Position numbers and translations under genes: made by a program
Shown here: piece after piece, positions 1 through 64,000 of the stretch
Numbering within the stretch: position 1 is the stretch's first letter
Layout: each line of letters starts with the position of its first letter
The notes under the pieces: generated by a model
The model's input: only the letters and a program-made list of their open reading frames with translations
Told to the model about the DNA's origin: nothing
Database searches by the model: none
Assembly (NCBI GenBank): GCA_016180425.1
Contig: JACPBF010000002.1
Location: forward strand, 48,169 to 112,168
Source of the DNA: Elusimicrobiota bacterium
GTDB lineage: Bacteria > Elusimicrobiota > Elusimicrobia > 2-02-FULL-39-32
Length of the DNA: 64,000 nucleotides
Direction: 5' to 3'

Positions 1-2503
1 ACAATGACTTGTAAATTTTCTTTTCCTCCGTAGAAATATTCTCTCTTGAGAATACATATGGAGGATTCCCAATCGCAATATCAAAGCAACTCGAAACTCC
101 GAACATCCATTCTGGATCAAAGAAAGGACTGGATGCATTCTGGTCATAGGGATCCCAGCCAGCAAGTTGGCGTGCGGTTTCATTATCCCATCCGCTATCA
201 ATCAGAATATCTCCCATTTTCTTCCGTAGCGACTGGTCATCTTCCCGTAGCTTCCGTTTGGTTGCCGGAGTTTTGGCAGAAAAGAGGCGGTGCCGAACAT
301 CTTTCAATTTTTCTTCCAGTTCATTGACTGCTTTGTTATCAAATAGGCTACCCGCGTAATCTCTTGCTTTAGGGTTTTCAATGCCAATCAGAGTATTTGC
401 GGCCACAAATTTGGTTTCAAGGTTTGGTAGGGGTCGGATGCCAAAATTGTCTTTGGTTTTATCCGTTTTCTGGTCAACGATGAGAGATATAAAGAAACGG
501 AGCTTGCTGATTTGTGTTGCTATCGGTTGGATGTCCACACCGTAGATGCAGTTTTCTATCAGATAGAGCTTGCGTCCGTAGTCCAGTTCGTTACCGGCAA
601 AAGCAGTTTCAATATCAGCTATGAGGTTATCCCGGATTTCAGGATCATCAATTGCCCGCGCTTTATCAATTTGCCGTTCCTTCCAGAGTTTATTCTGTGG
701 GTCGAGTTTGTGCAAAATATGCACCAGTTTATGTAGTATTCCCATCGGGAATGCTCCACTCCCGCAGGCAGGGTCAAGGATTTTACAGGTGTCTATGGCA
801 TTGATTAAAACCGCCGTTTGTTTTTCGTCAAATAAATGTTCTTTTTCGTTGTAGCCGATAAGAAATTCAAGCCCCGCTTGAGCGTCTTCTGTATTCATAC
901 CTGCTTCAGTTTCTAATTTCTGCTTGAGATACGCCTTGATGCTTTCATCCACCATGTAATTGACGATTTCGCGCGGTGTATAAAATGAACCGGTTTGCTT
1001 GCGGGCGGTGGTTTTAGTTTCCGGGTTGTAGCTGGCAAGAAGATTTTCAAACACCCTGCCCAGAAGTTCCGGGTCAAGGGCGACTTCTTCTTCAATGGGG
1101 GTATTCTCTGTAATGGTAAATTTATATGCCTTTAGGATATTAATAAGTCCGTTGACAGTGACATCTTTCTGTTTTTTATCGTCCAGCTCCTCACTCAAAT
1201 CGGTATGTTCCCCAGTCCCGAAAAAGATGTAATCAGGAACAGATAGAACATTATCCTTTCTATCGGAGAATCCATCCTCATAGATGATGACATCCCCGCC
1301 TTTTTTGCCTTTCTTATCAGGGTCGGGACTATCAAGGCACTCGAAAAGTCCGCCGTTCATAAAAGGGACAACATCTTCCACGAGTTTTAAAAACGCCTTT
1401 GGATTTTTAAAATAGTTTTCATACCGCATCATGTTCGTAACATTCATCTGCTGACCCTCTTTGCGGAATTCCCTTTTCCCTACGGTCTGGTTGAGGGTCG
1501 CGAAAAACAGATTTTGCAGGATGGCACGATAGTATTTGCTCCCCTGCGTTCTATGGTCAAAACTCTTTTTCTTTCGCGGTTCAAAGCCGTCAATAAGATG
1601 ATCTTTAATATAGTTTTCATCAAACAGTTCGTCCGGTATAAGGTTCTTCTCTTTAATAAACCATACAAAGAGTATCCGTGTTAAGAGGCGGATCAGATTT
1701 TTAGCATTATGTTCGCGGACCTTATCTTCCCGTTGATACAAACCCTTTTTGTCCGCTTCCAGAGAGGCCCCGGGGAAAACGACCTCTTTCATTGCCCAGA
1801 AATACCAGTTGGAAAGTTCTTTATAAAATTTTTTGTTGAGTTCTTTGGTATCGAGAGTTTTCTGCCAGGCGTTATGGAGTTCAACAAAATTTGAAAACTT
1901 GTGCATATGAGAGAGTTCTTCAAACGAAAGGTCAAACAAGATTTCAACGTGAGCACGGTGGGGGTTTTCAACAGAAATATCTTTGATGAGGGTCACTTTT
2001 TCAAGAACATCCTTGCTTTCGTCCCGTTTGTGTAGCCGGCGGTTAATGACAGAAAGTGTTAAGCAGTTGCCATGCCTAAACAGTATCATTACAGGCATCG
2101 GGAAAAGCTTGTTTACTTCGCGGGCAATTTGGCTTAGTTTGGTTCGGCTATACTGTTCGCTAGAAAGCTGGATGGCAAAGAAAAGGTAGGATTCAATGAC
2201 GGTATTGTCAACGCGGCCAGCGTCGAACAGTGAGTTCTGGTTATCGATCTCACTTTTTGAAATTTGAAACAGCAGGTCAACATATTTCCAATCAGAAGTT
2301 AGTGCTTTTTCTTCATTGAACTGGCTGCTACCATCAATGTAATTTTCCTTGAAACAGGCGTAGGTCTGTTTTTCAAGAGGGGATTGTCTTGTAGTGTTGT
2401 AACCAAGAGTTTTGAAAAGCTTGATCGCTTTTTCGGTTAGATTAGCATTCTTTAATTCTTTTAGGGCAGATTGAATATTTTGTTTGGACTCGATAGCTGT
2501 CAT
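1..2503 (-). CDS. Type IIG (Eco57I-like) restriction-modification N6-adenine methyltransferase/endonuclease, 3' end outside window
   Basis: Missing from the ORF track because it has no stop in the window. Manual translation from ATG 2503 (MTAIESKQNIQ...) gives ELLGRVFENLL, TGSFYTPREIV, LDPACGSGAF (~749-778), IYGVDIQ and GNPPY (56-70) in frame. Starts 3 nt after the helicase stop. Confidence 0.9.
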   Translation of the reverse strand, partial: MTAIESKQNIQSALKELKNANLTEKAIKLFKTLGYNTTRQSPLEKQTYACFKENYIDGSSQFNEEKALTSDWKYVDLLFQISKSEIDNQNSLFDAGRVDNTVIESYLFFAIQLSSEQYSRTKLSQIAREVNKLFPMPVMILFRHGNCLTLSVINRRLHKRDESKDVLEKVTLIKDISVENPHRAHVEILFDLSFEELSHMHKFSNFVELHNAWQKTLDTKELNKKFYKELSNWYFWAMKEVVFPGASLEADKKGLYQREDKVREHNAKNLIRLLTRILFVWFIKEKNLIPDELFDENYIKDHLIDGFEPRKKKSFDHRTQGSKYYRAILQNLFFATLNQTVGKREFRKEGQQMNVTNMMRYENYFKNPKAFLKLVEDVVPFMNGGLFECLDSPDPDKKGKKGGDVIIYEDGFSDRKDNVLSVPDYIFFGTGEHTDLSEELDDKKQKDVTVNGLINILKAYKFTITENTPIEEEVALDPELLGRVFENLLASYNPETKTTARKQTGSFYTPREIVNYMVDESIKAYLKQKLETEAGMNTEDAQAGLEFLIGYNEKEHLFDEKQTAVLINAIDTCKILDPACGSGAFPMGILHKLVHILHKLDPQNKLWKERQIDKARAIDDPEIRDNLIADIETAFAGNELDYGRKLYLIENCIYGVDIQPIATQISKLRFFISLIVDQKTDKTKDNFGIRPLPNLETKFVAANTLIGIENPKARDYAGSLFDNKAVNELEEKLKDVRHRLFSAKTPATKRKLREDDQSLRKKMGDILIDSGWDNETARQLAGWDPYDQNASSPFFDPEWMFGVSSCFDIAIGNPPYVFSRENISTEEKKIYKSL

Positions 2504-2506
2504 TTA

Positions 2507-5500
2507 CTATCTCACTATTAGCCATGTGATTAGTTCAAAACTCTCCAAGTCATCCACCTGTTTTGTTTTGGGGATCACGAGGGCGCTCCGATCGGAAGTC
2601 AGCTTTTGGCTTCCACGCTTTTTAAAGACATGAACAATTTCTGAAACTGCCTTTTTGAGCAATTCAGAGTATTTTTCCATTTTTTCGCCATTGTTTGTTT
2701 CTTCATTAAAAAGCTCGCATAGTCTTTCATAGGGCTCTTTGCGCCCTTGGCTAATGAGCCGAAATATTTCCAAAATCTGTTTTGCGTTCGTGTAATTGTA
2801 CCGAACCGTATTGTCGTCACGGATATAAACGAGAAAATAGGGTTGAAGCGGGTTTACCTCTTCGTTGCCATCCGTATCACCTTTTTGCCTCAGACAGTAA
2901 ATAACGCCTGGTTTGATGATCTCTTTTTCGGTTGCCGTAAAATCATGATTAGTAATGAGGCTTGCATGTTCACCTGATGGAGAAGGAACAACCGCATATA
3001 AACCGAATGGAGCATTTTCCAGCTTTTGCCTGTTGCTTTCTAAGTAGGATAAAAGTTCTATACGAAAATCATCAAGAGTAAAATCGGTCAAGGAAACGGA
3101 TTCATTCATTTCCTCAAGATCAAGGACTTCATCACGGAGCTTTTTAAGTTGTTGGTTGCGGTATTTCAGATCATCGGAAATAAGTTCCTCAATCTGTTCT
3201 GTGTTAAGTATATTATCCTCGCCTGTGGCGGTAACATCCACCAGCGCCATACGCGCTTCAACCCGTTCTTTCAGATTGATGTAGTTATCGAGATCCTTGG
3301 TGGGCCAAAAATTTACTAGCTGAATAGCATTATTTTTGCTTCCTAACCTGTCAATGCGGCCGAAACGCTGGATAATTCGCACCGGATTCCAGTGAATATC
3401 ATAGTTAATTAAATAATCACAGTCCTGAAGGTTTTGTCCTTCGCTGATACAGTCCGTCGCTATAAGAATATCAATTTGTCCCTTTAGTGGCGCTATATTC
3501 AGTTTTGAACGGTTTTTCGACAGGGGAGAGAAGTTGGTCAGAATGCTGTCATAATCATTTTTTCCGAAGGTTGTTTGAGAGTATGAACCAGAGACAAGAG
3601 CGGATTCAAGTTTTAATTCATCTTTAATCCATTCTTTTAAATTCTTATAAAGATATTCAGCGGTGTCCGCAAAGGCGGTAAAAACTACAACTTTTTTATT
3701 GTTATTATTAAGCTGATTATTCAATTTTTTCTGAATAACCTGTTTCAACTCATGTAGTTTAGCATCCCGTTCAGGAGTTACTGCGATGGCATTGTTATAA
3801 AGATCAACTAGAGCTTCTTTGTCTGATTTAAGATCTTCGAGCCATCCTTTAGCACCTTTAAGATTTAGGTCAGCAAGATCAAACTTCAGTTTTTTTCCCA
3901 CCTGCCATGCGTCATGATCATCGGAGGATTCTTCCAATTCTTCTTCGTCTGGTTCCAGTGATTCAAGGGTTTCTTCCTGGTTTTTTGCTTTGCCGGAAAG
4001 AAAACTGTTAATTTTATCTTCGAGGTTTTCAATCTTTTTAATGGTTCTGTCCAAGGAAATTTCGAACGATTCAATCGAGCTCTCAAGCCGTTTTAAATAG
4101 TTAACTTTCATCATGCCGATCAGGAAGTGTTCACGGTCACTTTGTTTAAAGGATAGCACTCCCGATGTTGCAGCTAATTTTTCGTATTTGTCTTTCATCT
4201 CATCCTTAACATATGCGGAAGGGTTAAAGACAGACAATTTGTACCTCAGAATTTCTTTGTTCAATCGGTCATAAGTGGGAAATCTGTTTTTCAGATCAAT
4301 GGTCGGATATACAGAAACGGGTTTGAGTCGTTCCGGGAACTTTCCTATTTCCTCAATGTTATAGAAAGATTTAATATGCTTCCGACTGCGCGCGATGGTT
4401 AACTCGTCCAGCAGTTTAAAGAAAGCTGAATCAAGTCGATCAAGTAACTGTTTTAGGTTCCTTAATGGATTTTTCTTGGGATCGGCCCAATTCGTAAAAT
4501 GAGTTTGAGCATTTTTTAGCGTAAAAGCAATATCCTTGATACCGCTTGTTAATAGTAAAGCATCGTCTTTGCCTTCAGTTATCAGGGCTATCTGATTCCT
4601 CAAATCTCTAAGAGAATTATTCACGGGTGTTGCCGAAAGCATAAGCACTCTTGTTTTCACTCCAGATTTTATGACTTTTTCCATAAGCCATTTTGCCCGG
4701 TTCATTTTGATAGTGCCATCATCTTTAATTCTTTCCAAAGGGTTACCCCTGAAATTGTGCGATTCGTCTATGACAATAAGATCATACGCTCCCCAGTTGA
4801 AATTATCCATCTCAATACCGTTTGCATCTGATTTTCCACTGATTCTTCCCATATCGGTATGATAAAGAACCGTATAATTAAATCGATCTTTGACGAAAGG
4901 ATTTAGAGTATGACCTTGGCTGGCTTGATAAATCGTCCAGTTCCCCGACAGTTTTTTGGGGCAAATAACAAGAACCCTCTGATTGAGAAGCTCAAAATAC
5001 TTTATTACTGCGAGTCCTTCATAAGTTTTGCCAAGACCCACGCTATCGGCAATTACACAGCCATTATGTTTCAGGATTTTGTTGATAGCACCCTTTACTC
5101 CATCCTTTTGAAAGTCATAGAGAGTATTCCAAATTTCACTTTCAAAAAATCCGGTTCTTTCATTAAGAAGTCCACCTTTCTTCTGATCATCAAGAAAATC
5201 TTTAAATATGTGATAAAGAGTTTTAAAATAAATGAACTCCGGTTCATTCTCAGCATATAATTGTGTAATATATTTCAGTACATCCTCTTTTACATCTTGA
5301 ACAAGCCCAGTATTGTCATTCCACAAAGAATCAAACCATTGTTTTAAGTCCTGGCGGTCTCGATCACTATCGATAACCAAATTTAGTTCAATATTCTTGC
5401 TTCCACCCATGCCAAGCCCGTTGACAGTGAAGTTGGAACTGCCGATAATTGCTTTTTCCACACCGCTTGGTTGTTCGATATGGTACATTTTGCCATGCAG

Positions 5501-5854
5501 AAAATTGGGTTTTACCATAGATTTAATTTCAGCTTTATTTTTCAGCCATTCGTAGCAATCACGCGCCACCGACTTTTGTTGAAGACGGTTTGCAATGGGA
5601 ATTACAAGGGTATCGTCTTCAATTTTAAACTCGCGCTGGTTTTTCTTTTCTGGGTCAAGCACTTTTATAAAGGTGGGCTCACCAAATAGAAAGCGAAGTT
5701 TGCTGATAGGATCGAGATTTTTTTTTAAGGAATGATACGCATAAATAGTAAAGTACGCTGACACAATCGATAGTTTAGAATCATTTATAATTGCAGACTG
5801 CAAGAAATTTCCTACAGTTCCAAAATTATGATTGTCTCGGATCGATGTGCTCAT
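2507..5854 (-). CDS. PLD-nuclease domain + SNF2-like SF2 helicase
   Basis: N-terminal HGK...GSSNFT (PLD HKD-like). Helicase motifs DSVGLGKT, DESH, SATP, SEGQNLQ, QRFGRIDR. Confidence 0.9.
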   Translation of the reverse strand: MSTSIRDNHNFGTVGNFLQSAIINDSKLSIVSAYFTIYAYHSLKKNLDPISKLRFLFGEPTFIKVLDPEKKNQREFKIEDDTLVIPIANRLQQKSVARDCYEWLKNKAEIKSMVKPNFLHGKMYHIEQPSGVEKAIIGSSNFTVNGLGMGGSKNIELNLVIDSDRDRQDLKQWFDSLWNDNTGLVQDVKEDVLKYITQLYAENEPEFIYFKTLYHIFKDFLDDQKKGGLLNERTGFFESEIWNTLYDFQKDGVKGAINKILKHNGCVIADSVGLGKTYEGLAVIKYFELLNQRVLVICPKKLSGNWTIYQASQGHTLNPFVKDRFNYTVLYHTDMGRISGKSDANGIEMDNFNWGAYDLIVIDESHNFRGNPLERIKDDGTIKMNRAKWLMEKVIKSGVKTRVLMLSATPVNNSLRDLRNQIALITEGKDDALLLTSGIKDIAFTLKNAQTHFTNWADPKKNPLRNLKQLLDRLDSAFFKLLDELTIARSRKHIKSFYNIEEIGKFPERLKPVSVYPTIDLKNRFPTYDRLNKEILRYKLSVFNPSAYVKDEMKDKYEKLAATSGVLSFKQSDREHFLIGMMKVNYLKRLESSIESFEISLDRTIKKIENLEDKINSFLSGKAKNQEETLESLEPDEEELEESSDDHDAWQVGKKLKFDLADLNLKGAKGWLEDLKSDKEALVDLYNNAIAVTPERDAKLHELKQVIQKKLNNQLNNNNKKVVVFTAFADTAEYLYKNLKEWIKDELKLESALVSGSYSQTTFGKNDYDSILTNFSPLSKNRSKLNIAPLKGQIDILIATDCISEGQNLQDCDYLINYDIHWNPVRIIQRFGRIDRLGSKNNAIQLVNFWPTKDLDNYINLKERVEARMALVDVTATGEDNILNTEQIEELISDDLKYRNQQLKKLRDEVLDLEEMNESVSLTDFTLDDFRIELLSYLESNRQKLENAPFGLYAVVPSPSGEHASLITNHDFTATEKEIIKPGVIYCLRQKGDTDGNEEVNPLQPYFLVYIRDDNTVRYNYTNAKQILEIFRLISQGRKEPYERLCELFNEETNNGEKMEKYSELLKKAVSEIVHVFKKRGSQKLTSDRSALVIPKTKQVDDLESFELITWLIVR

Positions 5855-5993
5855 TTAACCACTCCATAGTTGGGCATATTTACTTTTTGTTCCGTTGTAA
5901 ACATCCGTTAATTACATCTTGATGAAACTGACAGTGTTTGCCCACCGAATGCCGGACAGCGAACCTTTCTGCGCAAGTTTATAGATAACAAAT

Positions 5994-6461
5994 TTAAAAA
6001 TTCTCACATGGCGGGTACTGTTCTGGAGCTTCCCCAAACTTTTTCAGTACAACGGGTTTTTTGTTTTTCGATCGTTTCCGCACCTCAATCAAATTTACAA
6101 AAAATTGCCAGCCATCCCCATAATCAAAGAGAAAAATTAATTTCTCGCCAGTCGTTTGAAATGCGTCACACACCTTTGACTTTTTAACGCCTCTCGCCCA
6201 CGGCACGGTGGGTTCTTCTCCCACATCCAAAAAATATTCAAAAACTATCTTTGCTTCCAGCTTTCTGTCCAACGTATCATAAAAGCCAAAACAATGATCG
6301 AAGTTAAAACCAAAGGCCTTCACAATAGTTTGAGCGAATTTATATAAAGACGCCTGCCCGTTGATTCGAATTACCCGCCGAGCAATGCCTTTATTTCCAA
6401 CTACAGAAATATCAAAAACATAATCGCTATTGGCCATTATTGCGCTGGTTTTAGATATCAC
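5994..6461 (-). CDS. pRiA4b ORF-3 / IS1096 passenger TnpR-like protein
   Basis: AFGFNFDHCFGF, FLFDYGDGWQF and GEAPEQYP motifs typical of the family. The true start may be ATG 6437. Confidence 0.75.
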   Translation of the reverse strand: MISKTSAIMANSDYVFDISVVGNKGIARRVIRINGQASLYKFAQTIVKAFGFNFDHCFGFYDTLDRKLEAKIVFEYFLDVGEEPTVPWARGVKKSKVCDAFQTTGEKLIFLFDYGDGWQFFVNLIEVRKRSKNKKPVVLKKFGEAPEQYPPCENF

Positions 6462-6503
6462 AGTTTTACCTCAGCAAAAGTTTTAAAAATCAACCGAAAA
6501 ACC

Positions 6504-6540
6504 TACCGATAATCGTACCGTAATCGTCGGTTTCTGTCAA
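6504..6540 (-). promoter_or_regulatory. sigma70 promoter overlapped by a tandem TACCG(A)TAATCG repeat (possible operator)
   Basis: TTGACA (6540-6535), 17 bp spacer, TACGAT (6517-6512). Direct repeat at 6504-6515 and 6516-6526. Confidence 0.55.
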
Positions 6541-6600
6541 TAAATTGAGGGTAGAATTAACTATAGATAGATTAAGGTTACTTAAGAGAAATGTTTATTC

Positions 6601-6867
6601 TTTTTTGAAAATTGACAAGCGCATTTTGGCAAGTGCGAGTCCATTTTTTGGGCAAGTGTAAATCCATCTTTTCAGTAGGTGCAAGTCCATCTTGGCAAGT
6701 CCAAGCCCATTCCGGCTTTTCTGTTCACGCTCGCGCTGAAAATAGGGGTTGGGCGGGAGGAATCCCCCCAAACTTCCCCCCTCAGGAAAAATTAAAGGGA
6801 TTAATTATTAAATAATAAAAATATTCAGTTTTCAATGAATAATTACTGTGTTATTTTCAGTAATTAT
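6601..6867. repeat. Inter-cassette repeat R1 (longest copy)
   Basis: TTTTGAAAA, then ~4 degenerate GGCAAGTSCAAGYCCAT units, a shared core, GGGCGGGAGGAATCCCCCCAAACTTCCCCCCTC, an AT tract and the palindrome ATAATTACTG-N9-CAGTAATTAT (6839-6867). Confidence 0.9.
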
Positions 6868-6933
6868 ATGAGTTCATTTAAAGAAAGAGGCAGAGATTAC
6901 AAGAGAATAGCTAGAGAAAAGATAGAAAAAAAC

Positions 6934-7107
6934 TTATCTGCTTAGATGAATTCTATCTTTTGTATGTAATTTTTTCCAAAGTTCGGTCTTTTGTGTATCT
7001 TCGTGGATTTTTCTTAACCGTTCTTCCATAGAGAATTTTGCATATTTTTTGTTTAATTGTTCCCGCATCTTACGCATGTATTCAACTGATTTAAATCTCT
7101 TCTCCAT
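6934..7107 (-). CDS. 57-aa putative antitoxin/partner of PIN protein 1
   Basis: Manual ORF MEKRFKSVEYMRKMREQL...HLSR with an AAGGAGGT SD. Overlaps the PIN stop. Confidence 0.7.
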   Translation of the reverse strand: MEKRFKSVEYMRKMREQLNKKYAKFSMEERLRKIHEDTQKTELWKKLHTKDRIHLSR

Positions 7108-7558
7108 ACAACACCTCCTTGGGAGAATGAATGTCTAATAAACGATACCCCTCTTTAACATTAACTCCATTGTAGGCATGAATCCTTCTAATATTTACAA
7201 TATGTTTGAAATTCCAGCTGACTAAAACATCCACATTATGAATCGTTGCAGTTGCAATGTGAAGCGCATCAACCTCTGAGTGGTCCGGAACTGCGCCGGA
7301 AGAAATATAGGCTTGGGCAAGAGACTTAGCTTCCACCGGCAGTGCAATCTGTTCTAAAAATTCATCTGGGATTTGTTCCAAAACGTTTTTAACATGTTCG
7401 GGCGCCGGTTCCAATTCCTGAATTGTCAATTCGGAAATAACAGCAATCATTTTCCCTTGTTTTATTTTTTCAAATAGGGCAATAGAATCTAACTTAAATT
7501 CTGGGTCAAAACAGCCCCCAATAACCGAAGTATCAATGTATACTCTAAGCTTATGCAT
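7091..7558 (-). CDS. PIN-domain (VapC-like) ribonuclease toxin 1
   Basis: VYIDTSV, DALHIATA, LVSWNFKHIVN. Promoter TTGATT(7598-7593)-17-TATAAT(7575-7570). Confidence 0.88.
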   Translation of the reverse strand: MHKLRVYIDTSVIGGCFDPEFKLDSIALFEKIKQGKMIAVISELTIQELEPAPEHVKNVLEQIPDEFLEQIALPVEAKSLAQAYISSGAVPDHSEVDALHIATATIHNVDVLVSWNFKHIVNIRRIHAYNGVNVKEGYRLLDIHSPKEVLYGEEI

Positions 7559-7604
7559 GTTCTACTTTTATTATAGCCTCTAATACCTTAGAAATCAATT
7601 CATA

Positions 7605-7663
7605 AACTATACTAGTTGGCTGTGTCCTAAACTGTGTCCCATGAAGGGATATTTTGGGATATT
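7605..7663. repeat. Arm-like repeat A1 (GCTGTGTCCTAAACTGTGTCC)
   Basis: Tandem TGTGTCC with 12-bp period. About 59 bp is similar to 11520-11578, and the core recurs at 7900-7920. Confidence 0.8.
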
Positions 7664-7780
7664 TGCTGATCACTTATGATACCTTAAGATTAGTCAAAAA
7701 TGATGAGCTCTTAGACGGTGAAACCGGATTTTCTTCAACATCCGACGAAGCTGCGCAAACCTTCAAAAACAGCCAAAATC

Positions 7781-7821
7781 CGATTAAGAGTCGCTTGCTC
7801 TGCCAATTGAGCTAACAGCCC
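7781..7821 (-). pseudogene. 5' half of tRNA-Lys(CTT), att-like fragment
   Basis: GGGCTGT TA GCTC AATTGGCA GAGC A AGCGA CTCTTAA TCG: acceptor 5' strand, D arm and anticodon loop. Similarity then stops, and I saw no T arm or 3' acceptor strand in the window. Confidence 0.85.
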
Positions 7822-7899
7822 GAATGAATTAAGTTAATGCAGTAAAGATGTTACAAAAAATATATAAGAAGTTCTAGAATCAGATTAAAACAAAACGGA

Positions 7900-7920
7900 G
7901 CTGTGTCCTAAAATGTGTCC
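7900..7920. repeat. Arm-like repeat A2 (GCTGTGTCCTAAAATGTGTCC)
   Basis: 20/21 identical to the A1 core, same orientation, on the other side of the tRNA half. Confidence 0.8.
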
Positions 7921-7940
7921 TTCGGTGGGTTTATTTTTAG

Positions 7941-8690
7941 CTACACCTTTCCCCATAGATTAGTTTCTAGAAAACGTATTTCCTCAAACGCCAAAATAGC
8001 ATCTTGAGCCATAAGAAAACATTTCCAAACAAATTTATCGCTCATATAAATGATATGGGGATTACCATCTGATTTTGACCAATTAAAATAATCTATCCAG
8101 TTTTTATCCTCAATTAATTTTAAAAATCTTACCCGCTTATCTTTAGGCCATTCGTAACCGTTGTGAAGGGAAAAATTGCGATAAGTGATTAACGCACCAA
8201 GATACTTTAGAAAATCAGCTGGCAATTTAGATTCGATTCCCAGCGCGTTTACTAACTGATGTGTACCACGCATAATATTATTGGATGAGTTAATTTGCGA
8301 ATTTCTATCCAATACTTTACGTGGGTCCCAAAAATTCATTGGTTCAAGATGCCAACGGTTATGAGAATTAAGTGGTTTACGCGACCGATAGAACACCCTT
8401 AAGCATTTGAACTCATGTATAAGAAGGCTTTCAAAAAAAGAAGCAAGCACCCCAACCATAGCAAGACTACATACAACATCACGAAACTTGGACTCATGCA
8501 TCATTTCAACATATTCCTCTACATTATGATCTGTCCAGTTTCCTATAAAAGAAGGTTCCTTTATTTCAGCATTCAGATTATTTCGCCAACTATATATGGA
8601 ATGTACAAGTCCATGAATTGCAACCAAAGAATATTGGGGATCATAATCCATCGCATCCATCAATTCATTTATTTGAATTTGCTCATCCAT
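7941..8690 (-). CDS. Hypothetical protein with HEPN-like RxxxxH motif
   Basis: YRNFSLHNG motif in a helical protein. Start moved to ATG 8690 because the track's 5' extension contains TTGACA(8729-8724)-17-TAGGAT(8706-8701). Confidence 0.6.
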   Translation of the reverse strand: MDEQIQINELMDAMDYDPQYSLVAIHGLVHSIYSWRNNLNAEIKEPSFIGNWTDHNVEEYVEMMHESKFRDVVCSLAMVGVLASFFESLLIHEFKCLRVFYRSRKPLNSHNRWHLEPMNFWDPRKVLDRNSQINSSNNIMRGTHQLVNALGIESKLPADFLKYLGALITYRNFSLHNGYEWPKDKRVRFLKLIEDKNWIDYFNWSKSDGNPHIIYMSDKFVWKCFLMAQDAILAFEEIRFLETNLWGKV

Positions 8691-8779
8691 AGTAGCGATA
8701 ATCCTACAGCAATCATCGGTCTCTGTCAACAAACTCTAGCAAGTAATTTGGGTCAATAATAATCAATTTATTTCATAGA

Positions 8780-8909
8780 TTTTGAGAAACGGACGAGCCC
8801 ATCTTGGCAAGTCCAAGCCCATTCCGGATTTTCTGTTCACGCTTGCGCTGGACATAGTGGTTGGGCGGGAGGAATCCCCCCAAACTTCCCCCCTCAGGGA
8901 AAATTTAAA
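8780..8909. repeat. Inter-cassette repeat R2 (short copy, lacks terminal palindrome)
   Basis: CCCATCTTGGCAAGTCCAAGCCCATTCCGG...GGGCGGGAGGAATCCCCCCAAACTTCCCCCCTCAGG, near-identical to the R1/R3 core. Confidence 0.9.
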
Positions 8910-9004
8910 CAGGTAATATTGATTTTTACAGAGAGATTTTTAGCGAGATTTAAATATGGGAAAGTGTCGGGCTGCTTGTACAGATAGGGCGTAAAGACTT
9001 TATA

Positions 9005-9178
9005 TCAGGTTTTTGAATGTTCAAGTTTTCTTAGTTTTAGACCTAATCTTTTCTCGGCCTCTTCGGCACTGCGACGAATGGCCTCAAGTTCCTCTTTCGT
9101 ACTCATATTCTTACGCTCTTCGTATATTTTTTCTTGAATCTGATGTATCTCTCTCATCGGTCTGGGTTCATTCAGCAT
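9005..9178 (-). CDS. 57-aa putative antitoxin/partner of PIN protein 2
   Basis: Manual ORF MLNEPRPMREIHQIQEKIYEE...HSKT. Overlaps the PIN stop. Confidence 0.7.
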   Translation of the reverse strand: MLNEPRPMREIHQIQEKIYEERKNMSTKEELEAIRRSAEEAEKRLGLKLRKLEHSKT

Positions 9179-9644
9179 CCTCTATTACCTCCTGTGGCGA
9201 AACAATCTCCATCTCCTTATAGCCATTTAAAAGATTTATTCCTCTTACTTCTCTTTTTGTTTTTACTTTAACCATGTGGGAAAAATTCCAACTAACAATC
9301 ACATCTAAATCATTGACAGTTGCAACAGCAATATGTAAAGCATCGTCCTTATATCTAGGAGGTATAACCCCGTTTTCTACATATTTATTTGCCAACTCCA
9401 CTGAATCTTCGTTAAGTAACAACTCAACAGCATTTAATTTCATTAAAACTTCTTTTAGCTCTATTGCAATAAGTTGTGGAGCGCGGCCAATTTCATCAGT
9501 AACGACACTGGATACAAAAACTTCATATTTCCCTTGTTCAACTTCTCTAAATAACTTTAAGGTAGCATCTTTTTCATTAGGCACATCCGTAGCTATCGCA
9601 AAATTCAAAACAGAGGTGTCAAAGTAAAGCTTTAGCTTCTTCAT
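9168..9644 (-). CDS. PIN-domain toxin 2
   Basis: LYFDTSV, DDALHIAVA, VSWNFSHMV. Extended -10 TGaTATAAT 12 nt upstream of the ATG. Confidence 0.88.
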   Translation of the reverse strand: MKKLKLYFDTSVLNFAIATDVPNEKDATLKLFREVEQGKYEVFVSSVVTDEIGRAPQLIAIELKEVLMKLNAVELLLNEDSVELANKYVENGVIPPRYKDDALHIAVATVNDLDVIVSWNFSHMVKVKTKREVRGINLLNGYKEMEIVSPQEVIEDAE

Positions 9645-9746
9645 TGGAATATAGCTATTATATCACCTCTATTCTAAAAATAACATCAGAACCATAAATA
9701 GTCAATCCCAGTTGTTTATCCTGTTGTTCATGCCAATTTGGCTCTC

Positions 9747-9947
9747 TTTTTTGAAAATGGCAAGCCCATCTTGGCAAGTCCAAGCCCATTCCGGCTTTTC
9801 TGCTCACGCTCGCGCTGGACATAGTGGTTGGGCGGGAGGGTTCCCCCCAAACTTCCCCCCCTCGGGGAAATTTAAAGGGACCATTATTTAAATAATGAAT
9901 CTATTCGGTTTAGAATACATAATTACTGTATTATTTCCAGTAATTAT
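9747..9947. repeat. Inter-cassette repeat R3
   Basis: Same core as R1/R2 plus the palindrome ATAATTACTG-N9-CAGTAATTAT at 9919-9947. Confidence 0.9.
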
Positions 9948-9983
9948 AAGGATTTAAGAAAATGTTTTCAGAAAAATATTTGT

Positions 9984-10259
9984 TTAAGCAGGCACTACCC
10001 TGGCATTTTCTGGAACGATCATAAGTTTCGAATGCAACACTTTAGCCATTTTCTCGTATGTGCTAATAAGATGATCGGAATCCTTCTTTTCCAAGCGGGA
10101 AATATGCGCTTGTTTCAACCTCAATTTAGCTGCAATTTCTTCTTGAGAAATACCGTAAGCACGCCTGAGTATGGCCATCTGAATCGGAAGCGGTTCATCG
10201 GCAATCGCTTCAAAATAAGCTTGCGCATATTTAGAATCGTGTTTGATTTTATTTTGCAC
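9984..10259 (-). CDS. XRE/HigA-like HTH antitoxin (orphan)
   Basis: LRRAYGISQEEIAAKLRLKQAHISRLE HTH. The frame extends to ATA 10295, which follows a GGAGG SD. Confidence 0.8.
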   Translation of the reverse strand: MQNKIKHDSKYAQAYFEAIADEPLPIQMAILRRAYGISQEEIAAKLRLKQAHISRLEKKDSDHLISTYEKMAKVLHSKLMIVPENARVVPA

Positions 10260-10356
10260 ATCTTTATCAAATGGTGAACTATTTTTATGTTTTATTTTAT
10301 TACCTCCACCACGTAAAAACTAATTCTCGGGCAGGAGTAATGATCTAAGGATGAAT

Positions 10357-10518
10357 TTAACGTTTCTTTACACCTTTGTAAGAACTTGGTTCGTCCTTTT
10401 GACTCCAATACGCAGCAACTTCTTTAGGAGTTTTCCCCTTCAATTCATTTGTGATTTCTTCTCGAATTTTGTGAATTTCATCCAAAACTCTAGAATGATG
10501 TGTTAAAGTCTTAGACAC
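10357..10518 (-). CDS. 53-aa putative antitoxin/partner of PIN protein 3
   Basis: Manual ORF (GTG start) MSKTLTHHSRVLDEIHKIREEI...KKR. Shares the EIHxI(R/Q)E motif with the 9005-9178 protein. Confidence 0.65.
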   Translation of the reverse strand: MSKTLTHHSRVLDEIHKIREEITNELKGKTPKEVAAYWSQKDEPSSYKGVKKR

Positions 10519-10984
10519 TTTCAATCACCTCCTCGGGTGTGGCAATATCTATAGCTTTAAAATTCTTCCTTTCATTTAATTCACGAATAGCAATACGGGC
10601 TTTAGGGTTTGCTAAGTGTTCCATATTCCAGGTAACCACAACATCAAGATTGTTTAGAGTTGCAATGGCCACGCGCAATGCATCCGGTTCAAATTTGGCG
10701 GGGATAATTTTATGATGAATATATTCTCTCGCCAACTCCTCACAAGGAGCGGAAACAGGTAGTCTTTCAATCCCATCCAATGCTCTCAATAAATTGTTTC
10801 TGTGGCTTTCATTTCGTGTGCGATTAATTTCCACAATGACTGCATCCGATGTAAAAACTTCAAATTTATGCAATTTTAAAATGTCAAAAAAACGCTTGGT
10901 TATATCCCGTTCTTCAGGCGCATCATCAGCGTATACGAAGTTAGGAATTGTGGTCTCAAGATAAATTTTAAGTTTTCTTTCCAT
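10511..10984 (-). CDS. PIN-domain toxin 3
   Basis: IYLETTIP, DALRVAIA, VTWNMEHLAN. Confidence 0.85.
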   Translation of the reverse strand: MERKLKIYLETTIPNFVYADDAPEERDITKRFFDILKLHKFEVFTSDAVIVEINRTRNESHRNNLLRALDGIERLPVSAPCEELAREYIHHKIIPAKFEPDALRVAIATLNNLDVVVTWNMEHLANPKARIAIRELNERKNFKAIDIATPEEVIESV

Positions 10985-11062
10985 AACTTAATGTAACATA
11001 CAATCGCCGTATTTGCACGGCTTAATTCTTAATCCTTGATGTCGCATATGTATCGTAACTTA

Positions 11063-11216
11063 TTCACCAGACGCCTTTCTGATTTTTTCACAAGTGATAG
11101 GTCTCATCTTACGCATATATTCAACTGCTTCAAATATCTTCTCCATACAAAACCTCCTTGGAAGGAACATCGGCTAATTCTTTTTGCGCTCTAGCAGCGA
11201 TCAGAACTTTATACAT
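11063..11216 (-). pseudogene. Chimeric RelE N-terminus/PIN C-terminus remnant plus truncated partner gene
   Basis: 11216-11130 reads MYKVLIAARAQKELADVPS|KEVLYGEDI*. 11105-11162 is similar to 7066-7122. The remnant ORF MEKIFEAVEYMRKMR... ends early at 11063. Confidence 0.7.
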
Positions 11217-11224
11217 GAAAAACT

Positions 11225-11458
11225 CTAGGCGGATTTTCTTTTTTCACTAAAGAATTCAATCGCTTCAACAGCCCGTTTGGGGTTTCTTTTGTGTTCAACT
11301 CTGGCCTGCTTTGCCAATTGAATATCTTTAAGATCCTCTTTATAGACTCTTTCTACAGCTTCCCTTAATAACTCTGCCATTGATACATTGTGATCCAATG
11401 CCATGTACTTCAGGTTTTTATGAACCTCATCGGGTAAGAAAATAGTTGTGCGTTTCAT
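11225..11458 (-). CDS. CopG/RHH-family antitoxin
   Basis: MKRTTIFLPDEVHKNLK...VSMAELLREAV RHH pattern. SD GGAGGTGA. Promoter TGGACA-17-TATACT (11512-11484) with CATA repeats in the spacer. Confidence 0.8.
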   Translation of the reverse strand: MKRTTIFLPDEVHKNLKYMALDHNVSMAELLREAVERVYKEDLKDIQLAKQARVEHKRNPKRAVEAIEFFSEKRKSA

Positions 11459-11519
11459 TGAGTATCACCTCCTGACTCAAATGAGTATAGCATACATACA
11501 TATATATGTCCATCTAGCG

Positions 11520-11578
11520 AACTATATTAGTTGGCTGTGTCCTAAACTGTGACCCATGGAGGGAACTTTTGGGATATT
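11520..11578. repeat. Arm-like repeat A3, likely right boundary of the island
   Basis: ACTATATTAGTTGGCTGTGTCCTAAACTGTGACCCATGGAGGG...GGGATATT matches 7605-7663. Confidence 0.8.
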
Positions 11579-11781
11579 CAAGGAGTTCTAGAATAGAGAA
11601 TTGACTGGTTGAGACGTCCGCAGGGATGGTTGTTTTAAATGGTGCTTTATCTCCTTACTTATTTATGAATTTAATATGGTTAAAATGAATCAGGTTTCTA
11701 CCATTGATTCTAGCCGGCATACTAACCTTAAAATTGGACCTTCTTAAGCACAAAATAAGAAACTGTTAATTAAAAAGAATC

Positions 11782-12918
11782 TTAGAGGATGGTTTTGCCT
11801 GACTCAGGGTCAAAGAGATGGATGGTTTCCATGTTGAACACAAGGTCAATGTCTTGCTGTTGTTTGGCGGAGTTGTGCGGCTCTACCCTGGCTACAAAAT
11901 TATTTTTCCCTGTGTTTAAATAAAGATATTTTTCAGAGCCCATGGGTTCCACCACCTCTATGGTTGCTTTTACTGAGGAACCTTCGCTAAAGCCTCCAGA
12001 ATGAAAAAGTTTGTCATAGATGTTTTCTGGCCGTATGCCAAAAATCACTTTTTTTCCAACGTAAGATTTTACAATTTCATTCATTTCTGGAATCAATTTA
12101 ATTTGCATGCCATTGGAGCTAACTTGCGGATCGTTTTCTCTTAGCCAAATCCCTTTAGCTTCACCTTGCAATTTTTCTGAAATATAAACTTCCACAAAAT
12201 TCATAGGCGGAGATCCAATAAATCCAGCTACAAATCTGTTAGAAGGGCTGTTATAAAGTTCTAAGGGGGCTGCAATTTGCTGCACATCCCCATCTTTCAT
12301 CACGCAAATTCTGTCCCCCATGGTCATGGCTTCTACCTGATCATGGGTCACATAAATCATGGTGGTCTGCAAGCGGTCGTGCAGTTTAGAAAGTTCCATT
12401 CTCATTTGAACCCGTAGTTTAGCGTCTAAATTGCTAAGAGGCTCATCAAATAAAAATACTTTGGGTTTTCTTACAATCGCTCGTCCAACAGCCACTCTTT
12501 GCCTTTGTCCCCCAGAAAGCTCTTTTGGTTTTCTATGCATCAGGTTAGACATGTTTAAAATTTCCGCTGCTTCTTTTACCCTGTCCTGAATTTCTTTTTT
12601 AGAGTAGCCTCTTAATTTTAAGCCAAAAGCCATGTTTTCATAAACTGTCATGTGCGGGTAAAGAGCGTAATTTTGGAAAACCATGGCGATATCTCTATCT
12701 TTGGGAGGAACATCATTTACTTTTTTTCCTCCAATCCAAATCTCACCGTCGCTACCTTCTTCCAGTCCCGCGATCATGCGCAAAGTGGTTGATTTGCCGC
12801 ATCCAGATGGGCCCACTAGAACAAAAAATTCTTTATCTGGTATTTCTATATTCACCCCTTTTACAGCAGCTGTTCCGTCATACCTTTTCCAAACATTTTT
12901 TAAAATCACTTCTGCCAC
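11782..12918 (-). CDS. Sugar ABC transporter ATP-binding protein (MalK/MsmK/UgpC family)
   Basis: GPSGCGKST, LSGGQRQRVA, FDEPLSNLDA, C-terminal TOBE region. Confidence 0.95.
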   Translation of the reverse strand: MAEVILKNVWKRYDGTAAVKGVNIEIPDKEFFVLVGPSGCGKSTTLRMIAGLEEGSDGEIWIGGKKVNDVPPKDRDIAMVFQNYALYPHMTVYENMAFGLKLRGYSKKEIQDRVKEAAEILNMSNLMHRKPKELSGGQRQRVAVGRAIVRKPKVFLFDEPLSNLDAKLRVQMRMELSKLHDRLQTTMIYVTHDQVEAMTMGDRICVMKDGDVQQIAAPLELYNSPSNRFVAGFIGSPPMNFVEVYISEKLQGEAKGIWLRENDPQVSSNGMQIKLIPEMNEIVKSYVGKKVIFGIRPENIYDKLFHSGGFSEGSSVKATIEVVEPMGSEKYLYLNTGKNNFVARVEPHNSAKQQQDIDLVFNMETIHLFDPESGKTIL

Positions 12919-12950
12919 GATTCTCTCACCTCCCTAAAAATGTATTTTGG

Positions 12951-15392
12951 TTAATTAAAATTAATAATAAAATTTTCTTCTGCCTTTTTTACAATGGATT
13001 TAGGGAGTGTATCCCCGGGCAATGTTTTGTCATTAAAAATAATAGCCACGCTATTTTTGCCAAGATTTTTGTCTCTTTTAAAATGAAAAGCGCAACTTTT
13101 GCCATTGTAAATTCTTTTTACTTTAAACTCGTCCCAATCTTTAGGAACACAAGGCGCAATTTTTAAACCTTCCCATTCAGCTCTAATTCCAATGATCCAT
13201 TCTAACATAATTCTATAAAGCCAAGCAGCTGAACCTGTGTACCAAGTCCATCCACCCCTGCCATAATAAGGAGAGTCCGGCCCATCCACGTTCCCTGGGG
13301 TTACATAAGGTTCAGACATGTATAGGTCTGGATCCATTCCCCTTTCTATGGGAGAAATTTTTTTGAACAATTGCCATGCGGTCTGGCTGCGCTTTAAAAA
13401 ACATTCCATCTGAATTGCCCAAATACCGGCATGGGTATAAAGCCCGCCATTTTCTCTTACTCCAGAAGCATAGCGGGTCAAATATCCTATTCGTTCATCC
13501 GGTATTTTATAAGCTGGATAAAGCAGCAAGGGTCCATAATCTTTATAAAGATTTTTTTCCAGAGAATCTAAAAGAGTGGTTAAATTTTTTTCAGGCACCA
13601 TTTTGTTTAAGACTGCCCAAGTTTGAGGGTTGAGATGAATTTTTCCTTCTTTAGATTTTTTGCTGCCTATGAGGGAGCCATCATCACAACTTGCAGCCCA
13701 GTACCATTGGCCGTCCCAGCCAAATTTGTTTACAGCTTCATAGAGTTTTTCCGCTTCTTTTTTATACCTTGCGATTTTTTTACTTTCAGAGGAAGAAAGA
13801 GTTTTATTTTTAATGGCTCTGGCAATGAGTTCGCAAAACTCATTTAAAATTCCATAAAGAAACTGTCCTACCCAAATGCTTTCCCCTTTTTCTTCCCAAC
13901 CAGCTACAGATAACCCATCATTCCAATCCCCTGTCCCAATTAAAGGAAGTCCGCGCTTACTTTTGCGCTTAAGAGAATTTTCAATTGCCAAAACACAATG
14001 CTGATATACTGAAGCAGGAGACGCTTCTTTTTTATTTTCCTCTTTAAGAAATGGAGTTTTTTCTTTTAAGATAGAAAAATCTCCTGTTTCTTTTAAATAG
14101 TTAATGGCGACAAAGGGGAGCCAGAGCAAATCATCTGAATATCTGGATTTATGGCCATCATTGGTGATGGGGTGCCACCAGTGATGCACAATGCCTGAAG
14201 AATATTGATGAGAGGCATGGAGGAGAATTTGATTTTTGGTTCTTTTGGGCTCAAGGTGAAGAAAGATTTGGCTGTCTTGCAGCTGATCTCTATAGCCAAA
14301 AGCGCCCCCTGCCTGATAATAGCCTGTTCTTCCCCAGATGCGTGCTGAAAGAGCCTGATATTTTAGCCACCAGTTTCCTAAAAGATTAAAGGAAGAATCC
14401 GGAGTTTCTACATTAGATTTTTCTAAATAGCTTTGCCAAAATTGAATGGTATTTTGAAACGCTTGATCTACATTATTTTGCTCTTTATATTTTAAAGCTA
14501 GATTTCTCGCTTCATTCTTATTTTTTGCAGCGCCCAGTGTCCAAAGAACTGTTTTAGTTTCTCCGGGCAAAAGCTCAATTTCAGAACAAAGGCTGGCAAT
14601 AGAATCGTCCCACTTACCAGTGGTTTTGCCGGTATAAGAGCCTGTAAGCAAAGCATTTGGGTTTTGAAAACCATGATATTTTCCAATAAAAGAATCTTTA
14701 TTGCCGGAAGAATCTTTTAAACGCAGGTTAGTTCCATGCCAGGCTAAATAATCCCAAGATTTATTCCAATGCTGCCCTTTAGCATTGGCAATGGTCCAAA
14801 GTCTTTTTGAGGCATAGAGGATTCCATTGTCTTTATCAGATTCTGTTTCTAAAAAGGTGCGGTGAAATTCTCTATGGCTGTCTGGGGATTCCCCTAAGCA
14901 CCATTCAAAATAGCTCCAGAGGCTTAAAATTCTTTTCTGGCTAGAATGATTAGTAATTTTTAGCTGCCAGATTTCTAAAGGCTCTTTAGGAGGGACAAAA
15001 ATGGTTAGCTCTGAGGAAATGGAAAAATTAAGAGAGATAAATCGGGTGTAGCCAAAACCATGATGACATTCATAATGTTCTGGTGTATGGCACACAGGCT
15101 TCCATGTTGGAGACCAGAACTCTCCAGATTCTTGATCTCTTATATAAATATATTTTCCCCAATCATCGCAAACTAAATCTTGATTCCAACGAGTAATGCG
15201 ATTTAAACTAGCATGGGTTCTCCAAGAATAACCTGAGCCGGATTGGGTAATGACTAAACCATAATCCCCAGGACAAATGACATTGGACCAAGGACGGGGC
15301 GTATCTGGGCGAGTGATGACAAATTCTTTGCCATCCTCGCTAAAATAACCATAGTTTGTTTTAAATAATTCTAGCTTTTCCTTCATAAACAT
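12951..15392 (-). CDS. GH94 glycoside phosphorylase
   Basis: TPRPWSN, GAFGYRDQLQD, GDWNDGL, RENGGLYTH, WYTGSAAW. Confidence 0.92.
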   Translation of the reverse strand: MFMKEKLELFKTNYGYFSEDGKEFVITRPDTPRPWSNVICPGDYGLVITQSGSGYSWRTHASLNRITRWNQDLVCDDWGKYIYIRDQESGEFWSPTWKPVCHTPEHYECHHGFGYTRFISLNFSISSELTIFVPPKEPLEIWQLKITNHSSQKRILSLWSYFEWCLGESPDSHREFHRTFLETESDKDNGILYASKRLWTIANAKGQHWNKSWDYLAWHGTNLRLKDSSGNKDSFIGKYHGFQNPNALLTGSYTGKTTGKWDDSIASLCSEIELLPGETKTVLWTLGAAKNKNEARNLALKYKEQNNVDQAFQNTIQFWQSYLEKSNVETPDSSFNLLGNWWLKYQALSARIWGRTGYYQAGGAFGYRDQLQDSQIFLHLEPKRTKNQILLHASHQYSSGIVHHWWHPITNDGHKSRYSDDLLWLPFVAINYLKETGDFSILKEKTPFLKEENKKEASPASVYQHCVLAIENSLKRKSKRGLPLIGTGDWNDGLSVAGWEEKGESIWVGQFLYGILNEFCELIARAIKNKTLSSSESKKIARYKKEAEKLYEAVNKFGWDGQWYWAASCDDGSLIGSKKSKEGKIHLNPQTWAVLNKMVPEKNLTTLLDSLEKNLYKDYGPLLLYPAYKIPDERIGYLTRYASGVRENGGLYTHAGIWAIQMECFLKRSQTAWQLFKKISPIERGMDPDLYMSEPYVTPGNVDGPDSPYYGRGGWTWYTGSAAWLYRIMLEWIIGIRAEWEGLKIAPCVPKDWDEFKVKRIYNGKSCAFHFKRDKNLGKNSVAIIFNDKTLPGDTLPKSIVKKAEENFIINFN

Positions 15393-15529
15393 TTACTCAA
15401 ACTCCTGTTTTGAATCGGTTATCATAAATAGCTATAGATTTTTTATAGTTTTATTGCCCAGCTATGCGCTAAAATCAAATGATTCTTTTTGATAAAAAAA
15501 TAAATTAGCCTTAAATCAACCACTTGGAT

Positions 15530-16102
15530 TCAAGATAAAGTCTTTGCTTTATTTGTTTTCCAGATAAAATATAGTCCTAATCCGCCTAAAATTAAAAATA
15601 GAGCCAAGCCCACAAAAAGTTCCATACGCACATAATTTAGATCCGTATGAAAAAGCAGCCCCTGTATTTTTGGACCTTCCATTCCATAAGGGTATTGTGA
15701 ACTTAAAAGATATTTTCCCGGTTTATCAATCACAAACTGAAAAAGAGGTATTTGATCTTCTTTTTTATCAGTAGCATACATTTTAGGCGGAAATTTGACA
15801 AGTTCTACTACTCTACTTCCTTTTTTTTGAACCAGTTGATACTCTAGGTCTTTAATCCAGGAAAGGGTTTCTTTAGATTTGTCTTTATTCAGGGCTAGCG
15901 CTATGTAAGAACCCGGTAATCTTAAATTTAAATTTTGTTCTCCTGGAATTTGAAGCATGATCAGGCTTTTTCTCACGCTTAAAATAAATGGAGTAATTCC
16001 AAAAGATAAAGCAAGGATGCCAATAAAACAGCAGAGTCCCCCTAACCAATAGCCCCACTGCATAAATAGAGGAGAACTTTTTTTAGAATTTTGTTCGTTC
16101 AT
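15530..16102 (-). CDS. Hypothetical membrane protein (two terminal TM helices)
   Basis: Hydrophobic N- and C-terminal segments. Overlaps the upstream gene by 4 nt. Confidence 0.7.
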   Translation of the reverse strand: MNEQNSKKSSPLFMQWGYWLGGLCCFIGILALSFGITPFILSVRKSLIMLQIPGEQNLNLRLPGSYIALALNKDKSKETLSWIKDLEYQLVQKKGSRVVELVKFPPKMYATDKKEDQIPLFQFVIDKPGKYLLSSQYPYGMEGPKIQGLLFHTDLNYVRMELFVGLALFLILGGLGLYFIWKTNKAKTLS

Positions 16103-18075
16103 TGTAATATCAACTTTCCCAATTCAATTTTACTTCCGTTTGATTTAAAATGCCAGTTTAACTTTCCTTCGCCATTGGCATCATTGTCAACGTCATGCAC
16201 AGCAATGGAAATCCCCAAAGATTGTCCTCTCACAGGCTCGATGACCCCAAGAAATTTCCAAGAGATCGCTGTAAAGATTTCATAACCGGTTGGCGTGATT
16301 TTTACAATCGTGTTCACTTCATCTTGAGATGGAACGCGTTTTTGAAACCAGGCATAAGAATGACTTTTTCTAGCGCTATCTGGCGGAGTAATCCCAATTT
16401 GAAAATCTGAAGGATGTCCCCAGAGCAAGCCATCGCCATTTGGATCAATATAAATTTCAACACAATCGTCCCGGTAAATTTCTGAATCTGTTTGTTTAGC
16501 TACAATCGTCTGATCTGTTATTTCCGCTTTAATATAAAGAGCCTGTTCATCCCAAAGATATTGGAGTTTAGCGCCAAGGTCAGTTGGATCTGCGATTTTT
16601 CCATTTTCTACGAAAGTGTGATCAAACTCCTGCACCTCTGCTTTATTCCATTCAGCTAGTTCCGGGTTAAATGGAGCGCCTGAAAGATTTTTAGCAGCAG
16701 TTATTTCTGGTTGTTTTCGGTCAAAGGACTGAACTCCCAGCTTAAATTTTTCTTTCAGAGGAAATGGGTAAGTGATTTGTTGGGGAAGCAAACGATTTTG
16801 ATAATCTTTTATTTTTTTATAACCTTCCATGATCCCATCATAACTATTAAAAGATCGAATAATAAACTTATCCTCTAAAAAGTTTGTGAGCGCAAGAAAA
16901 AGCATGGTTTGGTCTAAGATTAAATAATTTTTAGTAACTCTAGCTGTTTTTAAATCAAAAGCATCCCTAAAGCCAAAATCATAATATTGACCTTCAATAA
17001 TATGGCGCGGTCTTGCCCCAAGCTCTTCTAATTTTTTTAGATTTTGTATGACCTCTTTGGGAAAAACTGAAATCGCAAGGGTAGAGGCATGGGGAGTTAT
17101 AATTTCATCTCGGATCGCATTGAACCCCAAATATCCATTGGCTGGAGAGTCTGATGCGGACCAACCCCAAACAGGAGAGCCAATTTTTTCCTGATGCGCC
17201 ATTTGCGCTTTAGCAAAGTTACCAGCCGCAAGTCCAGGAAGGGTGCCTTCTTCATCTAAGAATAAGCCGCTCATAAAGCCCATAAAAAGTCCTCCACCCT
17301 GCCACCCTGGTTTTAGATATTGTATTCCATATCGTTCTTCTAAATTTCGGTTTAAAGCGCTCCAGCTCTGTAAAGGAACTCCGCTCATGGCGATTGCTAA
17401 AAAACTTACCAAACGGGAATCTGCTCCCAAAAAATCATAATGCCAAGAGCCAACCTCATTTTTTTCAGTGTTAAAACCTCCAAAAAGAAGTTTTGCCCGA
17501 GGATCATAAAGATCCTGCCAATCAATTTGAAGGAGCTGGTCGCATTGAGCTTTTAATTCTGGAAAAGTTTGACGCGCCACAATAATGCCCGCATAGTAAT
17601 TGCCTAAGTCAACAGTAGAGATGAAATTTTCCTTATGTTTTTTTAAATCCGTAACACTGTTCCAGGAATGCGGAAAATTTTTCCAAGTCTCTAATTTGTT
17701 TAAAGTCTCAAGCAGCAGCCCTAGCTTTTGAACAGCGATTTTGCGGTTTTCAAAACCCATTTCCACCGCGCCTGCGACAGAAGCCATGTAAAAGCCAATA
17801 TTAGTCACAGAGGTAAAGGCATTTTTTGTAACCACACTGTTATCTAAAGGCAGTCCGGTTTCAGGCTCTACATAATAGTCAATGCATTTGTAGGTGTCTT
17901 GGGCAAGTTTCTTAAGGTATTTACGCTCGGATAAAGAAATTTTATCTGTGATAAATCCAAAAAGAGATTTTGCCTTAGCTTCTGCACCGGAAAAAGAAAG
18001 GAGAAAAATCAGGCTGAATAGTTTTAAAACTTTTTTTTCTCGATTCTTTTTCCGATAAAGAAAGCCCAAAGTCAC
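16099..18075 (-). CDS. Secreted GH144-like (DUF3131/Glycoamylase) glucanase with C-terminal CBM9-like domain
   Basis: Signal peptide, TGLPLD, TSVTNIG, STVDLGN, WGWSASD, FGFRDA, LDQTM. CBM9-like tail WDEQALY...DDCVEIYIDP. Confidence 0.75.
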   Translation of the reverse strand: MTLGFLYRKKNREKKVLKLFSLIFLLSFSGAEAKAKSLFGFITDKISLSERKYLKKLAQDTYKCIDYYVEPETGLPLDNSVVTKNAFTSVTNIGFYMASVAGAVEMGFENRKIAVQKLGLLLETLNKLETWKNFPHSWNSVTDLKKHKENFISTVDLGNYYAGIIVARQTFPELKAQCDQLLQIDWQDLYDPRAKLLFGGFNTEKNEVGSWHYDFLGADSRLVSFLAIAMSGVPLQSWSALNRNLEERYGIQYLKPGWQGGGLFMGFMSGLFLDEEGTLPGLAAGNFAKAQMAHQEKIGSPVWGWSASDSPANGYLGFNAIRDEIITPHASTLAISVFPKEVIQNLKKLEELGARPRHIIEGQYYDFGFRDAFDLKTARVTKNYLILDQTMLFLALTNFLEDKFIIRSFNSYDGIMEGYKKIKDYQNRLLPQQITYPFPLKEKFKLGVQSFDRKQPEITAAKNLSGAPFNPELAEWNKAEVQEFDHTFVENGKIADPTDLGAKLQYLWDEQALYIKAEITDQTIVAKQTDSEIYRDDCVEIYIDPNGDGLLWGHPSDFQIGITPPDSARKSHSYAWFQKRVPSQDEVNTIVKITPTGYEIFTAISWKFLGVIEPVRGQSLGISIAVHDVDNDANGEGKLNWHFKSNGSKIELGKLILQ

Positions 18076-19226
18076 GGCATCACATCCACTTTTATATTGT
18101 CAATCAAGATTAAACCTTCTCCTCCTTTAGGAAAACTAACCGCAAACCCAATTAATTTGATATTTTTCATGTTAAGTTCTTTATCGTCTCCGCCCCACCA
18201 GTAGGTAAGCTCAGAAAAGGGAATGCGAATCTCCTGCCATTCATCTTTGCGGGCTAAAGGGAATTTTTTGCCAAACGTGGTATTTTCCTTATCCACTAAC
18301 TTAAATTCAAAATTGTTTTGTTCTCCGGTCCATTTAAGGGAAAAACTAAAAACAGATTTTGAGGTAATTTCAACAGGATAAGATTTTGTGAATTGGATCC
18401 ATTTGCCAGAGCCAAATTTATACTCGCTGCCAATCGCTTCTCTTTCTTTGCCGGGCATAAGAATCATTTTAGATACGGTCCCTTGATCCCCTTCAATTTT
18501 CCATCCTTCTAAAGAATCGCAGCTGTCTAGGACTCCTGCTTGAACCTTTTCCTGCTGCTTTTTCCAGGAGTCAACCAGTTTTAGATCATCTAGATAAATG
18601 GTTCCAGTTCCTCCCTCGCCAGCGCTAATCGCTAAACCAAATTGAGTGACTAGATCCAACTTAGAATTTCCGCCCCACCAGTAAGAAAAGTCGTCTAAGT
18701 CAATGGTGACTAGCTCCCATGTATCCTTAGGTTTAAGCGGAAACTTATAGCCATAATTTGTGCCGTCATCATCAATTAGTTTCACTTCCACGTTATTTAC
18801 AGCTCCGCGCGACTTTAAATAAAATTGGATCGCTTTTCCAGTAAGTTCTGCAATAGAAATATCCTTAATAATCGCGACCCACTGTTTAGTTTGAGCTAAA
18901 TCATAATCTAGCTGCAAAGCTCTGCCAATTTTTCCTAAGCCCACATCCAGATTTGTTTTAATAGTGGTCCCATCCGCATTGGAAGGCAGCCAGTCATTAG
19001 CTTCAAAACCATCTAAGACAGTCTCTTTAATGATTTTAGGCGTCTCTTTTACTACAGGCGCGCTCTGCATCTCTTTTTTAGGCAGAGTGGGTATAGATTG
19101 TATTTCATCTTTAGGCACGCTTACTTTTTTCTTTGGCATTGAATAGCTCATTGGTCTTGGGTCAACCGCGTAAGTTTGAGCTGCAAAAAAGAACAACCCC
19201 AAACCAATTATTAGTTTTGTTTTCAT
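18072..19226 (-). CDS. Secreted protein with two CBM11/CIA30-like carbohydrate-binding domains
   Basis: Signal peptide and two repeats each with EVKLID/EFKLVD...W..(I/V).I...YWWGG...I.(L/I)D. Confidence 0.7.
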   Translation of the reverse strand: MKTKLIIGLGLFFFAAQTYAVDPRPMSYSMPKKKVSVPKDEIQSIPTLPKKEMQSAPVVKETPKIIKETVLDGFEANDWLPSNADGTTIKTNLDVGLGKIGRALQLDYDLAQTKQWVAIIKDISIAELTGKAIQFYLKSRGAVNNVEVKLIDDDGTNYGYKFPLKPKDTWELVTIDLDDFSYWWGGNSKLDLVTQFGLAISAGEGGTGTIYLDDLKLVDSWKKQQEKVQAGVLDSCDSLEGWKIEGDQGTVSKMILMPGKEREAIGSEYKFGSGKWIQFTKSYPVEITSKSVFSFSLKWTGEQNNFEFKLVDKENTTFGKKFPLARKDEWQEIRIPFSELTYWWGGDDKELNMKNIKLIGFAVSFPKGGEGLILIDNIKVDVMP

Positions 19227-21412
19227 CTTACTACCTCCACGACTTTATTTTTTATTAACTCTAAGGGTAGCACAACCCCTGATCTTTCTTCCATAGTAAA
19301 TCTTTTTTTAAATTCCTTAATTTTTTGATCTTTAAATTTTAAGCTGACTGCGCCTTTCTTTTTAACGTCGTGATAATTAAATAAAAATAAAAATCCGCGG
19401 GAGTGCATTTTATCCCAACGCAGCGTTCCCTGCAAATCCCAAGGTTCAAATTTAAGAAAAGGAAACACTTTTAAGGTTTCCATCCATTCCCGAACCATTT
19501 GAACTTGATAGTCAAAAACATGATTTAAACCAAAACCATAAACTATGAAATTCCCAAGCCCGGCTTTTCCATAAAAAGCGCAAGGGAACCCGGTTTTAGT
19601 TTTAGCTAAAGAAAATTTATTTTCTATGTTAAAAGTATGGATTGGAAAATCCACAATCGCTTCTATTCCTTTCCAAACAATGGGCTGTTTTATTTTTTCC
19701 TCTTGAAAAGAGATCCCTAATTTTTCAGCTAAAATCACACAGGGTTTACCAGACAAATTAAGGTTAGGAACCCTAGGACCAAATAAGAGCTTGCCCCCAG
19801 ATTGCGCATAATCTGCCAACTTGTTTTGAGTTTCTTCATCCATAGAGTCTAGGGTAAAAACAGAGAGGCTTTCATTTTTAAGCAGCTCTTCTTTTGACTC
19901 TTTTAGAAGATCTAAGAATGAATAGTTATAATTTGCAAGCTGCAAAAGTCTGGCAAAACCATCAAAAAAGAAATTCGTTCTTTGAGACTCTAGAAGAAAT
20001 GCCCTTTGCCCAGAGAAATATTCAGTAGCGTAGTAAGGAACATAAAATCCAATGGCTGTATCATTGATTTTTTTAGTTTCAGCCAGTTGAGAGCCATATT
20101 TTTTGATAAGTTTCCCCCACTCTTTTAAAGGCGCAAAATGCTCTTTGGTTTTTATTCCATCTAAAGAGACAGGGGCTTGCCAATCATGGTAAGATCCAAA
20201 AGCTCCTAACCCAGGGAGATTTTCTCCGCTGGAAAACATGTAGCAATTAACTCCGTTTAAGCCATGCGCTGTGGATGTTTTAAGGTTTAAGTCAATATCC
20301 TGCGGATAAAGGCGTGGACGGTCGCGCAAAATCCCTGTTTGCAGTTCTGCGCAGATTGAAGGAGATTCTTTGTCTAACATCTTTGTCATTTCCGTGGTGA
20401 TCCCCACATCATGAAAATTCTCAAAATCCAGCCTCCTCATTTGATATGCCCCGCCAAACACTGTTTTAGGGACTTGCAGAGAAAAATCCCTAAACATGGA
20501 ACAAGTCATGGGGCTATAAACCCCTCTTCCGCGCACATCATAATCATAAAATTGAGGTATGTTGGCGGAAAAAGGAACTGAGAGAGAACTCTGAACAGCT
20601 TTTTCCTGCAATTTTTTGAAATAGGCAGCGTAATATCTTCTATAAAAAAGGGACCAGTCTAAAAAAATTTGCCAATGTTCTTGCAAAAAATCTTCTTGCG
20701 GCTGATGGATATCTTTAAATTCATTATAGTTTGAGGAATAGGCTGAATTTAACTTTTTTATATCTTGATATTCTTCTTTTAAAAAATCCTGATACATTTT
20801 GTTCACCGGAGCCGACTCATCATAGGCTTTATGCAGCCAGTGGATCATGCTAATTTCATTGCAGAGCTGAACCAATACAATTGGCCCATTTTTATGAATT
20901 TGGTTTTCTTGAACCAAAGGCAAAACCGCGTCATACCATTTCCCCACATATTCTAAAAATTTCGGATTTAAATAGGAAAGAAGCAGAGCATGAGGCAAAT
21001 TATTTACACTGCTTCTCTGCACATAGAGTTCTGGATGATCTTTTAATAGCCAGCCGGGAATCCCTTCATTCACTAATTCCGCGTTAGATACCGGGCCAAC
21101 CCTTGCGGAAAAATAAAGATCTGCTTTTTTAACCTCTTTTAAAAAAGCTATAAGATTTTTTTGCGGGTGCGATTTTCCTTCAAAATCAAATTTCCCCTGT
21201 TCCGATTCATGCCAATTCCAAGGGATGTAAGAGCTCACGCAATTTAAGCCTGCTGCTTTTGCTTTCCGAACATGATCTTTCCAATATTTTTGAGGGATTC
21301 TAAAATAATGAATCTCTCCTGAATAAAGATAAAAGGGTTTTTTATTTAAGATAAACTGCCCGTTTTCAACTTTCATCGTTGTAGGTTGCATGTCCTTTGT
21401 AGAACCTGTCAT
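19223..21412 (-). CDS. GH35 family enzyme (beta-galactosidase / exo-glucosaminidase / beta-1,2-glucosyltransferase-like)
   Basis: SGEIHYFR, YIPWNWHE, QLCNE, AELQTG, YDWQAP-like motif. Confidence 0.85.
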   Translation of the reverse strand: MTGSTKDMQPTTMKVENGQFILNKKPFYLYSGEIHYFRIPQKYWKDHVRKAKAAGLNCVSSYIPWNWHESEQGKFDFEGKSHPQKNLIAFLKEVKKADLYFSARVGPVSNAELVNEGIPGWLLKDHPELYVQRSSVNNLPHALLLSYLNPKFLEYVGKWYDAVLPLVQENQIHKNGPIVLVQLCNEISMIHWLHKAYDESAPVNKMYQDFLKEEYQDIKKLNSAYSSNYNEFKDIHQPQEDFLQEHWQIFLDWSLFYRRYYAAYFKKLQEKAVQSSLSVPFSANIPQFYDYDVRGRGVYSPMTCSMFRDFSLQVPKTVFGGAYQMRRLDFENFHDVGITTEMTKMLDKESPSICAELQTGILRDRPRLYPQDIDLNLKTSTAHGLNGVNCYMFSSGENLPGLGAFGSYHDWQAPVSLDGIKTKEHFAPLKEWGKLIKKYGSQLAETKKINDTAIGFYVPYYATEYFSGQRAFLLESQRTNFFFDGFARLLQLANYNYSFLDLLKESKEELLKNESLSVFTLDSMDEETQNKLADYAQSGGKLLFGPRVPNLNLSGKPCVILAEKLGISFQEEKIKQPIVWKGIEAIVDFPIHTFNIENKFSLAKTKTGFPCAFYGKAGLGNFIVYGFGLNHVFDYQVQMVREWMETLKVFPFLKFEPWDLQGTLRWDKMHSRGFLFLFNYHDVKKKGAVSLKFKDQKIKEFKKRFTMEERSGVVLPLELIKNKVVEVVR

Positions 21413-21438
21413 CCTTATTGTTTAAAAATTAAAGAGAA

Positions 21439-22308
21439 CTACTCTTTTAAGCCGGTAGTGGCGATTCCGCGAATCACATATTTTTGAGCAAAAACAAAAA
21501 TAAGGATAATCGGCATCACTACCACCACTGCTCCTGCCATTAGAAGTCCAAACTTTGTCGCAAACTGACCGCTTAAATTCGCTAAAGCAACAGGCAAGGT
21601 GTATCGTTCTTCGCCAATCATTACAATTAAAGGCCAAAGAAAATCATTCCAAGAGCCCATAAAAGTGAAAATTCCTAATGTAGCCAGCACAGGCTTACAA
21701 AGAGGAAGGATCACGTTCCAATAAATTCTAAATTCTGAGCAGCCGTCAATCCGGGCAGCTTCAATCAAATCGTCAGGAATGGTCATCATGAATTGACGCA
21801 CTAAAAATATCCCAAAAATTCCTACAGATGCGGGAAGGATCAGCCCCCAGTAACTATTTAAAAGCCCTAATTGTTTTAAAAAAAGAAAAACCGGAATCAT
21901 GGTAATTTGTCCTGGGACCATGAGAGTTGCCATAAGCAGAGTAAAAATCTTGTCTCTTCCTAAAAACCTTAATTTTGCAAAAGCATAACCCGCTAAACTG
22001 CAAAAGAAAAGATTAAAAAAAGTGGTTGTAATGGAAACAATCAGGCTGTTTTTAAAATGAAGAAGAAAATCCACATCTTTAAAAAGTTGTTTGTACCACT
22101 CTAAGGTTGGGTGGTCTGGAAACCATTTTGGAGGATAGGAAAATATGCCTCCTCCGGATTTAAAAGAGGTGGAGACCATCCAAACAAAAGGAGCGATAGT
22201 GAATAGAAGCCCTAAAAACAGAGCCAAGTGGAGCCAAAATTTTTCTATGGCCTTGATTGTTTTATATTTCTGAACGCTGGTCCAATTTGCCATTTTAATT
22301 AACTTCAA
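21439..22308 (-). CDS. Carbohydrate ABC permease (MalG-like)
   Basis: EAARIDG loop, WNDFLWP, six TM segments. Confidence 0.93.
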   Translation of the reverse strand: MKLIKMANWTSVQKYKTIKAIEKFWLHLALFLGLLFTIAPFVWMVSTSFKSGGGIFSYPPKWFPDHPTLEWYKQLFKDVDFLLHFKNSLIVSITTTFFNLFFCSLAGYAFAKLRFLGRDKIFTLLMATLMVPGQITMIPVFLFLKQLGLLNSYWGLILPASVGIFGIFLVRQFMMTIPDDLIEAARIDGCSEFRIYWNVILPLCKPVLATLGIFTFMGSWNDFLWPLIVMIGEERYTLPVALANLSGQFATKFGLLMAGAVVVVMPIILIFVFAQKYVIRGIATTGLKE

Positions 22309-24625
22309 ACCCGCTTTTTCTTAAACGCATCTGTATAAAAGTAAATATGAAAATAATGCCAAAAAGTATATAAGCTAAACTAGAGGCATAGCCTAATTCA
22401 AAAAATTTAAAGCCTTGGTTATACATGTAAAGCACAATGGACATGGTGGAGTTTAAAGGGCCGCCTTTTGTCATCACATAAGGCTCAGCAAAAAATTGCA
22501 AATAACCAATGGTGCTCATTATCACAACAAAAACCATAATGCTTCTTAAACCCGGCAAGGTGACATGCAAAAAAAGCTGCCAGGCATTGGCGCCGTCTAT
22601 TCTAGCGGATTCATACAGGGTTTCTGGAATGCTCTGTAATCCTGCTAGAAATATGATCATGTTATATCCAAAATTTTTCCAAGCAGCCATTAAAATTAAG
22701 GAAGCTAAAGCGGTCCGCGGATCCGCCAGCCAGTTGAATTCAGGCAAAGACATGCTTTTTAATATGTAATTAAGCAGCCCAAATTCTGGATTGTAGAGCC
22801 AGCGCCAAATCACAGCTACTGCCACAATCGTAGAAACCACAGGCACGAAATAAGCGGTTCTAAAAAATGTTTTAAGTTTTACGAATTTTTCGTTTAAGAC
22901 AGTGGCGCAGAGCAAAGAGATCATTACTGTAAAAGGAACCCCAACGCCGGTAAAAAAAAGAGTGTTCCACAAAGATTTCCAGAAGATCGCGTCCTGAAAA
23001 ACTTTTTTATAATTTCTTAAACCAATGAATCCAACGCTGGAGCGGTCCGCCAAACCATAGATATTCCAGTCCGTTAAACTAATGAAAAAAGAGGCAAGGA
23101 TAGGGACAAAAAGAAAAAGAACTAAGATGGTAACGCTGGGCGCAATAAAACAATATCCAGAGAAGGATCGTATTAAATTAAGGGAAAATGTTTTTTTAGA
23201 TTCTAATCTGGGGATTTTGCGAGATTCTATGAATCTGCTTTTAATAAAAAATTTATATTTCCAGAAGATAAAAAATGCAAGGATGCCAAAGAGCGTAAGA
23301 ACAAAAAATGTTAAAGATTTTTTAATTCCACCTTTGCTAGATTTAGATTTAGAAAGAATGACCTCAATCTCTTTTTCCAAAGAACTTAGACTGTTTGAAA
23401 CATTTCCATCCAAAATAGTTTGCCCTAAAATCATCGCTTCTGTTCTGGTTTCTAAAGTATCAGCGATCTGCTCCCATTCAGGAAGTTGAGGAGGGCTTTG
23501 AGTGTCTTGCATCTGCTTTCCAAAAATCCTTAACATGGGGTGATCTCTTAGTAAAGGATCTTCCCATGCAAGTTTTACCGCAGGCAGGCTTTTCATGATG
23601 CGGTGCCATTCTATTTGAATGTCGGGTCTAGATAAAAATTCTACGAATTTCCAGGCTAACTCTTTCTTTTTTGAATCTTTAAATACCACTAAATTGCAGC
23701 CGCCAACAAAAGAAGTTCTTTTCTTTTTACCAGGCAACACCGCAACTCCCCATTTTCCATCTAACTCTGGCAGCTCTTTATGCACCAAGTCCACCATCCA
23801 AGGTCCTGAAATAAACATGGGATAAAAACCTGTGCGAAAAGCTTGAAAAATATCCATATCCGCAGCCCTGCCATGAGGGGTGAGATTTTCTTTAAAAAAA
23901 CTCATGTAGTATTCTAGCGCTTCTTTAAATTCTGGTTGTGTAGGATGGAATACATCTCCTCCATTTTGCCAGACAAAGGGAAGAAAAACTCCCCAGCCGC
24001 GCACAGGCAAGGCGATGCCGTAACGATCTATTTTTTTATCCCCGTCTAAATCTTTAGTTAAAGCTCTTGAGGCTGCTTTAAATTCTTCCCAAGTTTTTGG
24101 CGCATCTAAAAACCCCGCTTCTTTTAAAAGATCTTTTCTATAAAAAAGAACGCGTGTATCTACATACCAGGGCACGCCAACCACTTTTTTACCAACCACA
24201 TTGGTATTCCAAGAACCTTCAAAAAAATTCTCCTTCTGAATGATTTTAGATTTCTGAATATAAGATTCCAGCGGTTCAAACGCATTGAGAGTGGCGAATT
24301 CCGCCATCCAAGTAGTGCCCATTTGCGATACATCCGGAGGCAAACCTCCCACAACAGAGGTCAATAGTTTTTCATGCGCAGCATCCCAGGGAATTGCCTG
24401 AGTTTTGATCTCAACTCCTGGATTTTCCTGTTCAAATTTCCGAGCCATGATAGAAATTCTTAAACCCTCTTCTCCCATGGCCCAAACCGTAAGGGCTTTA
24501 GGGTTAGAAGAAATTAAACGAAGATTGGGTTTAGAAAAAAGCGCAGAGGGGCTAAAGGAAAGGAATAGGCAAAAAATTAGAAATGGTCTAAGATGTTTTA
24601 AAAAACTTTGTAAGGTTTTACCCAT
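22295..24625 (-). CDS. Fused sugar solute-binding protein + MalF-like permease
   Basis: SBP family 1 (PPDVSQMGTTW, VPWYVDTR, GPWM) continues in frame into a permease (ESARIDGA, GYASSLAY). Confidence 0.9.
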   Translation of the reverse strand: MGKTLQSFLKHLRPFLIFCLFLSFSPSALFSKPNLRLISSNPKALTVWAMGEEGLRISIMARKFEQENPGVEIKTQAIPWDAAHEKLLTSVVGGLPPDVSQMGTTWMAEFATLNAFEPLESYIQKSKIIQKENFFEGSWNTNVVGKKVVGVPWYVDTRVLFYRKDLLKEAGFLDAPKTWEEFKAASRALTKDLDGDKKIDRYGIALPVRGWGVFLPFVWQNGGDVFHPTQPEFKEALEYYMSFFKENLTPHGRAADMDIFQAFRTGFYPMFISGPWMVDLVHKELPELDGKWGVAVLPGKKKRTSFVGGCNLVVFKDSKKKELAWKFVEFLSRPDIQIEWHRIMKSLPAVKLAWEDPLLRDHPMLRIFGKQMQDTQSPPQLPEWEQIADTLETRTEAMILGQTILDGNVSNSLSSLEKEIEVILSKSKSSKGGIKKSLTFFVLTLFGILAFFIFWKYKFFIKSRFIESRKIPRLESKKTFSLNLIRSFSGYCFIAPSVTILVLFLFVPILASFFISLTDWNIYGLADRSSVGFIGLRNYKKVFQDAIFWKSLWNTLFFTGVGVPFTVMISLLCATVLNEKFVKLKTFFRTAYFVPVVSTIVAVAVIWRWLYNPEFGLLNYILKSMSLPEFNWLADPRTALASLILMAAWKNFGYNMIIFLAGLQSIPETLYESARIDGANAWQLFLHVTLPGLRSIMVFVVIMSTIGYLQFFAEPYVMTKGGPLNSTMSIVLYMYNQGFKFFELGYASSLAYILFGIIFIFTFIQMRLRKSGFEVN

Positions 24626-27240
24626 TAGAAATTAAATTCTATGCTTCCACGAACAAAATTGTCATCATAAGGAAATCCCTTGGGCTCAAAATCTGTGCTG
24701 CCAAAATGTGCAGTTCTAAATTCTCCTAAAACTTTTAAGTTGGTCATTGGAAAATATTCCAGCTTGCCATAAAGCGCTTCAGTCACAAAAGTTTTCCCGC
24801 TTCCAGGATGTTCAATATCCTCTCTTTTTGGTTTAATAAAAAATGCGAGTTTTGGATTTATTTGTGTTCTTATGTAAAGCTCACTGACAATAACTTTTTC
24901 GTTTTTGTTATAAGCAACGGAAGTCCTGTTGCTGGTATAAACATATTCTTCCCTGCGAATTTCTTGGCTGAAAGCAATGTCCATTTTGTCAAAACCATAA
25001 TAGCCAATTCCATAGTTTACGCGATTCCTAAAATAAGAATCGTTTACATTGCGTTTAATTGTATCATATTCAAGCGACCCTACCAAACCTCTCCAGGATT
25101 CAACTGCCCTTATATTATGCCCTTTTTGATCACTTTCTGAATCATCAAAAGAGATTGGGCTTTGACGGTAGCGAGGCTTAAAGTTTGTATCCACAGAACG
25201 AATTTCATAATTAATTTTAAGACCCGGAATGTAAATGGAATTTAGAGCAACGCGCCCTCTTCCCATAAAACCATCCACTTGTAATATGGGGTCTAAAAGG
25301 TTGCCAAAAACAGGATCAAAAGGGTTAGTTCTATCCACTTGCGCTCTTTGCGTATAACGATTGTATCCAAAAGTGCCGCCAAAAGTTATTTTGTCATCCC
25401 AAAAAGCCCGATCTAAATCTAATGTATAAACCCAGTCGTTTTGAACTTCCTGTAATTGAAGATCTTTAGATTTCTGTAATGTCCCATCTTTTAAAACGCT
25501 TGCGTCATTAATTTTAGCGGTTTCTCTATAATAAACAGTAATGCCGGAAAATCTAAATCCCTCCCAATAAAATTTTGCTCTGGAACCAATGGTAAAGGAA
25601 TCAAATTTGTGTTTTAAAATAAAAGCATGATAATTAATTCTATTTAGATCCCCCTCTACGCTTAATCCTTTAAATCCAAATACCGGCGAAAAAGTAAAAG
25701 GAGAATAATCAACAAAAAGATTACCTACAGTCATCTGGGTAAGATAAGGTGAAATATTATTGGCAAAACCCTGAAGATTGACCTGCATTTCTCTTGAAGA
25801 TTGAGTCACAGCAGTGCTGCCTGAAGCTGTGGACTCCGCAATACTATACCGAGCTGCTTCGCCAAATTCTTGAGATTCCGCGGCAATTTCAAATTTCGCG
25901 CTATAGTTGCCTACCTTGCCATTAGCGATCAGTTTTCCAAAATGGTTCACTGTGCTTTTTTGTTCAGGAGCATTTAAAAACTCTGTAAAAAGTTGTCCAT
26001 TAAATTCTATGTTGCCAATCCTTAATATTCGAATTTTCTCTTTTTCCACAATTTTTGGAGGCTGGGCCCAGGCCTGAGCAATCGCTTCCCCAGTAACATA
26101 AAGATAGTCAACCTGAATTTTGCCTGCGGAAGTTTTTACGCCCGGCGAAGACTTTGAACCGCCCACGCTTATGATCGTAATTTCATAGCCCCTAATTTGA
26201 TCTAAATCCAAAGCCTGATTTTTTTGTGTCCATTTTTCTTCTTGCGTAAATTTTTTTATTGGCATTTCCATTAGATCCCACTGGCTTAGTTTTAAGATTT
26301 CCGAATCATCATAATTCCATCGTTCTCCATCCGCATCTATTAAGGAAAAGCGCAAGATATTCCCAGAGCCGTCTCCCTTCACCCACATTTTAATCGCATC
26401 AGCCCCTCGCCAATCTAAAGTCACCTCTTTTGCCTGCCACCTGGCGCTGACCCAGGATCCCCATCCCCTGGCAGTAGAAAGCGTGTAATCTAGGTCCATG
26501 GCAAAATCCCCTTCTTTTACTATTCTGGACGCGTTTAATTCTAAAGAGGATTCATCCCCAGTATAAACCAGATAAACATCCGTAGGGTTAGATCGTTCAA
26601 AACTATCCACCAGGACTTTATTGACCTGCACCATGCTGCCTAACCCAATCCCTTCTTCAGAAGAGTCTGGAACCTCAAACTGAAAATCATCCAAAACAAT
26701 AGTTCCTTCTCCAGACTGTTCATTAAAACCAAGATTTAAATTATCCATAGAGGTAAGATCCACCCCTTCAAATTCTTTTAAAGGTATTTTTACTTTTCTC
26801 CATTCTGTGCTCACATCAACAAAACGACTGATCAAGAGTTTCTTTTCCGCATTCGCTTTATTTTTAATCCCAATTTCAAAATCCTCTCCCCCTTTTTCAC
26901 CCTTAATATAAAAGGTAAGCCAAGTGTAGTCCTCTAAATTGATTCCTTTTAAAGAGAGTCCCCATCCTGCCCATCCTTCTTTCACCACATCATAATGAAG
27001 ATTAACTACATTATGTCTTACCTCATCCGCTTCATTAATGGAAACTTGCAGCAATGTGCCTTTTTCATCCTTAAAAGAAAAAGCGCTTCCGCGCACATCA
27101 TCGAAATTTTCCACACTTTCTGCTCTTGCATAAAGAAAACCATTTGAAATCCCTAAAATGAGAAAAAGAGTAAAAAAAGTAAGAAAAAAGTTTGTCGTCG
27201 CTCGTTGCCTCCAATGTCCTATGTTCAATATTGTTTTCAT
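24625..27240 (-). CDS. Outer-membrane beta-barrel protein with two N-terminal CBM11/CIA30-like domains
   Basis: Signal peptide, two CBM-like repeats (FYIKGEKGGE, MWVKGDGSGN), alternating beta-strand C-terminal half, terminal ...GSIEFNF. Confidence 0.65.
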   Translation of the reverse strand: MKTILNIGHWRQRATTNFFLTFFTLFLILGISNGFLYARAESVENFDDVRGSAFSFKDEKGTLLQVSINEADEVRHNVVNLHYDVVKEGWAGWGLSLKGINLEDYTWLTFYIKGEKGGEDFEIGIKNKANAEKKLLISRFVDVSTEWRKVKIPLKEFEGVDLTSMDNLNLGFNEQSGEGTIVLDDFQFEVPDSSEEGIGLGSMVQVNKVLVDSFERSNPTDVYLVYTGDESSLELNASRIVKEGDFAMDLDYTLSTARGWGSWVSARWQAKEVTLDWRGADAIKMWVKGDGSGNILRFSLIDADGERWNYDDSEILKLSQWDLMEMPIKKFTQEEKWTQKNQALDLDQIRGYEITIISVGGSKSSPGVKTSAGKIQVDYLYVTGEAIAQAWAQPPKIVEKEKIRILRIGNIEFNGQLFTEFLNAPEQKSTVNHFGKLIANGKVGNYSAKFEIAAESQEFGEAARYSIAESTASGSTAVTQSSREMQVNLQGFANNISPYLTQMTVGNLFVDYSPFTFSPVFGFKGLSVEGDLNRINYHAFILKHKFDSFTIGSRAKFYWEGFRFSGITVYYRETAKINDASVLKDGTLQKSKDLQLQEVQNDWVYTLDLDRAFWDDKITFGGTFGYNRYTQRAQVDRTNPFDPVFGNLLDPILQVDGFMGRGRVALNSIYIPGLKINYEIRSVDTNFKPRYRQSPISFDDSESDQKGHNIRAVESWRGLVGSLEYDTIKRNVNDSYFRNRVNYGIGYYGFDKMDIAFSQEIRREEYVYTSNRTSVAYNKNEKVIVSELYIRTQINPKLAFFIKPKREDIEHPGSGKTFVTEALYGKLEYFPMTNLKVLGEFRTAHFGSTDFEPKGFPYDDNFVRGSIEFNF

Positions 27241-27252
27241 TTTAAAGCCCTT

Positions 27253-29121
27253 TTAAATTTTTATTAAGTTTAAGATGCCTAACTGTATCTGCTCCATATT
27301 TTTTGGATTTTTAATAAAATGCCAGTTGAGTTTAGCTTCCCTAGTTTTATCTTCCAAATCCAGATCATGAAGCGCTATTGACATTCCTAAGGATATGGGT
27401 TCAAGAGAATTGAACTCATATCTTTGCCATACGTTTTCCGCAAGAGATAAAGACAAAAATTTAAAAGAGATCGCTGCTTCTATTTGATAGCCTCCTGGAA
27501 TTAATTTAGAGGCGATTTGAATTTCATCAGATGCGGGCTTACGGTTTTGGAACCAAGCCCAGGTTTGCGGAGTTTTTTCAGGTCCAGAAGGAGCCAGACC
27601 AATTTGAAAATCATTTAAATTTCCCCAAAAAAAATTGTCATTATTTGGATCTATAAAAAGTTCAATCACGTCCGCAATGTAAATATATTTATTGGTCCTT
27701 AAACAAACCACCTCATTGTCTTTTACTTTTGCCGCAAAATAAAGATTTTTTTGATCAAACTGAAAAAAAATCTCATCTGAAAAATCATCCTCATTTGTAA
27801 TTTTTCCTGATTCTAGATATTTTAGCCCATTTAAACGCAGGCTTTCAACGTTTTGCCATTCTGTAAGATTGCCATCTATCTCGATCTCATTCTTTATTGA
27901 GTAAGCTGGAAAAGTGGGCATGGTTTGAAAAATAAATTCTACCCTGCGATTTTTTGCCCTGCCTTCTTCAGTCTCATTGGTGTCAACTGGTTTTTTTAGT
28001 CCCCAGCCATAAATCATAAGATGATCCGATTCCAATCTCTCAACCTCTGCTAAATATTTTTTAACGGTTTTGGCTCTATTTAAAGAAAGATTAAAATTAT
28101 ATTCTTCTCCTCCAACGCTGTCCGTGTGGCCATGAATTTCAACGTAAAAATTGGGATGATCTTTAATCAATTGCGCTACTTTTCTTAAATTTTCAAATTC
28201 GCTATCTAAAATTATTGCTTTATTGGTTTCAAAAAGAATATAAGTTGTGACCATTACATTCTTTTCATCCCGACGCACTTCTAATTGCGCTGCTTTTGCA
28301 GCGCTCTCAATTTCTTCTTGTTCTCTTTGCAGCGCTTGATCTACTAAAGGAGAAAGAGTGTCTGGAATTTCCGCTAGAGGAGGGGGTTGGGGAATAGGAT
28401 CTGGAGCAGGTTGGGATTGAGCAATCTCCAGAGATTCAAGATAATCATAATAGTCCTCAATTTCAATCATGCTGGTTGCAAAATAAAGTTCATCCAGGTA
28501 AAGGGTTCCTTTGCCTAAAGTTACATTAGAGTCAAATACAAAAACAATCTCTTGCAATTCTTTTAAATTAATCGTCGCGGCAAATTGGCGCAATGGAATA
28601 AAAAATCTTTTCCAATCCGATGTGATCCCATCCACATAGTAAGAAATAGATCTTTTATCATCTTTGAATTCTACTTTAAATTTTCGAGTGTATCCTTGAG
28701 CAGGATCTCCTCTAACTGAAAAAACAAAATAGCGGAAAGGCGTGGTATCCAATTTTTGTAAACCCATATAGATTCCGTTAAAAGCTATGGCATGAAACCC
28801 ATGTTCTTGAGAGCTAATCCGTTCACGAGACTCAACATAGGTTTTCATGTAACTTTCCACATTGTAATTTACTTTTAAGGAAGCGCCTCTCTGCCCAAGA
28901 TAGGTTTGCCCGTCATGCGCAATTTCACACCATTGGCTGGTATCATTTGGGTTGCTTTTCCATGTGCCTATAGCGCCATTCCTTTTATTCATCATTTTTT
29001 TAATATTAAAATCATCCATAACTAAGATATCGCCTTTAGTTAAAGCTAAAAGAGGGTTTAAGAATCTTACTTCTAAAAGATTCAAAAATAAAATCAAGAA
29101 AAAAAATATTTTTTTAATCAT
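27253..29121 (-). CDS. CBM/CIA30 + OmpA-like peptidoglycan-binding + CBM9-like protein
   Basis: HGHTDSVGGEEYNFNLSLNRA...NRRVEF OmpA domain, with a CBM9-like C-terminus paralogous to that of 16099-18075. Confidence 0.8.
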   Translation of the reverse strand: MIKKIFFFLILFLNLLEVRFLNPLLALTKGDILVMDDFNIKKMMNKRNGAIGTWKSNPNDTSQWCEIAHDGQTYLGQRGASLKVNYNVESYMKTYVESRERISSQEHGFHAIAFNGIYMGLQKLDTTPFRYFVFSVRGDPAQGYTRKFKVEFKDDKRSISYYVDGITSDWKRFFIPLRQFAATINLKELQEIVFVFDSNVTLGKGTLYLDELYFATSMIEIEDYYDYLESLEIAQSQPAPDPIPQPPPLAEIPDTLSPLVDQALQREQEEIESAAKAAQLEVRRDEKNVMVTTYILFETNKAIILDSEFENLRKVAQLIKDHPNFYVEIHGHTDSVGGEEYNFNLSLNRAKTVKKYLAEVERLESDHLMIYGWGLKKPVDTNETEEGRAKNRRVEFIFQTMPTFPAYSIKNEIEIDGNLTEWQNVESLRLNGLKYLESGKITNEDDFSDEIFFQFDQKNLYFAAKVKDNEVVCLRTNKYIYIADVIELFIDPNNDNFFWGNLNDFQIGLAPSGPEKTPQTWAWFQNRKPASDEIQIASKLIPGGYQIEAAISFKFLSLSLAENVWQRYEFNSLEPISLGMSIALHDLDLEDKTREAKLNWHFIKNPKNMEQIQLGILNLIKI

Positions 29122-30035
29122 AATTTAAGAGTCAATGAATAGCTTAGAGTATCCCCTAACTTTTCTTCTCTTTCCCAGCCAAAATCTAACAGTAAAGATT
29201 TATATTTTAATCCTAAACCCCAGGCAAAGCGCAGCTCTTGTTCTCTTTCTACTCCTCCCAGCCTGATTTGCATCACGCGGTTAAAAAAGCCTTGTTCAAT
29301 TCCAAGCCTATGGGTTTGGCGTGTTTGATCTTGCCATTCAACCTGGGCTCCTAATAAAGTATCTGGAAAGATTCTGCTGGAGACCCCTGCCCTAACTTGA
29401 ATTGGCAGCCTTTCTTTAACCCCTGAATCCCAAGTAATCACGGTTCGATTGATGTCCTGAACACCAGCGCCTAACACTAGCCAAGGCTCTTTTAAAACAT
29501 AGGTTAACCCTACATCTAAACCCATGCCGCTTGCGCCAATAGAACTATGAACCCTGTAATACTTGCCATTTAATCCTAAATAAAGGGGCTTAAAAAAGTG
29601 GGTGGCATAGGAGAAAACTAAAGTATTTTCTGAATAATCTAGAAAACTCGCTTCTCCAATGGTGTCTAAACGGTACCAGCTAAAAGCAACGCTTCCTTTG
29701 CCAACATTGGGTTGAAGGTATCCAGCTGTTATATGCCGAAGCAACCCTAAACCATAGAGATTTTTATATTCAGAATGCAATGTTTTTTCATTGACCAGAG
29801 CGATTCCGGAAGGATTCCAGAATATGGAAGAATAATCTTCAGCCACAGCCACAAAACTTCCTCCCATGCCTTGAGCTCTTGCTCCCAACCCTTGGGATTC
29901 AAATACAGCGCCCTGTCCCACGTAAGGGATAAAAATAAATATAAAAAATAAAAGGAACAGTCGTAAAATACCATCTAGTCCGTTAGAAATGAATGGCTGT
30001 TTTGCGCAAGAATCTAAAAAAATTATCTTCTTCAC
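29118..30035 (-). CDS. PorV/PorQ-family outer-membrane barrel
   Basis: GARAQGMGGSFVAVAED...FWNPSG FadL/PorV-type signature, beta-strand C-terminus. Confidence 0.75.
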   Translation of the reverse strand: MKKIIFLDSCAKQPFISNGLDGILRLFLLFFIFIFIPYVGQGAVFESQGLGARAQGMGGSFVAVAEDYSSIFWNPSGIALVNEKTLHSEYKNLYGLGLLRHITAGYLQPNVGKGSVAFSWYRLDTIGEASFLDYSENTLVFSYATHFFKPLYLGLNGKYYRVHSSIGASGMGLDVGLTYVLKEPWLVLGAGVQDINRTVITWDSGVKERLPIQVRAGVSSRIFPDTLLGAQVEWQDQTRQTHRLGIEQGFFNRVMQIRLGGVEREQELRFAWGLGLKYKSLLLDFGWEREEKLGDTLSYSLTLKL

Positions 30036-31951
30036 TTTAAAACCCCTATGATCTGCCTTATAATATCTTTACGCTTGTCATTGGATTCAGCTTCTAAACG
30101 AAAAATATAAAGACCATTCAGCGCCTTTTCGTTTCCTGAATCTTTTCCATCCCAGCTTAAAGCATGTTCTCCAGCGCTTTGGGTTGGGGCAGCAACCATT
30201 TTAATTTCATTTCCACTTAAATCATAAATTCTTAAATTTACTTTGCTTTCAGCGTCCAATGAATAGATAAAGAAAACCTCGTCTTTAATTGAATCTCCAT
30301 TAGGTGAAAAAGGGTTATTCACTGTGCGAATACTGGTAATTAAATTTCCTGGACGGTTCTGATCCAGTTCACCGCCAGATTCCAATGCTTCTAAAGAGTC
30401 CACGGCAAAAGTACCGCTGCCTCCAGCGCCTTTGGCAACTGCGAATTCAACTTTTTTAATTTTTTTAAGATTTAGGCTAGAATCATCCCCAGCGCTAAAA
30501 AAAACAAGCTGGTCATAAGGAACAACCGCATTTTTCCAAACCCCGCTGGTGTTTGAGGCAATAAAAAATTTTTTAAACCATGTGGTGTTATCACTGTCTG
30601 TTAGTTTAAATTCTACATTGTTAGAAGAGTTAGTTCCTTTATACTGGAATTTAAGCGCGGAAAAGGGATAGATGGAATGATAAAATTGTTTTTCAATTAA
30701 AGCATATGGGGTTTCTGTAGGTTTAGAAGGTGAATTTGTAAAGTTGTAATTTAGCTGATAAACCCGGTTAGAAGCAGCTGAGTCTGGAACTGTAATGTCT
30801 GAAATCGCGGAAACAGATAAAGAAGCATCTGCATGAGTACTGCTCTCCCAATTATTTGAGGGAAAATCCATATCCATCTCATCTATGGTCAGAAGAACTT
30901 TTGTCTCTTCTCCAACTCGAATAAAAGCAATATCATCCAAATAGACGATTCCCGAGCCGCTATTAATTCCAGTATCTTTTTGAGCAAGCAGCGTAAAAAC
31001 AGTGACGGTGCTAAAATTAACAGCAGTAAAAGAGGAAAGAGGAACACGCACTTCCTGAAAAGAGGTGGTAATGCCTGCGGATAGAAAAGTAGAAATGAAA
31101 AGTTCCGTTGTTCCTTGAGGACTTTCCAGCTTAAATTTTAAAACCTCTCCACCTGCTTCCCCTTTAATTTTAAACGAAAAATGGGTATTGTTTTGATAGT
31201 TTCTATCTCCCAATCCAATAGTGATGCCAGAAAAATTACCACTGCTTGGCTCATTATAAGTAACTTTCATTACTTTTTCCCCTCCTACAGTGGCATATTC
31301 TTTAACAACTGTTCCTCCAGTAGCAAAGGTTGTAGAATTTTGATTAAAAAGATTTGGATCAGCGCCATCATTAAAATCATCCACTAAATTATAGGTGCTC
31401 TTTAAAACCTCGATTTTATCTATCCAGACCTTTCCGGAAGTGCGGGGTCCTGTATCCTGGTTAACGCCAACAGCCAGCCTGGCCACCTTTTTATAATCAA
31501 ATGAATTAGTGCCATCTCCAAAAAGCGCAAAAGCAGGAAATGGAAGATTGAGTGTTCTCCAAGTATTATCATCAAGTAAGGCAGCTTTATAGACTAGCTT
31601 ATCGCATTTGGAAGTATCTGTGCTGTCTGAATCAGTGAATTTAACTTCCAAAGTATTAGTGCTTCCAGTCGCTTTATAACGCAGGCGTATGGAGTTGCCA
31701 AGATCGCTTACAAAATCTCTTGAAGTATAATCTTTAGAAAAAACTGCCCAATTCCCAGTGCCTAAAGAATAGGTCATCTCTAAAGCATTGTTATTTACGC
31801 CTGTAATACCATTTAAACTTGCGCTGGAACCCGTGTCTGTGCTTGTACTAGCGGTCACTGTGGAGGTAGAAGAATAATCATCCAACATTAAGCTATGAGC
31901 TAAAGCTGGCAAAAAATTTAAAATAAAAAAAATCCAAAATATTTTTTTCAT
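30032..31951 (-). CDS. Secreted multi-CBM protein with FlgD-Ig / T9SS-like C-terminal domain
   Basis: Three CBM11/CIA30-like repeats. Tail NPFSPNGD...IYDLSG...WDGKD...NGLYIFRL. Confidence 0.75.
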   Translation of the reverse strand: MKKIFWIFFILNFLPALAHSLMLDDYSSTSTVTASTSTDTGSSASLNGITGVNNNALEMTYSLGTGNWAVFSKDYTSRDFVSDLGNSIRLRYKATGSTNTLEVKFTDSDSTDTSKCDKLVYKAALLDDNTWRTLNLPFPAFALFGDGTNSFDYKKVARLAVGVNQDTGPRTSGKVWIDKIEVLKSTYNLVDDFNDGADPNLFNQNSTTFATGGTVVKEYATVGGEKVMKVTYNEPSSGNFSGITIGLGDRNYQNNTHFSFKIKGEAGGEVLKFKLESPQGTTELFISTFLSAGITTSFQEVRVPLSSFTAVNFSTVTVFTLLAQKDTGINSGSGIVYLDDIAFIRVGEETKVLLTIDEMDMDFPSNNWESSTHADASLSVSAISDITVPDSAASNRVYQLNYNFTNSPSKPTETPYALIEKQFYHSIYPFSALKFQYKGTNSSNNVEFKLTDSDNTTWFKKFFIASNTSGVWKNAVVPYDQLVFFSAGDDSSLNLKKIKKVEFAVAKGAGGSGTFAVDSLEALESGGELDQNRPGNLITSIRTVNNPFSPNGDSIKDEVFFIYSLDAESKVNLRIYDLSGNEIKMVAAPTQSAGEHALSWDGKDSGNEKALNGLYIFRLEAESNDKRKDIIRQIIGVLK

Positions 31952-34398
31952 CTAGCCACTCCTAGAGTTCCGCTCACATCTAAACGATCTGATTTTACCT
32001 GATAGATATAAGCTCCGCTTGCAACCAGTTCCCCGCTGTCTCCTCTGCCATCCCAGATATTTAGATTTTCTAAAGCGCGCACTTTTTTTCCTCTTGAATC
32101 AAAAATCTTAATTTCAAAGTTCCCAGAAATGCCAAATTGGGCAAAATCATTAATTTTATCTCCATTGGGCGTAATAATTTTTTCTTTAGGCCTGACTTCT
32201 TCGCTGCTTGGATCTGTTGCAGAAAATAGGCCATAGATGCTGAAGTGTGATATTTTAGCACTTACTGTGTTATTATTTCTATTGATCTCTCCTCCTAAAT
32301 TTCTCCATTCAAAACCATCAAACCAGAATAATTTTACATTTTCTTCTTTTAGATTAGTCCCATCCACAATGCCGTCTTGATTTTTATCTGAATAAAGAAG
32401 AGTGAGAGTAACGGGTTTTGCAAAAATAAGTTTTTTTGGAGTAAATTCATAGGAGATCAAAGCTGTTTGATTTTTATATTTTGCTAAATTTTGAGGATCT
32501 AATGGATTGATATTAATTAATACATCTTGATTTAACGCTCCTTTAGGAATGGTTAGGCCTGTTTCACCGTCGCTAGAGTCATCATCTTCAATTTTAATAG
32601 TTCCGCCATCTTTTCCTACTTTGGGCTCTGGAGGCACTGTGCCAAAAGATGTGACTGCTGTATTAGAGCTAGAGACATTAGAAGAGCTGGTGGCCCGAGC
32701 TTTAAGATTATAATAAGCTCTATGAGGAATTAAATTAGAAAGCGTTAAAGTGATATTCCCAGAACTAAATAGAGCAGAGGAAGTTGCAGAGACTTCAAAA
32801 GAGCCTGTAGTGATAGAGAGCGTAGTTCCACTGGGATTTCTATTTCCTGATAGAGTCACAGAAACAGAGCTGGTATTGACTTGATAACTCACTATTCCAG
32901 GAGAATTTGGAGCTAAAGAGATAGAGGTAAAAGTCACTTTACTTTCATTTCCAGCCACATCTTCTGCCACTGCTCTCACTTGATAGCTTGAGCCATGCAC
33001 GAGCTGAAAAAAATTGTCCCAGGATGTGCTATAGCTAGTTTTAGTGGCTGTGTCAGTATCTGTTGAAATTGTGTACCATTGAGTCCCGCCTGAAAGATTG
33101 TCATGTTCAAAACGAATCCGTTCTAAAGTTGAATCAGAAGTTTGAGCTCCTGCTGTTACAGATAAGGTGTCGGTGGAATAAAAAATTAGGCCATCTGTCA
33201 TGGAGATGTTGCTTTTTTTAAATGAGGAAGGGGTTGTTGGAACCGCAGTATCTAAAAATCGGATGTTATCAACATAAAAAGTGGCTCCTAAAATTGTGTT
33301 AACCGGGGGTCCGTTGCCAGCTGTAGCATTTATGAACCAGAACTCAACTTCAGAAGCGCTGTCTTTACTGACAGAAAATCCGCTTAAAGCACGGGTTACT
33401 TCTTGGAAACTTGTGGTTAGAGTTATGGAACTGGCATGAATTTTCTCTGTACCTGAATCATCTCCCAACCCCACACCTATTAATTTTCCATCTGCATTGG
33501 CATGTGCCTTTACTTGAAAAGATAAGGTATCTGTCCCTGTAATGTCAACTCCAATTCCTCCAGCAGTAAAGGCTCGTGTGTCAATCTCAATCCCTGCAAA
33601 CGCATCTGTTGGCAGGGAGGTGCCTGTGCTCCACATGACTCTAAGAGCATAGCCGCTTCCCCCATAAGCATTATCTGAATCATAAGCTAAGGTAACAGAA
33701 GCGCCGCTTCCTCCGCTGGTATAGCCAAATGGGTCATAACCAAATAGAGTTGGGCTGGAGCCATCGTCAAACTGATCCACCATCACATTGCCAGTCTCTG
33801 AATGAAAAGTAATGTCATCCAAATAAACTGTTTCAACCGGGGTCGTGTTAGTAAAGTTTAATACAATCGCATCTACATTAGATAAGGAACTGTAATTTTC
33901 TGTTAATACATCCTTAAAAAGGGTTTTTATGGGAATATTTACTTTTCTCCATTCAGTGGTAAGTTCTGAGGTCATAAATTCTTTTAGGTTAGGGCGATAA
34001 CTTGGTTCTGTAGGGGAGCTGGCGCGTCTTAAATCCATTTTAAAATATTCGCTGCCAGAAGCGCCTCGAATCCAAAAAGAAAGAGTTCTAGTTCCTCTTA
34101 AATCTACCGCATTGCCGAACCGAAGCAGCAAATATCCATCGCCTGTGGTTAAATGTTGAACTTTTAATGAATAACCTCTGTTGCCATGCGCTGGCTCTGT
34201 ATTAGAATGGGCTACATAAGTTGCAGTCACAATCGTCACATCTGTTGAAGAAAGACTACTGGCAGAATCTAGAGACAAAGGATCTTTACCTCCTTCAAAA
34301 TTGGAAACCACCAAAACTCCTGCATTGAGAAAGCTGGGTAAAGATAATAAGAAAAAAAGTAAAATAAAAAATTCATAGCGGCGATTGTTTTTTTTCAT
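31948..34398 (-). CDS. Secreted CBM/Ig-Fn3/ZU5-like protein with T9SS-like C-terminal domain
   Basis: Ser/Thr-rich beta repeats, GGTI...IPKGAL...SHFSIY (ZU5-like), ITPNGD...WDGR...SGAYIYQV tail. Confidence 0.7.
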   Translation of the reverse strand: MKKNNRRYEFFILLFFLLSLPSFLNAGVLVVSNFEGGKDPLSLDSASSLSSTDVTIVTATYVAHSNTEPAHGNRGYSLKVQHLTTGDGYLLLRFGNAVDLRGTRTLSFWIRGASGSEYFKMDLRRASSPTEPSYRPNLKEFMTSELTTEWRKVNIPIKTLFKDVLTENYSSLSNVDAIVLNFTNTTPVETVYLDDITFHSETGNVMVDQFDDGSSPTLFGYDPFGYTSGGSGASVTLAYDSDNAYGGSGYALRVMWSTGTSLPTDAFAGIEIDTRAFTAGGIGVDITGTDTLSFQVKAHANADGKLIGVGLGDDSGTEKIHASSITLTTSFQEVTRALSGFSVSKDSASEVEFWFINATAGNGPPVNTILGATFYVDNIRFLDTAVPTTPSSFKKSNISMTDGLIFYSTDTLSVTAGAQTSDSTLERIRFEHDNLSGGTQWYTISTDTDTATKTSYSTSWDNFFQLVHGSSYQVRAVAEDVAGNESKVTFTSISLAPNSPGIVSYQVNTSSVSVTLSGNRNPSGTTLSITTGSFEVSATSSALFSSGNITLTLSNLIPHRAYYNLKARATSSSNVSSSNTAVTSFGTVPPEPKVGKDGGTIKIEDDDSSDGETGLTIPKGALNQDVLININPLDPQNLAKYKNQTALISYEFTPKKLIFAKPVTLTLLYSDKNQDGIVDGTNLKEENVKLFWFDGFEWRNLGGEINRNNNTVSAKISHFSIYGLFSATDPSSEEVRPKEKIITPNGDKINDFAQFGISGNFEIKIFDSRGKKVRALENLNIWDGRGDSGELVASGAYIYQVKSDRLDVSGTLGVAR

Positions 34399-34423
34399 GG
34401 ATAAGAGTCATTATAGGAAAATC

Positions 34424-35440
34424 CTAATTTTTCCCCTTTTCTTTGGACGATTGACGAAAAATAAGTTGTCCGGGAAGTTCAATGGTTTTTTGAGGAAGTT
34501 TTAGATTTTCAACCCGGGTCACTAAAATATCTGTGGCATGTTCTCCCATTTCAAAAAAAGGCTGTCTAACTGTGGACAGTTGGGGCTGGCTTAATGTAGC
34601 CGCATCTGAATCATCAAAACCAAAGATAGAAAGTTCCCTGGGAACGGAAAGTCCTAATTCATGAGCTGCCCTAAGCGCGCCAATTGCCATTAAATCATTC
34701 GCTGCAAAAATAACAGTTGGTTTTTTAGAATGCGACAGCAGTTTTTTAGCTGCAACGCTCCCTTTCTCTAAAGAATAATCCCCGCTAACAACAAGCTGCG
34801 GATCATAAGACAAACCAGATTTTTCTAAGCCAAGTTTATAACCCTCTAAACGGGCATTGGCATTGTAACCTTCTAAACCATTGATAAATCCAATTTTGGT
34901 ATGTCCCATTTTAACTAAGGCGCTGACCACATCTCTAGCAGAACTCACATTATCTAAATCTATCCAGTCTAAAATATTGGAACGGGCATTAATCAGAACA
35001 ACCGGGGTTTTTTCTTTTTCCAAACGCTTGACTAAACGATCTTGCATGAGAGGGGCAATTACAAAAACTCCATCCATGGGAAAACCATCTAATTGAGGCG
35101 GATAACCTAATTGAGAGTCATAACCTTCAGGCTGGTAAATCATCATGCGATAAGGATACTTAGATAAGGAATGGCTAATGCCGCAAAGAATTTGTCTAAA
35201 ATAAAAAGCAGAGAAAAAATTAGGTTCAGGCGGTACAATGAGAGTTAAGAGATTAGATTTTCCCCGGATGAGACTGCGGGCAACTAAATTAGGATGGTAA
35301 TCCAGCTTTTGAATGACTTTTAAAACTCTTTCCCGGGTCCATGAATCTACAAGATTAGAATTATTGATCACACGCGATACTGTAGCAGTTGAAACTTTTG
35401 CTACTCTTGCTACGTCTTTAATGGAGTGTGTCTTCATCAT
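34424..35440 (-). CDS. LacI-family transcriptional regulator
   Basis: SIKDVARVAKVSTATVSRVIN, YHPNLVARSL, ANDLMAIG, GFDD. Confidence 0.95.
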   Translation of the reverse strand: MMKTHSIKDVARVAKVSTATVSRVINNSNLVDSWTRERVLKVIQKLDYHPNLVARSLIRGKSNLLTLIVPPEPNFFSAFYFRQILCGISHSLSKYPYRMMIYQPEGYDSQLGYPPQLDGFPMDGVFVIAPLMQDRLVKRLEKEKTPVVLINARSNILDWIDLDNVSSARDVVSALVKMGHTKIGFINGLEGYNANARLEGYKLGLEKSGLSYDPQLVVSGDYSLEKGSVAAKKLLSHSKKPTVIFAANDLMAIGALRAAHELGLSVPRELSIFGFDDSDAATLSQPQLSTVRQPFFEMGEHATDILVTRVENLKLPQKTIELPGQLIFRQSSKEKGKN

Positions 35441-35455
35441 TTAAATCCCTCCTAC

Positions 35456-35479
35456 TGCAATCGTTCTCACGCTATTATA
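35456..35479 (-). promoter_or_regulatory. LacI-type operator just downstream of a -10 box
   Basis: TGAGAACGATTGCA (35469-35456) resembles the TG..AA.CG.TT.CA LacI palindrome. TATAAT at 35479-35474. SD GGAGG follows. Confidence 0.6.
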
Positions 35480-35575
35480 AAAACTTTCTTAAAACTTTTC
35501 TTAAACTTTTTGTAACATTTTTGTAACTTTTTTTCCCCAAAGTTTAAGTTGCTAGACTTTTAAAATAAAGAGATT

Positions 35576-38500
35576 TCAGACCTTTAAACGCTTTGGTTTA
35601 TAAAATTTTAATTTTTTAAATTTTTCTAAAATAAATAGTGTTTGTTTAGCGCACCAAACCCGACAATCCTCCAATATTAAATAGAATCCAGGGACTACAA
35701 ACAAGACTAAAAAAGTAGAAGCGCTTAATCCTCCAATCACAGTCACTGCCATTGGCGCCCAAAGAGAGCCGGAGCCCTCTTTTTGAAACACTAAAGGAAA
35801 CATGCCAATCACTGTTGTTAAGGTAGTAGAGAGAATGGGACGTATTCTCTCTTGTCCAGACTGAAGCAGAGAGCGTAAAGTATTTTTTTCTTTATGAATT
35901 TCATTAAATACATCCACCAGCATGGTGGAATTGTTGACAGCAACGCCTCCCAGCATAATAAAGCCAATTAAGGTTCCTAGGGTCACAGGGGTTTTTGTGA
36001 TAAATAGCAAAGGGATGGCTCCAATTAAGGACAATGGAACGGCAATTAAAATAACAAGGGGCTGGAGATAGGATTCAAAAAGGCTGGCTAAAATGGAATA
36101 GACCAATACTATCATAATAATAAAAGCGAATTTAGATTCTTTTTCTGTTTCAATCATCTTGGGAAAATCTCCGCCAATTTCCCAGTAATAGCCAGTGGGC
36201 ACAGGAACTTGTTTAAGAGCCCGTATCACGCCTTCTGCCACCTTGCTCAAAGCTATATCCCCGCGGTTGGCGCTAACCTGAATCATCCTTTCTCTGCTTT
36301 TGCGCCAAACTTCGCTGGGAGTTAAACCAAACTCAAATGTGGCAAATTGACGCACAGGCACAATGGTTCCTTTTGGATTTACTAAAGAAAGGTTTTGGAT
36401 GTCTTCCAATGTTTTTCTGTATTGTTCTTGTAAACGGGCAACAGTCTCAATTTGGGCAGTGGGAGTAATAAAATAAGTGGCGCGTAATCCGCGAATTTGA
36501 GCATGCAGGCTTTCCGCAATATCGTGAATCGTAAATTCAAAAAGCGAGGCCTTTTCCCGATCTATCTCTATTTTTACTTCAGGCCTGCCTGGTTTATAGC
36601 GCAATTTAATGTCTGCCAAGCCTTTAACCTGTTCCATGCTTTGAGCAATTTTTACCGCCATGTCCCTTAGTTGGTTATAATCATATCCATAAACATCAAT
36701 TACAAATTCTTTAGAACTTACTGGTTCAGAAAAATAGATAAAAGCGTCAAATTCTTTGCCAATCTGGGAAACCACAGGTCTTAAAGAAGACATCACTTCC
36801 TGAGTAGTTTTGCCTCTCTCAGTTGCAGGCAGAAGTGTCACATAAATTTTTGAAGACCAGCCTTCCACGCGAGCCACAGAGGTTTTTACTGATTTTTGCA
36901 CTTCTGGCAATTGGTTTAAAACCTTTTCTACCTCAGAAACAACCTTATCAGAAACATCCAATTTTGTGCCGGAAGGAAGCTCTACAAAAATAATAAATTC
37001 ATTTTCTTCCGCAGTTCCCACAAACTCTTTATCTAAATATTTATATAAAAATCCGCAAACAATTAGAAAAACTAAAATAAGAAAAGCGATCCTATATCTT
37101 CTTTTCATAAGCGCGCTAACCCAATGCCGGTAAGCGCGGTAACCCCCTCTCAACTGAACCACATCTTTTCGGACATTGCTAGAATAAATAATATCTTCAT
37201 CTGTCATTAAGCTGACAATCAATAAGGAGATAAGATAAACAGCGAACAATGCAACTTGAATGATTTTAATTGGCAACTTTAAATAAAAGATAGATGGGAA
37301 AAAAAAGAGCGCAAAAAGATCTGCTATAAAAAGGAATGTAATAGTTTTAAATGTTCTTTTAAAATATTTTTTAAAAAAATAAAAACGGTTTAATGGGCGC
37401 ACACATTTCTGCCCATGATAGACCGCGCGATTGAGCAATGGTTGAGCTCTAGCCCAAAGCTGACGTAAATAAAGCCAAAAATAAGCGGAAAAAAAAGAAC
37501 TTTGTTTTGTCCATTTTAAGGATATATTAGCTGAAAGAGTGGGAATCACGGTTAAAGCAACTAAAAGCGAAGCTAGGAGAGCGCTGGTAACAGTAATCGC
37601 CAGACCTGAATAAAGAATTTTAACCTGAGGGTTTAAAAATACAATTGGTAGAAAAACAACAATGGTTGTTAAAGTGTTAGATGTGAGCACCATTAAAAGA
37701 GAGCTGCTTGCTCGCAAGGCAAAGGTTTTATTCACCTCTTTTTCAATATAGTTTAATGTTCCATTGCTGTTCACTTTTACCAAATCTTGATAAAAAGCGG
37801 GAACTGATCCTTTTTCTCCTAAAAATCTAGTGACCCAGCGGTTTGTAAATTTTAAAAATTTGATTTTATATTGATAAATATTTTCCAACACAACAATGGA
37901 GTTGTCCACAATCATGCCAGAGGCGATCACAAGCCCGGAAATAGTCATGACATTTAAACTTAACCTAAAAAAATACATGACCCCTAAAGTAATAATGACC
38001 GCTAAAGGAATAGAAACAAAAATGTAAGAGGTCAGTATGAAATCCCTTAAAAAAATAAGCAGGATAAATCCAACTAAAAAGGCTCCTTGTATTAAAGAAC
38101 TCTGCAGATTATTCAAAGCCTTGCCCACTGCTATGGATTGATCGCTGACTATAGAAAAAGAGATTCTAGGATCCAAATCTTTTTTATATTCTTCCATCAC
38201 TTTTTTTATTTCATCTGCGGTAGAGATGGTGTTGGCTAAGGCTTCTTTTTGGATATATACGGAAACCACTGGCTCTCGGTTAAGACGGGAATAGGATTCC
38301 GCTTCCATATAAAAATCCCTTATTTCAGCCACATCTTTTAGCCGAATCCTAGAGCCTTCTTTAGTCACCGCAATCGGCAGGTTGCCTAAATCTTCTAAAG
38401 TTTTATAGGCGCCCACAGTGCGCAAAAAATAAGAATCTTTTTCCCGTTCTACTTTGCCTGTTAAAATATTTAAATTATCAGTTCCAATTTGGGAAATCAC

Positions 38501-39109
38501 CTGCCGGATGGGGAGCGCATAAGCTTCCAGACGGCTTTGATCAAACTCTACTAGTATTTTTTTTTCTCTGCCGCCGCCAACTTCAATATTAGCCACGCCA
38601 TTCACCCTTTTTAATGTTGGTTTTAACTGGTTATCCGCAATTTCTCGCATATCTTCCGGAGTAAAATGTTTAGAGGACATGGCTAAAATCATGACTGGAG
38701 ACTGGCTTTCATCATATCTGGAGACCACAGGTTTTTCGATTTCTTTAGGCAGTTTCCCTTTTATTTTTGCCAGCCGTTCCTGCACATCTAAGGCTGCGCG
38801 AGCTGTATCTGTGCCTACTTTAAAATTAAGAGTAATCACTGCTCTTTCTTTGCGGGAAACTGAAACAATGGATTCTAGATTAGGGAGAGTGGCCATTTCA
38901 TCTTCCACGATTTTAGTAATCAGGGATTCAATATCTTCCGGCGGAAGCCCGCCGCGCACACCCACAAAAATAGTTAGAACCCCGGAATCCCCTCCGGGCA
39001 TTAAATCCACCGGCATTCTGTAAAAAGAAAATACGCCGAAAATAGCCAAAATCGCATAGACCATAAATGCGCTAATGGGCCTTTCTGTAAAGAAACTAAT
39101 GAATTTCAT
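35576..39109 (-). CDS. RND efflux permease (AcrB/SwrC-like) with insertions
   Basis: ERPISAFM, GMIVDNSIVVLENI, RIRPILSTTLTT. Confidence 0.92.
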   Translation of the reverse strand: MKFISFFTERPISAFMVYAILAIFGVFSFYRMPVDLMPGGDSGVLTIFVGVRGGLPPEDIESLITKIVEDEMATLPNLESIVSVSRKERAVITLNFKVGTDTARAALDVQERLAKIKGKLPKEIEKPVVSRYDESQSPVMILAMSSKHFTPEDMREIADNQLKPTLKRVNGVANIEVGGGREKKILVEFDQSRLEAYALPIRQVISQIGTDNLNILTGKVEREKDSYFLRTVGAYKTLEDLGNLPIAVTKEGSRIRLKDVAEIRDFYMEAESYSRLNREPVVSVYIQKEALANTISTADEIKKVMEEYKKDLDPRISFSIVSDQSIAVGKALNNLQSSLIQGAFLVGFILLIFLRDFILTSYIFVSIPLAVIITLGVMYFFRLSLNVMTISGLVIASGMIVDNSIVVLENIYQYKIKFLKFTNRWVTRFLGEKGSVPAFYQDLVKVNSNGTLNYIEKEVNKTFALRASSSLLMVLTSNTLTTIVVFLPIVFLNPQVKILYSGLAITVTSALLASLLVALTVIPTLSANISLKWTKQSSFFSAYFWLYLRQLWARAQPLLNRAVYHGQKCVRPLNRFYFFKKYFKRTFKTITFLFIADLFALFFFPSIFYLKLPIKIIQVALFAVYLISLLIVSLMTDEDIIYSSNVRKDVVQLRGGYRAYRHWVSALMKRRYRIAFLILVFLIVCGFLYKYLDKEFVGTAEENEFIIFVELPSGTKLDVSDKVVSEVEKVLNQLPEVQKSVKTSVARVEGWSSKIYVTLLPATERGKTTQEVMSSLRPVVSQIGKEFDAFIYFSEPVSSKEFVIDVYGYDYNQLRDMAVKIAQSMEQVKGLADIKLRYKPGRPEVKIEIDREKASLFEFTIHDIAESLHAQIRGLRATYFITPTAQIETVARLQEQYRKTLEDIQNLSLVNPKGTIVPVRQFATFEFGLTPSEVWRKSRERMIQVSANRGDIALSKVAEGVIRALKQVPVPTGYYWEIGGDFPKMIETEKESKFAFIIMIVLVYSILASLFESYLQPLVILIAVPLSLIGAIPLLFITKTPVTLGTLIGFIMLGGVAVNNSTMLVDVFNEIHKEKNTLRSLLQSGQERIRPILSTTLTTVIGMFPLVFQKEGSGSLWAPMAVTVIGGLSASTFLVLFVVPGFYLILEDCRVWCAKQTLFILEKFKKLKFYKPKRLKV

Positions 39110-39194
39110 AATTTAGTTTTAAGGCATTAGAAAATGGAAGTTGCAGCCTATAAATTTGGGCGCTACAAAAAATTGGAATAATTTTTTAGAATAA

Positions 39195-42100
39195 TCAATG
39201 AGGGCGATGTAACTTTTTTTCTTCAACATGCAAATAGATCAGAGGCAAAATAATTAAAGTAAGCGCTGTTGAAATAAAAAGTCCTCCAAAGGTAGCTAAT
39301 GCCATGGGCGCAAAAATGCCTGTGCCTAAGGCTGAAGGCACCAGGGCAAGAACAGTGACTAAAGCTGTCATTAAAACAGGACGTAAACGATTTTTACAGC
39401 CTAGAATCACTGCTTGAATTAATTCCATGCCTTCCTTTCTTAATTCATTGATATGATCAATTAACACGATTCCATTGTTCACCACAATTCCGCCTAAAAG
39501 AACAATGCCAATGATCACAGGAACGCTTAAAGGGGTAAAGGTAAGTAAAAGGGTAAGGGCCACCCCAATCACTCCTAAAGGAACCGTAATCATAATCAGG
39601 AATGGATGGAGCAAAGATTCAAAGCCAGCAGCCATGATCATATAGATTAAAACAATCGCTAACATAAATGCGATAAAAAGACCGGCAAAAGATTCCTGCA
39701 TCTCTTTTTTAGCTCCGCCTAATTCTACGCTATAATCTCTTTTGCTGCGAAAACCTGTGAGCCGATTTTCCACCTCTTCTATCACCTCTCCTAAACTTCT
39801 GCCAATGACCTGAGCCGAGATGACTACGGACCTTTGTTGATCTGATCTCTGAATTTCACTGGGGCCGTAACCAGAAGAAATTTGAGCCACATCTCCTAAA
39901 GGCACCATGACTCCTTGGGGAGAACGCAAGGCAACCCGGGTAATAGTAGCAGGATTATTTCGGTCTTCTTCCCGTAAACGCACCCGTATTCCAAACTCTT
40001 TTCCTTGTTCCTTAAAAAAGGTGGCTATAAAACCTCTAACCCCAATCAAGGCGCCGCGGGCAATTTCAGATACAGAAAGGCCAAACGCGCTGGCTCGATC
40101 CTTATCAATTGAAACTCTGGTTTCAAAAGAGGGAAGAGCAAGAGAGGTCTTTACTCCTTCAATGCCTTTAATTTTTTTAAGTGAATTCTGAATATCGTCA
40201 GACAATTTACGCAACGCGGCAAGATCAGGTCCTTTGATAGTAATGGCAATAGGAGCTGACACAGTCATGGATTTCATGGTAGAGTCTTGCAGAATATATT
40301 CGATTTCAGCCCCTTCCAGTTTTACCTGTTTTAATTTTTCTTTAAAAACTAAAATAAATTTTTCAGTAGATTTTAATTTATCTAGATCTAAACCAACCAC
40401 ACACTCCCCTTGATGAGACCCTAAAGCATCTATGGATTCTTCAGCAGTTGCTCCTACGCGAATCAGTGTATCTTTGACCCCATCCATTTTAGAAAGCAGG
40501 GATTCAATTTTAAAAACCACCCTGTCTGTGACGTCCAGCCTTGTGCCTATGGGCATATTCACTTTAATTAAAAATTGTCCTTGATCCACGCTGGGCATAA
40601 AAATCTTGCTTTTAAAATAAAAAATTACAAAGCTAAAGAGAAAAAGAAAAGAAGCTCCTCTTAAAACAAGTTTTTTATGCGCAATTGACAAAACCAAATA
40701 TTTTTCATAAAAGGCATGAAGTTTAAGAGATCTTTCTTCTGTAAGCCCTTGGCTAAGCCAATTCCAGATTTTTTTAAGTATAAGGAAACATTTATTTATT
40801 TTTTGGTTTGGAACTGAACCATTGGTCTCCTTAAGAGAGGATGTTTGCTCTACATTTAAGACAGGCGGAGGCGCATTTAGGTTCAAGGGGCTCTCTTTTT
40901 TATTTTCAGAGACCATGGTCTTGGAAATCACTTTTCCCCCTATGCCTATGACCTGGTCCTCAGTTTCATCAGATTTTGGCTGATCTGATTGAGTTTTGAG
41001 CTCTTCCTTCTTTTTCCCCCACTTAAGAGGATAGGCTGTAATTCTTGGGATGAGAGTCACAGCTACCACTAATGCCGCTATGTTTGTGACAATTGCCGCA
41101 TAGGAGAGATCTTTAAAGAGTTGCTGAGAAAGCCCTTGGGCAAAAAGAAGCGGCAGGAACACCACCACATTGGTCAGCATGGAGGAAAATTGAGCTACAA
41201 AAATTTCAGAAGGAGCAAGCACAGATGCTTCTATTAGATTCCCAAGTTTCCTGCGGTATTTATCAATATTGTCTAAAACGCAAATAGCATTGTCTGTAAT
41301 GCTGCCAATAGAAAGAGAAAGACCCATGAGGCCAATGACATTGATGCTTCGTCCCATAAAAAAAACAAACACAAAATAAACAATAATAGAAACTGGCAGT
41401 GAAAGCGTTACAATAAGCGCGTCTTGAAAATTTCTTAAAAAAAAGAGTAAAACTAAAAAAGCGAAAATTCCTCCTAAGATGCCATCTATCATCACATCCC
41501 TTAATGAATCTTTAATAAATTCCGATTCATCATAAACCACTTCTAGATTCATCTCTTTGGGAAGGCTTAAACTAACCTCTTTTAAAGCTCTGCGAACCCT
41601 GCTGGCTGCTTTTATGGTATTAGCGTCAAACTGCTTTTGAATCGCAACAGAGACATTTGATTTACCTTTATAGCGGGAATAACTTTCTATTTCCTTAAAG
41701 GTATCCTTAATTTCAGCAATAGTTTGTAAAGAAAGCATTCTTTGATGACGAGGCTGAAAAGTTTCAGAACCTTTTCTTTGGCTTTGGGATTTAAACATAA
41801 ATTCTGGACTATCCCGGGCTGTATCCACTGCAATCACAGTTTTGCCAATGTCAGCCACAGTTTTAAATTCACCAATGGTTCTAACCAAGTATTCATAAAA
41901 TCTTCCTTGAGTGGTTCCCGCGGGATAATTGACATTGGATGTTTTAAGAGAATCCACAATTCCGGAAAGAGAGATGTTGGAAGCCTGCATTTTACCCACA
42001 TCCACTTCCACTAATATCTCTCTTTCCTGACCGCCGCTTACAGTAGCAGAAGCCACTCCATCCACTTTTTGCAAACGTTTTTTAACCACATCATTAGCCA

Positions 42101-42563
42101 AACGAGTTAAATCCGCAAGAGATAACTCGCCGGACGCAGAAAGCACCATCATGGGTTGGGCAAAAGGGTTGTAGGGTTGGACAATGGGTTCTTCAGCTTC
42201 TTGCGGCAGACGGTCTTTAATCAGGTCTATTTTTTCTCTAACAGCTAAATGAGCAAAACTCATGTCTGTTCCCCAGTTAAATTCAAGGATCACCACAGAC
42301 AACCCTTCCTTAGATATAGAACGAATTTTTCTTAAATTAGGAACCGTGCCAGCCTGTTCTTCAATCAGTTTAGTCACAATATTTTCTATTTCTTCTGGCG
42401 CGGCCGCGCCATACCGGGTTACGATCAGAAGTTCTGGAAAGGAAATGGTGGGAAAGAGTTCTCGAGGGAGAGATAGTAGAGCAATGATTCCTAAAAGCAG
42501 AATGGCTGCGTACAACATCGCTGTGGTAACAGGGCGCTCTACTGCCAGGCGTATCAGCTTCAT
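39195..42563 (-). CDS. RND efflux permease (AcrB/SwrC-like)
   Basis: ERPVTTAM, TDNAICVLDNI, GIVVNNGIVLID, RLRPVLMT. Confidence 0.92.
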   Translation of the reverse strand: MKLIRLAVERPVTTAMLYAAILLLGIIALLSLPRELFPTISFPELLIVTRYGAAAPEEIENIVTKLIEEQAGTVPNLRKIRSISKEGLSVVILEFNWGTDMSFAHLAVREKIDLIKDRLPQEAEEPIVQPYNPFAQPMMVLSASGELSLADLTRLANDVVKKRLQKVDGVASATVSGGQEREILVEVDVGKMQASNISLSGIVDSLKTSNVNYPAGTTQGRFYEYLVRTIGEFKTVADIGKTVIAVDTARDSPEFMFKSQSQRKGSETFQPRHQRMLSLQTIAEIKDTFKEIESYSRYKGKSNVSVAIQKQFDANTIKAASRVRRALKEVSLSLPKEMNLEVVYDESEFIKDSLRDVMIDGILGGIFAFLVLLFFLRNFQDALIVTLSLPVSIIVYFVFVFFMGRSINVIGLMGLSLSIGSITDNAICVLDNIDKYRRKLGNLIEASVLAPSEIFVAQFSSMLTNVVVFLPLLFAQGLSQQLFKDLSYAAIVTNIAALVVAVTLIPRITAYPLKWGKKKEELKTQSDQPKSDETEDQVIGIGGKVISKTMVSENKKESPLNLNAPPPVLNVEQTSSLKETNGSVPNQKINKCFLILKKIWNWLSQGLTEERSLKLHAFYEKYLVLSIAHKKLVLRGASFLFLFSFVIFYFKSKIFMPSVDQGQFLIKVNMPIGTRLDVTDRVVFKIESLLSKMDGVKDTLIRVGATAEESIDALGSHQGECVVGLDLDKLKSTEKFILVFKEKLKQVKLEGAEIEYILQDSTMKSMTVSAPIAITIKGPDLAALRKLSDDIQNSLKKIKGIEGVKTSLALPSFETRVSIDKDRASAFGLSVSEIARGALIGVRGFIATFFKEQGKEFGIRVRLREEDRNNPATITRVALRSPQGVMVPLGDVAQISSGYGPSEIQRSDQQRSVVISAQVIGRSLGEVIEEVENRLTGFRSKRDYSVELGGAKKEMQESFAGLFIAFMLAIVLIYMIMAAGFESLLHPFLIMITVPLGVIGVALTLLLTFTPLSVPVIIGIVLLGGIVVNNGIVLIDHINELRKEGMELIQAVILGCKNRLRPVLMTALVTVLALVPSALGTGIFAPMALATFGGLFISTALTLIILPLIYLHVEEKKLHRPH

Positions 42564-42689
42564 CTAGCTTCTAATCTCTATATAAATAGTATTTATTATT
42601 TGACCAATTTCTTTAGTTTTAACTTGTATGCCTTTTTCTCTGTACGACAATTTTGTTAGTCATTCTATCATATTCAACCTTAATTAAGA

Positions 42690-43268
42690 TTAGTGTGTTG
42701 TAGTAGTTTCAATCTGGTGTATGCGCTTTTCATGATCTTCCATTTTAGTGTCTAAACTATTTAAGCGTTCGTCATGGGTAAGCACTTTTCGATCAAAAAT
42801 TTCAACCCGCCCGGTAAAAGCATCTATTGCACTTAAAATGACACGTACATCCTCTTTAGTCGCGCTATTTTCTTTAAGGTCATTCACATCCTTTTTAATA
42901 TTGAGCACTACATTCACTAATTTATTGAATTCTTCTTTTCTAACCATCTGATTTATATGATTCATAAGCTCTTCAGACTTTGAATCCAATTTTTCAGAAA
43001 ATTCCTTACGAGCCAAATCTATTTTTGTATCCAGTTGTTCTCGAACAGTATCTATCTTTTTGTCTAGCTGATCACGGGTATCGTCTATCTTTTTGTCCAG
43101 ATGATCCCGGGTATCATCTATCTTCCTGTCTAACTGATCCCGGGTATCATCTATCTTCCTGTCTAACTGATCCCGGGTATCATCTATCTTCCTGTCTAAC
43201 TGATCCCGGGTATCGTCTATCTTTTTGTCCAGCTTTTTATATTCAGACTCTTTTTGAGGTGAAGACAT
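42690..43268 (-). CDS. Coiled-coil protein with 11-aa tandem repeats (Bdr/DUF1640-like)
   Basis: (KIDDTRDQLDR)n, ATKED stutter, AAGGAG SD. Confidence 0.8.
   Translation of the reverse strand: MSSPQKESEYKKLDKKIDDTRDQLDRKIDDTRDQLDRKIDDTRDQLDRKIDDTRDHLDKKIDDTRDQLDKKIDTVREQLDTKIDLARKEFSEKLDSKSEELMNHINQMVRKEEFNKLVNVVLNIKKDVNDLKENSATKEDVRVILSAIDAFTGRVEIFDRKVLTHDERLNSLDTKMEDHEKRIHQIETTTTH
43013..43233. repeat. 33-bp in-frame tandem repeat
   Basis: TATCATCTATCTTCCTGTCTAACTGATCCCGGG occurs as 3 identical copies (43112-43210) with degenerate flanking copies. Confidence 0.92.
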
Positions 43269-43453
43269 TTTACTCCTTCCTTTATTTTATATTTAATAAA
43301 TTTTTAGATCTTTATAAATTTATTTCACTTATAATTATACTTTCAAATCAAAAAAAGTCTAGTGTTTAATTTCATCTATCTATGCGGGAATTTAATCCGA
43401 CTGAATGATTCAGGCTAACCCGTTAAAATTCATTTCATAATAGGCAGGAGGGA

Positions 43454-43918
43454 TCAATTTCGTTTTTTATTAACTTTTATAAGTAATTTTTTTAGGTCTA
43501 GTAAGTCAGTATCTCGATGGCTAAATTTTTTGGCTTTTATCAGTTCGGATAATCCTAGCACATGAACAGAAGTTTTTCCATATTGGGTAGAAACCTTATT
43601 TCTCCAAGCTTTCCTGAAAGGAATTCCAGCTATGTCTAAGAGTATATCTATTCGCACAGGCGCAACCCCAATCTGATAGATCATTTTTTTATTTGTGAAA
43701 TCTTGCGGCAATACGTTTTCCAAAGGCGCACCAAATTTTTTAAGCGCTTGGTGAATTCTCTGCGCATTGTCAGGGTCTGGTGAAACCCAAATATCTATAT
43801 CTTTTGTGTAACGAGGTTGTGAATAAAAAATAACCGCATGCGCGCCAACCACCAAGTATTTGACCTTATAGATATTTAACTGTTTGAATAGATTTTCGTA
43901 ATCGGGGCAGACTTCCAC
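43454..43918 (-). CDS. Nucleotidyltransferase-fold protein (TA-associated)
   Basis: YLVVGAHAV...RYTKDIDIWV; C-terminal K...R..DLLD. Confidence 0.8.
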   Translation of the reverse strand: MEVCPDYENLFKQLNIYKVKYLVVGAHAVIFYSQPRYTKDIDIWVSPDPDNAQRIHQALKKFGAPLENVLPQDFTNKKMIYQIGVAPVRIDILLDIAGIPFRKAWRNKVSTQYGKTSVHVLGLSELIKAKKFSHRDTDLLDLKKLLIKVNKKRN

Positions 43919-44084
43919 TTTTACCTCGCATTTTTAAGTAATCTGAGATCATCGTCCATGTGATGGAAAATTTGGTTGAAGCTTTTTGTTTTTTCCAAAA
44001 TTTTGCGTCGAATTCCTCAGCTTCCTTAAAAGAAAAAGCTTTGTTTTCCCAAACGCGGCTTCCAATTTTTATTTTAATAGACAT
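43866..44084 (-). CDS. Small partner protein of the nucleotidyltransferase
   Basis: SFKEAEEFDAKFW...PRLRKS. Start moved to ATG 44084, 6 nt after an extended -10-like TGtTATTGT. Confidence 0.6.
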   Translation of the reverse strand: MSIKIKIGSRVWENKAFSFKEAEEFDAKFWKKQKASTKFSITWTMISDYLKMRGKSGSLPRLRKSIQTVKYL

Positions 44085-44385
44085 AGGGATACAATAACAT
44101 ATGGAAATTGGAGATTCAACCCAGGCCCGAATTAAGATCATTCATCTTAAATTAGAAAAGACTGGAATCACAAGATTTTCTTCTATTCTAACTGAAAAGA
44201 TATGGGGTGAAAAAATTGAAGAGTTTAGAAATATATTAGTATCATAAAAATAGTAATCGTTTAGTCCGTAATAGTTTAGTCCAGCGAAGTTAATTTTTCT
44301 CGGTTGGTTCTGGCGGCAGGTTCCGTCCAGTTAATTTTCACTTACCATCGTTAGTCTTTTTATGTAATACATTCACTCAGGACAA

Positions 44386-44652
44386 TTAAGCTGAAGTTCC
44401 CAAAGGGTAAGATTTACCCGTAACTCTACTATAAAGAGTCTCGGGAGCTATATCTACTCCATCGGGCCAACAAAGGGTGCCTAACTCTTTATTCACGCGC
44501 ACCTTCTTAAAATAATCTAAATTAGAAAAATGAGAGAATACACCACCCTGTTGAACGTAATCTTCCAAATTGACAATCCCTTTCACTCCATTCTCAAAAC
44601 TTATTTTTACCTTATATCCTTCAATATATCCTACATCTACAACATCAATCAT
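44386..44652 (-). CDS. DUF2442-family protein
   Basis: FENGVKG...GTLCWPDGVDIAPETLY. Confidence 0.85.
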   Translation of the reverse strand: MIDVVDVGYIEGYKVKISFENGVKGIVNLEDYVQQGGVFSHFSNLDYFKKVRVNKELGTLCWPDGVDIAPETLYSRVTGKSYPLGTSA

Positions 44653-44662
44653 ATTCCCTCCC

Positions 44663-44923
44663 TTATGCCAATGGCGTAATCGGAAACAAAGGCTTCTTTT
44701 CCATTGCGTTTTCCCAATCTTTTAGTAACTCTTCTTTATGAAGAGACATCCACTCTGTTACCAAACCTATAACTCGAGGCGTAAGATGACCCTCTAAAAT
44801 GGACAAATCTCGAATAGCTATAGATGCTTTTTCCCCACCATACCTCACATGGATATGAGGTGGATTGTGATCATCGTAGAAAATCGCTATAACAATTCCA
44901 AAGAATCTGCTAATCTCAGGCAT
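44663..44923 (-). CDS. DUF4160-family protein
   Basis: MPEISRFFGIVI...DHNPPHIHVRY...PL. Canonical partner of DUF2442. Confidence 0.88.
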   Translation of the reverse strand: MPEISRFFGIVIAIFYDDHNPPHIHVRYGGEKASIAIRDLSILEGHLTPRVIGLVTEWMSLHKEELLKDWENAMEKKPLFPITPLA

Positions 44924-44989
44924 AACTATAATTTAATTATAACACGGAAAAGTGTTATTGGGAAGTGTAGAATCCCTAGAACCTAGAAC

Positions 44990-45017
44990 TTGACAATATA
45001 TAGCAATCTGCTATACT
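44990..45017 (+). promoter_or_regulatory. higBA promoter with operator palindrome, probably leaderless
   Basis: TTGACA(44990)-16-TATACT(45012). TATAGCA-atc-TGCTATA inverted repeat at 44999-45015. The GTG start lies 6 nt after the -10. Confidence 0.7.
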
Positions 45018-45023
45018 ACATGA

Positions 45024-45308
45024 GTGAGGCTGATTGGACTAGATATCATTGACCATTTTAAGAAAAAATATCCACAATCCAGAAAAAGTATGGATGTTTG
45101 GATATCCATCGCGCGAGGAACGGACTTCGCTCACTATGAGGAACTTAAGAAGGCATTTAACTCTGTAGATTATGTTGCTCCCAACACAATTTTTGATATA
45201 TCCGGAAATAAATTCCGTTTGATTGCCCATGTTGATTATGGATTCAAAACCGTCTTGATAAAAAAGGCTATGATCCATTCAGAATATGAGAGGTGGAATA
45301 AAAAATGA
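45024..45308 (+). CDS. higB: HigB-family mRNA interferase toxin
   Basis: FNSVDYV..TIFDISGNKFRLI...HSEYERW. Confidence 0.88.
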   Translation: MRLIGLDIIDHFKKKYPQSRKSMDVWISIARGTDFAHYEELKKAFNSVDYVAPNTIFDISGNKFRLIAHVDYGFKTVLIKKAMIHSEYERWNKK

Positions 45309-45745
45309 CAGTACAAACTCTTGAAAAACAGGTCCAAACGCATCCTGTATCATCCAAAGACGTACGATGGCTTTATACTCACTTCCCACCCATAACGATA
45401 AATGGACATCAGTCCCACGTTATCTACAAAAAGGTTGTAGAGTTTCTTTTCAATAATAAAAAAACAGGCGGGGAGTTCCGTTCTTATTTAGAATCGGTCA
45501 TTCACTTCCTAGATGAGTATGAAAAAAAGCATTTTCCGTCCGCTGCTTCGCCAGAGGATATTTTGAGGTTTCTGATGAACCAACATAAGTTGAGTCAATC
45601 CGACCTAAAAGAAGAATTAGGTGGACAATCAGTCGTTTCTAACATTATGAGTGGAAAACGGCAGTTAACTCGCGAACATATTGAAAAGTTAAGTCGTAGA
45701 TTCTCTATTTCTCCCGCCTCATTTTATTGCCAGAGCGCTGCCTAA
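45305..45745 (+). CDS. higA: HigA-family HTH antitoxin
   Basis: EYEKKHFP, LRFLMNQHKLSQSDL...GKRQLTREHIEKLSRRF. ATGA overlap with higB. Confidence 0.88.
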   Translation: MTVQTLEKQVQTHPVSSKDVRWLYTHFPPITINGHQSHVIYKKVVEFLFNNKKTGGEFRSYLESVIHFLDEYEKKHFPSAASPEDILRFLMNQHKLSQSDLKEELGGQSVVSNIMSGKRQLTREHIEKLSRRFSISPASFYCQSAA

Positions 45746-45823
45746 GGTTATATCCATGATTAACCGTGGGCGGTCCCAACGCGGAAGTCAGAGGGAATGT
45801 GAGATTCTAGTTTGTTTAGGTGT

Positions 45824-48800
45824 TTATTGCTGGAGGGCTACAACGGTTTCAATTTCGTGGTCCAGATCTATTTTATTTAAAACTTTGGGGTCAAGCTTAA
45901 TTTTAAGTTTTTCTAGGAGTTCATTCTTTTGTTCTGGGGTTAAGGAAGTGAGAGATTGGATGATCTCATTTACCCAACGAGCCATTTCTGAATCTGCATG
46001 GAAAAGAATGTTCAGTAAGGTAATGCTCTGTCCTTTCAAAGTTTCTAAACCCTGCCAAATCGCTTCCCCGCCAACCAGGGTGAGTCTTTGGTTGGGTTGA
46101 ATTGAAGAGCTGAGCGATCCTGCGTTAAATTTGCCTTGGTCAAAAGCCACGTCCACCACTTTAATTTTAAATTTCTTTTCAAAGCCAATTAAAGCTTGAA
46201 TGTCTTTTGCTTTTAAGAGTTTAGCTTCATCTGTTGCAATCCAAAGTTCTATCGTTTGACCATCTTGCGTTAACTCTTCTAGGGTTGTCATCATCACAGG
46301 CAGATGGAAGAAAGGAACTACTATCACCTCTTTGGCTTTGGAACCTTCAGTAGAACGTTTTAGCTCTTTAACCATCTTAGTTTCTATGGCACGATTTTTG
46401 ATTTTATCTTCGCGCAATTTCTTAAGAAGATCTAGTTTCATCTGGGAAATTAAGAGCTTAACTCCAGGATTTTGGGATATGGATTCCAATGTTTTTGCTA
46501 AATGAATAATAGCCAAATATTCTAAAGTGGTGCTATTGCTAGGCACATGAGCAGGCAAATAAGCATGCACCTCTTCATGCAAGGCCCTAGCCATGAGTTC
46601 TAAAGGAGTCATCCCTTGTTCCAATCGGATATAGATCGTATTAGAGGCATGGTCGTAAAAAGCTTTTGAATCTTTCATTTGTTCTTGGTCAGCTTCTGAT
46701 AATCTCAAAGATTTAGCCTGACCTAACCACTCGCCTTCCTGAACCACTCGAATTAAAGCTTTTTGAACTCTGGTTTTATCCCCATCCACTCCTTCAACTC
46801 TGCTAAACGCATCTCCTAAACTTTCTCCCTGATTCCAGATCCCTGCATTGAATAAAGCTTTAAGCAATACTTCTAACTCTAAGCTGTCCACCCCATCCAG
46901 AGTTTTCTTATTTAATATACTAATAGTTCTTTCTGCGGCAGCTAGGGTCTCTCCTCTTTCTTGAGGCTTATAAGGCAGAAGTTCAGCAATCTTCTCTTTA
47001 ACTGCTTCTCTTTTTTCTTTAGTTAAAAATTCTTTGCCAAAAGCTTTCTGCTCTTTTAGATTTTTTTCTAAATCTTGGATCGCTTTGTCAAAAATCTCCT
47101 TATCTATCCCATCTAATTTTAGACCTAAGAATGCTAATAAGTCTCTAAATTCTTCTATGGGAATATCAGTCAAAGTAGAGAGATAATAGAGTGTGCCTAT
47201 AGCTTGAGCAATAGGATTTCTGGAATTTCTCTTGATCGCGCTTAACTGGGATTCCTGCTTTAAGAATTCCTGTAAATCCAGAGCTACTTTAAACGCATCC
47301 ATATCCTCTTTAAGAGAAGGTTTTTCTGTAAGAAGAAGGTTAAAGAAATCCAAAGCAGTTGGAGTTTTGCCTAACTGTGAAGCTAATTCTTTTACTTTCT
47401 CAGATGTTCTATAGATACTAAATAATGGCTCTGCCATCATAACTTCAGCAAAAGCGCTAGTCTCAAATTTAACTAGTCGTCTCTCTCCCAGATTCTCATA
47501 ATACGCTACAGTCACTTGCGATTGATAAACATCTTTTACCTTAACATTAATTCTTACCAGAGCCGATTGATCTTTGCCAAAAATAAAACTCCTCTCTATT
47601 CTTTGATCTTTGCCTTTTATTAGATCAGCCATCTGCGCGGCAGGAATGGCTCGCATCATAGCTATCAAATCTTCTGCTGTGGGCATGGGTAAATCTGGAT
47701 GTGTGTGTCCCAGTTTAACTCCTGGTATTAAAGAAAGCGCTTTTACAATCCATGATCTTACCTTAACAGAAGTTTCAGTCCCTTGTCCTAATTTAAAGAC
47801 CAATGGATTTTTACGACCAGGAATTTTTATTGAAACAAAAGCCACTTCCTCTTTAGTCTCTCCAATCTTACTCTTTAGACTCATGAAATCTAAAATCTCT
47901 CCGGATTTCAAAACCTCACCTGTTTCACTGATGGCTGTTTGCGCTGACTCTGGTAAACTATTTTTTACTTGATTCAAAAAGTAAATTAACCGGACTTTAT
48001 TACTATCTGCTTCGGGCAATTCCACAATAGTTGGGGCAGCTGCAGCTGATACTGATTCTGGAATTTGGCTCACACCTAGTTCCAGAGTTCTGTTCACAAT
48101 CCTATTTAACTGACCTCGTTTTATAAATTCTGGATTCATCTTAACTAAAGCTAAAGCTAATCTAATTCCATTGACTCCTCCCTGTATTAAATCTGCAAGC
48201 TCTTCCGGCTGGATTGAATTCAAAATTTTCTGAATCTCTAGCGATTGAGCTGTTAAATCTAATTTTGTCCCTTGATCACTCACTAAATAGAGTTTTCCAT
48301 TTTCTAATTTAAAGTTCCCCTCTGCTTGCAAAGTTACCCAACCTTGATTCAAGGCTTCAATCGCGCGAATCTTTTCTAAAACCTCTTTAGCTCCTTTAAT
48401 AGTATCCAATCTTGATTCATTGATTTCTGCCAAACTATCTAAAGCTGCTCTTGCATCTGCAATCCCTTTAATGGTCTTTAATATCCTTGTCAACTCCTCT
48501 ATGCTCCGATCCGTATCTTTTCTAAATCCAAGAGCCTCTACCTGATTGTGCCTAAATCCTGAAGCTTCTAAATATTCATGTCCTAACATATTGGTAACGA
48601 AATATTTAAGATCAGTTTGTTCAGCTAAAACATCCTGAGAAATCAAAACATCTAAACTCCCATCCGCGCTTCTACTATAGGTAATGAAACTCTTTAAATC
48701 TCCAACTTCTCCTAGTTGACCTGGAATTTGCCTAACTCGTTTCACTACTATTACATTTAAATTAATCCCAAGACTGTTTTTAACTTCATCTACTATTTGG

Positions 48801-51800
48801 GCGACCTCTTCTCCTAATTCTGGAGCTAGGCCAATTCCAACTTCATTTAAAATTTGTAAAGTAAGCTCAGTCCCTAAAACTTTAGGAGTGGCAAAATAGG
48901 CTAATATCTCCACAGCTCTTTTTACTAAAGGATTTTTTATGTCAATAGTCTCAGCGCTTAACAGCTTGATCGCTGCTTCTAATTGCGAACTAATTCCTCT
49001 AGGCAATGCAGCGATAACTGCTCTAAATACTGCGTTGTTTGCTCCTTGTAAAGCGTTTAAGCTTCCTAAAATTGGAGTCCATTCCTTTACATCAAACTCT
49101 TCTCCATAAAAAGAGGATTCCATGTTTGGCCCTAAATCTTCTTCACCCCCCTCACCTAAATGCATCACATGCGCATAATCTTCTTGAGTTAAAATTCCTT
49201 CAAACCAACTCAATCCGCTCATGTCTCTTAAAACTTCATCTAAGTCAGGCGGCAAATCCTGATCCAAAGGCAGATTTTCTTCAAATTTCTCTTTGACTCC
49301 TCTTTGCAAATCTCTGGCATAGGATTCTTCCTCTTCTAAATTTTCAAATCTTTCTGGCCGAGATGGATCACGAGTGTCCAAATGTCCTCTTACTTCATGT
49401 TCAAAAAATTCTGCAAAAGCTAAATCATTAGTTAATAACCGTTGTAAAGTATCAAAACTTAAATAAACTACTCCACGAGTTGTACCAGCCCGGCCTGCCT
49501 GATATGCCACTACTTTCTCAGTTTCTTCTCTTTTCTCTTTCTTTACATAAAGTAAATTTTTCGGAGCTTTTGCTTTTTTGCCTGTATCAACAGTCTCTTC
49601 TCGCAGCGCATATTTTTTTGGATTCATGTAAAGATCAATTAAATAGGGAAATATTTTGTTACTATAAATCCGCTCTGCTTTCTCTCTAAAAGGATTGTTC
49701 TTATCTAACCCTAAACTCACTTTCGGTGAAAATTCCGAAAGTTTTAGAACTTCCTTTTTCTCTGCCGCTTTCTTTGCCTCTCCCTCTCCTTCTTTACTAA
49801 CCACTTCTCCCGCTTCTTCCCCTTCAACCCCTTTCTGCTCCTTTAAAATTCGTTCTTCCTCATACTTTACTGCTTTATAAATTGCCTCATTTAAGGCATC
49901 ATCCTCCTCTTGATTCACAACCGTTAAAGATATCTTTCTTAAAATATCTAGTGTATGAATTTCAAACATCCCAGATTGACCATCATCCTCATTAAAACCA
50001 TAGACTAATAAATAGCTTATTCTAGTTAAGATATCCCGAGCCTCTGCTTTCCTGCCTCTACTATCTCCTCCTTCAAAATTTGTTTCATGCGCCACTTTTC
50101 TTAATGTATCTACTAAGCGCTCTAAGGCTTTCCAGCTAGCTTTTGAATTTGGCGCACGAAGCTCTTTTAAGAACCCTTTGATCTTTTCAAATTTTAATCT
50201 CCCATCTTTATTCACCTCAAAAATCTCTAATATCTGATCCATCTTATCTAGAACATTGGGTGACCATGGATTTACTAACACAACCTCAATAAAACCATTT
50301 AATAACAATTCTTTTGTGCGTGAATCTAAATATTTTGATTGTTCTATCCTTTCTGAAAATCTCTGTAATAACTCCTGTTCTGCTCCCACTATCACTGCGT
50401 CTCCTTTCCTCACTCTTCCTTCTCCTGCGCTCACTTTCCCTTCTTTACTCTTTTTCAAAGCGATCTTCCTTGCACTCCCATAGAGTACGCTTAAATAAAT
50501 CCCCAACTTCACTGTTCGTTCTCTAATCTCAGCTCTGCGTCCTCCTTTTATCGCTTTGTCAGAGGGAGACGGCTCCTTTCCTCTTACTCCTTTTCCCCCT
50601 CCCTCTTCAACTCCTTTCTCTCCTTCTTCAGGCAAAACCTTTTTAGCGCTTACCATCTTTCCAAAAATTGTTCTTATTCTTTGCAGCATGTTTGGAGCTT
50701 TGATCTCTTCGCTTTCTTCAGCTACTCCTCCGATCTCATCCTCTTCAGACAGTTCAAGTTCTCCTGTTGGAGATCTGGTCCCTGACTGCGCTAACAAACT
50801 CCTTAACTCCTCTGTCCTCTTGGCAAGTTTAGTTGTGGATACTGCCTTAACTTCAGTTGGCTCTTCTGCAGGCGCAATTTTTCCTGTATCCACTGCTCGA
50901 GGCATAACAGTTTCTTCTCCAACAACCAGCTCTTCAGTCTTGGCTGCTTTCACAACTTTTGTTTGTTCTGGCGGAACAAGTTTACCTGTCTTACCTGCTT
51001 TAACCACTGGAGCTTCTTCTAGGGGTTGAAGTTTAGTTGTGGGTGTGCGAACAGTTCCTTTAGTTTTTGCAGCTGCGGGAGTTGCGGTTGCTTCTTCTGG
51101 ACGTACTAGCTTACCTGTCTTACCTGCTCTAGGAGTTGCTGCATCTTCTCTTGGAGGGATAAGTTCACCTGTTTTAGCTGCTCGAACAATCGCCTCTGTT
51201 TTTTGCGCAGGAGTGAGTTTTGTGGTAGTTCTAACTGATACTGGGGTATCTTCAGGAGCTCTTGCAATTAGCTCTTCTTTTTTAGCTCTAGTGAGTTTAG
51301 TAGTTACTTTAGCGGATTCTGCCTTCCCTACTTTTGGTTTCTCTGGCACAACAATAGGTTCAGGCGCTTGAGCTTCTGTGATTTTTTCAGGTCCTAGTAA
51401 TACTGTTTCAGCTTTAGGTTCTTGAGTTTCTGTGGTTCGAGCCACAACGCGTAAATCTTTTAGTGTCGGTATATTTTCCACGTAGTTATTTACATTACTC
51501 ATAGCGTCTCTTGCGATTCTTTGCGCTCTATTCTCAACTGCGCCTGTTTTCATTCTGTTATAAGAATCATTGATGAAGCCAATAATTCTCGCTTCATGTT
51601 CTAGAGATTGGAGACCAGGATATTCTCCAAATAGTTCTCTTAGTTCCCCAATCAAGATAGCGACGAACCTTCCATCAGTTAAAACATCAGCGGATAAGCG
51701 ATTTGCAATTCTTTGTCCCAGAGCGTCAGCAATCCAGTTATAATGGGATTTTTCACCAACATTAGGAACCAATGGCGCAGCAGGAACAGGAACAGCAGGA

Positions 51801-54800
51801 GTAGTAGGAATTTCAGATTTAGAGACTGCTAAAAACGGAACTGGCGGAGCAACTAAACGTTCTTCTCTTGGGATGGGCTTTTCTTTCAAGCTCAAGAGCT
51901 GAGCAATGGTGAGACGATCTGCATCCGTATTATAAAGCCTATCCACAATATTGTATGCAGTATCAATCTCTGAAACAGTAGATTTTAATCCAAACTTTTT
52001 ACCAAAAGAGTCTGGCAAATCATTCCTAACCCCAAATGCGCCAAAAGCATGGAGCAAAGTTTGCAATTGAGGATAGGTTAGGGTCTGATTATTTAAAGAT
52101 GCGAGCGCCTTCACAGTCTCATCCACTCCCACCTCGCCTCCCCAGACAAGACTATTGAGAATTGCCGCTCTTTCAAACAGATTTAGTTTGCGGAATGCGC
52201 TCTCCGCATTTTTATTCTTAGCAATCGCCTGTAAGATCTCGCCATCATCTCTCTCCCAATAATTTCTTGGCAACTCTTTACGCACAAATCGCCATAATTT
52301 CCATGCGCCTTCATCCGCTCCCAAAATAAATGAAACAGGCATATTTCTTTTCTCTGCAGCGGTTAAGATTTGAACCCGGTTCCCCAGGAGCAAGGGATTT
52401 CCAATGACTTTCTTTGCTTGTGCGGCAAAAAGTTTTGCATCCATCCCCAATGTTTCAGCTAGCTCTTCAAACTCTTGAACTGTCATGCTATTGTTTGCAA
52501 ACCGCAAGAGAGCCTTAATTAAATTTTCTACATCTTTAACTCCTGAAATATCCCCAATTGCCTTGAGCGCGTTCTCTTCTAGCTTTGCTAAGAGCGCCAC
52601 TAATTGCGCTTTTTGTCCGGATTCTAAACTTCTAGCAATCTCTAATGCAATTCTAGTATCAAAGAACCAGAAAGGTAGATCAAACCCAGCTCTGCCAAAA
52701 GAATTTCTAATGCTGCGGATCTCTCTTAGACCTGTGGCAGCAACATTTTCTACCGCATAACCATGCTCCTTCAGACCTAAATTTTTAGCAATGTTAGCAA
52801 GGGAGTTGGTAGAACCATCCAATTGAATCGCTTCAAGGAATTTAACCACTTGAACAGCTTCTTTTTTATCTTGAGGAAGTAATGCGCTTCTTCTCAATGC
52901 CTCTTTTCCTTTATCATCCAGGTTATCCCAGAGAAGAAGCAACTTCTGTGCCGCAATTTCGGATAAAACCTCAAGCAGTGGCGCGGAAACAAGATTGGCA
53001 AGTTTGGGCTGATCCTTTAATAAGTCCCATCCCTTATTTGCTTTTTCTGAAAGCTTTTCTCTGCGGGCTGATGCTGCTTTCTGAACTCGTTCCACAGATT
53101 TAGGCAGACCAATATCTTGAGCGATCTGTTCAATAATTTGGCGCGGTGTCATCCACTTCATTTTACCGAGATTATTGGCAAGTCTTTCTGCCTTATTTTT
53201 CTGGTTATAGTTCCTGAACATTTTAATGACCTGCTCTCTTTCAGATTTGTCTAAAACAGACCAAATAGTCCTTAAACTTTTTACACCGTTTTCCCTGATT
53301 TTAAGAAGAAGAGGAATGGTTACGCTGTCCGCAAGATTTTGCATGATAGTATCTTTTCCTTCTCCAAGCGCAAGCCAATTTTTAAGAGCAACAACCGCTT
53401 CGTCCTTAGATAAATTACCTAAAATTTGAAGAGTTAAAAATTCTTTCTGTTGAGGACCCAAGCCAACTGTTTGAAGGAATTCAAAATCAACTTTAACTTC
53501 TCCAAAAAGTCTGTCAAAGATTCGAACCAATTCTGGAAGAGTTGCGCTGCCATTAGTCCATTTTTCTAAAAGCTCAACAAAATCTTTTGCTTCCTCGCCC
53601 CATTTGTCCATTTCCGCAAGAGCTTTCAAAGCTTGATCCCTATATTCTTGGGGCAGCGAAAGTATCTTTGCGATCACAGCCACTTTGTCCCGCTTCACTA
53701 GCGCCTTAACCCCGTTCTGATTTAAAAATTTCACTGGCATTGTTTCCAAGACACTATTCCTCTTCATAGCGCGCATCAGTTTTATGATGCCATCCACAAG
53801 ATCTCGATAGCCTTTATTTCCAAGAACTGCAGGAGAAAATCCAAGCACAGGCAGCACGAAGTCTCTTGCATAATTCGAAAGACCTGTCCCCTCCAAAATT
53901 TCAGCAACCTCTTTAAGAGCCAACTGTTTACCTTTTTCTATTTTCTTAACCAGAGAGACCAACTTCTTAAATATGTCAGGGTTTGTATCCGCAAGAAGAT
54001 TAAAAGGAAGCGAATCCAATCTCTCCCTTGTTTTATCCTGGGAAGAAAGCCTTTTATAATTCTTTTCAAAATTTTTGATTTGCTGATCCTTCAGTCCAAG
54101 AATTTGATAAGCATCTTCTTTTGTTAATTCAATAACTGAATCATCTATCAATGTGACGGATCTGCCCTCTACAAGCCGAATAAGCTCATTCAGGTCTCGC
54201 GCAGTTACCACTGCTCCTTCTTTATCAAGTTTTTTGCCAATGGAAGCCAAATGTTCTACTCCCTCATGGCTCAAAGCGGCCAAGACAAGAACTGAAACTT
54301 TTTTCGCAAGAGAGGACTCCTTGATTTTTTCATAGTTTGCGGCAATCTGATTTCCATCCAGTCCAGAGAGCTGATAAAACGCTTTTGCCATTTTATCTCC
54401 AAGAGACTGCACTTGAGAGGGATAGACTTTTTTAAGATCCTTATCCAGAAGTTCCACTAAACTCCGAGACTCAAATGGGGTTGCTTCTGAAATTAAGCTG
54501 GTGATCAAATCTTTTTTATGAGCTCCGCTAATATTGGGATTCCATAAATAAGAATTCAATTTTTCCATAAACCGAGGATTTGAAAGCAAAGCCTTGCCAA
54601 ACGCGCTTTTTAAGAATTCCGCGCCATTGACTCCAATCACTTCCAGCCGCGCTGCCACTCCTTTTCTTAAGAAACTTCTTGTAAAGATATCAATAGCGTT
54701 TCGGTTAAAACCTTTTAGCTCTTGAATTGTAAATTCATCCCTGACGGATGCGGGCAAACGGTTATAAATCGCAACAACATTAGCTGCGTCACGACCCTTT

Positions 54801-57800
54801 AATCCCAATAAAAGGGTGAGCGCTCTTTGCATTGGCAAACCAAGACTGGCTGAAAGGTTTTTAAGTTCCCCAGCTTTTAACTTGTTTCGTTTAATTTTAT
54901 TGAACTGTTCTTGAAGCGCATTTAAAGCGCCGCGTTCCGCTGCTACTTCTCCAAAAGCCTTATCTTCCTCTGCCATTGCGGAAAGATTATTCAGCACTCT
55001 TCTCCTGGACCACCAGGAACTTAAGAAAAGAACCGGAGCCAGAGCCTGCAAAATTTGTTGAGATCCATTTTCTTCAAGCAAGGGAGAAAAATTTTTATTT
55101 TCAAGAATCCCAATCCCCATCTCTAACGCCCGATCCGCCTGCTTGGGATTGATTCCAGAAAGGAAAGCAAAGATTGCTCTGATTGCTTTATCCGAAGGAT
55201 CAAGAGATTCAAGCGCTTTAATAAACGGTCTCCACATTACCGAAGCCATCAAAGCATCCACCAGCGGACCATTGGCAAGAAGTTCAAAAGGAACAAATTT
55301 CGCCTGCCCTCTTAATTTTGTTTCAGACTCTTTTATTGTATTGTTCTGTTGAGGCGTAAACCCTAGAAGAGAAATTAAAAGATTACGGTCTTCAGACTGG
55401 TCAAACAACATGGGTGACAATAGAGCGCCAGCTGCAAGAAATTCAGAAGCTTTTTGAATGAGAATGGATGCTGTCTTTGCTTTTTTAGATGTAAGGTTGG
55501 CTAAAGCTTGAAGTCCGCTCTTTTCTCTTTGTTTAGAAAAAGAGCTTAATAATTTAAGATGGTCTAACCCGGGTTGAAGAGCCGCTTGCGCTTCTTCAAC
55601 AGTTGCTAATGACGCTTTTGTTTCTTCGCTTGTTCGCGCACCGGGTTGCACTAGAGCCAGGGCATGAAGATTCCAGTTTTTGAGTTCTTTGATAGCCCCG
55701 TCCAGAATATCTTTTTCTGAAAGATGTTCCTCTCTTTGCTCTTCTTTGTAACGCTTTAGTTGGCTCAAGACTACCATCTGCCGTAAAACAACTAAACGGA
55801 AAAGAGCCTCATTCTTTGCGATTGACTCTGGAATTAAAAGATGGCCATCCTCTGTTACAGTAGGGACTCTACCCACAGCTTCATCTGAAACAATATGGAT
55901 ATTCTCAGCTGACAAAATATCCTGCGCAGCAGGAATTGAACGGAGCCAATTCCCCATACGGGTTTGTAAAGTCTCTCTAAAATTTTGGGATGTTTCCATC
56001 TTTCCATTCATCACTTCTTCTACCGCCTGCCAGGCTGCATTTTTAAGCAGGGCAGACAGAACCACTTGAATATTCCCTCTTGCATCCACAGTCACTTGAA
56101 TGCCTTGATCTTCAAGTCGTTTGATTAGATCTTTTCTCCGAATTGAATCAGTTTGATTTTTTAGTTTTTGAGATAATAAATTAGGAAGGTCAGCGTGGAA
56201 TAAGTGTTGGCGTTCAGCGGAAATTCCTTTAGCCGCATTTTCTAGGAGCCCTTGTAGTTCCTCTCTTACTTCATCGGATGAATCGGTCTCAAAATTGACC
56301 GCTCCTTTATTCACAGGGACATTAACTGCATTCAAAGCTTTTACAGAGGCAAACCAACGTGTTTCTTTAGAAAGAGGACTTTCTTCATCCGTAACAGCAT
56401 TGACTAAATCCTTTTCTGCTTGAATTAAATCCTCCACAGATCTAGAAGTTTCAGCATCTTTAAATTGACTGATCTTGTTCTTATAGTTTTGTACAGCACG
56501 GCCCACTTTTTTCCATGCCTCCCCGTACTTTGCCCATTCTGTTTGATCAGCTTCAATATCTAAGCTCGCTACCTGCACAAGACGGTTCGCTTCAGCTTGC
56601 GACAGATTGAACTGCCCTGTAAGAGCCATAATCGTATTCATCAAATCTTCCTCACGCATGTAAGGGTTGGCAGCAATGGTATCCCGAACTGAACGCGCTG
56701 CTTTGCCAAGATTGGTATTTTCAGGAATTGCGCTGGAAGCAAGACTAGACCAATCTTTATTGCTTCCAATCCCTTGCTTTAAAACTTCCAAGAAATCAAT
56801 CACTCCAATTTTTCCTTTTTCTGTAAGAAGATGCTTTTTCATGAGATTTGCTAAAGCTTCAATCTGTTCTCGTGTTACAGGATCAGCACTATCTTCAAGT
56901 TTTTTTGCGCCTGCAGCAACTGCCTGGGCCTGGCTTAATAATGATTTCAGCTGTCCGTTGGAAAGTTCATTCAGCCAATCCCAAGCACGCATAAATTTTT
57001 CTCTTTCCAGATTTGTCTTAAGACCTTTGTAAAGACGAAGGAACTCTTCCTGAGAACTCTCGCTTGCTTCCCCCTCTAAACCCGTGGCATCCCATAAATT
57101 TTTCCATTGTTTATCCAAAACTTTTTTAAAGTTCGGTTCTTGGATGCTGTCCGGTGTCAATGCTGCGGATTTTGCTCCCTTGTTTTGCTCTCTCATAATA
57201 TCTGGCGCTTCCACCTTTATTAAAGCGCTCTTAAAAGCATCCTCAGGGCTCAAATCCGCAAGCTCTAAAACCCTCATCTTTTTCATCTCTTCCAGAACTT
57301 TTGCCTGTTCTGGATTATTCGCAGCTTTTGCATTCACAAAACCTAAGAAAATATCAGAAATATTGTTGATTTGATCTTCACTCGCATTCGCTTTAAATAA
57401 AACTAACGCGATTTCAGCAATCTCTTCTCTATCTAGTTCTGTCTCATCAGAAACCTCATCTATCACAGCTATAAAATCTTCCCAAGTTAACTCATTCTGA
57501 GTGACCTTTCCAGAGCTTCTCACTTCCCTTTCTGCCATCTTTCGTTTTATGCCCCCAATGTTTCCCAAAGCGCCTGTAACAGCTGAAAACTTTCCCTTTT
57601 GAGGCTCTTGTTCTTCCATCTTTTTATTTACAGCCTCCTCTATTTTCTTTTCAACTACTTTGTTCATGGCAGCGTAACTCTTCTCTCTAATAGTCTCTTT
57701 GACAAAACGTTTAAGAATTTTTTCTAAACCTTTTCCTAAAACATCTACCAATTTACCTGATAGCCCATAAGAACTCAAACCAATTGATAAAACTTTTCCA

Positions 57801-60800
57801 ATAATTCTCCAGACATCACTGCCTGGCAAGAACATTCCAAAAATTACACCCATGATAGGAACTACAATGTCCGCTGCAAACTTTACAACTTTATTCTCTG
57901 TTTTTGAAGAGATCATTTTTGCAATGGGGATAACAGCTGCATTGATAAGACCTAAGGTCACTAAACTAACTGGACCAATCGCCGCAACCGCCAGAGGAGC
58001 AGCTACAAAAAATATTGCAGCTGCTAATCCTGCTGCAAAAATAACCTTGATCCCAAAAACAGCTATTGTTTTAGGATTGTAAGTTGTTTGTAAAAAAGAG
58101 CTGGCAAAACGGTTAAAGAATTTTAAACCTGAATCAATTGCATTGGATTTTCCAGATTTTACAATGTCGCTTAAACCAGCGCGTTTCGCGAACTTGTTGA
58201 ACCGAGAACGGTCAGGTTTTCTTGCATCGCCTGATTTCTGATAGTAAGAATAGTTCCGCACTGTATTTGCAATGGTTTCACGATCCTCTCTGGTTTGTTT
58301 AAACTCAACTTTGTTAGACTCAGCGCTATATTGCGCGGAACTTAAAAGATGGATCGCCTGCAAAACAACTAAATGATGATTGACCTGCTCATCATTCATG
58401 GAGACAAGAGATTTCATTGCGGATTTTTCCCAAGATTTAGCGGCCATCCCCAATAACAACTTAGACCAGACAAACTGCGCCATTTTAGGAAGAGCCAATG
58501 CCGCCACAAAAAATCCAAAAAATTTGTTATTCGCCAGTTTTTGCTGTTGTTCATAACCTAAATTAGAAGTTAATCCTTTAAAAATGTTTTGTCTGGCAAA
58601 ACCAAAATTTTCTTCAGCACCTCTAGCCTGACTAAGCCGGCTTTGAGCCTTGCGAGCAGCTTGTGTCTGAGTAAGAGGAAGATCAATTTCCTTAAATCCC
58701 TCCACGCCCTCTCTTTCATATTGAGTCATGAGATCTTTGGCAGAAACCGGTATGCCGCTTTTTTGTCCAGCTCGAACAATCACACCTAAATTGATTGAGG
58801 TTCCTAAATCCCACTGATTATTGACTAGTAGAGAAGCAGCGCCCATAGCCCAACTAAATCTGGATTCAAATTTGTCTTCATCTTTAGCCTGTTTTGAAAT
58901 AGAAAATTTTAAAGAAGGATCTTCGCTTGCCAGCAAGGCGCTTAAATTCTCATCGTCGTCCGCTTCCTGGGATAAGACTTGAAGCAGGTTGGACATGAAA
59001 ACCTGACCTTTATAAGTGAGTTGCCCGCCGCGGGAAAGGGAGCTATCCTTTTTCAGCTGATCTTCTAGTTGAGAGAGTAGTTGACCGGCTCTTTCTTTAG
59101 AAACGTTATTTCCCCTGGCCTGCTGTTTGACCTTTGTTTTAGCTTGCTCAATGGTTCGAGGAGCATTGGCTAAAGCCCCTCCCTGGCCAAAATCCGGGAT
59201 AATCTCATCCGCGTATCTGTACATGGTATCCACCATATCTTGCAGATTTTCAGTTTTATTGATGATGGTTCGTTTTGTTTCTCCTGGCTTAACACTTTTC
59301 CAATCCTTCAAGAGATTTTCCACTTCAGCGCGCAAATCCCCTTCCTCTCCCTTGGTTCCTAATTTACCGCGCAGCTCATTCAATGCCAAGACCGCTTCCT
59401 TCTTTAAATTTTCAAACCCTAAATCCAGCCTTCTTGCCCCGTCAATCTCACCCTCTTTATCCATTTCTTTGCTGGTCCACTGAGGTTCGCTATATTCCCG
59501 ATTTAAAACTTTATCTAGGATTTCAAACACTTTTATTCCCATAGGGCTATCCTGCCCTCCAGCTTTAGCCAAGAAATCATTCAACTTTTGAATAAAGAAT
59601 TTATCCTTAATCGCATCCACTAAACCAAATTGTAATCCGCTAGAAGACTTTCTCAATCCCTCATATTTCGTGACCAAATCAAAATCATTATACTGACCAT
59701 TTTTTTCTTTCTGAACCGTCAGCTCCCCTTTTTTAATCTTATTTTCAATCCACTCCATAATTGCCTTATTCTCTCTTAATTTCTTTGCTTTCTCAGCCAG
59801 AACTTTTTTATCCAGATAAACTTTGCGGCCCGATTTATTGCCATTAGCCGCCATTTCTCCACCCCGATCCACCCGTCCAAAGGCTTGTCTTAAGAAATCA
59901 CCGTCTGCAATTCCCTTGCCTCCTTCTCCATGACCATCCACAATCAAATTAAAATCGCCTTTATAGTCTAGCCCAATGCCGGCTCTTCTTCCGCCAACAA
60001 TGACTCTGGCCTCATAAACAGGAATCTTGTTTCCATTTTTATCTTTAATAAATTCCCCGTATTTATCTTTTTGGTAAATGATATTTCCTTGAGCATCTTT
60101 AGCTCTTGCATCAATCATTTTATTAATAGAGTCAGGGTCCGCGTTTGAGTCAATCTCAGAAACCTTGATCCCTCTATTCTTTAACATTTCTATGACCCTG
60201 CTCCGCAAAACTGGATCTAAAGAGATAATGAGATGTTGACCAATCCCTTTTTCCATACCATTGAGAACATCCTGAACAATCAATGCTGCTCTTTCTTCCA
60301 TGCTCTTGCCATCTAATATCTCTAGCTCAATTTGATCTCCGCTCGCCTTGCCTTTTCCCGCATAAGTGAAATCTTTAAAATCGCCATGTTCTCCAAACTT
60401 GCCAACCGCAATACCATAGGCGTCTGCCATTGCCCGAACTCCTTCCAAAGTTCCAGAAAGACCCACTCTCTGACCTTTCCAGTTAAAAAGCCGGCTGCCG
60501 GAAGTAGCAAGCGCGGTCCTGCTAATGGATACTGCTTCCAATGCTTCTTCGTGAGAAAGTTTTTTATCAGTCGCTGTTTTTCCATCCGCTCCCACAACTT
60601 TAATGTTTCTGGATGCCGCATAAGCATAAGCATGGTCATGAAAAACACGGTTGGGCTGTACCTGGCCATTGCTGTCTATTGGCACAACCTTGCCGTTCAC
60701 CAAACCAAACTTTTCGCCCGCGCTCTCTTTAATTGCCTTTAACATAGATTCAATATGGGCAGCGGAAATGCCTTCTCTTTTTGCTTGCTGCTCAATCGCT

Positions 60801-63800
60801 TTTTTGGTCGCTTCATCTTTAAATCGGATCTTACCCCCTTCATACTCCGCGTCTTTTTCAAACTCTTTTGCAATTTCATACGCGCGTTTCAATTTTTCTT
60901 TCTGGCGCGCATTAAAATGTTTGCTCGCGGGAATTCCCTGCCCTTCACTTAAAACAAACGAGATCTGTTCAGTTAAGGTGAGGTGAACCTCATCTAAGAA
61001 TACAGCCCGGGACTTATCTCCAGTTGCCTCCTCAATGATATTTTTAAGCGTTTTGTTGCCGCGGCTCGCTTCCATTTCCGCATGGGTATTTAAGTGACCA
61101 ATCTCTTCTGATGTCCAAACCCTAATAAAGCTATCCCCTTTCATCACCTGTTTAAAGAAATCTAAAACAGCGCTCTCTTCACTTAATTTGCCTTCGCTGC
61201 GAAGACGGTTCACAACTTTTGTATAGGATTCTTTTAGAGCTGGATCCTTTAATTCTTTAAGAAACTTATCAATCTTTTGATCTGATCTATCTCTTACAGC
61301 TTCTAGGATTTCTCTCATCAAGATCATATCCCCACCGCCCATCTCCATGATCTGCCGATACGTTACCTCTCCAATAAATTTACCTTCATAGTATTTGAGC
61401 GCTTCGGTTGGATCCTTTAAAACCAGATCCGCATTTGGTTTCCCTCCACTTCGAATGGCCCGGGCTAAGATCGTCATTGCAACGATCACGGTTTTGCCGC
61501 CGCCTACATCCCGGTGAATAGCTAAACTCCGAATTAAGGCATCTTCTACAGCTTTTTGTTGTTTGGGATCAAGCTGACCGGTCTGCGGATTTTTAAATTT
61601 AAAATCTGGCAAAACTTCTCGCACCTTTGCCAGCGCTTGTTGAACTGTATCAACAGCAGAGCTTAATTCATCTGCCATCTTTTTAAGTTCACCAGTAACC
61701 TTAATCCCTCTAAGAGCAGCTGGCACTTTATCACCGCTGATCCCAGCATTTTGTAAAATCTGATCCAATATCTGATCCACATTTGCGCCCTCTTTAGCCT
61801 TGGCTAAAGATTCCAAAAATTTGACTGCGGTTTTCTCATCTAATAGGGAAGAGATAACCTCACGCATCTCAACCAAAACGTGAATAGCGATCGCTTTTCT
61901 TAAAGTTTCGGATGTGCTGTTTAACCCTCTATTAATTTTTTCTAAGCTGCCTGTTTTTTTATCTATTGCTCTTTGCGCATAGTTTGAAGAAAGTTCATCC
62001 ATGCGCGCCTGTTTTGCCTTTAACGCACTTGCTCGCGATACCTCAACCGCATCCGCAAATCCATCCAGGTTCATCGAATCTAAAGTTTCCATTACTCGAA
62101 CCTCAAGCTCTTCTCCGCTAAGCCCCTCTCCTCTCAACCGTTCTCGAATCGTTTGTTCTACACGAGAAATTTCTCCCTTTGCCTTTTCAACTTCAGCGAT
62201 TTCAATTCTTTCTTTCAGCGCATCCCGCGCAATGACCAACCCTCGCAGTTTCCTACCGGAGATTTCCTCAATCCGTTTTAAAGATTCCTCTCGTACTGCG
62301 CTGTTTTGGGAAGGGTCATCCGCAAGATTTTTTAATTCTGCTAAAATCTCTTCTTCGCTTAAACCCCGGGATTTTTGATCTGCCGCAACTCTATCTAACA
62401 CCGCTTTCGCATTCACTTTTTTTACCTGAGCAAAAGTATCTACCACAACTTCTAATAAACCTAGTTGAGACTCTACAGATTCATGTTGTTCCATAAGATC
62501 AATCAGTTCATTCTCTTCTTGTTCCTTTTGTTTTGCTAACTCGTCTCGATATTTTGTAATATCCCTTGTTGACCGTTTCCCTTTGCTTGACCATCTTTCA
62601 AACCCTTTTTCACGAGTCTCTGCTCTTTTTTCGTTCTCTTTCTCCTTTGTTTCTATCCTTAATTTCAGATCATCCATCCTCTTTTGTAAAGCCCCTTGAC
62701 TAAATTTAACTCCTGCTAGAGCCTGAATCATTTGAAGCAATTCCAATTTAGCTTTTTCAGATCTTAAAGTTGCTTTATCATTCACAATTTTTGATTCAAG
62801 CCCAGCTAACTCTTCTTTAGCTTTAAGCAACTCTGACCTTGCACTTGCACCAGAAATGCCTTCCAAGATCTGAATCTTTTCTCGTAAAGTAGAAGCTCTT
62901 GACTCAGCGCTTTTGATCGTAACAGATAAAGCGCTCACCTTCATTTGAAGAAAACCTAGACTCTCTCCTGATTTCATAAGATCAAGCAACTGATCTAAAG
63001 TCCTAAGTCTAGATTCAGCCTGTTTAAGATGAGATCTCGCTTTTTCTAACTTTTCTTTGTTCCCTTCTTGAATCCAACGATTCACCTCTTTTTTTAAACC
63101 CTCGACTTTTGCGCTTTGAGATTCCCTCATGCTCCTAAACTCTTCAAGTTTCGCTTGTGCTGCCCTACGCAAAGTAGCAGACTTAGCATTCAAAGCTCTT
63201 GTAAAACCAACCTCGACAATAGAACCAATCGTACCTTCCACACCCATTAGTTCTTCTGAAAGCTCTTTGATCCGATTTTGGAATGATCTTTGCAGTGTGG
63301 TTCCTTCCCCAGCTTCATCCGCTCCGCGTTCCAATCCTTCTATCACTCCAACTGAATCTTCGCCGCTCTCTCTTAAACGCGCCTCTTCTGTTCTGACCTT
63401 TGCCTGATCCAACTTCTCTTGCAAAGCATCTTTAAGAACTTTGCCTTCCAGTTTACCATCAAGTTTGGCAAGCATGGATCTTGCTTCGCTCTCGCTAAGA
63501 CTAGAGGCATATTCTTTCGCCATGCTCTTTGCAATCCCTTCTGTTACCCTCACCTTAGCTCCATTCTTTAAAGTGATTTCATCTTTCCCAACTTTATAAT
63601 ATCTCTCACCCTCGCCAAGCGCTTCTGGAACAAACTGTTCAGCCTTATATCCTTCTGCCTTTAACCGTTCAGTGGCCACAGCATCTAATGTCTCTTTTAA
63701 CCCTCTTCCATAAAGATCCACTTCCTGTTCCCCAATCTTCAGCCTGATTGTCGGACTCTCACTCCCCTCTGCCTTTCCTAATTTGTCGTATGCTTCTGCC

Positions 63801-64000
63801 TGTTTCCCTTGATCTACAATGATCCCAGCTAAAATATTTTGCGCTTCTCCTTCCCCATTTAACTCGCTGATCTCTTCTTGGCGCAACTCAATCCCATTCT
63901 TAAATTTGTGACTCTCTGCCTTGGTGTCATACGCTTTTGTAACCTCTGCTAAAAATTCTGCTCGAACAGCATCATTTTTTCCCGCGCCTCTCCCTTCTCG
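45824..64000 (-). CDS. Giant multidomain protein (>6050 aa, 5' end outside window) with SecA-like ATPase, TM cluster, repeats, HExxH and JAB-like motifs
   Basis: The frame stays open for 38 more codons above 63886 to the window edge (REGRGAGKNDAV...). Motifs: DVGGGKT, DEVH, GLSGT, AGIGLDY, QAFGRVDR, HEEVH, GHTHP..PT..D. Confidence 0.88.
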   Translation of the reverse strand, partial: REGRGAGKNDAVRAEFLAEVTKAYDTKAESHKFKNGIELRQEEISELNGEGEAQNILAGIIVDQGKQAEAYDKLGKAEGSESPTIRLKIGEQEVDLYGRGLKETLDAVATERLKAEGYKAEQFVPEALGEGERYYKVGKDEITLKNGAKVRVTEGIAKSMAKEYASSLSESEARSMLAKLDGKLEGKVLKDALQEKLDQAKVRTEEARLRESGEDSVGVIEGLERGADEAGEGTTLQRSFQNRIKELSEELMGVEGTIGSIVEVGFTRALNAKSATLRRAAQAKLEEFRSMRESQSAKVEGLKKEVNRWIQEGNKEKLEKARSHLKQAESRLRTLDQLLDLMKSGESLGFLQMKVSALSVTIKSAESRASTLREKIQILEGISGASARSELLKAKEELAGLESKIVNDKATLRSEKAKLELLQMIQALAGVKFSQGALQKRMDDLKLRIETKEKENEKRAETREKGFERWSSKGKRSTRDITKYRDELAKQKEQEENELIDLMEQHESVESQLGLLEVVVDTFAQVKKVNAKAVLDRVAADQKSRGLSEEEILAELKNLADDPSQNSAVREESLKRIEEISGRKLRGLVIARDALKERIEIAEVEKAKGEISRVEQTIRERLRGEGLSGEELEVRVMETLDSMNLDGFADAVEVSRASALKAKQARMDELSSNYAQRAIDKKTGSLEKINRGLNSTSETLRKAIAIHVLVEMREVISSLLDEKTAVKFLESLAKAKEGANVDQILDQILQNAGISGDKVPAALRGIKVTGELKKMADELSSAVDTVQQALAKVREVLPDFKFKNPQTGQLDPKQQKAVEDALIRSLAIHRDVGGGKTVIVAMTILARAIRSGGKPNADLVLKDPTEALKYYEGKFIGEVTYRQIMEMGGGDMILMREILEAVRDRSDQKIDKFLKELKDPALKESYTKVVNRLRSEGKLSEESAVLDFFKQVMKGDSFIRVWTSEEIGHLNTHAEMEASRGNKTLKNIIEEATGDKSRAVFLDEVHLTLTEQISFVLSEGQGIPASKHFNARQKEKLKRAYEIAKEFEKDAEYEGGKIRFKDEATKKAIEQQAKREGISAAHIESMLKAIKESAGEKFGLVNGKVVPIDSNGQVQPNRVFHDHAYAYAASRNIKVVGADGKTATDKKLSHEEALEAVSISRTALATSGSRLFNWKGQRVGLSGTLEGVRAMADAYGIAVGKFGEHGDFKDFTYAGKGKASGDQIELEILDGKSMEERAALIVQDVLNGMEKGIGQHLIISLDPVLRSRVIEMLKNRGIKVSEIDSNADPDSINKMIDARAKDAQGNIIYQKDKYGEFIKDKNGNKIPVYEARVIVGGRRAGIGLDYKGDFNLIVDGHGEGGKGIADGDFLRQAFGRVDRGGEMAANGNKSGRKVYLDKKVLAEKAKKLRENKAIMEWIENKIKKGELTVQKEKNGQYNDFDLVTKYEGLRKSSSGLQFGLVDAIKDKFFIQKLNDFLAKAGGQDSPMGIKVFEILDKVLNREYSEPQWTSKEMDKEGEIDGARRLDLGFENLKKEAVLALNELRGKLGTKGEEGDLRAEVENLLKDWKSVKPGETKRTIINKTENLQDMVDTMYRYADEIIPDFGQGGALANAPRTIEQAKTKVKQQARGNNVSKERAGQLLSQLEDQLKKDSSLSRGGQLTYKGQVFMSNLLQVLSQEADDDENLSALLASEDPSLKFSISKQAKDEDKFESRFSWAMGAASLLVNNQWDLGTSINLGVIVRAGQKSGIPVSAKDLMTQYEREGVEGFKEIDLPLTQTQAARKAQSRLSQARGAEENFGFARQNIFKGLTSNLGYEQQQKLANNKFFGFFVAALALPKMAQFVWSKLLLGMAAKSWEKSAMKSLVSMNDEQVNHHLVVLQAIHLLSSAQYSAESNKVEFKQTREDRETIANTVRNYSYYQKSGDARKPDRSRFNKFAKRAGLSDIVKSGKSNAIDSGLKFFNRFASSFLQTTYNPKTIAVFGIKVIFAAGLAAAIFFVAAPLAVAAIGPVSLVTLGLINAAVIPIAKMISSKTENKVVKFAADIVVPIMGVIFGMFLPGSDVWRIIGKVLSIGLSSYGLSGKLVDVLGKGLEKILKRFVKETIREKSYAAMNKVVEKKIEEAVNKKMEEQEPQKGKFSAVTGALGNIGGIKRKMAEREVRSSGKVTQNELTWEDFIAVIDEVSDETELDREEIAEIALVLFKANASEDQINNISDIFLGFVNAKAANNPEQAKVLEEMKKMRVLELADLSPEDAFKSALIKVEAPDIMREQNKGAKSAALTPDSIQEPNFKKVLDKQWKNLWDATGLEGEASESSQEEFLRLYKGLKTNLEREKFMRAWDWLNELSNGQLKSLLSQAQAVAAGAKKLEDSADPVTREQIEALANLMKKHLLTEKGKIGVIDFLEVLKQGIGSNKDWSSLASSAIPENTNLGKAARSVRDTIAANPYMREEDLMNTIMALTGQFNLSQAEANRLVQVASLDIEADQTEWAKYGEAWKKVGRAVQNYKNKISQFKDAETSRSVEDLIQAEKDLVNAVTDEESPLSKETRWFASVKALNAVNVPVNKGAVNFETDSSDEVREELQGLLENAAKGISAERQHLFHADLPNLLSQKLKNQTDSIRRKDLIKRLEDQGIQVTVDARGNIQVVLSALLKNAAWQAVEEVMNGKMETSQNFRETLQTRMGNWLRSIPAAQDILSAENIHIVSDEAVGRVPTVTEDGHLLIPESIAKNEALFRLVVLRQMVVLSQLKRYKEEQREEHLSEKDILDGAIKELKNWNLHALALVQPGARTSEETKASLATVEEAQAALQPGLDHLKLLSSFSKQREKSGLQALANLTSKKAKTASILIQKASEFLAAGALLSPMLFDQSEDRNLLISLLGFTPQQNNTIKESETKLRGQAKFVPFELLANGPLVDALMASVMWRPFIKALESLDPSDKAIRAIFAFLSGINPKQADRALEMGIGILENKNFSPLLEENGSQQILQALAPVLFLSSWWSRRRVLNNLSAMAEEDKAFGEVAAERGALNALQEQFNKIKRNKLKAGELKNLSASLGLPMQRALTLLLGLKGRDAANVVAIYNRLPASVRDEFTIQELKGFNRNAIDIFTRSFLRKGVAARLEVIGVNGAEFLKSAFGKALLSNPRFMEKLNSYLWNPNISGAHKKDLITSLISEATPFESRSLVELLDKDLKKVYPSQVQSLGDKMAKAFYQLSGLDGNQIAANYEKIKESSLAKKVSVLVLAALSHEGVEHLASIGKKLDKEGAVVTARDLNELIRLVEGRSVTLIDDSVIELTKEDAYQILGLKDQQIKNFEKNYKRLSSQDKTRERLDSLPFNLLADTNPDIFKKLVSLVKKIEKGKQLALKEVAEILEGTGLSNYARDFVLPVLGFSPAVLGNKGYRDLVDGIIKLMRAMKRNSVLETMPVKFLNQNGVKALVKRDKVAVIAKILSLPQEYRDQALKALAEMDKWGEEAKDFVELLEKWTNGSATLPELVRIFDRLFGEVKVDFEFLQTVGLGPQQKEFLTLQILGNLSKDEAVVALKNWLALGEGKDTIMQNLADSVTIPLLLKIRENGVKSLRTIWSVLDKSEREQVIKMFRNYNQKNKAERLANNLGKMKWMTPRQIIEQIAQDIGLPKSVERVQKAASARREKLSEKANKGWDLLKDQPKLANLVSAPLLEVLSEIAAQKLLLLWDNLDDKGKEALRRSALLPQDKKEAVQVVKFLEAIQLDGSTNSLANIAKNLGLKEHGYAVENVAATGLREIRSIRNSFGRAGFDLPFWFFDTRIALEIARSLESGQKAQLVALLAKLEENALKAIGDISGVKDVENLIKALLRFANNSMTVQEFEELAETLGMDAKLFAAQAKKVIGNPLLLGNRVQILTAAEKRNMPVSFILGADEGAWKLWRFVRKELPRNYWERDDGEILQAIAKNKNAESAFRKLNLFERAAILNSLVWGGEVGVDETVKALASLNNQTLTYPQLQTLLHAFGAFGVRNDLPDSFGKKFGLKSTVSEIDTAYNIVDRLYNTDADRLTIAQLLSLKEKPIPREERLVAPPVPFLAVSKSEIPTTPAVPVPAAPLVPNVGEKSHYNWIADALGQRIANRLSADVLTDGRFVAILIGELRELFGEYPGLQSLEHEARIIGFINDSYNRMKTGAVENRAQRIARDAMSNVNNYVENIPTLKDLRVVARTTETQEPKAETVLLGPEKITEAQAPEPIVVPEKPKVGKAESAKVTTKLTRAKKEELIARAPEDTPVSVRTTTKLTPAQKTEAIVRAAKTGELIPPREDAATPRAGKTGKLVRPEEATATPAAAKTKGTVRTPTTKLQPLEEAPVVKAGKTGKLVPPEQTKVVKAAKTEELVVGEETVMPRAVDTGKIAPAEEPTEVKAVSTTKLAKRTEELRSLLAQSGTRSPTGELELSEEDEIGGVAEESEEIKAPNMLQRIRTIFGKMVSAKKVLPEEGEKGVEEGGGKGVRGKEPSPSDKAIKGGRRAEIRERTVKLGIYLSVLYGSARKIALKKSKEGKVSAGEGRVRKGDAVIVGAEQELLQRFSERIEQSKYLDSRTKELLLNGFIEVVLVNPWSPNVLDKMDQILEIFEVNKDGRLKFEKIKGFLKELRAPNSKASWKALERLVDTLRKVAHETNFEGGDSRGRKAEARDILTRISYLLVYGFNEDDGQSGMFEIHTLDILRKISLTVVNQEEDDALNEAIYKAVKYEEERILKEQKGVEGEEAGEVVSKEGEGEAKKAAEKKEVLKLSEFSPKVSLGLDKNNPFREKAERIYSNKIFPYLIDLYMNPKKYALREETVDTGKKAKAPKNLLYVKKEKREETEKVVAYQAGRAGTTRGVVYLSFDTLQRLLTNDLAFAEFFEHEVRGHLDTRDPSRPERFENLEEEESYARDLQRGVKEKFEENLPLDQDLPPDLDEVLRDMSGLSWFEGILTQEDYAHVMHLGEGGEEDLGPNMESSFYGEEFDVKEWTPILGSLNALQGANNAVFRAVIAALPRGISSQLEAAIKLLSAETIDIKNPLVKRAVEILAYFATPKVLGTELTLQILNEVGIGLAPELGEEVAQIVDEVKNSLGINLNVIVVKRVRQIPGQLGEVGDLKSFITYSRSADGSLDVLISQDVLAEQTDLKYFVTNMLGHEYLEASGFRHNQVEALGFRKDTDRSIEELTRILKTIKGIADARAALDSLAEINESRLDTIKGAKEVLEKIRAIEALNQGWVTLQAEGNFKLENGKLYLVSDQGTKLDLTAQSLEIQKILNSIQPEELADLIQGGVNGIRLALALVKMNPEFIKRGQLNRIVNRTLELGVSQIPESVSAAAAPTIVELPEADSNKVRLIYFLNQVKNSLPESAQTAISETGEVLKSGEILDFMSLKSKIGETKEEVAFVSIKIPGRKNPLVFKLGQGTETSVKVRSWIVKALSLIPGVKLGHTHPDLPMPTAEDLIAMMRAIPAAQMADLIKGKDQRIERSFIFGKDQSALVRINVKVKDVYQSQVTVAYYENLGERRLVKFETSAFAEVMMAEPLFSIYRTSEKVKELASQLGKTPTALDFFNLLLTEKPSLKEDMDAFKVALDLQEFLKQESQLSAIKRNSRNPIAQAIGTLYYLSTLTDIPIEEFRDLLAFLGLKLDGIDKEIFDKAIQDLEKNLKEQKAFGKEFLTKEKREAVKEKIAELLPYKPQERGETLAAAERTISILNKKTLDGVDSLELEVLLKALFNAGIWNQGESLGDAFSRVEGVDGDKTRVQKALIRVVQEGEWLGQAKSLRLSEADQEQMKDSKAFYDHASNTIYIRLEQGMTPLELMARALHEEVHAYLPAHVPSNSTTLEYLAIIHLAKTLESISQNPGVKLLISQMKLDLLKKLREDKIKNRAIETKMVKELKRSTEGSKAKEVIVVPFFHLPVMMTTLEELTQDGQTIELWIATDEAKLLKAKDIQALIGFEKKFKIKVVDVAFDQGKFNAGSLSSSIQPNQRLTLVGGEAIWQGLETLKGQSITLLNILFHADSEMARWVNEIIQSLTSLTPEQKNELLEKLKIKLDPKVLNKIDLDHEIETVVALQQ

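Follow-up and report, generated by a model that had tools for sequence, protein, structure and literature searches.

Possible tandem accretion of tRNA-targeting elements behind an integron-like toxin-antitoxin array at a tRNA-Lys integration hot spot of an Elusimicrobia genome

RESULTS

An array at the edge of a tRNA-Lys integration hot spot

The array of toxin-antitoxin modules and repeats described here lies in a window of 64,000 nucleotides (the whole stretch of DNA that was analysed) from a groundwater Elusimicrobia genome (G000) and forms the edge, on the side away from the integrase, of a tRNA-Lys integration hot spot. With a probability of about 0.5, we propose that it grew by tandem accretion of tRNA-targeting elements and that the repeat between its modules, R, is a cis site shared by these elements, possibly an origin of transfer. 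R was compared among three genomes of a single family, G000, its sister genome G001 and the further relative G003, which are relatives and not independent.

The decisive context of the array is outside the window coordinates, 17.7 kb to the left of positions 7781 to 7822. At these positions we found a perfect 42-nt direct repeat that corresponds to the 5' part of tRNA-Lys, and its second copy, 17.7 kb leftward, is contained in an intact tRNA-Lys(CTT) (L055, 10001-10073); no complete tRNA was found in window positions 1 to 13000. The left end of the DNA between the copies (window -9936; G000:C22:38232) has the tRNA-Lys, a tyrosine integrase (PF00589, 1.1e-28) some 8.8 kb before the window begins and, next to the integrase, an excisionase-like gene with an HTH_17 match. 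Since the repeat lies at 7781-7822 and the integrase side 17.7 kb to the left, R1 and PIN1 are inside a tRNA-integrated island. The features are as follows.

1-7822, minus strand: right-hand part of a 17.7-kb integrative defence island, bounded by the 42-nt direct repeat
2507-5854, minus strand: HKD(PLD)+SNF2 helicase, island cargo and candidate defence gene (Pfam PLDc_2, SNF2-rel_dom, Helicase_C; PADLOC HKD+Snf2, 1.1e-128)
5994-6461, minus strand: pRiA4b ORF-3-like gene (PF07929, PRiA4_ORF3, E 4.3e-12)
6601-6867, plus strand: R1, long form (iterons at about 6602-6715, core hairpin 6747-6773, C-rich tail to 6781, AT-rich arm)
6934-7107, minus strand: PIN1 partner gene, 57 aa (open reading frame downstream of PIN1 and overlapping it)
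7091-7558, minus strand: PIN1, PIN-domain protein, putative toxin (PF01850, 24.0 bits against a cut-off of 23.6)
7605-7663, no strand: O1, second repeat family with a tandem octamer, between the att repeat and PIN1 (repeat families D6 and D7; regex matches)
7781-7822, minus strand: att direct repeat, displaced 5' part of tRNA-Lys and island boundary (42 nt, 100% identical to L055 10033-10074)
7900-7929, no strand: O2', O-like motif upstream of the displaced tRNA fragment (family D7; regex match)
7941-8732, minus strand: 263-aa gene of unknown family (atlas: unnamed clusters)
8780-8909, plus strand: R2, short form (covariance-model match 8767-8911, 133.8 bits)
9005-9178, minus strand: PIN2 partner gene, 57 aa (open reading frame)
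9168-9644, minus strand: PIN2 (PF01850, 28.3 bits)
9747-9947, plus strand: R3, long form (covariance-model match 9737-9878, 133.8 bits)
9984-10259, minus strand: HTH_3 protein, orphan HigA-like antitoxin (PF01381, 1.5e-7)
10357-10524, minus strand: PIN3 partner gene, 55 aa (open reading frame)
10511-10984, minus strand: PIN3, diverged PIN
11105-11178, minus strand: relic of a PIN1-like/partner-gene junction (84-90% identical to 7066-7139)
11225-11458, minus strand: RHH (RelB/CopG-like) gene (Antitox_RHH 1.2e-5, RHH_1; NCBIfam RelB_antitoxin 2.3e-6, under its cut-off)
11520-11578, no strand: O3, copy of O1 (92%), bordering a conserved ABC ATPase gene (family D6)

All genes of the array are on the minus strand, in agreement with a preliminary description of this DNA, and its calls of pRiA4b, PIN1, PIN2, HTH and RHH genes were borne out by profile matches, PRiA4_ORF3 and HTH_3 among them. 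PIN3 scored 17.4 bits with PF01850, which is under the cut-off, but it aligns with the other PINs. For the 263-aa gene, the earlier HEPN label is tentative: only an Rx4H motif, recognised by eye, and a faint atlas lead (0.84) were found, and there was no match in Pfam, NCBIfam or PADLOC. PIN1 is 61% identical to a PIN on contig C18, and a small open reading frame occupies the partner position at 71 of 78 PIN loci from other phyla. Promoter-like sites, as had been ascribed to most modules, precede RHH, PIN1, PIN2 and the pRiA4b-like gene; they are only consensus matches, of which 28 were counted where shuffles gave 18.1 ± 4.4.

PADLOC assigned to the island cargo a DRT UG6 reverse transcriptase, a nitrilase, a DnaG-like protein and HKD+Snf2, and the right part of the island carries, in this order, defence genes, the pRiA4b-like gene, R1, the PIN1 pair and O1, which might be an integrase arm site or an operator. 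R2 and R3 are in variable DNA beyond the island boundary, so that the array straddles the att repeat. In G001, the same integrase and excisionase (89% DNA identity) are found at the same tRNA with different cargo. A recombinase encoded outside the window had indeed been postulated, and the integrase is there, but it is tied to the 42-nt tRNA-Lys repeats and not to R.

R is a conserved element of modular build

The three same-orientation repeat copies of the preliminary description are real: R1, R2 and R3 are direct copies of a 130-nt core (6668-6797, 8780-8909 and 9747-9876, all on the plus strand) with pairwise identities of 84.7 to 88.5%. The modules of PIN and small gene between them are only 52.0 to 54.5% identical in DNA and 29.8 to 37.4% in protein, and thus R is conserved far beyond what chance or plain co-duplication would give. 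Each R is built from 1 to 5 iterons of about 22 nt (a palindromic first iteron and direct iterons), an invariant G/C hairpin of 9 to 11 bp, a conserved C-rich tail and, in some copies, a palindromic arm rich in AT; the core is invariant even in diverged copies. R1, which the covariance model matches at 6658-6799 with 149 bits, has an additional iteron block at 6602-6645, and its AT-rich arm has at its end a palindrome of 10 bp, with arms at 6839-6848 and 6858-6867. A 105-nt extension is common to R1 and R3 (6764-6868 and 9844-9948, 79% identical).

The term "structured" holds for one conserved hairpin, in which 90.6% of the cells pair and compensatory change is seen in 3 of 9 pairs, a value reached by 20 of 500 shuffles, but not for the element as a whole, whose folds are not superior to those of shuffled sequences (z -0.06 to -1.49). 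No terminal inverted repeats or target duplications were seen. A terminator scan reported two sites in the iteron part of R1 (6620-6637 and 6703-6718) and none at the core hairpin, after which neither strand has a T run. By eye, several copies have hexamers resembling a -10 box after the core, with a perfect one 60 nt before a DUF1016 gene on contig C23. R matched none of the known families tested; in Rfam the single match with E ≤ 1 was the unrelated Rhino_CRE (E 0.19) elsewhere in the region. We infer that R is a discrete, constrained cis-acting DNA site.

Six R loci were found in G000, four in G001 (one of them split) and one in G003, and none in nine other genomes of the family. R is not scattered without a link to cargo: the loci in G000 are mostly beside toxin-antitoxin genes, such as the one between two toxin-antitoxin modules on contig C18. 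Single copies also adjoin conjugation genes and DUF1016, and solo copies are at non-orthologous places in the two sister genomes. R was always intergenic and usually placed where the 3' end of a module meets the 5' side of the following one, with discrete boundaries, unrelated flanks and inconsistent orientation relative to flanking genes. None of 80 loci of this PIN family from other phyla has an R, which is therefore not part of the toxin-antitoxin module itself.

Exchange of modules and a minimal element at tRNA-Met

Cargo and gene order do vary between relatives. The region from 7823 to 11750 (263-aa gene, R2, PIN2, R3, HTH, PIN3, RHH and O3) differs between the sister genomes and repeats the layout O, toxin/antitoxin, R of the island edge; it ends at O3, and synteny with G001 resumes at 11752. 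A unit of R2, partner gene, PIN2 and the 75 nt upstream of PIN2 (8794-9719) was 94% identical in BLAST to a unit of G001 on the other side of the tRNA fragment, and BLAST against G001 showed that the slot between O1 and R holds either PIN1 or PIN2. The HTH_3 region (9804-10308) is 88% identical in G001 (BLAST), where a Gp49/HigB-like gene (PF05973, 4.1e-11) precedes the homologue. One G001 copy, R_b, is a mosaic whose left part matches R1 (92.6%) and whose right part matches R2 (94%).

A second locus, on another contig, has a 1.19-kb element with a PIN_3 and a partner gene and without an integrase. A perfect 41-nt repeat derived from the 5' part of tRNA-Met lies on both sides of it (copies spaced 1193 nt), and its site is empty in G001, showing that elements of this kind can be tiny. 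The distance from att repeat to PIN start is 177 to 258 nt in all three elements. The earlier idea of a stack of miniature non-autonomous elements with a recombinase elsewhere is therefore largely supported, by the att boundary within the array, the tRNA-Met element and its empty site.

R is found next to conjugation genes

On G001 contig C13, R comes after a T4CP (coupling protein), a ParE/DUF6290 pair and genes for proteins of 245, 299 and 173 aa. In G003 the homologous genes, of 317, 122 and 157 aa, stand immediately before an R-like copy (88.6 bits); the coupling protein was seen in one of these two genomes, and R has opposite orientations relative to the conjugation genes. The model of the 299-aa protein has a winged helix and a restriction-endonuclease-like domain and resembles Replic_Relax by language-model features only. 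For a 147-aa protein, the top VIA-align rows were HUH nickases (SIRV1 ORF119, Z 8.6; MVM NS1, 8.1; AAV Rep, 6.7; Helitron, 6.7), with a REP-associated tyrosine transposase (Z 5.6) and, weakly, pMV158 RepB further among the matches. This likeness is weak: Z values of 6.5 to 8.6 are "middling" for the tool, generic ferredoxin-like folds are mixed in, Foldseek returned nothing at E ≤ 0.001, and the family has no histidines at the HUH position. Neither the 299-aa nor the 147-aa protein matched Pfam or NCBIfam, and a search for relaxases of known families was negative (PF03432 absent). Because R in two relatives follows a module of a coupling protein (in one of the two), a winged-helix/nuclease-like protein and a small protein with weak HUH-nickase fold matches, we read it as an origin-of-transfer-like nick site. 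The conjugative element of G000 itself (C2:88-102 kb) has no R, and the 147-aa gene is absent from G000; thus, a helper would have to come from outside.

DISCUSSION

The preliminary description saw in R the cassette site of an integron-like system, in which a dedicated recombinase excises and inserts genes together with R, as at attC in integrons. The topology fits, since on the coding strand R follows each module, and the R2-partner-PIN2 unit keeps a whole R, ends at an R iteron boundary and abuts the iteron boundary of R3 in G000 while being elsewhere in G001; the R between two modules on C18 fits as well. Moreover, R can be a recombinase target: a G001 copy is interrupted by a large serine recombinase element, with a TT dinucleotide at both junctions, but this is one event. 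We consider such a system highly improbable. R is not attC-like, as the preliminary description itself had noted: it has no end-to-end hairpin or dyad symmetry and folds no better than shuffles, and the integron integrase gave no match over the 265-bit cut-off in the genome (best 73.6 bits). The modules have promoter-like sites of their own, R also occurs singly, the demonstrable boundaries are tRNA-derived repeats, and no contig joined two R copies in a new way, which is weak evidence from Logan contigs that break at every repeat. It is likewise very unlikely that R is a replication origin of excised elements, rolling-circle or plasmid-like, instead of a transfer origin. Iterons, GC hairpin and, in the long form, an AT-rich region with palindrome do resemble origins, and the weak matches of the 147-aa protein include initiators of rolling-circle replication (pMV158 RepB, parvoviral NS1, AAV Rep), but short and solo copies have no AT-rich arm and the protein evidence is as weak as for transfer. 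The two roles are not exclusive, as some conjugative elements use a single nickase for both replication and transfer.

R might also be a REP/BIME- or MITE-like element, copied in trans to new intergenic sites by the HUH-type 147-aa protein of the conjugative element, with toxin-antitoxin adjacency as an insertion preference or tolerance. Discrete boundaries with unrelated flanks, solo copies at non-orthologous loci and either orientation relative to neighbours would agree with this, as would the variable iteron number, a modular build with variable units being a trait of BOX/BIME elements, and the position of R, in two genomes and opposite orientations, beside a gene with weak HUH-nickase matches that include the REP-associated transposase. 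We nevertheless regard this as unlikely, given the very low copy number (6, 4 and 1), the lack of terminal inverted repeats and target duplications, the lack of a Y1 transposase family match and of a 147-aa homologue in G000, and the concentration of copies in mobile, toxin-antitoxin or defence DNA, not in ordinary intergenic DNA. Finally, R could be a local regulatory, terminator or insulator cassette or an operator cluster for some DNA-binding protein that travels passively with toxin-antitoxin modules, is kept similar by gene conversion and has no role in mobility. Its intergenic position between modules, iterons that resemble protein-binding sites and the -10-like hexamers speak for this, and the mosaic copies show that gene conversion or recombination does occur. 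The probability is again low, in view of the missing T run, the blank terminator scan at the core hairpin, the inconsistent orientation and the absence of R from PIN loci of other phyla; the copies beside conjugation genes in two genera would be left unexplained.

Tandem accretion has limits of its own. The 42-nt tRNA-Lys repeat exists in two copies only, the R copies of the array are not at att boundaries, and excision or circular forms were not seen in Logan contigs, which are broken at every repeat. The flanks of R2, R3 and O3 showed no eroded tRNA fragment, and thus the older elements are deduced from the layout and from the similarity of O3 to O1. Transfer has no need of three direct R copies within 3.3 kb, which counts against the origin-of-transfer reading and limits it, as do the opposite orientations of R in G001 and G003, the negative relaxase search, the weak HUH likeness, the lack of R in the conjugative element of G000 and the sample of three related genomes. 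Precedent is found for tandem accretion and CIMEs (PMC5704250) and for oriT-only islands with defence genes near oriT (bioRxiv 10.64898/2026.01.13.699239).

If tandem accretion is correct, repeated site-specific integration of related elements at a tRNA would build the integron-like array, and older elements would decay to CIME-like remnants. Modules may have been exchanged through homologous recombination, with the near-identical copies of R and of O as substrates; one G001 copy of R is a mosaic of two window copies. In our reading R would be a cis site common to islands and conjugative element, not a cassette recombination site. With it, both islands that have an integrase and mini-elements that lack one could hitch-hike on the conjugative element, while toxin-antitoxin pairs may stabilise both.

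Genes and structure of the array

The preliminary description had placed three direct copies of the non-coding repeat R in the array, and a repeat search confirmed them. The genes of the region are all encoded on the strand opposite to the R copies.

6601-6867: R1, direct copy
8780-8909: R2, direct copy
9747-9947: R3, direct copy
Strand opposite to R: pRiA4b-ORF3-like gene
Strand opposite to R: three PIN-domain genes (PIN1 to PIN3, putative toxins), each followed by an overlapping gene of 55-57 aa
Strand opposite to R: 263-aa gene of no known family
Strand opposite to R: HTH_3 gene and RHH gene

PIN1 and PIN2 exceeded the PIN-domain cut-off of 23.6 bits with 24.0 and 28.3 bits, respectively; PIN3 scored 17.4 bits, below the cut-off, yet it could be aligned with the other PINs. 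Promoter-like sites, which are consensus matches only, were found upstream of the RHH gene, PIN1, PIN2 and the pRiA4b-like gene. The PIN family has 555 relatives in many phyla, and the order of PIN gene and then small gene is kept in 71 of the 78 loci of this family in other phyla. As in VapBC, a PIN protein (about 155 aa) is paired with a small overlapping gene, and the pairs are found on mobile DNA and are widely exchanged. The order is reversed, however: no DNA-binding antitoxin gene is present upstream of the PIN pairs, and the putative partner sits downstream and matched no Pfam, NCBIfam or antitoxin family. Members of the family (window 7091-7558; loci L061 to L140) occur in many bacterial and archaeal phyla with about 50-59% identity, and the small gene, nearly always located after and not before the PIN gene, has a conserved N-terminal motif. 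Elsewhere in the window, one open reading frame (45824-63886, minus strand) extends over 6020 aa and represents a giant gene.

The R cores are 84.7-88.5% identical to each other, whereas the PIN modules share only 52-54.5% identity at the DNA level and 30-37% at the protein level, which argues that R is constrained, recently spread or homogenized and is not the leftover of a duplicated spacer. Alignments of all copies revealed a modular build, in which the left end, whose first unit is palindromic, is followed by one to five iterons (each about 22 nt), a variable segment, a G/C hairpin that is invariant except for its varying loop, and a 9-nt C-rich tail that is invariant in 8 of the 10 aligned copies. 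R1 and R3, as well as one sister-genome copy, have in addition an AT-rich arm terminating in a 10-bp palindrome. Diverged copies retain the hairpin (90.6% of cells paired; compensatory change in 3 of 9 pairs, reached by 20 of 500 shuffles), in an alignment that was fitted to the model and is therefore biased towards structure. As a whole, R folded no better than its shuffles (z, -0.06 to -1.49; single-stranded DNA folds of four copies, both strands); only local hairpins were formed, and the two ends of the element did not pair with each other. The earlier statement that R is not attC-like is thus borne out, since there is no end-to-end pairing. R was also said to lack terminal inverted repeats of the IS type, and indeed, no inverted-repeat pair bounding any copy was found in the repeat search. 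Target-site duplications were absent from an alignment of seven copies with their flanks. An Rfam search (cmscan of 5000-13000, E ≤ 1) gave a sole, unrelated match outside R (E, 0.19), and a scan of the R locus on contig C2 gave tRNA-Thr alone.

Other readings of R were tried and rejected: a coding sequence (open frames differ between copies, with indels among them), a tRNA remnant (ARAGORN found no tRNA in window 1-13000), a CRISPR (the spacing is gene-sized), an RNA array of a type III toxin-antitoxin system (in the array, R runs antisense to the PIN genes), a single-strand promoter of a leading region (the long hairpin is absent) and Tn7-like ends (the inverted partner end is absent).

Distribution of R

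The genome is a 2.6-Mb groundwater Elusimicrobia genome that is 98.5% complete. By using a profile search and a covariance model, R was found in three genomes of one family: at six loci in the present genome, in four copies (one of them split) in the sister genome, and once in a genome of another genus. In addition to R1 to R3, the loci in the present genome are as follows.

C2:11121-11261: R, about 300 nt upstream of tRNA-Thr
C18:55890-56021: R, between the fourth PIN pair and a zeta-toxin gene
C23:14076-14208: R, 60 nt upstream of a DUF1016 gene

The copies are not scattered without a link to cargo, an arrangement that would have contradicted the preliminary description: R also occurs outside the array, but the copies are confined to mobile or toxin-antitoxin DNA. 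No known family in Rfam matches them. R was absent from nine further genomes of the family, and BLAST of R against 41 related genomes gave matches in the present and the sister genome only. The solo copies of these two genomes sit in unrelated flanks. The exact 19-nt core of R was found in 10 stretches of public genome contigs, 3 of which are from the sister genome; in the remaining 7, which are from other phyla, the similarity ends at about 19-21 nt. Among metagenome contigs, 26 of 32 stretches were unrelated and C rich and 6 were true R copies, 5 of these being duplicates of sister-genome loci and 1 being new (locus L051). For these scans we estimate about 4 chance matches at uniform base composition. 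Beside the same PIN family in other phyla, R was not detected at any of 80 loci (nhmmer, E ≤ 1). R is therefore a lineage-specific unit and not part of the toxin-antitoxin module.

Two further sequences were noted at R loci. On the metagenome contig, a 545-aa gene has at its start about 50 nt (L051 1687-1742) that are 82-92% identical to five scattered sites of the present genome (on C2, C22, C3, C10 and C5); these would represent either a further dispersed short repeat or a coding motif conserved at the N terminus. On C2, a G+C-rich stretch of about 190 nt (L004 1731-1919, about C2:11371-11559) immediately precedes tRNA-Thr(GGT) in an AT-rich setting; Rfam gave no match to it at E ≤ 0.1, and it may be an undescribed structured RNA that is cotranscribed with the tRNA.

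An island at tRNA-Lys ends within the array

A self-comparison reaching past the window revealed a direct repeat of 42 nt with two identical copies, one at window 7781-7822 and the other 17.7 kb further left, at 10033-10074 of locus excerpt L055. The latter copy is part of an intact tRNA-Lys(CTT) gene (L055 10001-10073), of which it spans the 5' 41 nt. It is adjoined by a gene for a tyrosine integrase (L055 10029-11150; PF00589, 1.1e-28), and an HTH_17 excisionase-like gene is located at the same end of the island. Between the 42-nt repeats lie the following features.

DRT UG6 reverse transcriptase system
Type IIG restriction-modification fragment
HKD+SNF2 helicase
pRiA4b-like gene
R1
PIN1 pair
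O1, a copy of the second repeat family, O

Since the 42-nt repeats bound the island, the array straddles the island boundary; R1 and PIN1 are assigned to the island DNA, and R2 and R3 are placed beyond the boundary. The features of a tRNA-integrated island are present, i.e., an integrase by the tRNA, a tRNA-derived direct repeat at the far end and a difference in content between relatives. Indeed, the integrase (89% DNA identity) is found at this tRNA in the sister genome as well, where the O1 end and the tRNA fragment also recur but the cargo is entirely different; cargo thus does vary between relatives, a point that the preliminary description had proposed to check. The slot held by PIN1 in the present genome is occupied there by the PIN2 pair with its R, and synteny between the two genomes resumes only at the gene of an ABC ATPase (window 11752), beside the third O copy. 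A recombinase encoded outside the window had been postulated. Such an enzyme was found in the tyrosine integrase by tRNA-Lys, which is tied to the 42-nt repeats and not to R; the genome gave no match to the Y1 HUH transposase family.

Within the island, to the left of the window (L055 12944-18125, contig C22), a UG6-type reverse transcriptase of 1097 aa is encoded with its associated nitrilase and with a primase resembling DnaG; next to this defense system, a DUF6998 gene is split and a type IIG restriction-modification gene is truncated. The O repeat (window 7605-7663, 7900-7929 and 11520-11578; L055 about 10128-10146) contains a tandem octamer, and its copies lie on both sides of the tRNA-Lys att repeat and at the distant edge of the variable region; they may be arm-type sites of the integrase or an operator.

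A 1.19-kb element at tRNA-Met

On contig C18, a perfect 41-nt direct repeat corresponding to the 5' part of tRNA-Met(CAT) is spaced by 1193 nt. The interval encloses only the fourth PIN pair (PIN_3 and its partner gene) and a short open reading frame but no integrase gene. At the equivalent site, the sister genome has an intact tRNA-Met without insertion, and it is for this mini-element only that an empty site was found in a relative. Judged by its sequence, this 1.19-kb PIN element is an integrase-less, att-flanked mini-element, or CIME as the term is used in the pertinent part of the literature (PMC5704250). The PIN start is 177-258 nt away from the att repeat in all three elements. The R copy of C18 is located just beyond the displaced tRNA-Met fragment and is followed by further toxin-antitoxin genes, in a stretch that likewise differs between the sister genomes. 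The sequence preceding the C18 PIN gene (L059 5657-5892) has matches of 77-97% on two other sister-genome contigs (C4 and C25), which suggests further copies of the mini-element family.

R beside conjugation genes

In the sister genome, one R comes right after a conjugation module in which a coupling protein (T4CP) and a ParE-type pair are encoded together with proteins of 245, 299 and 173 aa. In the genome of the other genus, homologues of the 299-aa and 173-aa genes are immediately followed by an R-like copy, which has the opposite orientation. No known relaxase family was found among the proteins of these two modules, and the relaxase PF03432 had no match in the present genome. The 299-aa family is rare, with 12 matches among 1.84 billion representatives. 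Its structural model predicts a winged helix and a restriction-endonuclease-like domain, and the protein lies near Replic_Relax clusters by language-model features, without a Pfam match. A word-indexed search with this protein retrieved itself and one relative, a PDB sequence search gave nothing meaningful, and a locus scan with an alignment gave only the sister genome itself. For a 147-aa family, the best VIA-align rows were HUH nickases, with Z values of 8.6, 8.1, 6.7 and 6.7, which are middling by the tool's own note; the family does not have the usual HUH histidines, and Foldseek with its model found nothing at E ≤ 0.001.

Because the hairpin, the invariant tail and the iterons are common to conjugative elements and to elements with an integrase only or with none, R looks like a borrowed oriT. 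We infer, with some reserve, that R might be an origin of transfer used by hitch-hiking elements. Islands that contain only an oriT, with defense genes near it, are described in the relevant part of a recent preprint (bioRxiv 10.64898/2026.01.13.699239). On the other hand, the 147-aa gene is missing from the present genome, R is missing from the conjugative element of this genome (C2:88-102 kb), and there is no known relaxase family, which argues against R being an oriT or else requires an outside helper.

At the place where this type of conjugative element has R, a second type (L154 10108-10160, contig C2; L162 about 700-760, sister-genome contig C5) carries another G/C hairpin, distinct from that of R but followed by a similar motif; it lies right after the 301-aa homologue and an 83-aa gene.

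Origin of the array

The array most likely originated by successive integration of related elements into the 5' half of a tRNA gene and decay of the older ones, and the near-identical O and R copies would permit homologous exchange of modules. Such an exchange is supported by a mosaic R copy in the sister genome, 92.6% identical to R1 at the left and 94% to R2 at the right, and by the alternation of PIN1 and PIN2 in one slot. The 42-nt repeat has only two copies in the genome, not the three or more that would delimit tandem units; older tandem units beyond the boundary are therefore deduced from the layout and not from surviving att sites, and it is O3, 92% identical to O1, together with the shared layout that points to them. 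The stack of non-autonomous elements considered in the preliminary description thus largely stands, once the delimiting sites are recognized as att repeats derived from tRNAs and not as R. Its integron-like reading is not supported, since there is neither IntI nor an attC-type fold and the demonstrable boundaries are the tRNA att repeats.

If R were the crossover site of a true cassette system, the topology of the array would fit, and so would a large serine recombinase element of the sister genome that sits within R with a TT dinucleotide at both junctions. However, such a system is unlikely: the integron integrase model TIGR02249 gave no match over its 265-bit cut-off in the whole genome (best, 73.6 bits; the eight partial matches came from four ordinary tyrosine recombinase genes), R has no attC-like fold, and R × R junctions were not found in Logan contigs of four DNA runs, which break at R and at the tRNA repeat, as Logan contigs break at every repeat and the 42-nt repeat exceeds the assembly word. 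A reported contig joint from 6667 to 8858 and a second pair, 6667 to 6741, turned out to be other R copies spanning two window copies and not deletions. Chromosomal integrons and super-integrons, such as those with Vibrio repeats, do contain toxin-antitoxin cassettes, and the array resembles them in that its modules, often toxin-antitoxin pairs, are co-oriented and each has on its 3' side a highly similar repeat of about 130 nt. It differs in having no attC-type dyad symmetry and may differ further in the promoter-like sites (consensus matches) of its modules, integron cassettes being mostly promoterless, with a common Pc promoter. The serine recombinase element itself is 3.4 kb long (L011 8645-11923, sister-genome contig C20) and encodes a 714-aa large serine recombinase, a 95-aa protein, a 226-aa HTH protein and a DUF5372 protein.

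A REP- or MITE-like spread of R would explain its discrete boundaries and two orientations, but the copy number is very low, there are neither terminal repeats nor target duplications, and no Y1 transposase is encoded (PF01797, no match in the genome versus 6 of 14 control genomes). REP/BIME with RAYT and BOX elements are short intergenic repeats with a conserved hairpin and a variable number of subunits. R is likewise short, intergenic and modular with a conserved hairpin, and it possibly depends on a small HUH-type protein; in contrast, it has 1-6 copies per genome, is confined to mobile or toxin-antitoxin DNA and goes without a RAYT match. A purely regulatory or insulating role of R would leave the copies beside conjugation genes unexplained.

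Accretion of integrated elements has close known counterparts. In those covered by the pertinent part of PMC5704250 (ICESt1-related elements and streptococcal IME/CIME tandems), as here, a tyrosine integrase acts site specifically at a tRNA with tRNA-derived direct repeats, decayed integrase-less elements such as the 1.19-kb PIN element retain att repeats, and related elements are stacked at one site with a content that varies between close relatives. In these cases it is mostly the 3' end of the tRNA that is used, whereas the repeats here span 41-42 nt of its 5' portion, with the integrase gene immediately beside the restored tRNA. Further differences are the host, which belongs to an uncultured lineage of Elusimicrobia, the loss of recognizable att repeats from the older units of the window, so that their accretion is deduced, and an additional conserved repeat, R, which marks the units. 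With the iOriT and mobilizable islands that mimic a helper oriT, as far as the preprint's account of them goes (bioRxiv 10.64898/2026.01.13.699239), the present elements share an integrase without relaxase or mating-pore genes, a short non-coding sequence as the only sequence in common with a conjugative element, where it lies beside DNA-processing genes, and defense genes near this sequence. They differ from the islands in that account in that there is no relaxase of a known MOB family, in that the candidate processing proteins belong to a rare family without annotation, and in that R occurs in several tandem copies, not all of which lie within a delimited island.

Tandem accretion, CIMEs and oriT-only islands are already known kinds of elements; new are the lineage of the host, an att site in the 5' half of the tRNA, a 1.2-kb element with toxin-antitoxin genes only, R itself and, possibly, a pair of DNA-processing proteins of a new type. 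Whatever function is ascribed to R is inferred from three genomes of one family. Taken furthest, R would be the nick or transfer origin of an undescribed conjugative DNA-processing system, consisting of a small, histidine-less, weakly HUH-like protein and a winged-helix/PD-(D/E)XK-like partner. Groundwater Elusimicrobia would then carry graded minimal hitch-hikers, from 1.2-kb mini-elements to 18-kb defense islands, which need only a tRNA-5'-half att site, an origin and a toxin-antitoxin pair and which stack into integron-like arrays. We hold this reading tentatively, at a probability of about 30%.

The 42-nt and 41-nt tRNA repeats and R are markers for delimiting mobile DNA in such genomes. 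If the reading is correct, an integron-array look-alike can arise without an integron, and tiny toxin-antitoxin elements and defense islands would stack at a tRNA gene, all with one cis signal borrowed from a conjugative element. The rare, unannotated pair of DNA-processing proteins would be a possible new type of relaxase, and oriT-only hitcher islands and CIME accretion would be extended to an uncultured phylum whose mobile elements are barely described.
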